In this document: piece by piece, positions 1 to 64,000 of the stretch | Position numbering within the stretch: position 1 is the stretch's first letter | Layout of the letters: every line of letters begins with the position of its first letter | Assembly: GCA_965153355.1 (NCBI GenBank) | Contig: OZ231126.1 | Coordinates: 3,348,001-3,412,000 of the forward strand | Reading direction: 5' to 3' | Length of the DNA: 64,000 nucleotides | Source: Flaccisagitta enflata | Lineage: Eukaryota | Made by a program: the position numbers and the translations under genes | The notes under the pieces: generated by a model | What the model saw: only the letters and a program-made list of their open reading frames with translations | Databases searched by the model: none | What the model was told of the DNA's origin: nothing

Positions 1-3000
1 GTAGGTCGGTAGGTCTGTCCGGCGGTCTGTCACATTTTTGAATTCCGAGCGGTTTTTGCACTACTGCTCCTGCCCAACCGTCTGCGACTGGATTGCCGTA
101 TATCCGGCCTTGTTTAATTTTTTTTTACAATGAAGCAAATGATAGATAACAGGATAATCAATCTCCATTATGCAAATAACATTTATCCTCATTATCAAAT
201 TATCGGCCATTGAAATGAAGATTGTACTGTTTTCTCTCCCTTTTGGGAATTTAAGGTTCAATCTGAAAAATCAATTCTCAAATGATCAGAATAGGGATGA
301 GATTGTACCCCCTCAAAATAAATTATATTGAAGATGTAAAATGTGACAAACTAATTGGAAAAAAAAAACTTCAGCGGTATCAAAAACAATGTTTTGTGAA
401 TTTTGTTTGGTTTGATTAAAAATGGAATAAAGATGAAATAGTTATCCTGGATGATTTGAGCATGGCCATAGATATGGTTACTTTTGTCACATGTGGCAAA
501 TCGCTCAATTTCCCACTCATAGAGAAATTTCTCCTCCCTCTCCTCCTGCTTTCTCTCCCCCCCCCCCCAGGCCGTGAGATCCATATCCCAGTCTTGAAGC
601 ACTATCCCAGCCTCAAGACTCCCATTATCAAGGCCCAAATCCCATGCCCAAAGCCCAAATCCCAGCCTTAAGGCCCAAGTCCCAATACCCAGCCTCTAGG
701 CTCAAATCTCAGCCTCAAAGCCTAATTCCCAGCAACTAGCACAAAATCCAGCCCAAAGACCTAAATCCTAGCCCCAAGGCCCAAACCTCAGCCTCAAAAC
801 CTAAATCCCTGCCTCAAGTACAAAATCCAGCCCCAAGGCCCAAATCCCAGCACCATGGCCCAACCGCTAGCAGGAGAAGAGATTTCCCCATGTATGATTA
901 CATAGGTCATTAGCCCCATTGGGGTCACTACCATGCTCTTTCCCTCACCTTCAATTACAACCCACTTAAACAGGGCACAGGTACCGTTGACCATCTAATG
1001 CTTTTGCAACTATTTGACTTGTGCTCATGGATGGACCAACAGACCAATGGATAGATTAAATCATTTTATTTATGTACTATGTAAATTTGAAAAAAAATGG
1101 AGGTCAATAGAGCATTTGGGCAGTAGCAGGTTACAGAATAAACAAGGCTGGATACACAGCTAACCTAGTCGCATGCGGGCGGGTAGGAGCAGTGCTGGAG
1201 AAGGTCAACAGGGCATCTGGGCAGGTGCCGTATGCTCAAAAAGCTCAAAAACGCTGAAAAAGTAAAAAGGGGACCAACCAACCAACCAACCAACCGATGT
1301 ACGGACATGGTATAGAGTCGCGTGGCATGCAACAAAAAGAAGTAAAAGTGGGACAGACCGCCCAAACGACTGACTAAGGCATGGACAGAGGGATGGACAA
1401 AGCAGGGGGTTGTGTTGCGTAGCAAGTGACTAAAAACATGGAAGCCCCTTGTTTCTGTTAGTCGATGTCTTTTTTTTTAGTCGCGTGCACGCAACTCTAC
1501 ACCCCGCTTTGTCCATCCGTCCGTTGGTTGGTTGGTCGGTCGGTCACGCTTTTACTTTTTTTATCAATTTTATTTCTCTAGGTCATTTTGGGTCATTTAA
1601 GAGTTTACTAAGTCATTCTAAGTCATTTTAAGTTATCATAAGTCTAAATGTAAGTCTCGCACGTGACTTACAGGTGTTGGCCTTGTTTTAATTGATTTTG
1701 AAATTCTATAAGAATGATACTTTCCTTATGAGTTTTTTTCATCATTCTGGTTTTCCGATGATTGCAAGATACCCAGATTCTCCCCTTCCCTTTTCCCGTA
1801 ATCCTTCCTTTTCACTCACTACGCAAGCTTAGTTCTAGACTTTTCAGTTAAAAAAAAATTTTCAAAGGTTTTTAGAGTCATTACATCACATTTCCCACTT
1901 TTACATATACTATGGCTCATGTTCACGATCTATATTGTTATGGATTTTGCTACCACTTTGGTCGACGCAAGTTGTATAACATAAGCAGGTTTTCCAAAAC
2001 AATTTTCATGTCCTGCCCAATTGAAATCCAATTTACTTACAAAATCAATTTGGACTCAATTAAGACACCGCATCATCTAGGCACCTCATCATCAATGCTG
2101 TAGTTGTTGTTGTAGCTAAAGTTGTAAACAAATGCAAGTAAAAAAAAGAGCAAAAGAGCAAGAGAAAGAAAAATGCAGGAAAATAGGCAAAACAGTTACA
2201 TTTGCTTATAACAGATAAGATTTGTTGGTCCTTTGACTTCCATTTTTGCAGGGTACTGTTCAAGTATGAGTTAAAAATGTTTAAGTTTATGTTTAAGTTA
2301 AAAAAATACAAGTATAAGCATAAATGGAAGTTTGAAAATGTAACTTAATATTATTCGTTAGTTTCTTATGATATTATTTGAAAGTAAGATTTGACATTGA
2401 TTGCAGAATTTTTCTTCCAAAAACCTGCTGCATGTGAGAAGGATCACTTAGAGAGTTAAGAATTTCTCAATGACACTTTTTAATCAGTTCTCAATCATAA
2501 AGAGAAAATTTCATCAACATTAGGGTTAGCATTATATCACATTCCGCAATCAATCAAAATTTTACCATCAACTCTGAAGCCAAGATTCCAATTATTCAAT
2601 TATTCAAAAGCATTGCATTCATGATCATTTCTAGTTTCAGACACGCAACTCTATAAGAGACCTTGTCCATCTGTCTGTCAGTCCATCAGTCTGCTGGTTC
2701 ATCCGTGGTGATAGGGTTGAAAAGTGCGAAAACTCGAATATTTGCTGCTGCCGTTTTGATTGTCTGTGTGTTTAAGTGTGTTGTATGGGTGAGGATGTGG
2801 TTGGGGGTTGTATGCCCCTAGGCTTGAGTGCTACTACGGGGCCCTAGGCTTGTGTGCTACTGCGGGGCCCCTTAAGCCCCTTCTCCAACCACCCTCACTT
2901 CTGACCTCCATTCCACTGCACCATTCTAATATTCCTATATTTTCTGGTAAAAGAATCATTTATGGCTAAGTTACATTGTTTTTATAAAAAATTAAGTAGG

Positions 3001-4907
3001 AGTGATCCATTTTACAACTCTTGATGTAGTTCATAAATAAAAAAATTCATTCTGGGTGCAAGGTATTAGCCTTTGAGTGCAAAAAGACCTTGAAAGTGCA
3101 GCTAAATGACTTCTATGAAAATGGTGCAAAAACACCCCTTTTACTCTCATATTAGACTTGAAAAATAATGGGTATTGTGTTGATTCACTAAAAAAATAAA
3201 TCTATAGATTGAAACCTAATAATTCTTAAAGGATAGAAAAAGATGCAGAGAATTTTTTACAAAGACTTCCTGGCAAATGCCTAATACCAAGTTTTGGAAC
3301 GGTGACTGGAGCAGGTTTTAATTTAAAAGTGAAAAGGCTGAAGCTTATTTGGACAAAACAAGTATTGAATGGTTACAATTTTGTTGTTGATGTGTGGGTA
3401 GGGGCATACAACCCCCTCCCATAATCACACACTCATACACAAGCATTCACTATCATAACGGGACCTCAAATGATTTCTTACACACTTTTCCAATCAAGCA
3501 TCTTGTAGGGACAGACCGATGGATGGACCATCAGATGGACAAAATCTCTTATAGATTCACAAAAATACATCTTTAAAAAATGCTATAAACAATATAATCA
3601 GATGCTATTGATTCAGTGGAGGGGCTCGCCATTTCACTAAACATCTCTGACCACATCACACCTTACCGGAACCCTAAAACAGGATCTAACCGCAAAACTA
3701 AACCTAGCCCAAATCTTAAAACTACACAGACCCCTCATACCACCCCTAACCCTGAATCCATATTGGTATGTTTTGTTCGAAAGTAACAAGCCCAAGACAG
3801 GGCAAAATTTGTGTTTGGTTGGGCAGGGGCAGTCTTGGAGGAATACAAAACTACAGTGCAACAGTATTTTACACTCACATGCCTTACAATGATATAAAGC
3901 ACTACAAAAAGACAAAATACAACTGTAATTCAAAAATTTTATGGCTGTAAGAACTGACCAATGGACCAACAAATTGTTGGACCGACTGACATACCAAGGT
4001 GTATAGTCCCGTGTTTGTGGTTTTAAAAAAACAAGGCCGGATACACAGCTACCCTAGATACATGCAGGTGGTCAGGGGCTGTATTTGAGGTCACTTGATC
4101 ACTTGGGCAGGAGCAGTGAGGCCAAAGACCGCAAAAACCCAAAAAAAGTAAAGTGTGATGGATGGATGGACAGACTGACGGACGGACGGACCAACGGAGG
4201 GACCAACAGAAGGACCAACGGATGGATGGACTGACAAAGCAGGGTGCAGAGTCGCGTAGCACACGACTAAAAACAAATGACCAAAATACAAAAGAGACCT
4301 AATTTAATTTTTACCATCAGCTCATTTTTGAATAAAAGAAAGATAGGCAGGAATCTGTGTTGCTTTTTTTTTCTGTGAGCCTCATTAGACAGATTTTTTT
4401 TCCACCTCCTTCCACATCCCACGAATCGATGTTCAAATGTTGGCAAATTGAGAGAGGAATGTACCCGTTTGCATATGATGCTATAGAAAGAGACTGGTGC
4501 TGCCTCTAGTGTTGATATCCGAAATCTCTGAGAGCATGTACCAGGGGACAAAGGAAATCTTCAACGGATAAAGTTCATAGTTGTGAACTTATGAACGGTT
4601 CTTTTTGGGGAAAAAGACTTTTACAAACTTTTTTATTTTTGTATTCTTTTTTTTGTTTTTTCGTTTTTTTTCGTGTTTTTTTTTCTTCTTTTTATTAACA
4701 TTTTCTTTAAATTTGTATTCCGAATTCTAAAATGGATAAAAGATGACTATCATTCGGAAGCTGAAGCGATATATGGGGAGTGTTAGGAAGATTTGAAGAC
4801 AGAGATGAGATGAGGTGAAATTTTGTGACCAGAGAGAAAAAAGGGAGAGATAAAAAAAGAAGAAGAAGCGAAAAAAAAAAGATAAAAGCGAAGAAGTGAA
4901 TACAACG

Positions 4908-4908
<1 letters not shown>

Positions 4909-4984
<76 letters not shown>

Positions 4985-5005
4985 TTTTAGCTCATCATCA
5001 TCCTC

Positions 5006-5090
<85 letters not shown>

Positions 5091-5200
5091 GGAAGCCAAT
5101 ATGCATCAAGGAAGGCGGCATCCCCCTCATTTACGCAGAGTGCAACAAAAGAAGGAAAAAATGTCCGACAAAAGACAGATGAACATCGACCAACTGGGCC

Positions 5201-5284
<84 letters not shown>

Positions 5285-5574
5285 GGAGAGGGAGAGAGAG
5301 ACAGAGAGAGAGACAGAGAGAGGGAGAGTGTGAGACGCAGCAGACAGAGAGACAGACAGACAGAAAGACAGACAGAGAGTCATGGGGCTCAGGTTGAGGA
5401 TTTGGGTGTTGACCACAGCCTTTAGAAGGAGACCAGACTAAGAGACAGATAGATGTGAAGACATGTAAATAGATGTACAGAAATATAGAAATGTGAATAG
5501 AAAGACATGAGAAAACGATTGGAATGAAAGAAAGAAAGAAAAAAGAAAGAAAGAAAGAAAGAAAGAAAGAATAA

Positions 5575-5626
<52 letters not shown>

Positions 5627-5630
5627 AGCA

Positions 5631-5662
<32 letters not shown>

Positions 5663-5699
5663 GAGAAAGAAAGAAAAAAAGAAAGAAAGAAGCAAGCAC

Positions 5700-5760
<61 letters not shown>
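4909..5760. repeat. Microsatellite cluster (CT)n, (GA)n, (GAAA)n
   Basis: Directly visible. Confidence 0.95.
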
Positions 5761-5761
<1 letters not shown>

Positions 5762-6044
5762 GAAGAAACAAGCAAAAAAATAAGTGACATGGGGTCGCAA
5801 TATCGTTGCGGACGGGTGGGCAGGGGCGTCCAACCCCCATCCCTACCCAACCCCTGACCCACACGGCCACACACAAACATACACAAAAAGTATCTAAAAC
5901 GCTTGTTTTTCACTTTTCAATTTGATGACCCCAGACGGATGGACCGACGGACCGACAGACAAAGCCTCTTACAGAATGCGTGTCCACAGAAAGGAGATGA
6001 ATGGATGAATAAATAAAGGTATGCGAAAATGTTTATGAGATGTG

Positions 6045-6208
6045 AACTAGTCATCCAAGGATCGCACATGGTCAGCGGTACCCAATGCCCTGCTTGGGGT
6101 GACCAAGTGAAGTCGTGGAGTGAGAGCAGGGCAGCAGCCCCAAAGGGCCGATGTCCTGTAGGACACAGGGGGGAATTTCCAGACGTCCTGAGGGGGAATA
6201 TAGCAGGT
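6045..6208 (+). repeat. 5' half of the host repeat interrupted by the Transib element
   Basis: Matches the start of the uninterrupted relative at ~61811-61960. Its GGGCAGC..GATGTCCTGTAGGACACAGGGG arm pairs in inverted fashion with 32007-32059. Confidence 0.8.
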
Positions 6209-6240
6209 CACTAAAGGAACGTTGGCTAATTACCCGGAAT
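6209..6240 (+). repeat. Left TIR of the Transib element (preceded by TSD CAGGT)
   Basis: Inverted match to 31604-31635; begins CACTAAA. Confidence 0.88.
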
Positions 6241-6810
6241 CAGTCGTAGGGTGTAACTAAAATTTTAAAATTTGCCCCAGGACATTTATCTTCATATGTT
6301 ATCATCACTGCCCTGGCGAATTTTTGATTAGCGAAGTTCTTATGTTCTCCTGAGACATTCTTGAAAACAACGCAAATTTAGGTTGACCGCGTGTGCGGGA
6401 TGGCTGTATCAAAAATACCAACATGATACCTTTCTGAAGATGAAATTTCATGCTCAATCTTGTCGTGTGGCCATGATTTATCTTCTCCTTTGTCTTGACA
6501 GTTTTCAGTGTTTTCAACTTGCGTTCACCCTGGCTAAGTCCCGACGGTGGTCTACGCAATAACGTCAATAAAAACAGTTTTAGATGTCCGCCATGACTGT
6601 TTATCCGGAAAAAGTAAATCCAGCACGATCCAGCTTACTTATTTATTTGACTTGAGAAAATGTTATTTGCTTGAATTCCTCGTTTCGACGACATTCAGCG
6701 CTTGCATTTCAAAAATAGGTATTAGTCATTTTCTAGAGGGTGCTTTTTATCAAAGAGCTCTCACATTACACCAGTAGCAATTTTTGTCGCTACAAGACTA
6801 CGCTTCATGC

Positions 6811-6908
<98 letters not shown>

Positions 6909-7052
6909 GCATATTGCAAATACTGGCTGAACGGAAAAGCAATTCTTTAGTAAGTCAATGATTTCCCTTCATCATTTTTGCATGACCGATGTGTATAACG
7001 TTTCGGTTCTTTATCCTGATACTGTTTTTTGTTCACGGCGTGTCTCGGAAAA

Positions 7053-7158
7053 ATGGATAATATAACCATAGATCGAAAGAAGTTTTTCGAGAAACACGGA
7101 AAGATTATCTTCACCTTAACAGTTACTGCGCTTTGTAACTTGATTTTGGGTTTCAAAG
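7053..7158 (+). CDS. Transib transposase exon 1 ([12 protein letters not shown]...LGFK)
   Basis: ATG at 7053, donor AAG|GTATT; phase 1 matches exon 2. Confidence 0.6.
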
Positions 7159-9898
7159 GTATTCCCTTGTCATCGATTAATGTGCTTATATTCGTAGTTG
7201 CGTCCCGCATTAGTATAAGAGGGCCTGTATATGTACGTCGATCCTGATTGATCCATCAGTTTGTCAGCATGTCCGTTAGTATCATTGAAAATTATGTGGA
7301 TGACTCAAGTTTCTTGGAAGGGCTCATATTTATACTTAGGAGCTTCAACTGACTCAAATCTTCTATCATGCAGAATGTTACTCGTCATTTCATTCATTAT
7401 CATGTTTAGCTACGGCTAGGTCTGATCAGGTCAAGATAGGCCTAAGAATTAATAACACCGCGTATACAGCCTCGTTTTATTTTCACTCTTTCAAACGGAG
7501 ATGTTCAATCATATTCACTCTTTTCTCCAACTAAGAACCTTGTTTATAAGGACATCGAGGCTCAGATATGGAAAAAAAAGAACAACTATAAAAACATGTT
7601 CAGCCTCACATTAAGCATATTATAAGAACATTATTCTTTTTGTTTTTTATTTTAGGCAAATAGAGGAACTGCAGTAAACAAAAAAGATTTTGACTGCATT
7701 ATTGTAATTGTACAAATCAATCAGTCTCACACTTAGATTTAATTTGTTAGTGATTATTATTTTAGTTCTTATATCTTTTCAATTGCCTATCAGAGTTAGG
7801 TAACCAAACAAAAGTTTCCTGTATAAACTAGCCATTATAGAAATAAGAATATCCTAAGAACAATTTGAACCTCAGATCACCCTATAAATAAAAACATTGA
7901 GCCTCAAAAACAAATAACATAACATAAAAAAAAAAAGAGTGTAGAGACGTTTGTTTCCGTCAAAATTCTGTCTTTCATTCAAATCTTACTTTTCAGTAGT
8001 TTAGATTTTCAACACAATTGAAATAAAATATACAATGATGACGCAATGAATTTCCAGGCTTGAAGGCTGACTTTAATCAGTACGACAAGGAATCGAGACA
8101 AGATCTCACTAAATTGGCCAATTTGTACAAGGACAAAGGGTGGTGGAAATATGTCAATAAATTCAAGTATGTTTGGAAAAAGTTTCTGGCAAGTCGATGG
8201 ATGGCAACAATCGACCAGGTCTGAATTATTTCTTTCCAACAGTGATAACGATGGCGATCATTGCCATCAAATGCATTTACTGCATACATTCATACATGTC
8301 GGAAATTGTTCATAAACTTTGATTGCCTCATGAGGGAGTAAGCGAGCCCGTGAATGGAGTGAGTGAGCGTAGTGAAGGGGAGGGCTGTGAAGCGAGTGCC
8401 CATTTATAAACTCAATTGTCACGTGAAGATATATGCATTTAAAGCATTTGTTGTTTATTGATCGGGAAAAAAGTCAGTCAGTATTCGACTTTTTGACATA
8501 TTCGAGAGAAACAGGGTTTTCATTTTCTTATGAGGAAGTTGGGGATCTCCACCGAGCGAATGTTGCCTCCAATGAAATTGATAGGGTAAGTAAATTTGAT
8601 AATTCTCTTTCATTTGGCACCAAGCAGAATTCTCTACGACAAATATTAGGCGCGTTTTGATTTTTTAAACATTTATTTATAAAAATTGCGAATTGAATTT
8701 TTTCAATTTTTTATGATTTTGAGTGGGATCCAAAAAGGTGTATATTTATTTTTGTTTGAGTATGCAAATACAAAAAAACATGTTTATGAGCATAGCTGCT
8801 CATCCGTGAAGGTGTTTTAGAGGATTCTAGCTCATTTAGCTCAGTTTCTTTTTTTTATTTTAAATGTGATAAATGAATAGAAATTTTGATACATGTTAAA
8901 GAAAGCAGATACAAAAAAGCATATAAGCCAGCATAACTGCTCATCTGTGAGGGTATTTTTAAGCATTTTAGTTCACTTAGCTCATTTAGCTCAGTCTTTT
9001 TTTTTTCATTTTTAATGGGATAAATAAATATTTTGATGAGACCATGTAATTATAAGAAAGCATGTCAGTGAGCATAGCTGATTGTCTGGTTGAGTGATTT
9101 TGAGCATTTTAGCTCATCTAGCTCATTTGGCTCAGTCCTATTTTTCTCTGATTTTCAGTGCAATCAATACATACAATTGCTCTTGATTTGATCTAATAAG
9201 AAAAAAGATTTGCAGTGACTAAAGACAAAAGCTTGGTGAAAAATGATCAATGCTTACGACTTTTTTCCTCACGGCGACAGCCGCCATTACTGGTTTTCAT
9301 ACTTTTTTGGTTTATTAGAAGGATAAGCCGCTTTACAGTCCTACGTAAAGCGGTAATGGTTGCAAAAGAATGATGAAGCGTTCCGTGTGTTCGTTAAATT
9401 TCTAGATGAAAAAGCCAAAGCTGGCACCTCATTTTCAAGCTCATCAAAATCCTCCCGTCGGATGTGGAAGAAAAAGAAAATGTTTCGACGACTGCACTGA
9501 AATGACAAAGAAGAAAAAGGCGGCAGCTTTGGCTCAGGGAAAATCTATTGGTATAACGTTTGACTCAACGAAATGAGCAGCCCAGAAAATAGAGCGGGCC
9601 AAGGCCCGCAAATTTGCCGTTGGGCCTGCAAATTAGACTAGCTGCGGGCCCACACAGACACACATACAGACACACATACAGACACACACATACAGACACA
9701 CACACAGAGACACACGCAGAGACACACACACAGAGACACACACGCACAGACACACACAGAGACACACACACACAGACAAACACATAGAGACACACACACA
9801 GAGACACACACACACACACACACAGAGACACACACACAGAGACACACACACACACACACAGAGACACACACACACAGACACACACACAGACACACACA

Positions 9899-9974
<76 letters not shown>

Positions 9975-12900
9975 GACGGGTAAAAGACAAAAGTTACCAT
10001 TATTCATTGCATTATTCTTTCCATTTATTAGGAAGTTTGCATAGATAAAGAAATTCACTGCAGTGTTGTAGCAATGTGTCTACACAGGCTTATGACAACA
10101 GAAAGCTTTGAATAACTATATTTCAGTTGGGCCCGCTGTTTCCCTGTCTGGCCCGCAAAAATTAAGAGGAGCGGGCCCGACGGGCCCGTGGAGAAATATT
10201 ACTATTTTCAGTGCTGAAAATGAGTGAGATTCACCTCAATTTTCACCTTAAGGCATAATTTTGCCCAGTTCCTTGGCATGCGCTTTAATGAAGCTCAATT
10301 GTATATACTTTCTTCAATTGCCCCTTAACTTAGATGAGTGTTTGAGTGCTGCGGAATACTTGGCAAGGAAAGACAAGAATGTACCAGCAGTTGGAGTTAT
10401 CAAGTTGTTACGTGAACTGTACAATAAAAAGTGAGTCTTTTCCACGCTAAAAAAAAACAAGGTCATTAAATTGAAGTTGCGTGCGTCGGCACTAGAAATA
10501 AAAGTCAGGCAGACAGACAGACAAACAACTTCATTTAGAAGACATTTTAAAACGCTGTTTACTACTCCAAGTTTCTTACCTTCCATTCAAAAAAGCGCAA
10601 TAAAAAGCCTTTAAAACAATTTTGTGGTGGACGGAGAGACCATTGGACCAACGAACTGACAAACGGACATGACCAACCAACAAACCAACCAATGGACCAA
10701 CAAAAAGGGATGGACAGACAGACAAACCGACCAACCTATGGACTAACCAAAAAGTGGCTTAAAACGGTGCATGAATGCCTCTGAAACATCTAAAAGTCTT
10801 TAAATTATGTAAAGCGCCCTTTAAACAACTGTGACGGACAGACAGACCAATGGACGGACCAACAGACCAAAAAAGTGGCTTATAGAGTCGTGTAGCAGGC
10901 AACTAAAAAATAACATACCTAACGGAATAGTAATTCCGTGTTACCTTCACATGCATGATAACATTATTAGTAAATTTATTACATCATAGAATATTTACGT
11001 TATGACATCCATTTCGAAGGAAAGCCAACTCTACAATTTTATAAATAACTCGTCTAGCTCTAGGCGAACGGACCATATTTTTAGTCGCGTGCTATACGAC
11101 TCTCTACCGCGCTTTATCCGCCTGTTGGTGGGTTGGTTGGCCTCAATTTTACTTTTTTGGCTTTTTTGAGCTCACTGCCCCTTCCGACCTGCACGTGACC
11201 GGGGTAGCCATTTATCAGGCCTTAATTTGTCTTGTTTTCATTTGCCCCCATTGTAAAAAAGGCGACGAAAAATAGTCATTTGTCACATGTCGCATATGGG
11301 TGGCTAGGTCACTTTTCTGCAGAAATTTTCCTACCTCAGCTCGGAGGATATATAAATTTCTCTGTAATAATAGGGAGAGCCTTAGAAGAATGTTGGATGT
11401 CGTACTAAAACCTTGGCCAGTGTTGACAAAAATGAGCCCTATGGAAGGTTTGGCTTTATTGAGGGAGCTTAACGTATCCAAGTCTAGATATTCTTCGCTG
11501 ATACGCGCAAGCAAAAGGTGTGGCGCTCAGATTTATCCCTCTCAAAGACAAATATTGAAGGCAAAGAGATTTGTTTGGCCAGACAATATCAGGTACTGCA
11601 TGACCAATTCTGTTCCGTTTGTAAATTCCAAAATCATGGCTTAATAAAGTAAATTGAGTAAATGACTTTTGGGTGCTTCACATTGCAAAACTTGCGATTA
11701 TAACCTTACATAATATGGCAAAATAAAGATTATAAAAATTATTGCATGTATTTCTTGATGCAGTCATCTTTTGATTTTTTCAGCTTTGAAGTTGTCCATA
11801 AGAATCTAACAAGGCCAAGAGATGTCCAATAGATGCGTCCTCTTTGGATGTAAGATATTATCATACAAATTATTAAGATATAAAGATATTAAGATATAAT
11901 AATATGAAAATATAAAGATTCAGAGATAAAGAGAAAAATATAGACTGATTCCTCTCTTCCCCCCATACGCCTCTCCACCCCCCCCGCCTCCCTCCCCCTC
12001 CCCCACGCCGCCCCCCCTCCTCCCACCCCTCCCCTCCACGCCTCCCCACCCCTCCCCCCACGCCTCCCCACACCCCCCACACCTCCCCACCCCTCCCCCG
12101 CCTCATCCTCACAAAGAGACATGAAGGGACTTGGAGAGACATGGAGAGACATGAAGAGACATGAGGAAACATGAGAAGACGTAAGAGACATGAAGAGATA
12201 TAAGAGACATGAAGAGACATAAGAGATATAGAGATATAAGAGATATAAGAGATTTAAGAGACATAAGAGATATAAGAGACATAAGAGATATAAGAGATAA
12301 AAGAGATATAAGAGATATATAAGAGATATAAGAGATATAAGAGATATAAGAGATATAGATATAAGTGATTTAAGAGACATAAGAGACATAGGAGACATAA
12401 GAGACATATGAGACATAAGAGACATAGGAGACATAATAGACATATTGGAGACACATAGGAGACACATAGGAGACGAAAGAGACATAAGAGACATAAGAGA
12501 CCTAAGAGACATAAGAGAAATAAGAGACATAAGAGACATAAGAGACATAAGAGACATATAGGAGATGTAAGAGACATATAGCTATAGGAGACATAAGAGA
12601 CATGTAGGAGAAAAAAGAGACAAAAGAGACAAAAGAGACAAAAGAGACATAAGAAATATAAGAGACATGGAGAGACATGAAGGGAACAAAGAGAAAATCT
12701 TAAAAATCGCCTTTTGAAAATTTCTCATCACGGAACTTCAGACCCTCTTATAGAGACGCGAGGACGCATCTAAAAAGAGTATGGGTCCGCAACTGGGGTC
12801 AAACAGCGATGTCAAATGGCGATGTCAAACGGCATTGTCAAACCTCTACAAATTGCAAACATTTGTTGAGTCCTTCCATTTAGAGACTTTATTCCAAGTT

Positions 12901-15900
12901 TCAACCAAATTGATTGAAAAATGCCAAAGTTATGCACGTCTTTTACTTTTAGGCTGGTAGGCCAGTTGGGTGGTTATCTTTTAATTCTTTTTATCTATTT
13001 TGTCACTGAAAAGATGGTTAGAGATGAATAATTATTGATGTCACAAACAGGGGCTAAGAGGATGCAACTGAAAACATTGTGGGATGTAATTGCATTCTCT
13101 ATCAATCATATCCAGGGTCAACCAAACTCGGGTTGTTATTGGAATGCAAAGTCTTGTTGATATCACAATATCGCACCTGCTGCAAAGATCCGACGTCATT
13201 TTGCCACCAAATGTTATTGGCCCATACCATGCTATTCTGATATTTAAGTGGGGAATGGACGGAGCATCTGGACAGGCTCAGTATCATCAAGAGTTGCCAG
13301 AAAACAGTATGAATCAATAAGATATTTTGAAAATTTTGAAAATAAAAAACCGAGACAGGTTGCTTGCTTGCCATAGATATTTAGTCGCGTGCACGCAACT
13401 CTACATCCCGCTTTGTCCATCGGTTGGTCTGTCTGTTGGTCCGTCACACTTTTACTTTTTATATCAATTTTATTTCCTAAAGTCATTTTAGGTCATTTAA
13501 GAGAATACTAACTCATTCTAAGTTATTCTAATTCATTATGTAAGTCTCGCACGCGACTTATAGGTGTTGGCCTTGTTTAGTTGAGGACACGCAATTCTAT
13601 GAGAGGCTCTGTCTGTGCGCTGGTCCATCTGTCAGTCCGTAAGTACATACGTCCATCACGCTCCAGTAGGACACGCAAAAAACGAGCATTTACAATGCTG
13701 TAGTTATCAAGTCTGTGTATCAGTGTGAATGTGTGGGAGGGGGGTTGATGGGTGGGGTTTGGGTTAGGCTGGGGGTTGGTTGCTCCTGCCCATCCGTCGG
13801 CAACGATTTTTGAGACCCGTGTCACTTGTTTGTTTGAAGTATTACATATCAATCAATCAGGTACGGAATCTGAACAAGCACTTGACGCAAATGTATGGAC
13901 AGTGACTTATGTACCATTGGCTCTCATCATTAATAACACTTGGGTAAGTTCCATCTTGATGTGATTTACGCAATGCAATGTACGGTGAAAAAAAGGCCAA
14001 ATTACAGATAAGCCCCACTCTAACGGACCCGCCTTTAACGGAATTCGGCCTATAACAGATACAAACTCTTGGTTCCTTTAACCAGTTTTCTTTTGTTTCT
14101 TATGTTAGCTATAACTGAATTACCCCTATAACCAGGGGTGTATATTATTGAGTCGCTTTTGATTTTTCCCCCCCCCCCTGCCTTTGATTTTCTTCCCCGC
14201 GACGCGTCGCGTCACGTTTTTATATCGATGATTATCTTCCCTATAGAGCAATAAAACTATGTAGTTAAGGTTTAAAAAGTGTTATATTGTGTTTTACTAA
14301 TTGGGTTTTATGATTTAGTACTGTCAAAAGTTATATTTTCCCCAAATTTTCTCTTTTTTTTCTCTTTTTTCCCCCTTTGGTTTCCTTCCCCATCTCTAGA
14401 CCCTTTTATTTTTCCCCCGTGGGGGGGGGGGGAAAACTCAATAATATACAGGCCTGCCTATAACAGATAGAATTTGTTAGTCCCTTAAAATCGGTTGGAG
14501 CGGAATTTTACTGTGTGGCCAATAAGTGCTTCTCCAGGTGGTAAGAATGAAAAAGAAGTCAGAAGTGAGCCGTTTTACGCATATCATACATTTGCGTGAC
14601 CGACAAACCAATGAACGGACATAACCTCTCATAGACTTTAAACAAGGCCAAGTAGGCCAATAGGTGCGATGTGTGGATCGTCAAACGAATGCGTTACCAA
14701 CCAACTAACCAACCGACCAACCAACCAACGGACACAGCCAGTTATAGAGGTGCTTTGTCGCACCTAAAAGGGCCATCTAACGAAGTCCTAATCCTCTTTA
14801 AACTTTGCAGATCTGGTTTAACAGATGTGCAGCAGGGGTCACGTGGAATAGGCCCATAGTGTATGAACTTGGAAAAGGTGATTATCTGGCGATTAGGTTT
14901 ACTGATGAATAAACCTAATTATTTTCATTGCATAGAAATTTCACAGGGATATTTTGTCAAATTTCCACTTAGAAACATCGGAAAAGACAACTGGAGAATA
15001 TAAGCGTTTGAAACGTGATATAAAAAGGCTGAGGAAAACTGCTTGTGAGGTATCTACAACCATCTTTGAAAACAAGGCCGGATACACGGCTACTGAAGTC
15101 GCGTGTGGGTGGGCAGGGGCCATATTTGAGGTCACTAGACCATTTGGGCAGGAGCAGTAAGGTCAAAGAAATAAAATCATAAAAAGAAGTAAAACATGAC
15201 CAATGGACCGACCAACGGACAAAGCGGGTTGTAGAGTCGCGTGCACGCGACTAAAAAACAGGCTTAACAGGCCAACAGTAGTTCAGCAAAAATTAGCTCA
15301 TTAAGTTGTCTCATTTTTTATGTATTGGGTATTGTTTTGATACAATTTAAAAATGTTACAGGACCAGCAGACCGACGGACCGACGGACCAACAAAAAGAG
15401 CAAGGTGTAGAGTTGCGACTAAAAAAATATTGCTTGCTTTCTGATTGTGTAAGAGGATGTGTCCATCCATGGAAACATATTGCATTTTCTAATTACAAAA
15501 AAATGCCCCGGTTAATTGCACCTACCAACTTACAAAACTGTTCCTGCCTTTTTGCACCACTAGGCACTGACTTTTCCCTCCCATAAGTAACTATTGATAG
15601 GCTTACATTAAACAAGAATTGATAACTTTGCATGAGTCCATCCACTGTTCAGGTGAATGTTGGTGGGGAGAAAAGAGCTGTACTGGTAAAACATGTGGGA
15701 ATGGCAAGTATGATTGATGGTAAAGTTCGGGCCACCTTGCTTGGTACTGGAATGGCCACTTGTCCATTATGTAAGGCCTCTCCAACACAAATGAAAGATG
15801 TCGTTGGTTGCTTACAGCGAGAAATTGATCCAGGTAAAACAGCAAAAAAGAAAGTGTATTACGATGCGCCGCATTAAAAACAGGACAGTTTGTATCAATA

Positions 15901-18900
15901 GCATATTATTGCGCAAAAATGGATTATTGAAACCAAATACGGATGAATATGTCGCTCATGTGTTTGTAGTTAATGGATGGCCTGGATGGCAAGCTCCATA
16001 GAGCATGGCAATGTGGCAAATAAGTTGGCGAGGTAGTCGACGGTGAGGGGCACCAAACTGTAAAAGTAACTATGGCATAGGACACTTTGTAATGCTGGTT
16101 TCTGCTTAACCATTGGCCTGAGACACAAAAAATTCATGACCATTTGAAAGCCCTTCAAAAAATCTTCCAAATGCGACGTTGCTGGTCATTATAGCTTTAT
16201 TCGTTTAAAAGTGGCAAAGGTTTGAAGATAAAAATCACTGTTTGGAAAAAGTGCTCATTTCAAATTTTTCCGACAAGCAATTTAAGTCTTTCAGTTTTTG
16301 TCAATGATGAAGCTTAGGATTGTCTTTGATACTCGATATCCATGGGCAAATTAAAGAGCTTCGAATTGTCTTTAAAATGGCGCCAAGAACAAATATCTCC
16401 CTTAATGCGTTTGATTTTTGTGTTAAAATAAAGATAACCCCTTAAAATCACGTAGTAAATTTCCAAATTTTTGACAGCCTGTCTTCATCCTAATGCCATT
16501 TTTAAACGGTTAAAGTTAGGCCATCCAGAAAGGTCTCATTTGAAAGATCTTTCGCAGAGCTTCAAAGTGGTCATGGATTTTGCTATGTTTTTCTCATTGC
16601 ATGAATGTAAGACACTGACATACAAGTGGTTCGCTTTTTGTTTTTTGCCATGGTTAGTTTTTTTCCCATTCCATTTTCTATAGCTTCTCTTTAGAGCGTC
16701 ACTGACTCACTGCGTCCAAACGAATTGACCGATTTAAACGCGGTTTGCGGCAAACACTTCGTCTTTCGAAGAGCTTCAAATAGGTCACCAATAAAGCCAT
16801 GATTATATCATTTTGAGCCGAGAAATATAGGTAAATGTACTGTCCTGTTTTTAATGCACCGCACTGTAGTGGCGGAAAGTGGCGGAAAGTGCATTATAGG
16901 CGGAATTCTGTTAGAGGCAATATAAGAAATAACTAGGCCGGATACATGGCAACCCCAGTTGCCTGTGGGTGGGCAGGTGCTGTATTCAAGGTCACCAGAG
17001 CATTTGGGCAGGGGCAGTGCGGTCAAAGAATAAATAGTCGCAAAAGCGTTAGATGGTCAGCGGTACCCGTTGCCCCTATGTAAGTGTATGTGGGTGTAAG
17101 GTGGTTAGAGGGGCAGCGGCCCCAAAGGGGCTGATGACCTATGCTGTTTTTATTTGCATAGGCGGAATCCCGTTGGTGGCGGGTCCCTTAGAGCGGGATT
17201 CAACTGTACAAAAATCAATGAATGTCTTTTTAGTACATCTCTGATTAATACTTAACAACATACTGAACATGACTATATTTTAACTCCTAAGCTAGGTATG
17301 ACTTTGGAATTTCACTAACGCATGCCTGGATAAGGTTTGCTGATGCTATATTACAAATCGCGTATCGGCTAGACTTTCCAGCGGATTCCCCCACTGGACG
17401 ACCGTGGCAGGTACTACATGAATTAGAAAAAAAGACGCACCTTTACATTTGCTGATAAAACTGACTCAAAAAGTGTTAAAATTTTTTTTTAGAGGAAGTG
17501 ATTTTGAAGATTTTCAAATTATCTTTCATTCTAGACCAATCCCAGATCTGTATCTTCAACGGTTTAGGAGCTAGAGCGCTCTAAAGTGAAACACCATTTT
17601 GCTGAATTGCATCTTTTTCAAAGGAACTGCAAAAACAAATTTGGCAATATTTTTATTCAAACTAATGCCATTTCTAAACGAAAAAAGATAGAGATACCAG
17701 ATTGGCGCCAAATGAAAGAGTTTTTCAAGAGCTTCAAAATGGTCTAAGATTTTAATTAGTTTTTTTATTTTCAATGGCGCAATCAGCCATTCAAAAGTGC
17801 GTCTTTTTTTTTAATTCATATAGTATTAAGCACCCTCTTCGAAATGACCGTTTTTAGTTCCTGTTGCCGCAATCTGATAAGCTTTGTTTGCTCTACCCCC
17901 CCTCCCCACCCCCTTCCAAACATGTGTCCAAAGACAGAATCACAACTACAGTATCTGAAATTAGTGAACAGAAATGTCGCATCCACAATATGAATCATTG
18001 ATGAAAACCGTCTTAATTCCACCCCGAAATGGATACTGATCTCAATTCTAGGCAGTTTTTTTGTGATTTTAGGCCCGTGGGTCACATTTGCAAAGCATAA
18101 AGAAACAGACAAAGAGGAGAATGCAGCAAGAGTTCATAAATCGTCTGCACTTGCGTGTTGATTTTCCTATACCTGGGGGAAGTGGAAACTCTTTGAATGG
18201 CAATGTTGCAAGGAAATTGTTTCATAACGAAAAGGTATGTCAGGCTGCAAACCAAGCCAAAATTTAATGAGTCAACACAAGATTTGGACAATTTTTGATA
18301 TCATCAAATAATGAGTTTTTTAACTAGATTTTTTTGTATTCATCTGTGATATTTTTGTGAAAAATACTAGTAATGACAGCCGTCGCCATAAGGAAAAAAG
18401 TCATGAGGAAAAGAGTCGTAAGCATTGGCTTATTTCCACTTAGCTTTTGTCTTCAGTCACATTCACAGCAATTTTTTTAATTAGTAAGAATTAATCTGGA
18501 GCAACTGTATATCCTGTCTAGAGCAAAAGTATGGCAATAGATGTTTTGAGCAATATCTCCGCTTAGAATAAAAAATCCATATAGACATCAGTGAGATTCT
18601 AAAATAAGAACAAATTTTTGATGCAATGACGCAAACTGCATTCATCAAGATAAAAGTATTTAGAAATCACAGAAAAAACAAGATTGCTACTCCAAATCAA
18701 AAATGACAAAAAAATTGCAGTTAATTATTAAAAGTTAGCACTCTGACACATTGCGCTGTAAAAAAAATTCAATCTAAATTTTTCAGAACTAAATCTTTAA
18801 AAATTGATAACTCAAAAAATATTTATTGTAAAAAATTCTGCTTGGTGACAAATGAAAACAAATTATTAAATTTTCTCACCCTATCAATATCATTTGAGGC

Positions 18901-21900
18901 TTCAAATAGCCGGATGAATTCCTAAACTTTCTCATAAGAAATTGAAATGTTTCTTAGCAATGTGTCAAAAAGTCGAAGACTGACTTTGACTTTTTTCCCG
19001 ATAATTGATATCTCATTTAGATGTAAGAAAAATGGGTCATGTTAGGTAATTCAACCCGGTGCACTTGTTTTTCCCCACAAGGACAAATCTTTAATTCAAG
19101 CTTACTCGAGCTAAAACATATAAAACCAAACCCACACCTAACCCTCACCCTATCCCTTATCCCTACTCTATCCCTAACCCTAAAACCCACCCCACCCCCA
19201 AACCCTAACCCCACCCCAAAACCCTAAAACATTACCCGCTTAAAAACACTTAAAAACAAAAGACACGAACGTGACCGAAAAATGAAGATGAATGATGCGA
19301 AAATGGTGGATTTTTGAAGAAAATCAGATTTTGCGAACAGTTTTGTCTCGGGTGAAATTCTAAGCCCGCTTCTAATTAGATACATTTGCATTTCCAAAAA
19401 ACATAGCCCACTGAAAACATAATAGAATAAGGATATGTTCTTAGATTTGCAAAAACTTGCATGTGGAGACAGTCTTATAGTTTTACCCAAATACTTTATA
19501 AATTTGCACTACTTGATTTTCAGAGAATTCTTGCAAAGCAGTCATTATTTCCGTCTCCCATCAATGCAATATCAAGTTTGTTGGTTTGTTTTCAGTTGCG
19601 GACACGCAACTCTTTAAGAGGCTTTGTCGGTCCGTCTGTCGGTCCATCCGTCGGTTCTTTCGTAACCCACAAGTCTAGAATTGGAAAACAAGCGTTTTAG
19701 ATGCCTTTTTTTGTTTGGGTGTTGATGGTGGGGTTATGGGGTGTGGATGGGGGTTGGATGCCCTTGCCCACCCGTCCGCAACGATATTGTGACCCCGCGT
19801 CACGTGTAATTGTTAAGCATTGTATATGAGAATAGTAAGATTAAACAAGGCCGGATACACGGCCACCAGTTGCGGACGGGTGGACAGGGGCGGATATGCG
19901 CGTTTTCACACATTTCGATTCGTGCTGACGGATGGACAGACGGACGGACGGACAAAGCCTCTCATAGAATTGCGTCTCCGCAACTACAAAACTAAGTATA
20001 CTTTGATTTTATAAAATATAAGAGTAGGTTATGAATTTGTATGGTTGACCAATTTTGCCTTTGTTTGCACTGTAACGTCTCAGGAACAGCCAGCCGATTT
20101 ATTGTGTAAATCGCAACCTGAATATTGTTTTCCAAGGCTATAGAGGAAAAAGGTTCTTCATTGGACTTTTTGTTACTTACAGATATTCTCAGAGATTACT
20201 AAAGTTGATCTAGACATGATCCAAAGATTACACAACATCCTTAAGACACTGAACTGCGGCTACGAAGTTGATTGGGATGCGTTTCACAATTACGGTACAG
20301 CCATCAGAGTAGAATTAGCAATGTGATTGTTGGGGGGGGGGTCTGAGGAGGTTTTGTTGGGGGGGGTTCACCCCTGCCTAGCCATCCACAGCAATATTGT
20401 TATATCAGGTTGTTTCAGAGCTCTTCAGTGTCAGGCTGATATTTTTCTAACATTTTATAGCTGTGGATACTGCGCGGAAGATGCGTCTTTTGTATCCATT
20501 TGCGCCACCAACACCTAGTGTTCACTCGATTCTCATTCACGGAGCTAAAATGCTCAAGAATATGCCTCTTCCCGCCACCTTTTGGGATGAGGGTGAGTGT
20601 AAAGCAAAATCAGTGACATAGACAAATACATTAACATTCTGTGCTTAACCTTCACAGAAAACTGACAAGTAGCCCTTATATGTTGATGTTGCATTAAATG
20701 ATTGTATCAGGAAGATTTTCACTTTCAACCGCTGGGAAAGTACACGAGAGTTGCGTAGATCATTTGGTTATGACTCTATCTCAGAAATTTATGCAAAACG
20801 ACAACGAAATTTTTTCAGTTGTCTCCACCTCACTGGTAATCCTGTCTTAGTGAAAATACGATCTCTCACACTTGAAACAAACCAATGATATTGGTTAAAC
20901 AACTACTAATTTCTATGCATTCTTTTTTTTTTAACTCCTATTCTCTGAATGATGAACGTATGTACTGTCGCAAATTTCGTTGATGAATAAACAGCATGTA
21001 ATAAATGATGCAGGGTCGGCAGAGTCTGCAAACAAAGATGACCGTAAAAACCGCGTCGATTTCGCACGAAAAGTTAGTCGTGAAAGTAATCTTACCGACG
21101 TCGTTCACAAACACATCGAGTGTTCGGATCCTTTGGTTTTGGAGGCCAGGGAGAAAATCCATATGCGCTTGAAAGTGAAAACTCCACCAACGCCAGCAAT
21201 GCTACCATTACTCAAGCGGGATGCAGATGGAAACTACTATGGGGTTGAAAAACGACTTTCTTCATCAGGTTTCTCCCTATATTCTTGAGATCCAAGTAGC
21301 ACGAAGTCGGCAATATATGGTCAGCGCAAATGTGCCATTGATCTGCATAAGTGGTTTAGGATTTAATTTGGCCAGAATCTGGGTCAGCTCTGTCGTCTAC
21401 TGTGTTGGTGCATCCATCCGTCAGTCAGTGTATTGGTTTGTATGTCCATTGAATTTTCTTATGAAACACAGCTCTTGGTAGTGTAGATGTTGTCTAGATT
21501 TGAAAATAGGGGGAATTCATGTCAGAACAAGGCCGGATACACGGCTACCCCAGTCGCGTGCGGGTAGGCAGGAGCAGTGCAGGAGAAGGTCACTAGAGTG
21601 GTTTGGAGGGAGCAGTAGGCTCAAAAAGCTCAAAATGCCGAAAATGCTAAAAAATATTGATTTTTTTTTTCTGAATTACATGGAAATGAATTTCCATGGC
21701 AACCTACACCTATTATCAATAAAGCATTTTCATATTAGTTTATATTCCAAGTATCAGTCTTTAATGCTTATTTGCCTTCTCACTATGAATTCCCCGTATT
21801 TCCATGTCTAGACGATTTATACATTAGTTTTTGAATGTGGCTTTGTCACATATTCCATTAAACAGTTCTGTCTCTTTTCATGAGTCTTTTCATCGCAATA

Positions 21901-22122
21901 TCAGCATGACACGGATGGTGCATCATTGTATGATCAAGCTTGTATTCTTTAATCATGGCCTGCTCAACTACTTGCTGATAATTCCGTTGTCTATCAGGCA
22001 TTGGTTCTGAGTATCCATTGACAAGCGGATGCGAGAGTGACATTGAATCGGAGGGCGGCTACGATAGCGATTGCAGTACAGAAAGTGCATGTTATTCTTC
22101 AGAAGATGAATGTGACGAGTAA
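7053..22122 (+). CDS. Intron-rich Transib/RAG1-core-like DDE transposase, 16 predicted exons, ~760 aa, apparently intact
   Basis: join(7053-7158, 8058-8218, 9406-9550, 10334-10430, 11323-11592, 13116-13306, 13861-13943, 14811-14877, 14973-15049, 15653-15833, 17292-17410, 18073-18234, 20183-20294, 20461-20592, 21014-21268, 21998-22122) = 2283 nt. All introns are GT-AG with compatible phases. Motifs in Transib order: GRKRKCF..TKKK, EGLALL..SKSRY..IYPS, FKWGMDG (D), VPL, NRPI..KET, SMIDGK (D), [60 protein letters not shown] (E), ARK.SR, SDP. The first and last exons are less certain; an alternative stop lies at 21286-21288. Confidence 0.9.
8058..8218 (+). CDS. Transib transposase exon 2 (LKADFNQY...[15 protein letters not shown])
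   Basis: TTCCAG| acceptor, CAG|GT donor, open frame. Confidence 0.7.
9406..9550 (+). CDS. Transib transposase exon 3 ([18 protein letters not shown]; resembles the GRP motif of the RAG1 nonamer-binding region)
   Basis: TTTCTAG| acceptor, G|GTATA donor, phase 0 to 1. Confidence 0.8.
10334..10430 (+). CDS. Transib transposase exon 4 ([12 protein letters not shown]...LLRELYNK)
   Basis: CTTAG| acceptor, |GTGAGT donor, phase 1 to 2. Confidence 0.8.
11323..11592 (+). CDS. Transib transposase exon 5 (SPMEGLALL...[17 protein letters not shown])
   Basis: TTTTCTGCAG| acceptor, AG|GTACT donor; Transib EALAL/LSK..Y/YPS..AK motif. Confidence 0.9.
11808..12776. repeat. Interspersed repeat carrying a 9-bp AGAGACATA/AGAGATATA tandem array and a C-rich tract (Transib intron 5)
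   Basis: Starts AACAAGGCC and ends GAGACGCGAGGACGCATCTAAAA; array at ~12115-12690. Confidence 0.7.
13116..13306 (+). CDS. Transib transposase exon 6 with the first catalytic Asp ([15 protein letters not shown] codon 13258-13260)
   Basis: Matches the Transib KWGxDG..GQ..Y motif (RAG1 D600 equivalent). Confidence 0.93.
13861..13943 (+). CDS. Transib transposase exon 7 ([14 protein letters not shown])
   Basis: CAG| acceptor, |GTAAGT donor; VPL motif. Confidence 0.85.
14133..14456. mobile_element. hAT-type MITE in Transib intron 7, itself nested in another small element (~14003-14513)
   Basis: CAGGGGTGTATATTATTGAG...CTCAATAATATACAGGCCTG with 8-bp TSD CCTATAAC. Relatives at ~27689-28013, ~32760-33234 and 56579-60123. 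Confidence 0.8.
14811..14877 (+). CDS. Transib transposase exon 8 (IWFN...[10 protein letters not shown])
   Basis: TTTGCAG| acceptor; IW.N...RPI motif. Confidence 0.85.
14973..15049 (+). CDS. Transib transposase exon 9 ([20 protein letters not shown])
   Basis: CTTAG| acceptor, GAG|GTATC donor; completes the KET motif across a 95-nt intron. Confidence 0.85.
15653..15833 (+). CDS. Transib transposase exon 10 with the second catalytic Asp (SMIDGKV; D 15716-15718) and CPLC zinc ligands
   Basis: Transib TMIDGKV...CxxC motif (RAG1 D708 equivalent). Confidence 0.93.
15862..16866. mobile_element. Tc1/mariner-type non-autonomous element in Transib intron 10
   Basis: Inverted ends sharing GCATTAAAAACAGGACAGT, flanked by TA on both sides. 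Confidence 0.7.
17292..17410 (+). CDS. Transib transposase exon 11 ([14 protein letters not shown]...AYRL...WQ)
   Basis: Matches Transib FGLS.LHAWIRF...SYRL. The phase requires the AAG acceptor at 17289-17291. Confidence 0.9.
17414..17823. mobile_element. TA-flanked MITE at the start of Transib intron 11
   Basis: CTACATGAATTAGAAAAAAAGACGCAC vs inverted CTATATGAATTAAAAAAAAAGACGCAC. Relatives at ~37668-38081 and ~29125-29293. Confidence 0.7.
18073..18234 (+). CDS. Transib transposase exon 12 (ARG...LRVDFP...[13 protein letters not shown])
   Basis: TTTTAG| acceptor, AAG|GTATGT donor; GN..AR motif. Confidence 0.92.
20183..20294 (+). CDS. Transib transposase exon 13 ([19 protein letters not shown]...GYEVD)
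   Basis: TTACAG| acceptor; matches Transib S.ITG.D..LI.R...IL....GY.ID. Confidence 0.9.
20461..20592 (+). CDS. Transib transposase exon 14 (LYP...[10 protein letters not shown]; HxxxxH zinc ligands)
   Basis: TTTATAG| acceptor, G|GTGAGT donor. Confidence 0.92.
21014..21268 (+). CDS. Transib transposase exon 15 with the catalytic Glu ([10 protein letters not shown] 21022-21024), ARKVSR and SDP
   Basis: RAG1 E962-equivalent motif. The frame could alternatively run on to TGA at 21286-21288. Confidence 0.9.
21998..22122 (+). CDS. Probable terminal exon 16: acidic tail (...[29 protein letters not shown])
   Basis: TATCAG| acceptor, phase-compatible with the donor at 21269, strongly D/E/S-biased, ends at TAA. 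Confidence 0.55.
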
Positions 22123-22598
22123 TTGGCAGTGGCGGGTGCCATTTCATTCTTTGTAAAGATTTTTGGGTTACTTATTGAATTTCCAATGATTGGTTACTAT
22201 TTGAAGTTGTTCAGTTGTGGAGGGTTTATCCGTTCATAGGCTCGTTTGTTGGTAACGTTTGAGTAAAAATTTTCGAAAAGCAGTTTTGCATTTGTTTGTT
22301 TGTCCGCAACTGAAGTTCTGAAATTCTGAATTAGGTTGGTTCAGTCAACTAATTTCCTTTCCTTTCCCTCATGACGTTCTACTATTTCAATCATACAAGA
22401 AATGATGATGTTGCTTCATTTACAAAGAAAATCTTTAACATGTTTTGAGAGGTCTGTGTTTTTTGCACTAGGCTGAACGCTAGGAAGTAGAAAGATGCAA
22501 TAGTTGTGTATGTGCATGTGTATTTTTGTGTGTGTGTGGGGAGGGGGGAGTGTATGTGTGTGTGCGTATGTGGGTGTAAGTATGTGTGTGGGGGACGG

Positions 22599-22670
<72 letters not shown>

Positions 22671-23517
22671 CTTTATCATGGAAAAAAGTCGCATTAGAGT
22701 TGAAAGTTGGGGTAGAAATAAAGTTATCTTATTTTACTTTGAACAAGGCCGGATACACGGCTACCCTAGTCGCGTGCGGGTGGGCAGAAGCAGTACTGGA
22801 GAAGGTCGCTAGGGCATCTGGGCAGGAGCTGTATGCTCAAAAAGAAAAAGTAAAAAGGGGACCAACCAACCAACCAATCGACTGACCGACCGACCGACCA
22901 ACCGACATAGCGTGATGTAAAGTCACGTAGCACGCGACTTAAAAAAGATAAGAGCGGGCAACCCGTCAGTCCATCCGTCCGTCGCTCACGCTTAGCTTTT
23001 TTAGCGCTTACGGGCGGTTTTGGAGTTACTGCTCCTGCACGGCGGCACCATTGACGGACATAGACAATTTTGAGTGTGCAGACCTCTGACTGGTCAAGAA
23101 AGGTCCCACAGCATGTGGTGAACACCAAACACCCGTTGGCAAATTATTCCGAAGGCAAAAAATTGATTACACAACACTTTTGTATGACTGCGAAAGTCCC
23201 AAACTTGAGTTTCTCAGATATCGTTTTTCTTTCTATCTACGTAGGAAGTTCTTACTTTGTCGCTTGCAAAAATCAAAGTACTGCGTAAAATGCAGTAACA
23301 GATGAAATTTTTTTCAATATTCTGAGTTTTGGGTATGCTGGAATGTCTCGTCAACAGCATCCATAGAGTAAACGCCAAGATCAATATCGCTATTTTCCGA
23401 CAATTGAAAACTTGAATGTTAATCAGGCCGTTAGTATCTGTCTGTCAATTTGTCAATGTCTGTCTTTCAGAATTGTCTGTCTGTCTTTCTCTGTCTCTCA
23501 CAGTCTCTGTCTGTCTG

Positions 23518-23552
<35 letters not shown>

Positions 23553-23557
23553 GTTTC

Positions 23558-23598
<41 letters not shown>

Positions 23599-23660
23599 GC
23601 CTCTCTCTCTCTCTCTCCCTCTCCCTCTCCCTCTCTTTCTCTTTCTCTTTCTCTTTCTCT

Positions 23661-23709
<49 letters not shown>

Positions 23710-24019
23710 CTTGTGCGTGTGTCGGGGGGGGGGGTTGGCCTGTTAAGTGTTAATGTAACTGCTCTGAAGGCATTTGGGCCCACCTGTCAATTTCTTTTTA
23801 CTCGTTGCATGTACGTAACTGGAACTGCTTGTCGGTTGGTCCATCTATATACGTCTATTTAGCCAGCTGGTCATCACTGTCATCACTGTCATCACTGTAC
23901 ATTTATCTCCATACATCATACGAAAATCTTATTCTTTACCAAAATAAATATTATAATGCGAGATTCGAATTCAAATACTTTTCAACCATTCAAAAATACG
24001 AATACAACAATTCAATCTT

Positions 24020-25038
24020 TCAGGTGTGACGAGCATTGTAGACCGTAACGCTTTTAAGCAACTTTGTCGCGTACGAGGTGGCGTTGAGATCTTTGACAAT
24101 GTATCCTTTGTAGTGCGCATCGAAGTCCGCATGTAATGCTTCCCCCGCAGACTCATTCAGCAAAGCTGTTCCGTGTCCTATAGAGGATCCCAATCATAAA
24201 ATGACAAATTTCATTTTCATACACAAAAAGAAATAAAAATGAAAATACATGTACACACGCACTCATGTTTACCATCATGGACGTAAAAGAATCTACTATG
24301 TACTGTCAAGCGAATATATGAGGATACAGTCGTAGTTTAAGCACCTGTGCGCGCCAACTCTTCCGGCAATTTTGTGCAATTTTGGAAATATTGGTATTTG
24401 CAGATCCATCCAGCTCCTTTCAAACTCATTGAGGTATCTCATGTAAAACGGATCCAAGTTGTAGCCAAAACAGGCGGTTACAACGGCATCGAAAGCTTTA
24501 AACACCGTCAGAAAGCGATAATGTTCCCCCGGGAGTAGTTCATCAAGGAGATCCAGGTTCCTCAGTAAAGTATTGCATTCGTTCCCCTGATGCCAAATGG
24601 ACAAAAAGAGCTTGTTGCGTGCTGTTGGATAGACTGACAGGATGTCATGAAAAACTGACAAACCGACATATTAGTTCCATATGATGCTGTGGCTTAACTG
24701 ACGAGGCTGATACAGGCATATTTACAGACCAGACGTCTGGAGGACTTAAAACGGCAATGACATACGGGCTGAAATACGCAATTCAAAGGTTTTTCCATGA
24801 TATTCCTCGTTCGTAACACCAAGTTTGGTAGGCCAGACATGAAATTCAGGCCACCTCGATTCCAACGCATCACAAAGCTTGTTGACAATTTCAAGAAAGA
24901 TATGTAGTGCAGGAAAACCAAACGACTCCGCCACCTCCAACTCGGCGTCACGGGTAATCAAAGGTTCGTTTTTGACGCTAAAGCAAAGTTTTCCGTCCTT
25001 CGCTCGCTTTTGAGATTTTGCATACTTCTCGTATTTTT
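24020..25038 (-). pseudogene. Chapaev-like transposase C-terminal exons (pseudogene)
   Basis: Exons 25038-24782 (..FPALHIFLEIVNKL..WP..YHGKTFE; donor reads TT instead of GT), 24586-24345 (GNECNTLL..VVTACFG..PKLHKI, with a frameshift), and 24177-24020 (HGTALLNESAGEALHADF..VYNARHT*, containing the likely catalytic Glu). A degenerate Cys/His N-terminal remnant lies near 30173-30310. Confidence 0.8.
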
Positions 25039-25149
25039 CTGAGCAATGATTAGTATAAGACAGAGGGTGAAACGGAGATAAAAATGAAGAGACTGATGAA
25101 AAGAGATGAAGAGACCGACAAAGGTAAAGGAGAGAGGGGCAGTGATGCG

Positions 25150-25418
<269 letters not shown>

Positions 25419-26526
25419 GCGCGCGAACACACATACAACCAAAGAATAATAGTCGCAAAAGCGTCAGATGGTCAACGCTACCCGTGCCCTGCCTAAGTAG
25501 GTTGTGCTTGAATTTGAAGGGGAAGCAGGGCAGCGGCCCCAAAGGGGTAGATGACCTATGCTTTCGCACATGTGGGGAATTTTCTCCTCCTCCTCCTCCT
25601 TCTCCTCCTTCTTTGTCCCTTCCCCCTCAAATCCCAGTCTTGAGGCCAAAATTCCTGTCTTGAGGCCCAAATCCCAGTCTCAACGCCCAAATCCCAGCCT
25701 AAAGGCTGAAATCCTAGCCTGGAGGCCCAGATCCTTGCCTTGAGGCCCAAATATCAGCTTCAAGGTTGGGATCTGGGCCTCTTGGCTGGGATTTGGACCT
25801 CAAGGCTGAGATTTGGGCCTCCAGGCTAAGATCTGGGCCTCCAGGCTAGGATTTGGGCTTTGAGGCTAGGATTTGGGCCTCAAGGCTAGGATTGCCGGAA
25901 ACCTTTTCCACTTGATCGCCTTTGAAGTTGAAATGACAAAATCCCTCGAAACATAGGCGTTCCTCGCGTGAGTCTTGAGTCAAGATCATCTTCACTTTGG
26001 CTTCGGATATCATTCTCTTTTGAATAAAATATAATTCGAGAAGGTTTAATTTTTCTTATGGTTCAATGGACTACCAGTAGCTACAGATGGAATGACGCGT
26101 GTAGGAACAGAGCGACGGACAACTTCTTTAAAGGATTTGCATTTAATCAAAAGAAATGCAGCGATTAGCTAACCTCAAATTGTATTGTATTTACAATACC
26201 TGGAATTAGTAATTTGAATGTTGACTGAAAAAAAATCAACGACGTGATTATTATCAGGACATTCATCGTGCTGTAATCGGACAATTTACGGGCGTCATCT
26301 AGCTTATCTTTTTATGAGTTTACAATTACAAAAGCGCATTTCAAAAGTCATGTTCACTACTAGAGTGGTCACTATTTGACCTTTTCATCTTGGTATTCAC
26401 GGCATTAACATGGGCCATCCACAACATCCAAACACCATTTTTCTAAAAGGGCATTACTCTTCATGCATCTGAAAACCCTGCGGAGTAAGATAGGGTGATG
26501 AAAGTGGATGTTGTTTTTTTTTTGCA

Positions 26527-26735
26527 AGCTCATAGGTTATGGCTATCCATTTGTTTTCTTGTGTAATCAACCGGCAAGGGGAAAACATCATAAAGTGCGA
26601 TCTGATCACATTTATAGGATTAGTAATAAAGGCTAAGTACCCATTACTACAATCCAGAACCCCCCCCCCCCTAAAAAAGGTCGTTTATTAAGAAATGGCA
26701 TCTTTATTTCATTCAAGTTTTCTTTCATTGAATGA

Positions 26736-26823
<88 letters not shown>

Positions 26824-26858
26824 TGTGTGTGTGTGTGTGTCTGTGTGTGTGTGTGTGT

Positions 26859-26911
<53 letters not shown>

Positions 26912-27234
26912 CGAAAGTATACAAATACAACAAGGCCGGATACACGGCTACCCCAGTCGCGTGCGGGTGGGCAGGGGCCATATTTGAGGTCAGTGGACCG
27001 TTTGGGCAGGAGCCGTAAAGCCAATAGCTCATAGGTTATGGCTATCCATTTGTTTTCTTGTGTAATCAACCGGCAAGGGGAAAACATCATAAAGTGCGAT
27101 CTGATCACATTTATAGGATTAGTAATAAAGGCTAAGTACCCATTACTACAATCCAGAACCCCCCCCCCCCTAAAAAAGGTCGTTTATTAAGAAATGGCAT
27201 CTTTATTTCATTCAAGTTTTCTTTCATTGAATGA

Positions 27235-27322
<88 letters not shown>

Positions 27323-27369
27323 AGTGTGTGTGTGTGTGTCAGTGTGTGTGTGTGTGTGTGTAGGGGGGA

Positions 27370-27442
<73 letters not shown>

Positions 27443-27554
27443 CGAAAGTATACAAATACAACAAGGCCGGATACACGGCTACCCCAGTCGCGTGCGGGTG
27501 GGCAGGGGCCATATTTGAGGTCAGTGGACCGTTTGGGCAGGAGCCGTAAAGCCA
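26527..27554. repeat. Direct tandem duplication, unit ~500 bp (26527-27025 and 27026-27554)
   Basis: Near-identical unique sequence plus GT/CT microsatellites, repeated twice. Confidence 0.9.
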
Positions 27555-30003
27555 AAAACCCCATAAACGCCGAAAAAGTAGTATGACGGATGGACAGACA
27601 GACCGAGGGACAGAGGGATGGACCAACGGACAGACAGACGGACGAACCAACAAAGCAACTAAAAAATAAAGCATGAACATCAAACAAACAGGGGTGTATA
27701 TAGTTGAGCGGCTTTTGATTTTATTCCCCCCCCCCTGCCTTTGATTTTCTTCCCCGCAACGTGTCGCGTCACTTTACAAAATCTTTGATTTTCTTCCCCA
27801 CAAAGCTATAAAACAGTATATTTAAGGTTTAAATAATGTTAAATTGTGTTGTAGTAATTGTATGTTACCTTTTGGTACTACCAAAAGTGTTAGATCTTCA
27901 AAAAAAATTTTTTTTCTTTTTTTCAATCTTTTGATTTTCTTCCCCATCTCCAAACCCTTTCATTTCATTCCCCCCCCACCGGGGGGGGGAATACTCAACT
28001 TTATACACCCCTGCAAACGAATTCTCTGAAGCGGATATGTAATTAAATGGTTCTGTTGGTGTGATTGTTCTTTATGCTTTATGGGCAGCGGCCCCAAAGG
28101 GGTCAATGACCTATGCTTTCATGCATAGGGGACATTTCTCCTCCTTCTCTTTCTCCTTCTCCTCCTCTGTCCATTCGCCCCCCTTCCCAATCCAAATCCC
28201 AGCCTTGAGGCTCAAATCTCAGCCACCCAGCCCTAATCCCAGCCTAGAGGCCCAAATCCAGGCCTAGAGGCCTAAATCCCAGCTTCGAGGCCCAAGTCAC
28301 AGCCTTGAGGCTCAAATCTCAGCCTTGACGCCCAATTCCCAGCTTTGTGGCCCAAATCCCAGTCACGGCCTTTATCCCAACCTTAAGGCCCAAATCCCAG
28401 CCTCGAGGGCCATATCCCAGCCTGAGGCCCAAATCCCAGCCTGAAGCCCAAATTCCTGCCTCGAGACCCGAATTCCAGCCTTGAGGCCCTTTAGGCTAGG
28501 ATTTGGGCCTCAAGGCTAGGATTTGAGTCAGGGAGCGAGGGGACAAACATAGGAGAAGGAGAAGGAGAAGAGTGAAGAGAAATATTCCTTATGTGTGAAA
28601 GCATAGGTCATTGGCCCTTTTGGGGCCGCGGCCCAGCTGCCTCCCTCAATTTCTAGCTCAACCAACTTAGACAGGGCACAGGTACCGCTAAACCATCTTA
28701 GGCTTTTGCGACTATTTTGCCTTTTTGTGTGCCATGTTGAGTCCAGGTTTGTTCTCCACAAAATCTGTCAATTTGCCACTGATGTTACCTCAAGTTCCCC
28801 AATCGACTGTTACTTCTCCAACGAGCGATTGACAGACTGCGTCTGTAATCACATAGGACATTTTAAGTCTTTTTTAGTCATTAATAGTTATTCTAAGTCA
28901 TTTTAAGTCATTCTAAGTCATTTTAAGTCATTCTAAGTCATGTTAAGTCATTCCTAGTCATTTTAATTTATTTTAGTCCTTTTTGGTCATTAGGTTTTTT
29001 AGTCATTTTAAGTCCTTTTTGGTCATTTTAAGTCATTCTAAGTCATTCTAAGTCATTCTAAGTCATTCTAAGTCATTCTTAGCCTGTAAGTCTCGCAGGC
29101 GACTTATAGGTGTTGGCCTTGTTTACTCAAACTGATGCCATTTCAAAATGAAAAAAAGATAGCAATACCAGATTGGTCCAAATGAAAATATTTTCAAAGG
29201 GCTTCAAAATGGTCTAACATTTCGTTTAGATTTTTAAAGATTTATTGGTTCAATAAACCATTTAAAAGTGCGTCTTTTTTTATTCGCGTGGTATAGGAGG
29301 CTTTGTCTGTTGGTCTATCGGTTAGTCCATTCATATTGAAAAAGTAGAAAAATGATTGCTCTAGATGTGTGTGTGGAGCTAGGGGTTTCAGTGTGGATGG
29401 GGGTTGAACGCCCCTGCCCACCCATGCATGGAGATATTGTAACTGCGCATTACATTAGAAAATTAGCTCAAGTTGAGGTCTTTAGCTCAATTTGTTTAGG
29501 AGATATTACATCACAATGTTGTGAGGGTTTTTGCCATTTTCTCTGAAAATGACATCAACTTTGTAAGACTTGCTCCTAAACGATTCAAGCTACAAATCTC
29601 AACTTGGGCTCATTTCAAAGAGCTGTGTCTGCTCTTTAAAATGAGCCCAAATTAAGGTCATTTGTCAATTTGTTAAGGAGATATGAGTCGTTGAAGCAAC
29701 CTTTTGAAAAATGGAAGAAAATAGGCAATCACCACTTTACCCCTCCTCCTCATCCTACTCCGCATCGTTTTCATCGGATAGATGAGTCGTGAAACTTGAG
29801 AAATATACTCAGTAATAGTGATGTGATACCCCCTTAAATGCCGTTGTGAGCAAGGTGATTGAGTCATGTATGACCACTCTATTCACTACTGGCAGAGAGA
29901 GTTGGCAGCTCTCAAGATGAACGTTTCTTTTAGATATTTGCGAATAAACGCAAACAGGACACACACACACCGAGACAGACACGAACACAATAATGTGGAG
30001 GCC

Positions 30004-30102
<99 letters not shown>

Positions 30103-30942
30103 ATACAGATAGATGGAGATAGACACATACAGACAGACAGATAGACAAACGGACAGATATAGACAGACATACCGACAGATATGATGACAAAAAGGTACAG
30201 TCAAGATAGTGTCATGAATATCACCAATGAAAATTCCAAGCATATCCTCCTTAGAGACAGCAGAAGCAGTCGACGAGACTTTCCAGCGGTTTCAAAGATG
30301 GGATTTCAATAGAATTTATGTTTGCTGCTTCAATTTGCCTGGTCACATGATTTTCTCGAGCAATTAATCAGCTCTAACTAGCAAAATTATGAAGGTGAAT
30401 CCAAAAAAAATTACGCCGGAAACTAGGATTTCCTCACTATTACAAAAGTGTCATGCAATCAATTTTTTGCCTTCAGACTAATTTGCCAACGGGTGTTTGA
30501 TGTTCCTCACATGCCGTGGGACCGTTCTTGACCAGTCCGGGGTCTGCACACTCAAAATTGTATTTGTCCGTCGATCGTTTCACCGTGCCTGCCTAACAGC
30601 TCGGTTTGTCCATTTCTTCACTGCCCCTGCCCACCCGCACGCAAATTGTGTCACGGTATGGCCTTGTTAGTCTCTGACACGCAACTCTTTAAGAAGCTTG
30701 TCTGTCTGTTGGTCTGTTGATCCATTTGTCCGTGATGATTGAGTCAAATCGTGTGAAAATGCATGATGCAGCAATTATGATTGTCAATGTTTGTGTGTGA
30801 GTGATTCATTCATTCAATCATTCGCGATGTTCATTCTGATGTACTAAGTTAGGGAGCCGTATGTATTCATCGTAACTCGGCCTTTTCTCACTTTCGCTCA
30901 CTTTCTCATTTTCATGTTCACTCGCATTTTCTGACTTTTGCA

Positions 30943-31031
<89 letters not shown>

Positions 31032-31048
31032 TGTGTCTGTGTGTGTGT

Positions 31049-31124
<76 letters not shown>

Positions 31125-31603
31125 CATTAGAGGCCAGAGGCTCCGTCCATCCGTTGGTCCGTGACGCTTAATCGCACGTGATTAGTTTTGGTCATGTACC
31201 ATACTGGTTTCTTCATTGCATTCATGTTAATAAGATCTCACTTGGAATGTGACGCTTTAGTTAAAGATTGGAAAGATGGGATCTTTAGATTTGACCATTA
31301 GTTAAAAACTTCTCTCGTTGATCAGCACATAACAAAATTTTGCTCCGAGATTAAAAAGAAAACAAAAATTCAAAATAGCCTTTTCTGCTGCTAAAACAAT
31401 TCATGACAAACTCGAAACGGAAGAATACGTAAAGAGACATCACTTTTGATACTTTATTTGGAAAAAATGTCTGCCCGCACGTACTTGGCGTTTTTACGTT
31501 GTTTAACCGTCTTATTGACCATGGGACACTGTGATGAAGCAAGAACGACGCTCAGCATGCTTTAACAAGTGAGAAAAAATATGTGGATATGATGTATCAA
31601 AAA

Positions 31604-31635
31604 ATTCCGGTAATTTAGCCAACGTTCCCTTAGTG
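31604..31635 (-). repeat. Right TIR of the Transib element (followed by TSD CAGGT)
   Basis: Reverse complement begins CACTAAG; 28/32 identity to the left TIR. Confidence 0.88.
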
Positions 31636-31640
31636 CAGGT

Positions 31641-32062
31641 CTAAGAGGTAATTGAGGCGGGGTTTGAGGTCTGGGGCGAAGATTTATGCCTGAAGATTAG
31701 ATTTGAGGTCTGGGGGCAGGCTTTAGGCCTTGGGGGCAGATTTGAGGCCTGGAGGGCTGATTTGAGGCCTGGAATGCTGATTTGAGGTCAGGAGAGCGGA
31801 TTTGAGGCCTTGAGAGCTGATTTGAGGCCTTGAGAGTTGATTTAAGGCCTGGAGAGCTGATTTGAGGCCCAGAGAGCTGATTTTAGGCCTGGAGGGCTAA
31901 TTTTAGGGCTTAGAGGGCCTAAATCAGGCCTGAGAGTGAGGATATGAGGCCTTGATGGCCAACCGGGGGGGGACGGACGGAAGGACGGACGGACGGACGG
32001 ACGTATGGAAATTTCCCCCTGTGTCCTACAGGACATCGGCCCTTTGGGGCCGCTGCCCAAAA
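31641..32062 (+). repeat. 3' half of the host repeat interrupted by the Transib element
   Basis: 21-bp TTTGAGGCCTGGAGRGCTGA-type units, GGAC microsatellite, and a terminal arm matching the end of the uninterrupted relative at ~62260-62328. Confidence 0.8.
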
Positions 32063-33481
32063 AGGATAACAAACAATCACAGAAAGAGACATACGAGCAT
32101 GGATGTAGGAGAAGGGGCTTCAGGGCCAGTCGGACTCATTTCTCGCAGGAAAAACAATACCAACAGGCCAACAGTCATATGCTCCATTTTACAATTACGC
32201 ATACAATTACATGCATACTTCCTCCTGCCCTCCTTTCCTTCCACCCATCATCCTTCCTTCCTTCCTTCCTTCCTTAATTCTTCCCTCCCTGCCTCCTTTC
32301 GAGCTTTCCTCCCTTTAGAAACAACACAATACTCAAATAAGTCACAATTCCATGGCCGGGCTGTCGTTCTAAAGGTCGTTCATAAAGTCGTTCTAAAGGT
32401 ATTTTTAAAAAGCAGTTTTGTGGGGCTCACAAAATGAACATATGTGTGGCAAGACTAATCTGCAATGATGCCTAAACGGAATTCTTAGTTACGGCTTTGG
32501 CGCGTTATTTGTGCCTGATTATTGACTTTTCTCTCAAAATTTGCAAGAAAGATTGACAATTGATATTTCCTCTCTTCTTTTTTGAACTAACATCATTCAT
32601 AGCCGCGTCACTTGTTCTTGTGGATACACAGAGGATCATAGGATGTCAAGCGTATGACACGGAGAGACGCGTCGCTCGGGTCCTGAACTTGGAACCAGGC
32701 ACAGGGTTGAAATGAGTTTTGCAAATCAGTTTTTATGATTTGGTACCGTCAACAGTTACAACGGTTACCCCAAATTTTGTTTTTTTCTCTTTTCTCCCCC
32801 TTTGATTTTCTTCCCCAACTCCAAACGCTTTGATTTAAATACAAACCCGTGTCTTATCATCCACTGCAACGATGTCTTCAAATATATAGCCCAGACTGGC
32901 ACGAAGAATGCAGACTCCGCTGTCCGTAAGAGAAGTTCCAAACCGCTGGCTTCCGGACATGGCTTGGTAACGCTTGGGCTCCATGACCACATAAAATAGT
33001 CCCAGGATCGCATCCACTCCTGGGCACCTCTTTCCGAGCGTGAGGACAGCTGCGAGCCGCTTCAATGGGTCCGCCCACCCCTATTTAAACCTTAACAACA
33101 CTGTTTTATTGCTTCATGGGAAAGAAAATCATAGATTTTAGAATGCGTCATGACGCGTCGCGGGGAAGAAAATCAGAGACGGGGGGGGGGGAGGAAAGGA
33201 GGAGTCAAAAGCGACTCAATCATATACACCCCTGATAAGACAGGAACATTATCCCTACATTCTCCTTATCATTAGCGAGGTTGAATGTACAAACCGGTTT
33301 TATGAAAAAAAGTCGTCACACTGGCTCACAAGATTGAAAGCAAAAGCTGTTATGACTGAGTCTATCATCCAAGAGAACTTTGACAAGAACTGTTGCTCAG
33401 CCTAAGGTTTTATCAACCAGGATTTGCGTTGAGGGTAATGGTTCCAAACACTGCATTAAACGTCTTAAAGAATATCTATCC

Positions 33482-34155
33482 CAGGGCCGTGGAGAGGGGG
33501 GTCCACCCCCCTCTGAGAAGGGGGGCCCGGGCCCTGGGGGGGCCCAAGGGGGCCCTGAGGTAGAAGAAATAGAAAGAAAAAAAAAAACAAAACAAAAAGA
33601 AAGAAAAAAAAGTAAATAGAAATTAGTAAAAAATAAAATGAAGAAAAAAAAGTAAAAGGGGAAAAAGTTGAGTGATTTTGATCCAATTTAGCTTAAATCA
33701 TGTTTGGCCCTTGTTTGACTTTAATGTCAAGTGAGGGCCTCTTTAGATCAAATCAGATATGCTCATTGATATCTCAAATACTATTCATTTTAAAGATAAA
33801 ATATAATTTACTTTTTTAGGGGCCGATAAACAATTTCTAATAACATTATCTAAAACTGTTATAAGAAATCTGGCAAAGATGTTTCACTGATTTTTTTTGT
33901 TTCATAAAGAGAAAAAAAAGAGAAATTTCAGCATAGACGAATGCCAGGTTGTGTGTTCTGGAGGCAAAAATTAGGATATTTTTCAATGGGTTGACAAAAA
34001 ATTGACAATAAAGAGTGATGATGGGGGGGGTAAAAGGGGAGGGGGAGGGGGGCTCGGCCATATGGGCCAGAGGGGGGGCCCGGCCATATAGGCCAGAGGG
34101 GGGGCCCGGCCATATGGGCCAGAGGGGGGGCCCGCCATTTCTCTCCACGGCCCTG
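33482..34155. mobile_element. hAT-type MITE
   Basis: Perfect 15-bp TIR CAGGGCCGTGGAGAG and 8-bp TSD ATCTATCC (33474-33481, 34156-34163); GC-rich subterminal repeats. Confidence 0.9.
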
Positions 34156-34221
34156 ATCTATCCTACTCCTAGCCGTCATATCAATCTCGATACATAACCC
34201 AAATTCATAAGCGACTCAACG

Positions 34222-36149
34222 ATGGACAAGCTTTCAAACGCTGAATGGGCAGAAAAAGAAGGAAACAGTTACGAATTTACCACGTTTCTCGCAAAGAAAG
34301 CAAATGACAATGACAACGACCGCTCCAAACTTACTGGATACTCAGACAGTGCCAAAACTACAAATGACAAGGACATCGACGGCTCTGAAGTTACTGAAAA
34401 CAAAGACGGCGTTAAACCAGCAAATGTCCACCGAGAGGACGTCAAGAGTAAAACCCGTAAAACTTTCCTCCGCATTTTTCTGACGAGGGTAACAACATTT
34501 TCTGACTCGAACATATTTTTCTTCATTTCGATCTTCTTCGCAATTTGTTTGTACCTCGCTGACGTAATCTCAGACTTAAAACTGGCGACGCGGTATTTTC
34601 TCGACGGACATTACGGATGGGGTGGTTGCACCTCCGCCTTTATCATCTTACCGTGGATGACTTAGGGGGCGTTTCTAGTCAAAGACGATCGCGTTTTGAA
34701 CGGGCCACTCGGTCGCTCGCTACGTTCGTTCGCTCGCACCGCTCACTCCGCTCACTCGCTCCGCAGCGCTCCGCTTCGCTACGCTCGCTTCGCTCGCTCG
34801 CTCCGTTCACGGGCTCGCTCACTCACTTCGCTCACTCCCTCGTGGGACGGTTAAAATTCTTGAATATGTGTTCACGCTGTTATCGCGTTTCACGGGAACA
34901 AACGCGTTTTTTGTCTTCACTAGAAACACGCCCTTATATCGTTTATGGAATAGTCGCCACGGAATCGGAAGTGGATCCGCGAATTTTCGCCTTCTGCTCG
35001 TTGGAGCTCTTTTCCATTTGTATCCAGTCGCTTGGCGCGTCGTAGCCGCTGGGAGAAGCTAGAAGATGGAACGGGAAAAAAGAGATCGCGAGATTCGACC
35101 AACGTTACGCCAATTTTCTTTGTCTCTTCGAAGTGGCGTTGGAGGCCTTCCCTCAAGCTTCCTTACAACTCTACATCGTCGCTCGATCCAATCGATTGGA
35201 CGCGCTGGTGATTTTTTCCATTTTCTCCTCCATTTACTCGATCGTGAATGGGATGAGTAAAGCCGGATGGAGTTACGTGGAGGGGGAGAAGAGAAGAAAC
35301 CACGGGATTTACACTTCGGTCATTTTCCTTCCTTGGTTGTTTTTGCACTTTGTTTCGTTCATTCCCCCACTCGCATTCTTCGCCGCCCTGAAAAGCCACG
35401 CCCATCCCGCGTTGCTCAGCCTCATCGTCTACTTTTTGCTCCATCTCATTCTCTCCGTCCTTTTCACATTCGTTTATCCCGTCAATGGCGTGAAACGCTT
35501 CAATTTCCGTTATCTCGGAGACGCCATCAGAGGCGTCTTTCCCCCGCGACATCATCCTATCTTTCGCGTTCTTTCTTTTCCCCTTCAACTCATCTTCGCT
35601 TTCGCGTCTTTTTGGATTTCCACGATTTGGATCGTCTCTTTGGTGCCTTTTCTCGACGAATCATTGACGGAAATACTTCCGTCGTTCGTTTGGCCGGAAA
35701 CGTCGCCGATCTTCCGCGAGTGGCTCGTCAACGACGCGAAAACGATGTCAGCAGAAACGTGGGCTGTATGTCATAAGTCGTCGTCGTCGCTGTCGTCAGC
35801 GTCTTCGTTATCCTCGTCATCGTCACCGTCGTCATCTATTCCTTCCATTCTCACTACCACCATTGGAACATCCACTCGAGAATTCGAACACAGCTCACTA
35901 AATTCGATCACCGAAGGCGAATCTGTCAACGACTCTTTTTGGTCCACTGGATGTTGTTTGACCGACGGAGCCGCGCAGCTGTACATCGTTTTCAACGTCA
36001 TGAATTGCATCCTTCTTGTTTATCATTTCGTTCTTATCGCTTTGTGGCCCCAAATATGGCAAAGGATCAAGATGAAAGCCACTCCTCATGACGATTCACA
36101 AGATGAACCCCAGAATACAACTCTGAGCCATACCACATCGATGGCGTAA
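34222..36149 (+). pseudogene. Intronless XK-related (Xkr/CED-8 family) multi-pass membrane protein gene, disrupted
   Basis: N-terminal YLADVISDLKLATRYF..G..GWG..T..FIILPW and downstream LFEVALEAFPQASLQLYI are XK-family motifs. A MITE at 34665-34933 creates a stop, and after removing it an in-frame TAG remains at 35043-35045. Confidence 0.78.
34665..34933. mobile_element. PIF/Harbinger (Tourist-like) MITE inserted in the XK coding region
   Basis: GGGGGCGTTTCTAGT / GGGCGTGTTTCTAGT inverted ends, TTA TSD, internal CGCT-rich repeats. Excision restores the reading PWMTYIVYG. Confidence 0.8.
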
Positions 36150-36929
36150 TTTTAAGGAGTGTAAAAGTATAACAATAATCTGTTTTGCCTGCCGCGATAA
36201 TCATCAGTGTCTCTCACATGTAGAAAACTTTTTGTTAACGAAAACTTATCTTGCTTAAAAGTCTTCAGTCGACTCCACGTCAAGACAATCATCTTATCAT
36301 TTCAAAAACCATCTTGGTCAAAAATATCGTCTCAGTAAAACAATACACTTATTTGTTGCTATTATGTTTTGTAATAAATTCAATTTTTCTATAGAAATGT
36401 TTAGTCTAGGCTTTTTTGGTACTAAATATCATTTGTAATCATGTGGGTAGACATAGATGAAGGATTTTTGAACCATTTTTTACAACAAGTTCTTCAATTT
36501 TTATAAAAAAATTTTTCTTACCACTTTCAAACCAAGGTACATTCATTTTTTAAAAAAATCTTAACAGTTTGAGCTAAAAAAATCTGCTTGGCGGCATTAG
36601 GCAGATTTTTTGAAGCTCTTTCTAATGGTCACCAATTTTTATATGATTTTTTCATGATAAGCTCAAGAAAAGCAAAAAAAGAACTTTTTTACTCTTTTGA
36701 CTCTAAAATCTAAACGAATTGAGCTACTGAACTCTGCTTGGTGGCATTTTGAAGATTTTTTCAAGCTCTTTCCAATGGTCACTGATTTCATTATGATTTT
36801 TTAAGTAGTTTTATCACAAATTAGCCTTAAAGGCGAGACGATATTTTTGACCAAGATGGTATAAACAAGGCCAAGAGATGTCCAACAGACGCGTCCTCTT
36901 TAGATGTAGGATATTGAGATATAAAGATA

Positions 36930-37472
36930 CCGGGTGGACTTAAAAAAAGTAGCTCTGTATGGGAATAAAAGAAAAACTGTTTATAACTGCTTATTATGTG
37001 AATATTTGAAATGATGAATCTCTGAATTTGTACATACGATCAAAATATACAAATTCAAATTATGTATGATAAACCAAAATATTTTTTTTCTGAGTACTAT
37101 TGCTTGTTTTTAACTAAAAACAATACATGATTATTATTAGTGTTTTAGGTATGCATTTAGTTTTTCACATAAAAAGTTTTGGTTTTATGGTTTCCCAAGA
37201 CCCACTTTTATTCAACTATCTTCATTCAAAAGTAAATTCTGTTAAAATCATTGATTTTTAATCAAATTTAAGCAAAATTCTTTAAGTGGTACGTAATTCA
37301 ATTTAGTTTTTTAAAAATAAAATGAAAAATATTGATCCTGCTAAAAAATGTGCATAATGGAATATGTGGGTGACGATCATATCTAGATAGCTAAAAAAAA
37401 TTTTTTTACTTAGGAGAAATTTTAAAAATAATACTAAAAAAATTAAAAGATACCTTTTTAAAGACCACCCGT
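36930..37472. mobile_element. Tc1/mariner-like MITE
   Basis: CCGGGTGGACTTAAAAAAAGTA vs inverted ACGGGTGGTCTTTAAAAAGGTA, with TA flanks. Confidence 0.55.
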
Positions 37473-38079
37473 TACTAGGATAAAGATGTTAAGATATAAC
37501 GATATTAGGAATCCCAACGCCCCCACACCCTCTCATACTAATGCAAGGACACATCTAAACATATGAAGAGACATGAAGACATAAGGAGTAGGCTGGACTC
37601 ATTTAAGGCTTTGGAAAAAAAATTGTCTCAAAGCAATTTTCTTGATCCATTTGCATATTTAGAGGCCTACCATACAACTCAAAAAAAAAAAGACGCACTT
37701 TTGAATGACCTATTTTGTCCATGAATGATAAAAAAACTTATAAAAATCATAGATCATTTGAAAGCCCTTCAAAAGTACTTTCATTTGGCGCCAATCTGGT
37801 ATTGCTACCCTTTTTTGTTAAGAAATGGCATAGGTTTAAGTGAAAACATTGCCTATTTCAATTTTGCAATCCCTATGTAAAAATGCATTTTAGCAAATAA
37901 GTGCTTCTCTTTGCAGAGCTCTAGCTTCCAGACAGTTTGAGATACAAACCTGGGATTGGTCTAGATTGAAATATAATTTGAAAATCTTTCAAAATATCTG
38001 TTTTGAAAATAGTTAAAATTAATTTTCATATCTATTTCATCAATTAACAAACAGGTGCGTCTTTTTTTTATCCACGTGG

Positions 38080-38240
38080 TATCTACTTGCAAAATTAGTT
38101 TGGACTTGATCTTGTCAGAACGTCATCAATGCTGTAGTTGTATAGTTGTGAAAGAAATTTCTCCCATAATAGTTCTATACAACTGCAGCATTGATGACGT
38201 TCTGACTAGATCAAGTCCAAATTGCTTTTGCTTGTAGATA
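38080..38240. repeat. Long near-perfect inverted repeat (66-bp arms, 29-nt loop)
   Basis: 38080-38145 pairs with 38175-38240. Confidence 0.85.
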
Positions 38241-39050
38241 GGCCTCTGATTATTCATGTGGAACATGAAAATTGCATGGAGATAATTTCTAGTCGCGGAC
38301 ACGCGACTCTACACCTTGCTGTGTCGGTCGGTAGGTCGGTCGGTATGTCACATTTTTTAATTCCGAGTTGTCTTCACATTAATGCTCCTGCCCAACCGTC
38401 CGCGACTAGATTGCGGTGTATCGGCCTTGTTCACACTTATGGGGATTTTCTCCTTCTCCTCCTCCTCCACCTCCTCCGTCCCTCCCCCTCAAATCCCAGT
38501 CTGGAGGCCTAAATTCCAGTCTCAAGCCCCAAATCCCAGTCTCACGGCCCAAATCCCTGCCTTGAAGCCCAAATCCTAGCCTCAAGGCCCAAATCCTAGC
38601 CTGGAGGTTGAGATTTGGGCCTCAAGGCTGGGATCTGAGATCTGGGCTTGAGTTTGGACCTTGAGGCTGAGATTTGGGCCTCAAGGCTGGGATTTAGGCC
38701 CCCAGGCTAGGATTTGGGTCTTAAGGCTAGGATTTGGGCCTCAAGGCTGGGATTTGGGCCTTGAGACTGGGATTTGGGGCTCGAGACTGGAATTTAGGCC
38801 TCCAGACTGAGATTTGAGGGGGGGACGAAGGAGGAGAAGGAGGAGAAGGAGAAAATCCCCCATATGTGTGAAAGCATATGTCATCGACCCCTTCGGGGCC
38901 GCTGCCCAAAAAAAGGAAATAAACAAACACATACACACACAAACACAGACACAGACACAGACACAGACACACTGAGACAGCACTGAGACAGCACTGAGAC
39001 ACCAAAAAATCTGAGATAAAAGGTGAGCTAAAGGGGAAAAAATATATTTG

Positions 39051-39147
<97 letters not shown>

Positions 39148-40247
39148 ACATGATATTATCAAGAAGGTGAGAAATACAAAAATGCAAAAATAATTTGAAG
39201 AATGAAAGATTAAAAGAATGTCATAGAAGCAAAAATATCCTAAAAAGCTAAGTCGGGTCTGAAGGCAAAACCAAATTTCGGGTTTGGCCTCAAAACCGAG
39301 CCTCGGCCTTCTCACGGCCAAACCCGCAAGGCCTTACTCGTAACGTTGTTGGTTTCATGAACCTAAAGCAAACAAACTGAAGCAAGTTATCATGAGTTGG
39401 TCGATGTAACTTCCGCTGTACGGCACCGTATAGCGGCTATATTTGGGCTGGCGTCATATATGTTCACAGCTCAAGAATAGATTCAAAACATCAATTGGGG
39501 CCTGTGCCCTGTGTTCTACAGGTCTTCGTCCCCTTCAGGGCCGCTGCCCAAAAAGTCGCAAAAGCGTTAAATGGTCAGCAGTACCCACGCCCGTCCTTAG
39601 TAGGTTGTGGTTGAAGTTGAGAGAGGGAGCAGGACAGCGGCCCCGAAGCGGTTGATGACCTATGTTTTCACACATATGGGGAATTTTCTCCTTCTTCTTC
39701 TCCTGGCTGGGATTTGGGCCTCGAGGCTGGGATTTAGGCCTCAAGGCAGGGATTTAGGCCTCGAGACTAGGACTTGAGCCTTGAAGCTGGGATTTGGGCT
39801 TTGAGGCTGGTATATGGGCCTCAAGGTCAGAATTTGGGCCTCAAGGGGGGTGTTTGGGTCTCTGGGCAGGGATTTAGGCCTCAAGGCTGGAATTTAGGCC
39901 GCAAGGCTGGGATTTGGGCCTCGAGGCTGGGATTTGGGCCTCGAGGCTGGGATTTGGGCCTGAAGGCTGGGACTTGGGCCTTAAGGTTGGAATTTGGGCC
40001 CCAAGGCTGGGATTTGGGCCTCAAGGACGGGATTTGGGCCTCATGTGATAGAACTTGAGCCTCAAGGCTGGGAGTTGGGTCTCGAGGCTGGGATCTGGGC
40101 TTCAAGACTCGGATTATGGCCTTGAGGCTAGGATTTGAGTCAAGAGGGGGGACGGACAGAGGAGAAGAAAAAGAAGAAGAAGGAGAAAATTCCCCATATG
40201 TGTGAAAGCATAGGTCATCGACCCCTTCAGGCTCGCTGCCCAATAGT

Positions 40248-43200
40248 TAGGGGAGTACGAGATTCAGGAGAAAATCACTTCTTTCAAAATATCACCCTTG
40301 CTACCAGATAAACATGTGAGTAGGGCTTAGATAAGATGTTAGAAACTTTTTTCAGCTCGATCGGTTGAAAAAAACCCCTCGGATTGCTTAAAAAATCGAT
40401 TTTTCCATGATTTTTTGCGTTTTTGTCAACTATTTTTAGCAAAAAAATGTTTTAATTTAATTCTTAAGCTATATTTCAACTTTAAAACTAGAAAGTGTGC
40501 CTGAAATAGTAAAAGGACCCTGCCAGTTTAAAAATTGATGAAAAAAAATCAATTTTTCTTAAACAAGGCTGGATACCACATAGTCACACTGTTAGAAAGA
40601 CTTTCCACCCTCACTGGAGTAGGCAAAGCTCATCTTTGGTCAAAAATCCTTGTGCTGATGACAGATCTGGCCAGTGAGAACCATTTTCTTGCTAAAAAAA
40701 TTGCAGAACACTTGCAATTGGATGTTATCCCTTGTATGCTTTGGTGTGTCTTACACACATGTCTTGATTTTGATCGTAACTGTCTGTATTCCACGAGAAC
40801 TTGAAGTCAAACATTGGGCAAGATAAGTTGAAAGCAGCTTTGCACACTATCTCTGACAAAAGTAAGATGAAGAATAACTTAGCAGCATAAACAAAAGACT
40901 GGGCTCTAAAATTTGTTACAATGGAGAATATTTCAAAGCCATGGAACAGAGAAGATGAATTCAGTGAGTTTGAAGAACAAAATGGACACAGAAATGATGC
41001 AATACTGATGAAAGAGGGTCATTTTGGTTGCCAATGCAAAGCATCCCTCAAAGTCCTTGAAATGAAGGATAGTCTTATGGCATATCTGGACCTTGACACA
41101 AAATATCAAAATGAAGTGGCCAAACTCCTTTGTTCCCTGCTTCCTTCCCCTGTAGTTCATTATGAATGGACCGTAGAGGTTCTAGTAGGCTATCATTTAA
41201 TGGAGCCACTTCTTCGCATTCTGTTGGATCAGCAACCTAGACCAACTCATTTGGCTCTTTGAAGTATCCTTCAAAATTTGTACAAACAAATGACGGAACC
41301 AATCCCAGGTTTGAAATTCAGCTCAGTTGAGAGGCATGCTCTTCCAGCTCTTGAGGATGGATTTGGAAAAAAGTACAAACACAAATGGATAGAGTCTTTT
41401 TGCAAGTATCTTGAGCAGTACGATGTCAATAAACTGGAAAGTTCAATGCAAGTCTTGATGAAACAGCTTGCTGCAACTCTGTCCAGGTAACGAGGAATTC
41501 AGTATGAATTTCGTCCAGAATTTCTGGAACTCAGCAAAGAAAGCAGCAGGAACATTGGGAGAGACACACTTCAAGCCTCTGTCAGAAATCTTCACTGAAG
41601 ATCAGCTTAAGACCATCCATGTGGACTACAAAGTTGGAGAAAACTATTTTGGACATCTTTCTCAACAGCTAAGAAGCAAAGGAGGCTCTGCTTTCCAAGC
41701 AATCAGTGACAGACTTGTGCTAAAAACAAGTTCAGATCTTGCCTTTGGTAATGAGGGAGCAAACATGTTGAAGAACAAGGAGCTCAAGGTCAGACAGAAA
41801 GAAATTCATCAAATTGCAACAGATTTTTCAAAGTCTCAAAAAGAGATCATGAAAGCAAAGTTAGCCTTGACAGACAGTGAAGCAGACAAGCTGGCAAGGG
41901 ATATGGCCAAAAATAAACTGTTTTATTTATGTGTGCAAAATGGAACGAAACACAAGTATATTGTACCGCTCTCATCTCAAGCTGAGGTCAAAAAGTGCTA
42001 TGACAGAATCAAAAAGCTGAGTGAGGCAGATCAGTTGGCTCTTCTGCGCCAAGAAGTTAAGTTGAAAAAGGCTTTATTTTCAGAAATGCCAAATGATTTT
42101 GTCTATTTCAAGCAGTACAATATCACAGACAAACAGATGTACAAAAATCTGCATGCTTTGCACACAGTTGACCCATCTGACCAAGAGGTCATTACTGTAG
42201 AGGATGTCTATGTGGCTTCTGAGTCAGTAGGCACTCAGTCTGCCAATAAGCAAGCCAAGAGGTCTAGGGTACCTGTGGAAGAGCCTCTGAGAGACTTCAA
42301 TTAGCCATTACAGGAAGAAGAATTCGTTGTCACATTGCAAGAAGATGGCTGGAACCTTGGTTCTGTGCAATCTTACAATCAGTAACAAGATAGCATTTGT
42401 GTGCAAGCTCTCACTACTCAGAAAACAAAAGCAAAGGATGATCAAAGAAAAACATATTGGATCTATCCCAATGATAAAGTTTTGGATGACTTTGAAAGGA
42501 AACATACTTGAAATCAGGCCTTCAGAAACCTTGGCTAAAAATGTAAAAAGAAAAGATTTGGTTTTTGCCCTTCTCAACCGTGAGATCATTGAGACCATAT
42601 GGGGACAGCTTATTGGCTAAGATGGTTAAAAGTGTCATCTACAGACACAGAACTCTTGGAGAGAGCTTATTAGTTTCAAAATTATTGTGGGAGAATAATC
42701 ATTTGTAGTCATGTCGCATTAGAAAAAAACTGGCGTATGAAATGGTCTCTATCAATGTCCCTCTTCCTGTCCCCCACGCTCTGCTCTCTGATCTTCCCGA
42801 TGATTCATCTCATATAGCATTTCCACATAAGTGCAATTTTTTGACAATCACACCAACTAAAACTCATACTTTTTATTTTTGCTCATCCAAAATGTCTGCT
42901 TGCTCATTAGATCTCTTATTCAAGATTTTTACTCAGTTGTGTTTGATATCAAAGCTTTCTTATGCACATGCAATTTCAATGTCTGAATAACGGTTGATAT
43001 GATTACAGATATGTACATATACTGCAGAAAATATCTGAAATTTTTCTTTCACCTTCTTTCAATTGGTGAGGTTGTGATCAAATCAATTCAGGCTAGAAAA
43101 ACATACTACCACTTGAAATGCTCAAAAATCATACCGTATTTGTATAATATTGACTAATTCTTTTCAAGGACAAAGAAGCTACAGATAATAAATGAAGAAA

Positions 43201-43465
43201 TGTAGAGTCTATGCATTTTGATGCATGTAATAGTTCATGAAAACTTGAGTAAGTAACATATTTTCACTTAAAACCCAATATTTTCACTCAAAAACGCTAT
43301 AAAAATGCTGAAAATATGGCCGTTTTTGTTTTTTGGGCCTTCCGGTGGGTTTTTTTCAAGCCACAGCCTCCAAATTGGTACAAACCCATATATTTTGAGT
43401 CTACTAAGCCAAAAAAAGGGTAGCAAGCTCATTTCGTTTCGGTGACCCATTCTCGTACTCCCTTA
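40248..43465 (+). mobile_element. 3.2-kb hAT-like DNA transposon, copy 1 (defective transposase)
   Basis: Ends TAGGGGAGTACGAGA...TCTCGTACTCCCTTA; CCAATAG duplicated, with one extra T on the left. Fragmented ORF contains LMTD, WCVLH (CxxH) and VGENYFG motifs. Confidence 0.85.
40560..42620 (+). pseudogene. 5'-truncated, multiply stopped or frameshifted DDE transposase of the 3.2-kb element (copies also at ~50548-52608 + and ~57611-59671 -)
   Basis: Consecutive ORF fragments in shifting frames; the lesions are shared by all three copies. Confidence 0.7.
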
Positions 43466-43834
43466 CCAATAGGAGGAGAAATATCTGCATATGTGAAAGC
43501 TTAGGTCATCGGCCCCTTGTGGCCGCTGCCCAAAAACGACTTCAGGAATGACTTAAGGAACGACAATTATGGAGTCGAGGACAAGCATTCTTCATCCAGT
43601 CATAAAATCAGCGACCACGGCATACTTTTTTTGAATACATATTCAATATCTTCTCATTCATCATTATTGCAATCACTGTTGATTGATTGGCATTTGTGTT
43701 TTGATCTAACTCTGTTACTCCTTAACTACCTCTGTACCACAATGGTACTGCCACATCATCTTTCATCTATCCCAGGAATGCAAAAAAGCATCTCAATGAA
43801 GCCAGAAAAAGCAATATATTTAGTAATGGACAAG

Positions 43835-43899
<65 letters not shown>

Positions 43900-44639
43900 A
43901 ATGCCCTGTTTAAAAAGGTTAGGGTATGAATCTTTTCCTTTGCCACGTCGATGATATGCGTTAGCTCAGCTGAGGTGCGAATTCTGGAAAGTAAACATTA
44001 AACAATCACCACAGTTCACCAATCTGAGACTCAACCTCCAAACTTCAAATTGACGATATGAGGATTCGCGAATCGCGATCATAACAGAAATTTGCAACGG
44101 ACTAAAAGGAAATAGTTGTATCTATCTCTACCCCTCAATCAGCGCCCCCCCTGTCCTGAGATCCCCTGCCCAACCTTCCGCAATAATATCGTGACCCCGC
44201 GTCACTTGTTGGGAAAGCTGATGGTCCAAAGTTGGGAGTGGGTAATCGAATCTAAATTCTACACCAAATGATTCAAATGAAAACTGAACAAGGCCGGATA
44301 CACGGCCAATACTAGTCGCGGAAGGGTGGGCAGGGGCGGAAATGCGTGTTTTCACACTTTCCAACTCGACCAACCGACCAATCGACCGACCAACCGACCA
44401 ACCGACCAACCGACCAATCGACCGACGGACGGACGGACGAAGCCTCTGATAGAGTCGCTAGTCCACGACTAAAAAAATCAGTTTTTACTTATCAATATCT
44501 ATAAAAAAGATGATTAATTTTTATGACGAGAACTCTTTATTTGAGCAAGATAGTGCCATGGAAATCATAATAGCATCAAAATGAGTGATGGTTGATTTAC
44601 TGGTACAAATAGATTGAAAAAAAGGTTCAAGCGACTCAG

Positions 44640-45415
44640 CAGGGAGTACCCCGCCAAAAGCCACCAAAGAAAACGTCATATTTCCGCTTCTAGAAATGAT
44701 AATCTAATTCTGAAAAAAGTTCCAGAACGAACTTTCCAACCGATTTTGTCTTATCTAGACTAACAACATTGATTTTGAAAAAATAAACTACACGGAACAA
44801 GTGAGTTACGCCTAATTTTTGAGAAAAATCTTTTTTTTTTTCTACAAAGAACCATCAAGGGTCGCACTCTATTTCACTGTTATTAATTATGAAATTGTGC
44901 CAATTGGCTGTAAATGGTATCCAAATGAAGATATTTTTATGAAAATTTAGTTTCTGAGATGTTTTGTGAGTTTTCCATCATATTTCCATCAAATTTATGC
45001 ATTTTTCACAAGGGTTCATTGAGCACTAATGCTGTTTTTGGCCTTTGATAGTCTTATTTCTGACTATATATGGATTAAAAGCTTGGTCATTTTATGAATT
45101 AATAATCTACTTCAAAATATCTTCGATTCAAGCCTAATTGCGCGGTTGTGGCTCAAAAGGTTAAGAAATTTCATCAAAATTAGTGTAACCACTTCAAAAC
45201 CAGCGAATAAGAAAATGCATGTCTCGCCAACTTTCAAGTTTCTTTCAATGCCAATGGTACATTACAGCTGCAGTTTTGAGTTTGTGCTCACTTATTTTGT
45301 ATCTTATAAAATTGGTTCAAAAATTCTTTTTGGAACTTTTTTCAGAATTGCATTATCGTTTCTAGAAGTGGAAATACGTCGTTTTCTTTGGTGGCACTTT
45401 GTGGGGTATTCCCTG
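44640..45415. mobile_element. MITE with ~100-bp TIRs
   Basis: CAGGGAGTACCCC..CCACCAAAGAAAACG..TTCTAGAAA..AATTCTGAAAAAAGTTCCA is mirrored at 45325-45415. Confidence 0.75.
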
Positions 45416-45689
45416 TAGAACGATCACTTGTATTTTAATGATGGAGATACAGTGCAAAAGCAGAACATCGAACAGAAGTTAGCCTAAATTTTCGAATCCA
45501 CGTCATCAAAGGCAAAGAGGGGAAGAGAGAGACTCCTGGTGCTCTGCCAGTGCTACCTGTTGATCGGCAATGGCTTGTTTTCATACCAGTTTGGATGGAA
45601 AGGGACTTATGAAGGAATGACTGGCTGACTACTCTGACCTCTTTCATTGAGATTATTGAATAATTGCAAAAAGAAGAGATGAATTTCTT

Positions 45690-46870
45690 TTTGACGCCTG
45701 AGAGGGCTGATTTCAGGACTGATAAGGCTAATTTGAGGTCTAGGAGAGCTGATTTAAGGCCTGAGAGGGCTGATTTCAGGCCTGAAAAGGCTAATTCGAG
45801 GTCTAGAAGAACTGATTTTAGGCCTGAGAACGCTAATTTAAGGTCTAGAAGACCTGATTTGAGGCCTGAGAGGGCTGATTTCAGGCCTGAACAGGTCGCC
45901 CAAGGGCAATATGTGGTCAGCGATACCCGTTGCCCTGCTTTGCATGATTGTGTATTGGAGTGAAGGGAAGCAGGGCAGCGGCCCCGAAGGGGACGAAGTC
46001 CTGTAAAACACAGGGGGACTTTCGTTCCTCCTAAGATGGCTGATGGCCTGGGAGGGTAGATTGGTGGCCTGAAATGGCTGATGTGAGGCCTGAGATAGCA
46101 GATTCAAGGCCTGGGCTGAGTTGATGCTTGGAAAGCCTGATAGAGTAGATTTTAGGCCTGAGGGGGCCAATTTCAGGCCTGAGGTGGCCAATTTCAGGCC
46201 TGAGTGGGCCAATTTCAGGTCTGAGGGGGCCAATTTCAGATCTGATAGGGCTGATTTCAGGCCTGAGAGGGCAAATTTTTGGTCTTAGATGGCAGATTTC
46301 AGACATGAGACAGCAGAATTCAGGCCTAAGAGGGCAGATTTCAGGCCTGAGGTGGCAGATTTCAGGCCTAAGGGGGCAGATTTCAGGCCTGAGAGGGCGG
46401 ATTTCAGGCCTGTGAAGCCAGATTTCAGGCCTGAGAGGGCAGATTTCAGGCTTGAGAGGGCAGATTTCAGGCCCGAGAGGGCAGATTTCAGGTCTGAGAG
46501 GCCTAATGGGGGGACAAATGGACGGAAGGACGGAAGGACGGAAGGACGGACGAACGAAAGTCCCCCTGTGTTCTACAGGACTTCGTCCCCTTCGGGGCCG
46601 CTGCCCAAAAGGCGAACTTGAGGTCTAGCAGAGCTGATTTGTGGTCTGAGGGGGATGATAACAGGCCTGAGAAGGCTAATTTTAGGTCTTAATGAACTGA
46701 TTTGAGGTCTGAGAGGGCTGAGTTCAGGCCTGAGAAGGCTAATTCGAGGTCTAGAAGAGCTGATTTGAGGCCTGAGAGGGCTGAATTCAGGCTCTGGGGG
46801 GCACAAATAAACTGAGAAATTGCCCTATATGGAATCATAGGTCATTGGCTCCTCCGGGGCCGCTGCCCAG
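45690..46870. repeat. Nested repeats with 21-bp GAGAGGGCWGATTTCAGGCCT tandem units (same broad family as the Transib host repeat)
   Basis: Tandem 21-mers bounded by GGGCAGCGGCCCC..GGGGCCGCTGCCC inverted arms. Confidence 0.7.
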
Positions 46871-47305
46871 AAAGAGGAAAAAAATTTAAAGAAAAATGTT
46901 TTGGCCCCAATGTAAATCAAGGCCGCTTAGGGAATGGTTTGCAAAACCAGGCTCCTAACAAACGATACAAATGCTGAACACTCATTTCAATCACTGAAAA
47001 TTTTTAGTCGCGTGCTACGCGACTCTATAACTCGCTTTGTCGGTCCGTCGGTCCGTTGGTCCGTTGGTCTGTCGATCTGGCGGTCTTTTGCACTTTACTT
47101 TTTTGGGGTTTTCGCGGTCTTTGGCCTCACCGCTCCTTCCCAAATGGAGTGACCTAACATATGGCTCCTGCCCATCCGCACGCGACTAGGGTAGCCGTGT
47201 GTCCGGCCTTGTTTTCTATTTTTGTAAGAGATCAAAGTACTTAGTTAAACGCTTAATTTTCTTCGCCAAATAGAATGTATACATAGAGACTATAAGTAAT
47301 CCATA

Positions 47306-48740
47306 AACAAGGCCAATACCTATAAGTCGCGTGCAGGACAAAAATAACTGAACTGACCTGACTCCTTATTATATTTTTTTCTCGAAAATCAGACTTAAAC
47401 CAGACCCAAACCAGACCCAAACCAGACCTAAACCAGACCTAAACCAGACCTAAACCGGACATGAACCAGACCTTAACCAGACCTAAACCAGACTTAAACC
47501 AGACTTAAACCAGACTTAAACCAGACTTAAACCAGACTCAAGCCAGACTCAATCCAGACTTAAACCAGACTCAAACCAGACTCAAACCAGACTCAAACCA
47601 GACTCAAACCAGACTCAAACCAGACTTAAACCAGACTAAACCATACATAAACCAGACTTAGACCTGACTTAAACCAGACTTAAACCAGACTTAAACCAGA
47701 CTTAAACCAGACTTAAACCAGACTTAAACCAGACTTAAACCAGACCAAAACCAGACCCAAACCAGCAGACTTAAACCAGCAGACTTAAACCAGCAGACTT
47801 AAACCAGCAGACCTAAACCAGCAGACTTAAACAAGCAGACTTAAACCAGCAGACCTAAACCAGCAGACCTAAACCAGCAGACTTAAACCAGCAGACTTAA
47901 ACCAGCAGACTTAAACCAGCAGACTTAAACCAGCAGACTTAAACCAGCAGAATTAAACCAGCCGACTTAAACCAGCGGATTTAAACCAGCAGACTTAAAC
48001 CAGCAGACTTAACCAGCAGACCTAAATCAGCCAACTCAAACCAGCCGACCTAAACCAGCCAACTCAAACCAGCAGACTTAAACCAGCAGACTTAAAGCAG
48101 CAGACTTGAACCAGCAGACTTAAACCAGCAGACTTAAACCAGCAGACTTAAACCAGCAGACCTAAACCAGCAGACTTAAACCAGCAGACTTAAACCAGCA
48201 GACTTATACCAGCAGACTTAAAAATGATCAAAAATGACCAAAATGACCAAAATGATCAAAAATGACCAAAAATGACCAAAAATGACCAAAAATGACCAAA
48301 AATGATCAAAAATGACCAAAAATTACCAAAAATGACCAAAAATGACCGAAATGACCGAAATGACTGAAATGACCGAAATGACCGAAATGAACGAAATGAC
48401 CGAAATGACCAGAAATGACCAAAAATGACCAAAAATGACCAAAAATGACCAAAAATGATCAAAAATGATCAAAAATGATTAAAAATGACCAAAATGACCA
48501 AAATGGCCAAAATGACCGAAATGACCAAAATGACCAAAAAATGACCAAAAATGACCAAAAATGATAAAAAATAACCAAAAACAAACAATAATTCTCAAAC
48601 ACACCAAAAAAATGATTCAAAATAACTCCAGACGACCCAAAACAACAAAAAACGACGCAAAAAAGCAAAGTGTTACGGACGGACCGACGGACCGACGGAC
48701 CGACGGAGCGGGTTGTAGAGTCGCGTGCACGCGACTAAAA
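47306..48740. repeat. DINE/Helentron-like repeat containing compound minisatellites (11-bp AAACCAGACTT, 14-bp AAACCAGCAGACTT, 10-bp AAAAATGACC)
   Basis: AACAAGGCC start, GACG microsatellite, terminal palindrome GTCGCGTGCACGCGAC followed by TAAAA. Confidence 0.7.
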
Positions 48741-50235
48741 AAACACCCTTTTCATTGCATTGTGGAATGACAGTTTGGTTGGTAGGGCACTGCAATTGAG
48801 TTCAATTTTCTCTTTTCAGAGTCACAGGTTCGGGCCTGGAGAGATGTTGGACTTTTATATGTCATTGATCAGCAGTCACAGTTAGAGTTAACAGGGTGAG
48901 CAAAAATTTCGTACTTGTCATCAAATCCAAAGAGAAGACACCAAAAACTGAAGATACCCTGCTTTGATTTGTCTAAAAGCACATAACCTACCATTTGTTC
49001 ATGCAAAATTTAATTGTAGTAGCTTCAGCAGTTTGGCTTCCACACAATTTTGAGTAAAAATGTTGTGAGCCCCATGAAAGGCTCCTAATGAAATTAATAG
49101 CTAGAGTTCCATAACTTAAAAACACTGTTATTTCCTTATAAATCTGATGAAAATATCCAGATTGGTCCTAAAACATAGATATTAATCTAGATTTATGTAT
49201 CACTAAGGAAAAAAAATCAAATTTGAGTTATTTATGTGGAAAATCCAATTTTTCCTCTGTTTTTTTTTTTTAAGATCTGACAAGGTTTTTATTCGCGTGA
49301 ACGCGACTCTAGAAGCCGCTATGTCGGTCGGTCGGTCGGTCGGTCGGTCGGTCGGTCTGTCGGTCTGTCCGTAACTTTTTTGAAATATAGGCTTTATAGT
49401 CGTTTTAAAAGTTATTGAAGGTTATTAAAGGTAATTATAGGTAATTTTTGGTAATTATAGGTAATTTTAGGTAATGATAGGTAAATATAGGTATTTTAGT
49501 GATCTGTATCATATAAGTCAGAAAAGTTGTCTGGGACTGTAAATTGAGGTAATTGTAGGAAATATAGGAAATAATGGGTAATTATCGGTGATTATAGATA
49601 ATTTATGGTAATTTAATGTAATTGTAGGTAATTATAGGTATTTACAGGTAGTTGTAGGTAAATGTGGGTAATTATAGGAAGATATAGGTTTTTAGTTATC
49701 TTTATTATCTTTATTACCTTTATTACCTTAATTACCTTAATTACCTTAATTACCTTATCTCTATTACCTTTATTACCTTAATTACCTTAATTATCTTAAT
49801 TACCCTTATTACCACGCGACTAAGGTTTGTTGACCTTGTTTTGTCAAAGAAGGCGTAAATTTCTTTGAAATTTGTAGGAAATCAAAACTGATGCAACATA
49901 GAGGTCAATCACTACCCAATTACAACCAATTGGTTGTTTTAGTTCAATGTTGATAAAACTAACTAATTTTTATTGATGCAAATGGGTTGGAAAAAAAAAT
50001 TTTAAGCAAAATGTCATCAAATTCCATCAAATTTCAAAATCAAGTGGAAGCTTAACTGCTTGAGCCACTGCTACAAAATTTTGCATGAACAAATAGTAGG
50101 TTATGTGCTTTTAGACAAATCCAAGCTGGATTTCTGAATATGAATTCTTTAGACACAATAAAGGTTTTGCTGGTTCCAGTTGCTTTTGAAAGCAGGGTAT
50201 TCTCTCAAACCAGCGATGGCAACGCGATGCATTGA

Positions 50236-53200
50236 TAGGGGAGTACGAGATTCAGGAGAAAATCACTTCTTTCAAAATATCACCCTTGCTACCAGATAAA
50301 CATGTGAGTAGGGCTTAGATAAGATGTTAGAAACTTTTTTCAGCTCGATCGGTTGAAAAAAACCCCTCGGATTGCTTAAAAAATCGATTTTTCCATGATT
50401 TTTTGCGTTTTTGTCAACTATTTTTAGCAAAAAAATGTTTTAATTTAATTCTTAAGCTATATTTCAACTTTAAAACTAGAAAGTGTGCCTGAAATAGTAA
50501 AAGGACCCTGCCAGTTTAAAAATTGATGAAAAAAAATCAATTTTTCTTAAACAAGGCTGGATACCACATAGTCACACTGTTAGAAAGACTTTCCACCCTC
50601 ACTGGAGTAGGCAAAGCTCATCTTTGGTCAAAAATCCTTGTGCTGATGACAGATCTGGCCAGTGAGAACCATTTTCTTGCTAAAAAAATTGCAGAACACT
50701 TGCAATTGGATGTTATCCCTTGTATGCTTTGGTGTGTCTTACACACATGTCTTGATTTTGATCGTAACTGTCTGTATTCCACGAGAACTTGAAGTCAAAC
50801 ATTGGGCAAGATAAGTTGAAAGCAGCTTTGCACACTATCTCTGACAAAAGTAAGATGAAGAATAACTTAGCAGCATAAACAAAAGACTGGGCTCTAAAAT
50901 TTGTTACAATGGAGAATATTTCAAAGCCATGGAACAGAGAAGATGAATTCAGTGAGTTTGAAGAACAAAATGGACACAGAAATGATGCAATACTGATGAA
51001 AGAGGGTCATTTTGGTTGCCAATGCAAAGCATCCCTCAAAGTCCTTGAAATGAAGGATAGTCTTATGGCATATCTGGACCTTGACACAAAATATCAAAAT
51101 GAAGTGGCCAAACTCCTTTGTTCCCTGCTTCCTTCCCCTGTAGTTCATTATGAATGGACCGTAGAGGTTCTAGTAGGCTATCATTTAATGGAGCCACTTC
51201 TTCGCATTCTGTTGGATCAGCAACCTAGACCAACTCATTTGGCTCTTTGAAGTATCCTTCAAAATTTGTACAAACAAATGACGGAACCAATCCCAGGTTT
51301 GAAATTCAGCTCAGTTGAGAGGCATGCTCTTCCAGCTCTTGAGGATGGATTTGGAAAAAAGTACAAACACAAATGGATAGAGTCTTTTTGCAAGTATCTT
51401 GAGCAGTACGATGTCAATAAACTGGAAAGTTCAATGCAAGTCTTGATGAAACAGCTTGCTGCAACTCTGTCCAGGTAACGAGGAATTCAGTATGAATTTC
51501 GTCCAGAATTTCTGGAACTCAGCAAAGAAAGCAGCAGGAACATTGGGAGAGACACACTTCAAGCCTCTGTCAGAAATCTTCACTGAAGATCAGCTTAAGA
51601 CCATCCATGTGGACTACAAAGTTGGAGAAAACTATTTTGGACATCTTTCTCAACAGCTAAGAAGCAAAGGAGGCTCTGCTTTCCAAGCAATCAGTGACAG
51701 ACTTGTGCTAAAAACAAGTTCAGATCTTGCCTTTGGTAATGAGGGAGCAAACATGTTGAAGAACAAGGAGCTCAAGGTCAGACAGAAAGAAATTCATCAA
51801 ATTGCAACAGATTTTTCAAAGTCTCAAAAAGAGATCATGAAAGCAAAGTTAGCCTTGACAGACAGTGAAGCAGACAAGCTGGCAAGGGATATGGCCAAAA
51901 ATAAACTGTTTTATTTATGTGTGCAAAATGGAACGAAACACAAGTATATTGTACCGCTCTCATCTCAAGCTGAGGTCAAAAAGTGCTATGACAGAATCAA
52001 AAAGCTGAGTGAGGCAGATCAGTTGGCTCTTCTGCGCCAAGAAGTTAAGTTGAAAAAGGCTTTATTTTCAGAAATGCCAAATGATTTTGTCTATTTCAAG
52101 CAGTACAATATCACAGACAAACAGATGTACAAAAATCTGCATGCTTTGCACACAGTTGACCCATCTGACCAAGAGGTCATTACTGTAGAGGATGTCTATG
52201 TGGCTTCTGAGTCAGTAGGCACTCAGTCTGCCAATAAGCAAGCCAAGAGGTCTAGGGTACCTGTGGAAGAGCCTCTGAGAGACTTCAATTAGCCATTACA
52301 GGAAGAAGAATTCGTTGTCACATTGCAAGAAGATGGCTGGAACCTTGGTTCTGTGCAATCTTACAATCAGTAACAAGATAGCATTTGTGTGCAAGCTCTC
52401 ACTACTCAGAAAACAAAAGCAAAGGATGATCAAAGAAAAACATATTGGATCTATCCCAATGATAAAGTTTTGGATGACTTTGAAAGGAAACATACTTGAA
52501 ATCAGGCCTTCAGAAACCTTGGCTAAAAATGTAAAAAGAAAAGATTTGGTTTTTGCCCTTCTCAACCGTGAGATCATTGAGGCCATGTGGGGACAACTTA
52601 TTGGCTAAGATGGTTAAAAGTGTCATCTACAGACACAAAACTCTTGGAGAGAGCTTATGAGTTTCAAAATCATTGTGGGAGAACAATCATTTGTAGTCAT
52701 GTTGCATTAGAAAAAAACTGGCGTATGAAATGGTCTCTATCAATGTCCCTCTTCCTGTCCCCCACGCTCTGCTCTCTGATCTTCCCAATGATTCATTTCA
52801 TAGAGCATTTCCACATAGGTGCAATTTTTTGACAATCACACCAAGTATAACTCATACTTTTTATTTTTGCTCATCCAAATTGTCTGCTTGCTCATTGGAT
52901 CTCTTATTCAAGATTTTTACTCAGTTGTGTTTGATATCAAAGTTTTTTTTTATGTACATGCAATTTCAATGTCTGAATAACAGTTGATATGATTACAGAT
53001 ATGTACATATACTGCAGAAAATATCTGAAAATATCTGAACTTTTTCTTTCACGTTCTTTCAATTGGTGAGGTTGTGATCAAATCAATTCAGGTTAGAAAA
53101 ACATACTACCACTTGAAACGCTTAAAAATCATACCGTATTTGTATAATATTGACTAATTCTTTTCAAGGACAAAGAAGCTACAGATAATAAATGAAAAAA

Positions 53201-53465
53201 TGTAGAGTCTATGCATTTTGATGCATGTAATAGTTCATGAAAACTTGAGTAAGTAACATATTTTCACTTAAAACCCAATATTTTCACTCAAAAACGCTAT
53301 AAAAATGCTGAAAATATGGCCGTTTTTGTTTTTTGGGCCTTCCGGTGGGTTTTTTTCAAGCCACAGCCTCCAAATTGGTACAAACCCATATATTTTGAGT
53401 CTACTAAGCCAAAAAAAGGGTAGCAAGCTCATTTCGTTTCGGTGACCCATTCTCGTACTCCCTTA
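50236..53465 (+). mobile_element. 3.2-kb hAT-like DNA transposon, copy 2
   Basis: Same TIRs; exact 7-bp TSD GCATTGA (50229-50235, 53466-53472). Confidence 0.88.
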
Positions 53466-53635
53466 GCATTGAGACCGATTATGAGTCCGCGTACATTACT
53501 GCATGAGCGAGTTAGATTACGCTTATGATTCCATCTATCTTTGACCACGTACAATTAAGATTACGAGTACACAACGAGTACAACTCAATTTACTAGTCCT
53601 CTTGCGTAGTAAAGCCAATTTTGGTCAAATTCAAC

Positions 53636-54447
<812 letters not shown>

Positions 54448-54575
54448 ATTGGATGTTTTGCGTGATTTTTTACCTTAGCATATTACCAAGCAAGCAAACA
54501 ACTGATCAACCTAGTGATGAGTGTGGACGCTCATAAGTTGCATCAAAGGGGAAGGGCCGTTTCTGTCATTTGGGC

Positions 54576-54646
<71 letters not shown>

Positions 54647-56765
54647 ACTCTCAATTTTGGACGGATGGACGGACGGACAAACGGACGGACGGACGGATGG
54701 GCGGACAGACGGACAGATGGACGGATGGATGGATAGACGGACAGATGGACAGACGGGCAGACGGACAAATGGACGGACAGATTCCTCCTGTGTTCTACAG
54801 GACTTCGTTCCCTTTGGGGACGCTGCCCAAAAAAGGAGGTATAGGAGACAGCAGCGTACTAAACAGGGACAAGAGTAGAAGGTTCCAACAATTTTTTTCT
54901 CCATTGAATAATCCTTTATCTCTTGTCTAAATTTGATTACTATATCATTTTTGATTGACTGAAACCCACTTCTAATTGACCTTACCAACTCCCCAGTCTC
55001 CCCTTGATGCATTGCTCCTCGAACAGTCCATGAAGGAGCCAAAACGTTGCCAAAACTTTCTTCTTTGAATAAACACAGCTCAGCAAATAATATCAAGTCA
55101 GAATCTGTTTTTTTTTCCTTTGATACATGTCATGGCCATTATATGAAAACTGAATCAGCTGCTCTTGATTTCTACCTTTAATATGACCAACTGAGATACT
55201 CTGGTTTAGATTTTAGCCCATAACTCTCATCATAAGTATCATGAAGCAAGCAAAAACACAGTAATGATTAAGTTAGATTCTGTTGGGACACTAAGTTTGT
55301 CGGACACTAGTTAGGGGGGAGTATGCCCTAAAAATCTTACTATCTTACACCCCTGTCTCTATCCCGTTTATATCAATTATTTTCGATTCTCGCCTATAAC
55401 TGTGTTAGTTAACCACGGCAAAAGACATGAAACTTGTTTGGAGGCGTCCCTTGATGAGGAAGGGCGTTTTTCAGTATGCGTCAGCACTGAATTGAACCTC
55501 TTGCCAATCTGGTAAAAAGTTGAGCGACTACTTTTATTTTATATTGAATTTAACCTTCAAGGAAGTTATTCTCTTCTTTACTCCAGACAACTAAACTTTT
55601 CGTGGATTTCAAAATACAGAGAGGTAACGTTACGTCACCTTGTTGGACACTGAAAATTTTGTTATAAGAAGTATATTGACGATATGTGGTTTGAATCTGA
55701 GTCGCTAAAACACAGCCTGTTATTTTTCTTAGGCCCATATGGCCATAGGAAAACCTGAGACACCCTGAGCTATGGACACATTATTTCTTCATTGCAGGGT
55801 CCTGTTGTCGTCTATTTTCATTTTGCCTGTCTTCAAGCCACAGCCTTCATTCTTCCACCATCATCAAGATAGTCGATTAAAATACAATTGAAATGAAAAA
55901 GACATGCAACTCGTCACAGTGGAACCCCTTCTTCACTTCAATGGTAGGATGTCTATCATTTCTTTTGATTACTTAACTTGTTTAGATGTTTCTGATTGGG
56001 CGTAATCTCTTAAATCGCAGATGAGCAGCTCTGTCGGTAAGATGATTATTTAATTCTACGTTCAATTTGTCCATCCCCTACACAAAATAAAGCTCCAGTT
56101 CCTTGAGATTTACATTGAGAATGGCTAGTTAGAAGTGCTTTTGGGTAGATTTTGTTTCGTTTTGATTCACATAATGCTCAACTCAACCATGATAGTTAAA
56201 ATGTTACCAATTTTTCCCACATCTATGTTTCAAATACTGTCCTTCATTGCGAGACATTTTAAGCTCCGAGAGAGGCAAAAAAGCTGTCAACTCGACAGAT
56301 ATTTACAGTGTTAAGTATCAAAAAGTAAATCCAGTGAGAAGGTGGGCAGTTTTTGGACCAAAGGAATGATGTTGAATGAAGTAGTAAAAAATTAGTTCTT
56401 TTTTTGCCACCTGTAAAGAGTTACCAGCTCATCATCATTAAACAAGGCCGAGACAGTTAGAGTCGTTACCACGGCATGTGATGTCCCAAATTCATGACAA
56501 TAAGCTCATTAGTCAATTTGGGGAAAGTTAAAGAACTTAAGACGGCAGCTATGATATTTCATTCCTATTTGAATAATCCAGGCGTGTATAAAGTTGAGCA
56601 TTCCCACCCTCCCCTGGGGGGGAGGAATAAAATCAAAGGGTTTGGAGATGGGGAAAAAATCAAAAGCTAAAAAAGAAGAAAAAAGAAAATTTTTGAAGAT
56701 TTATCACTTTTGGTAGTTCCAAATGGTAGTCTCTGACACATTTTAATACTAATTAAACCTATAAT

Positions 56766-59700
56766 TAAGGGAGTACGAGAATGGGTCACCGAAACGAAAT
56801 GAGCTTGCTACCCTTTTTTTGGCTTAGTAGACTCAAAATATATGGGTTTGTACCAATTTGGAGGCTGTGGCTTGAAAAAAACCCACCGGAAGGCCCAAAA
56901 AACAAAAACGGCCATATTTTCAGCATTTTTATAGCGTTTTTGAGTGAAAATATTGGGTTTTAAGTGAAAATATGTTACTTACTCAAGTTTTCATGAACTA
57001 TTACATGCATCAAAATGCATAGACTCTACATTTCTTCATTTATTATCTGTAGCTTCTTTGTCCTTGAAAAGAATTAGTCAATATTATACAAATACGGTAT
57101 GATTTTTGAGCATTTCAAGTGGTAGTATGTTTTTCTAGCCTGAATTGATTTGATCACAACCTCACCAATTGAAAGAAGGTGAAAGAAAAATTTCAGATAT
57201 TTTCTGCAGTATATGTACATATCTGTAATCATATCAACCGTTATTCAGACATTGAAATTGCATGTGCATAAGAAAGCTTTGATATCAAACACAACTGAGT
57301 AAAAATCTTGAATAAGAGATCTAATGAGCAAGCAGACATTTTGGATGAGCAAAAATAAAAAGTATGAGTTTTAGTTGGTGTGATTGTCAAAAAATTGCAC
57401 TTATGTGGAAATGCTATATGAGATGAATCATCGGGAAGATCAGAGAGCAGAGCGTGGGGGACAGGAAGAGGGACATTGATAGAGACCATTTCATACGCCA
57501 GTTTTTTTCTAATGCGACATGACTACAAATGATTATTCTCCCACAATAATTTTGAAACTAATAAGCTCTCTCCAAGAGTTCTGTGTCTGTAGATGACACT
57601 TTTAACCATCTTAGCCAATAAGCTGTCCCCATATGGTCTCAATGATCTCACGGTTGAGAAGGGCAAAAACCAAATCTTTTCTTTTTACATTTTTAGCCAA
57701 GGTTTCTGAAGGCCTGATTTCAAGTATGTTTCCTTTCAAAGTCATCCAAAACTTTATCATTGGGATAGATCCAATATGTTTTTCTTTGATCATCCTTTGC
57801 TTTTGTTTTCTGAGTAGTGAGAGCTTGCACACAAATGCTATCTTGTTACTGATTGTAAGATTGCACAGAACCAAGGTTCCAGCCATCTTCTTGCAATGTG
57901 ACAACGAATTCTTCTTCCTGTAATGGCTAATTGAAGTCTCTCAGAGGCTCTTCCACAGGTACCCTAGACCTCTTGGCTTGCTTATTGGCAGACTGAGTGC
58001 CTACTGACTCAGAAGCCACATAGACATCCTCTACAGTAATGACCTCTTGGTCAGATGGGTCAACTGTGTGCAAAGCATGCAGATTTTTGTACATCTGTTT
58101 GTCTGTGATATTGTACTGCTTGAAATAGACAAAATCATTTGGCATTTCTGAAAACAAAGCCTTTTTCAACTTCACTTCTAAGCGCAGAAAAGCCAACTGA
58201 TCTGCCTCACTCAGCTTTTAGATTTTGTTATAGCACTTTTTGACCTCAGCTTGAGATGAGAGCGGTACAATATACTTGTGTTTCGTTCCATTTTGCACAC
58301 ATAAATAAAACAGTTTATTTTTGGCCATATCCCTTGCCAGCTTGTCTGCTTCACTGTCTGTCAAGGCTAACTTTGCTTTCATGATCTCTTTTTGAGACTT
58401 TGAAAAATCTGTTGCAATTTGATGAATTTCTTTCTGTCTGACCTTGAGCTCCTTGTTCTTCAACATGTTTGCTCCCTCATTACCAAAGGCAAGATCTGAA
58501 CTTGTTTTTAGCACAAGTCTGTCACTGATTGCTTGGAAAGCAGAGCCTCCTTTGCTTCTTAGCTGTTGAGAAAGATGTCCAAAATAGTTTTCTCCAACTT
58601 TGTAGTCCACATGGATGGTCTTAAGCTGATCTTCAGTGAAGATTTCTGACAGAGGCTTGAAGTGTGTCTCTCCCAATGTTCCTGCTGCTTTCTTTGCTGA
58701 GTTCCAGAAATTCTGGACGAAATTCATACTGAATTCCTCGTTACCTGGACAGAGTTGCAGCAAGCTGTTTCATCAAGACTTGCATTGAACTTTCCAGTTT
58801 ATTGACATCGTACTGCTCAAGATACTTGCAAAAAGACTCTATCCATTTGTGTTTGTACTTTTTTCCAAATCCATCCTCAAGAGCTGGAAGAGCATGCCTC
58901 TCAACTGAGCTGAATTTCAAACCTGGGATTGGTTCCGTCATTTGTTTGTACAAATTTTGAAGGATACTTCAAAGAGCCAAATGAGTTGGTCTAGGTTGCT
59001 GATCCAACAGAATGCGAAGAAGTGGCTCCATTAAATGATAGCCTACTAGAACCTCTACGGTCCATTCATAATGAACTACAGGGGAAGGAAGCAGGGAACA
59101 AAGGAGTTTGGCCACTTCATTTTGATATTTTGTGTCAAGGTCCAGATATGCCATAAGACTATCCTTCATTTCAAGGACTTTGAGGGATGCTTTGCATTGG
59201 CAACCAAAATGACCCTCTTTCATCAGTATTGCATCATTTCTGTGTCCATTTTGTTCTTCAAACTCACTGAATTCATCTTCTCTGTTCCATGGCTTTGAAA
59301 TATTCTCCATTGTAACAAATTTTAGAGCCCAGTCTTTTGTTTATGCTGCTAAGTTATTCTTCATCTTACTTTTGTCAGAGATAGTGTGCAAAGCTGCTTT
59401 CAACTTATCTTGCCCAATGTTTGACTTCAAGTTCTCGTGGAATACAGACAGTTACGATCAAAATCAAGACATGTGTGTAAGACACACCAAAGCATACAAG
59501 GGATAACATCCAATTGCAAGTGTTCTGCAATTTTTTTAGCAAGAAAATGGTTCTCACTGGCCAGATCTGTCATCAGCACAAGGATTTTTGACCAAAGATG
59601 AGCTTTGCCTACTCCAGTGAGGGTGGAAAGTCTTTCTAACAGTGTGACTATGTGGTATCCAGCCTTGTTTAAGAAAAATTGATTTTTTTTCATCAATTTT

Positions 59701-59983
59701 TAAACTGGCAGGGTCCTTTTACTATTTCAGGCACACTTTCTAGTTTTAAAGTTGAAATATAGCTTAAGAATTAAATTAAAACATTTTTTTGCTAAAAATA
59801 GTTGACAAAAACGCAAAAAATCATGGAAAAATCGATTTTTTAAGCAATCCGAGGGGTTTTTTTCAACCGATCGAGCTGAAAAAAGTTTCTAACATCTTAT
59901 CTAAGCCCTACTCACATGTTTATCTGGTAGCAAGGGTGATATTTTGAAAGAAGTGATTTTCTCCTGAATCTCGTACTCCCCTA
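56766..59983 (-). mobile_element. 3.2-kb hAT-like DNA transposon, copy 3 (inverted, nested in a small hAT MITE 56579-60123)
   Basis: Same TIRs; exact 7-bp TSD CTATAAT (56759-56765, 59984-59990). Confidence 0.88.
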
Positions 59984-61810
59984 CTATAATATACTGTTTT
60001 ATTGCTTTGCAGGGAAAAAAATCATCGATTTTGTAATGCGACGTAACATGTCGCGGAGAAGAAAATCAAAGACAGGGAGGGGGGAGGAAAGAATCAAAAG
60101 CCGCTCAATTATATACACCCCTGAAATAATCCTTTACCAACTAGATGTGGGGTATGTGTTAACAAATAGTTACGCTCAGACTTGTCACCAACGTCCATTT
60201 ACACTTTTTTGACTTAGTGACAACGAGTTTTTTTTTTCTGAGGCTCAATGTTGTTATTTGAATGATGATATTAGGCTCAAATCGTTGCTATATTGTTATC
60301 ATTTTTTCTATCACTATCTTTTATAGAAAGAATTGATTGCGGTGTCTATATAATACCATCATTTTTTTTGCCACTTTCTGCGGAAAACTACTATCTAGGA
60401 AAAAATTATGGAATCAAAAAGGGTGCAATTTGATTTATCAAACGAATTCTGTTAAAACCATGATATTGATCGCATAAGCACTTCATGTGATATTTTTGTT
60501 AAATAGAATCTTCAATTTTGCAGCTAGGGGGCGGTTGATAAAGACTTTCATACAGATTATTAGGGTCTTCATCTGCCATCTGTGAGCGGTTATTGCCAGT
60601 TTATCATTTAGTGGAGAGTTTCCATTATTTTGCTTGTCATTTCTAAACGGTTTAAGCCACAGAAACCAGATTGCGCTCGTCTTTAAGATTTTTCAATGTA
60701 GATAAATTTGCTTTTTTAAAAAAATTTATTCGCCTTTCTAGAAGCGGAGATATCTCAAGCAGAAGAAAGCCCTGATTTTTGTGTTCTGTTATTTTCACTT
60801 TTTTCTACCCATTTTGAAAATGAAAGTTTTCACTCTTTTGCTTGTCATTTCTAAACGGTTTGAGCTACAGAGACCAGATTGAACTCATCTTGAAGATTTG
60901 TTGATGTAGATTAATTTGTTTTTTTGAAAAAGTTATTTAGCATTTTTAGAAGTCAAGATATCTATGGTTGAAGTTGATTCTATGATTATTTCCTAGGTAG
61001 TATCTAGAATATTTGTTTGTCGGCAAGCATTATGGGACATATCTCTGCTTGAAATAAGAAATTTATATAAAAATTGGTGAGCTTCTTAAACTACATCGAA
61101 TTTCTGAGCTAATGCCACCAACCGCGTTCTTCTATCTCGATTCGTTTAGAAATGACAAGTAAAACAAGATTGCTACTCCAAATGCAAAATGGCAGAAAAA
61201 TTAGATGTCATTTCCTTCCAGTTACGGCACTTGGCAAAACCTCATTTTTCAGCCATTTTAGGATTTTTTGTTCTGCTTAAGTGATGCCAAAGGGTAGTCA
61301 TATCATGTCTTCACTCCCTCAAAACTTGGTCTCTTGTCAGATACTCTTATGGAGACAGTTACAAAGAAGGGAGCACAGGTCATTGAGCATGGGCTGAAAA
61401 AATCAGCTCTCAAGTTGTAAAATAAGATCGAGTCATTCTACTTCAAAATACCTCTACAAAAGCGTTCCAGTTCAATTAATGAAATACATTGATGTACACA
61501 TGACGAGGCTCACATGTGTCTCATTGATGTTTCATGAATGATTTGATGGATATAGAACCTGATTTTAATCTTGCCGACAAACTTTTGTTCTAGATAGTAC
61601 AACAACGAAAAAAAAAACATTTTTTTATCGAACCGCCGCATGTGACAATCAAAAATAACGGAAATAAAAATAAATCTGAAAGAAAAAATATCGTTGGTTG
61701 GACATGAGACTGAAATGTTATTCTTTTCGTTGTCTGAGGCTGACAATGTTGCTAGTTAGGTTCTTATTTTTCTACTAATATTTATAATATGAGCCTCAAC
61801 GTTGTTATAA

Positions 61811-62328
61811 CAAGTCATCCAAGGATCGCACATGGTCAGCGGTACCCGATGCCCTGCTTGGAGTGATAAGTTGAAGAAGTGGAGTGAGAGCAGGGCAGCG
61901 GCCCCAAGGGCCGATGTCCTGTAGGACACAGGGGTGAATTTCCATACGTCCTGCGAGGGCATATATGAAGCCTTAGTAGCATTTTTTCTATGATACTCAA
62001 TGGGAATTTTGCATTTTTTTAATTTCTTGTCAATTTGCCATGTTATTCAATGGAAATTCTACATTTTTCTCAGTTTTCATCAATTTTCCATGTTATTCAA
62101 TGGGAAACAGACATTTTTTTGTTCTTTTGTAAACTTTCCAAGTTATTCAATGGGTAGTTTGCATTCTGTCAATTTCCCATGTTATTTGATGGGAATTTGA
62201 GGCTTGAGAAGCTTCAGGGGGGGGGACGTACATACGGATGGACGGACGGACGGACGGACGGATGGACGTATGGAAATTCACCTCTGTGTCCTACAGGACA
62301 TCGGCCCTTTGGGGCCGCTGCCCAAAAA
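61811..62328 (+). repeat. Uninterrupted relative of the repeat family that hosts the Transib insertion
   Basis: Its start matches 6045-6190 and its end matches 31990-32062. Confidence 0.75.
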
Positions 62329-64000
62329 GGATGTTACTTAATCAAAAGCGTGTATGTATATGCAGTAGTAATAGTCGCAAAAACGTTAGATGGTCAGCGG
62401 TACCCGTGCCCTGCCTAAGTAGGTTGTGCTTGAGGTTGAGGGGGGAGCAGGGCAGCGGCCCCAAGGAGTTGATGACCTTTGCTTTCACACATGTGGGGGA
62501 TTTTCCCTCCTCCTCCGTCCCTCCCCCCTCAAATCCCAGTCTTGAGGCCCAAATCCCAGCCTCCAGGCTCAATTCCCAGTCTCAAGGCCCAAAACTCAGC
62601 CTCAAGGCCCAAATCCTAGCCTCAAGGCCCAAATCCTAGCCTGGAGGCCCAGATCCCAGCCTTGAGGCCCAAATCTCAGCCTCGAGGCTGGAATCTGGGC
62701 CTTTTTGCTGAGATTTAGATCTTGAGGCTGAGATTTGGGCCTCAAGGCTGGGATCCGGGCCTCCAGGGTAGGATTTGGCCCATGAGGCTAGGATTTGGGC
62801 CTTGAGGCTGAGTTTTGGGCCTCAAGACTGGGGTTTGAGCCTCAAGGCTGGGATTTGGGCCTCGAGACTGGGATTTGAGGGGGGGGATGAAGGAGGAGAA
62901 AATCCCCCATATGTGTGAAAGCACAGGTCATCGACCCCTCCAGGGCAGCTGCCCAAAAAGTAGGTGAGCTTTTACATGAGTTTGGGTTCAGTTTAAGTAC
63001 CAAGGTCTATGTAACATGCGGTTTTAACCCTCTCTCTTGCTTTTCACAGGTCCTTCCAACATGGATTTCCTTCCATCTTCTTGCTTAATCAACTTAATCC
63101 AAGAATTGTTAAATTGGAATAGTGGTGGAAAAGGATACCCATGAACATAGGACAAGATACATGTGATACAATTCATTTGACCTGATTTCAAGGTAAGACG
63201 GTAATTAAATTTTTTTCTTGATACGCGATGTCAAATGATGAATAGTGATAAAAAAGGATTTGATACAATATTCAGTTGTATGTTTACGTTCAGGTGGACA
63301 TGGGCCACTATGCAAAGATATTCATGCAGTTGGGAAGCGGTCATGATGTAAAATACAGAACATGACCAAGTGACCTGGGAAAAGTCATGATTGAGAGAAA
63401 GATGGTCTAGTGAGCGAAAACAGTTGTTGAATAGTTATAAATCTTAGTACTATTAAGATGACTGTTCGGACAAGAGAAGAGAATGAGCATTATTGAAGAC
63501 AGAATGTTACGTTTTGCTAAAGCATCAGGCACATAAACAACAAGATACTCTCATACAGATGAGAATATGGTCATAATTGAGAACAAATGTGCGCAGCTAT
63601 CATTGACCACGGGAATGGGTGTGCCTATATGACTAGCGGAACAATACGCCTCACCATACCCAAACTGAATTAAATGGAAGGGGGCCTCCATCCAGCCTAG
63701 TAGCAAACTGCTTACCAAAAGTAGCAAAGGAGTGCTTAACCAAAATTGTTATGTTACACGGATATGATAAAACATTTGAACGCGGTTAACAAGAGACGAA
63801 AGGGGTGTTCTTGTAACGACGAACCTGATGGCATATTTTTGTCAATACTTTAGACCCTGATGGGTTTTTCATTTCACGGTTTGTGCTCTCGGGTCAGCAT
63901 CAGATTTGCCACTCGGTCTGTGCGATTTTATATCCAAGATTCCCTTTGCCCAGTAACGGTAAACCATATCCAAATATGAAGCCGACAGATCCTAACTCCC

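Follow-up and report, generated by a model that had tools for sequence, protein, structure and literature searches.

The question raised by this locus is whether a series of short open reading frames in the genome of Flaccisagitta enflata forms a single, intron-split transposase gene of the Transib/RAG1 family, and whether such a gene belongs to a mobile element or to the host. The Transib family of transposons gave rise to the core of RAG1 in the vertebrate V(D)J recombinase, and its described members are compact elements of about 4 kb whose genes have one intron or none. The window, which is the whole stretch of DNA that was analysed, comprises 64,000 nucleotides of contig OZ231126.1 (assembly GCA_965153355.1, positions 3,348,001 to 3,412,000), and all coordinates given here refer to it. 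An initial annotation of the window had proposed a 16-exon, RAG1-core-like transposase with an intact set of catalytic residues.

The transposase gene model was rebuilt using splice sites and homology. The rebuild reproduced 16 exons of 67–270 nt and 15 introns of 95–1948 nt, and the exon chain reported for the window is thereby confirmed. All 15 predicted introns have GT-AG ends, the criterion for spliceosomal introns of the U2 type, and their removal restores one open frame of 2283 nt (760 codons and a stop) with zero internal stops and zero frameshifts. The exons of the predicted gene, with the nodes of the Transib hidden Markov model (HMM) that they match, are the following:

7053–7158, + strand: exon 1, predicted, begins at ATG, without homology support
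8058–8218, + strand: exon 2, predicted, weakly supported, with a weak donor GTCTGA at 8219
9406–9550, + strand: exon 3, nodes 90–124, E = 0.015, with a GRKRK motif
10334–10430, + strand: exon 4, donor GTGAGT, 3' junction within a variable insert region of the HMM alignment
11323–11592, + strand: exon 5, N-terminal DNA-binding region of the transposase core, nodes 175–234, E = 4.4e-7
13116–13306, + strand: exon 6, first catalytic Asp (KWGMDG), nodes 232–297, E = 3e-11
13861–13943, + strand: exon 7, weak HMM match, nodes 294–321, donor GTAAGT
14811–14877, + strand: exon 8, 67 nt, consecutive HMM nodes over both junctions
14973–15049, + strand: exon 9, nodes 335–376, E = 0.058
15653–15833, + strand: exon 10, second catalytic Asp (MIDGK) and CPLC zinc pair, nodes 370–429, E = 2.9e-7
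17292–17410, + strand: exon 11, nodes 431–459, E = 2.1e-8
18073–18234, + strand: exon 12, nodes 464–518, E = 3.2e-9, donor GTATGT
20183–20294, + strand: exon 13, nodes 514–555, E = 4.9e-10
20461–20592, + strand: exon 14, HSILIH histidine pair, nodes 554–591, E = 4.5e-4
21014–21268, + strand: exon 15, catalytic Glu (AESANK), nodes 599–662, E = 2.5e-9
21998–22122, + strand: exon 16, predicted acidic tail, without homology support, past the end of the HMM

The identity of the encoded protein was established by profile and structure-database searches. Six-frame translation of the whole window gave 3156 ORF pieces, of which eight match the Transib HMM with E < 1e-3; these eight are collinear and all lie on the + strand. 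Two more collinear pieces follow (E = 0.015 and E = 0.058), and no other piece in the window does better than E = 0.73. A profile search with the spliced protein, which the initial annotation had proposed as a check, identifies a full-length transposase of the Transib/RAG1-core type at about 400 bits: the 16-exon version scores 402 bits over nodes 22–662 of 682, and the 14- and 13-exon versions score 397–398 bits. The reversed spliced protein has no match to the same HMM at E ≤ 1000. The reference Transibs behind the profile and the comparison are single ORFs of 640–715 aa, and the best blastp alignment of the spliced protein to full-length Transibs has 31.9% identity over 611 aa (E = 2.7e-91). 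The matched HMM nodes are consecutive at 11 of the 15 junctions; three junctions lie in or beside insert states, and one lies beyond the end of the model. In searches of the PDB with four single exon pieces, the sole match was the Helicoverpa Transib 6PQN (chain 6pqn_A), in collinear order: residues 6–68 for exon 5 (E = 0.019), 66–122 for exon 6 (E = 2.2e-6), 198–238 for exon 10, and 417–467 for exon 15 (E = 0.0078).

Exons 3–15 have homology support, that of exon 2 is weak, and exons 1 and 16 have none. Twelve GT-AG introns are verified by homology, compared with 15 in the full model. Exons 1 and 2 together add only 4.5 bits to the HMM score. The ORF piece of exon 2 alone is absent among the 40 best Transib HMM matches and has no RING-type Pfam match, and the N-terminal exons are uncertain. 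In the added alignment, exon 2 retains the conserved N-terminal W/F/W columns. Its connection to exon 3 requires the weak donor site at 8218, the stronger GTATGT at 8166 being out of frame with exon 3. Exon 3 opens with an ATG immediately 3' of an in-frame TAG and is therefore an alternative start. The frame of exon 15 is open as far as a TGA at 21286–21288, and a shorter model of 13 exons from the ATG at 9406 to the TGA at 21286 encodes 636 aa with an equal score of 397.8 bits. The weakest splice site is the AAG acceptor of exon 11 (intron 10), for which there is an in-frame alternative pair, 15855 with 17296. Dispersed repeats are absent from all 16 exons and present in 10 of the 15 introns. 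P0001, a protein of 88 aa from another assembly, is 70% identical to exon 6 over 60 aa, without gaps, and the likeness begins and ends at the modelled exon borders. Among the 1.8 billion representative proteins of the library searched, the one close relative is P0001, which is a single exon-sized ORF. The more distant fragments P0002, P0004, and P0007 (31–36% identity) span the sites of introns 5 to 9, in whole or in part, without interruption.

The assignment of the catalytic D, D, and E to the motifs KWGMDG, MIDGK, and AESANK holds in the PDB matches, where these residues are aligned with positions 109, 208, and 419 of the 6pqn_A chain. Given a 16-residue offset, these positions are D125, D224, and E435 of HzTransib, which are named as its catalytic residues in the accessible part of a preprint (10.64898/2026.08.26.747230). 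The reading frames that contain the motifs are all on the + strand, at 13090–13317 (KWGMDG), 15626–15874 (MIDGK and CPLC), 20451–20618 (HSILIH), and 20956–21285 (AESANK). CPLC and HSILIH occupy, as had been proposed, the conserved C..C and H..H columns (HMM nodes 406–409 and 574–579), which are invariant in 30 references. From the RAG1/Transib literature, we take these columns to be zinc binders, and the D/D/E of the transposase is presumably the counterpart of RAG1 D600/D708/E962. The reference clade has 117 columns with conservation of 90% or more; at 36 of these, among them the C of the CRP motif, the window protein has a different residue. The changes may reflect divergence of the lineage or, alternatively, may be a sign of loss of function.

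The gene is enclosed by the ends of a transposon, which are themselves enclosed by a host repeat:

6129–6188, + strand: left arm of a host foldback-type repeat, the insertion target, a 60-nt inverted match (57/60) to 31999–32058
6204–6208, no strand: left copy of the 5-bp target site duplication (TSD) CAGGT, identical to 31636–31640
6209–6240, + strand: left terminal inverted repeat (TIR), 32 bp, starts with 5'-CAC, 28/32 ungapped matches to the reverse complement of 31604–31635
31604–31635, − strand: right TIR, inverted match to the left TIR
31636–31640, no strand: right copy of the 5-bp TSD CAGGT
31999–32058, − strand: right arm of the host foldback-type repeat, inverted match to the left arm

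A 21-mer of the TIR has only two sites within the window, and none of 100 shuffles yielded two matches. Contigs of the public run X1 contain the left flank up to 6207 followed by sequence resembling 31641–31660 (19/20, unique in the window), and they unite both flanks over a single copy of CAGGT, with the insert absent. The TIRs, the CAGGT duplication, and the empty-site contigs thus place the gene within a 25.4-kb Transib insertion (6209–31635), in agreement with the earlier proposal that it resides in a transposon. The accessible text of PMC1131882 gives a Transib TIR consensus of CACAATG, a 23-nt spacer, and an A-rich nonamer. When the TIRs were compared by eye with such an RSS-like arrangement (CACAATG heptamer, spacer of about 23 nt, A-rich nonamer), CAC alone agreed, and the consensus is that of insect families and not a strict requirement. 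Positions 31–39 read ATCAGTCGT at the left end and ATTTTTTGA at the right end. The element is known from one copy, and the exact TIR pattern and exon 6 have no match in the metagenome collection.

The left arm of the foldback repeat has high depth in RNA-library contigs, and the left flank (6100–6208) has no listed differences from the X1 contigs despite deep coverage. A high-copy target with no listed differences in its left arm indicates a fairly recent insertion rather than an ancient fixed gene.

The locus probably represents a coding-competent, intron-split DDE transposase gene of the Transib superfamily, located in a 25.4-kb insertion with TIRs and a CAGGT TSD within a high-copy foldback repeat. 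The interpretation offered by the initial annotation is supported in this respect. Transcription and splicing would yield an enzyme of about 640–760 aa that binds the TIRs, and the element would be mobilised by the nick-hairpin cut-and-paste reaction of the Transib/RAG type, leaving 5-bp duplications. The intron-rich structure may have originated within this Transib lineage, with parsimony favouring intron gain over loss, and the element appears to have moved fairly recently as a large, intron-laden unit. Counted against the transposon explanation are the unspliced or absent RNA, the unsupported terminal exons and little-supported exon 2, the weak AAG acceptor, the 36 altered conserved columns, the agreement of the TIRs in CAC only, the single copy, and the size of 25 kb, which far exceeds the approximately 4 kb of described Transibs.

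The RNA data are sparse in the region of the gene. Of 12.16 million records, about 6% of the poly(A) RNA run X5, 393 were placed on the window, 392 of them only partly and on repeats, and the depth is zero in the bins over exons 13–15. No joints at predicted introns were found in four runs, X5 and three sets of metatranscriptome contigs, in which exon coverage is nil or nearly nil. One 164-nt X1 contig (depth 2.1) runs unspliced over the donor of exon 6. Because no spliced RNA was seen, the enzyme can be called potentially active only as a statement about its sequence. It is possible, but unlikely, that the gene is a silent Transib copy, intact in appearance only on account of its recent insertion, that has lost transcription, correct splicing, or catalytic competence. 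The lack of reads on exons and the unspliced state of the single contig over an exon boundary are consistent with such a silent copy, as are the alterations in several columns conserved among other Transibs, the one weak acceptor, the weak or unsupported 5' exons, and the very large size of the element. However, about 6% of one run and three sets of metatranscriptome contigs are too thin to serve as a negative result, and the 2283 nt without a stop or frameshift, the 15 GT-AG pairs, and the retention of all catalytic and zinc residues argue against decay.

There is likewise a small chance that the gene is a domesticated, Transib-derived host gene and that its TIR-like ends are leftovers or unrelated. 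Its introns and host-like size would then have resulted from a long residence and from selection for a role in the cell. The host-like structure, with 13–15 introns over 13–15 kb and a density of intron repeats equal to that of the surrounding genome, fits this explanation, as does the intact ORF. Intron-bearing domesticated transposases are known, for example PGBD5, according to the accessible part of PMC3902484. The same exon also occurs in a second assembly, as P0001, with 70% identity, no gaps, and conservative changes. The TIRs with a perfect 5-bp TSD, the existence of an uninterrupted target copy, and the fairly recent insertion to which the high-copy target repeat without listed left-arm differences points speak against domestication, and expression was not seen in the RNA runs examined. 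A more speculative idea, to which we assign little weight, is that of a Transib lineage partway to becoming a host gene, in which selection in at least two species (P0001) maintains a RAG1-type recombinase gene with a fully host-like structure of 13–16 exons for a cellular role such as programmed DNA cutting, and one copy retains usable ends. If true, a RAG1-family transposase would have been tamed a second time, separately from vertebrate RAG1.

The enzyme had been described as being of the RAG1 type. Its membership in the Transib/RAG1-core family stands; within this family, it is of the Transib type and not of the RAG1 or RAG1L type. The alternative that it is the RAG1L gene of a RAGL/ProtoRAG-type transposon with a RAG2-like partner is very improbable and largely refuted. 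The CAC-initiated TIRs and 5-bp TSD are compatible with a RAGL element, the TIR start CACTAAAGGAACGTTGG resembles, by eye, the protostome RAGL consensus CACTWMCAAACKTYKBB in the accessible text of PMC7204232, and the 3' part of the element contains a convergent minus-strand ORF. However, this ORF has no significant likeness to anything, and all four PDB searches with exon pieces match the Helicoverpa Transib chain only, with no RAG1 or RAG1L at E ≤ 1 or E ≤ 10. The window protein is 27–32% identical to Transibs, whereas Transib and RAG1/RAG1L share less than 22% identity according to the same part of PMC7204232. The 15 ORF pieces at 22.1–31.6 kb have no significant Pfam match, and kelch, RAG2, and PHD are absent from them, although a much-split gene could escape such a search; the only Pfam match listed for these pieces is RNA_pol_Rpb5_C (E = 0.12). 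A chance chain of open frames without a gene, which is favoured by the absence of RNA support and nothing else, has next to no probability and is refuted by the ten collinear HMM matches on one strand and the score of the spliced protein.

The novelty of the locus is an unusual gene structure in a known kind of mobile element. The transposase is obtainable only via 12–15 splicing events, although the ends, TSD, and catalytic set are intact, and a full host-gene architecture is thus attainable by transposon genes that are still within a mobile unit. Such lineages are missed by ORF-based surveys of Transib and RAG1 diversity. The element also offers a natural case for the timing of intron entry into transposase genes, before or after domestication.

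In comparison with known systems, the window protein belongs to the same family as HzTransib (6PQN), with the same domain order, and keeps the D, D, and E and the C..C pair. It differs in that its exons score only 16–31 bits each and in that the TIR diverges after CAC. The insect-type Transib relatives that were recovered are about 27–32% identical and are encoded by single ORFs of 640–715 aa, in contrast to the 13–15 introns of the window gene. That Transib genes are otherwise intron-poor, as had been assumed, agrees with these single-ORF references and with the two exons of Transib1_SP; no report of a comparably intron-rich Transib was found in the literature searched. Transib1_SP of the purple sea urchin (PMC1131882) is a Transib from outside the insects whose transposase has 676 aa and which shares TIRs and a 5-bp TSD with the window element, but its 4132 bp and two exons contrast with the 25.4 kb and 13–16 exons of the window element. 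RAGL/ProtoRAG transposons and vertebrate RAG1 share with it a homologous DDE and zinc-site core, TIRs or RSS that begin with CAC, and duplications of 5 bp, whereas no RAG2-like partner was found among the ORF pieces at 22.1–31.6 kb, no RAG1 N-terminal region was detected in the uncertain N-terminal exons, and the sequence is nearer to Transib. RAG1L genes are described with about three exons in PMC4411706, compared with 13–16 in the window gene. Several spliceosomal introns within a transposase frame are described, in the accessible texts, for CACTA transposases (PMC4158355) and domesticated PGBD5 (PMC3902484), which belong to other superfamilies. PGBD5 is fixed in its host and has lost the ends of a transposon, whereas the window gene is still positioned between TIRs with a TSD.

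The transposase gene predicted at 7053-22122 is real: it is intact, of Transib type and related to the RAG1 core, and is divided into many exons in the manner of a host gene. Rebuilding the model with GT-AG sites chosen to preserve the reading frame reproduced the exon organization proposed in the initial annotation, with 16 exons (67-270 nt) and 15 introns (95-1948 nt). The rebuilt frame spans 2283 nt and encodes 760 aa. The motifs KWGMDG, MIDGK, AESANK, CPLC, and HSILIH were all located in open frames on the plus strand. Read unspliced in a single frame, the locus contains 249 stops.

In PDB searches with single exon-bearing frames, every match was to chain 6pqn_A, the Helicoverpa zea Transib transposase. 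RAG1 or RAG1L chains were absent from the matches of the four frames, which are collinear along 6pqn_A:

11276-11641, plus strand: frame matching 6pqn_A residues 6-68, E=0.019
13090-13317, plus strand: frame matching 6pqn_A residues 66-122, E=2.2e-6
15626-15877, plus strand: frame matching 6pqn_A residues 198-238, E=0.17
20956-21288, plus strand: frame matching 6pqn_A residues 417-467, E=0.0078

A Pfam search with nine single exon pieces, which are too short for this purpose, gave no RAG1-type match, and a homologue search with the last-exon piece found no longer proteins. When the exon 6 frame was used as query for HMMER against all of 1.84 billion representative proteins, eight matches were returned. 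The profile made from five of these retrieved 1017 Transib-type proteins, the best 120 of which are mostly of insect origin. A Transib HMM was built from 71 sequences of 640-715 aa, one of which (library protein P0008) is unrelated, with 13% identity. In six-frame translation the whole window yields 3156 ORF pieces, eight of which match this HMM at E<1e-3; all eight lie on the plus strand, within 11276-21285, and follow the order of the HMM. Two further collinear pieces have E-values of 0.015 and 0.058, and the next best piece anywhere in the window has E=0.73. The spliced 16-exon protein aligns with the Transib core, as had been proposed, and scores 402.2 bits, whereas its reversed sequence, used as a control, gave no match.

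Shorter forms of the gene score nearly as high: 397.7 bits for 14 exons starting at ATG 9406, and 397.8 bits for 13 exons ending at TGA 21286. The HMM match nodes are consecutive across the splice point at 11 of the 15 junctions; three junctions lie in or beside variable insert states, and one is past the HMM end. Predicted exons 3-15 and introns 3-14 are backed by homology. Exons 1 and 2 together contribute just 4.5 bits. Exon 2 keeps the conserved N-terminal W/F/W columns. It depends on a weak donor at 8218, since splicing at the stronger one, 8166, would lose the frame of exon 3. Exons 1 and 16 are predicted solely from their splice signals. Intron 10 ends in a weak acceptor, AAG, and has an in-frame alternative pair at 15855|17296.

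The aspartates of KWGMDG and MIDGK and the glutamate of AESANK align with positions 109, 208, and 419 of 6pqn_A, which correspond, after a 16-residue offset, to D125, D224, and E435, named as the HzTransib catalytic triad in a 2026 preprint (10.64898/2026.08.26.747230). The alignments bear out the intact D, D, and E of the initial annotation. The proposed zinc-site motifs CPLC and HSILIH sit on the C..C and H..H columns, which are invariant in 30 reference Transibs. A DDE triad common to Transib and RAG1 is described in PMC1131882, and the equivalence to RAG1 D600/D708/E962 is taken from the literature.

RNA data over 6100-25100 comprised one poly(A) run, about 6% of which was read, and three metatranscriptome contig sets. 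Coverage in these four runs falls on repeats only, with no joint at any predicted intron, and the bins over exons 13-15 have zero depth in these thin data. One 164-nt contig of depth 2 runs through the exon 6 donor without splicing, and comparable intronic contigs of low depth accompany it, a pattern that fits DNA carry-over or pre-mRNA. The RNA data neither support nor refute the gene model.

Beyond the coordinates of the initial annotation, the transposase gene is enclosed by terminal inverted repeats (TIRs), found by scanning for CAC...GTG termini. Aligned without gaps, the TIRs at 6209-6240 and 31604-31635 agree in 28 of 32 positions; by eye, two single-base gaps raise this to about 30. 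Both are flanked by the identical five bases CAGGT. The TIR 21-mer is absent elsewhere in the window, and two matches occurred in none of 100 shuffles. Metagenome scans found neither the TIR nor exon 6 relatives. Just beyond each element end lies a 60-nt arm of a dispersed repeat, the two arms being oriented towards one another:

6129-6188 and 31999-32058: inverted arms, at least 60 nt each, of a foldback-type target repeat
about 31660-31960: 20-nt tandem units associated with the foldback-type target repeat

Contigs of the public run X1 track the left flank to 6207. Of their next 20 nt, 19 agree with 31641-31660, the stretch adjoining the right CAGGT, and this match is unique in the window. 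A 24-nt version of the empty-site motif has four mismatches and gave no match at the three-mismatch limit. Since the X1 contigs join the flanks, other copies of the foldback repeat carry an uninterrupted target. The TIRs bound an insertion of 25.4 kb that is flanked by a 5-bp duplication, the Transib hallmark according to PMC1131882. Positions 6100-6208 have no listed differences from the X1 contigs despite high depth, so the target copy, and hence the insertion, is probably not old. The foldback repeat is highly abundant in RNA-library contigs, with depth in the thousands, and the window has further copies or fragments of it around 17053-17241 and 62264-62323.

Dispersed repeats account for 36%, and microsatellites for 14%, of the remainder of the element (22.1-31.6 kb). 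No RAG2-like gene was detected there: none of its 15 ORF pieces matches kelch, RAG2, or PHD. The same TIR-bounded element holds a second frame, convergent with the transposase gene:

25060-24766, 24621-24304, and 24177-24020, minus strand: three putative exons, joinable through GT-AG introns; open, 256 aa

By eye this frame resembles a Transib C-terminal half, and language-model features give it a weak leaning to clusters that contain RAG1_ZnH2. None of the tests based on alignment was positive: Pfam, PDB phmmer, HMM, blastp, phmmer, and a homologue search found nothing, and hhalign gave a probability of 0.2-0.3%. No kinship is claimed. In its 3' part the element also has a local tandem duplication (about 500 nt), with minus-strand frames at 26454-26684 and 26725-27183, and a long microsatellite/minisatellite block lies downstream of the transposase gene at 25154-25416.

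The window is metazoan DNA, as its XK-related gene shows. Short dispersed repeats and microsatellites abound in it, and neither an Rfam nor a tRNA scan of the window found anything. Its other features are:

34198-36149, plus strand: XK-related (PF09815) membrane-protein gene, at least two exons; the nearest ordinary host gene
41462-42304 and 51450-52292, plus strand: 280-aa open frame, identical in two copies 9988 nt apart
58218-58769, minus strand: 183-aa open frame, near-identical to the first 180 aa of the 280-aa frame, from which it departs in its last three residues

The 280-aa frame, which belongs to no Pfam family, marks a roughly 10-kb repeat or multi-copy element.

Dispersed repeats occur in 10 of the 15 transposase introns, making up as much as 70% of intron length, and in none of the 16 exons. 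They stop short of the splice sites, and the junctions show no duplication of coding bases. The introns are therefore ordinary introns that later gathered insertions, not insertions breaking an ORF. Long microsatellite/minisatellite blocks are present in introns 3 and 5 (9640-9990 and 11900-12700). The only close relative found in the 1.84 billion representative proteins is P0001, an exon-sized ORF of 88 aa from another assembly, where its contig is 654 nt long. Along 60 aa of exon 6 the two share 70% identity; the alignment is ungapped and the substitutions are conservative. The likeness starts and stops at the predicted borders of exon 6, so the same exon structure exists elsewhere. Translating the end of the intron that precedes exon 6 gives a few residues that also look alike in P0001, which suggests that the intron is homologous in the two. 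The more distant fragments P0002, P0004, and P0007 are uninterrupted at some or all positions of introns 5-9, and each of the full-length Transib references consists of one ORF. On grounds of parsimony, intron gain is the favoured history for the Transib lineage of the window, an inference biased because ORF-based protein libraries show intron-rich relatives only as exon-sized scraps.

The spliced protein is 27-32% identical to insect-type Transibs, which share about 42% identity among themselves; PMC7204232 gives less than 22% between Transib and RAG1/RAG1L. The protein is therefore a divergent Transib. The interpretation in the initial annotation was largely correct: the RAG1-core relationship stands, with the transposase being of Transib type and not of RAG1L type. 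After its first three bases, CAC, the TIR departs from the insect Transib consensus CACAATG. Its start, CACTAAAGGAACGTTGGC (6209-6226), is closer by eye, with one 1-nt shift, to the protostome RAGL consensus CACTWMCAAACKTYKBB (PMC7204232), and begins with CACTA, like the ends of the CACTA superfamily. Transib1_SP has two exons (PMC1131882) and RAG1L genes have about three (PMC4411706), in contrast to 13-16 in the gene described here. In literature searches outside Repbase and paper supplements, two was the highest exon number found for a Transib. The element is a giant, otherwise canonical insertion and a new structural variant of the known Transib family.
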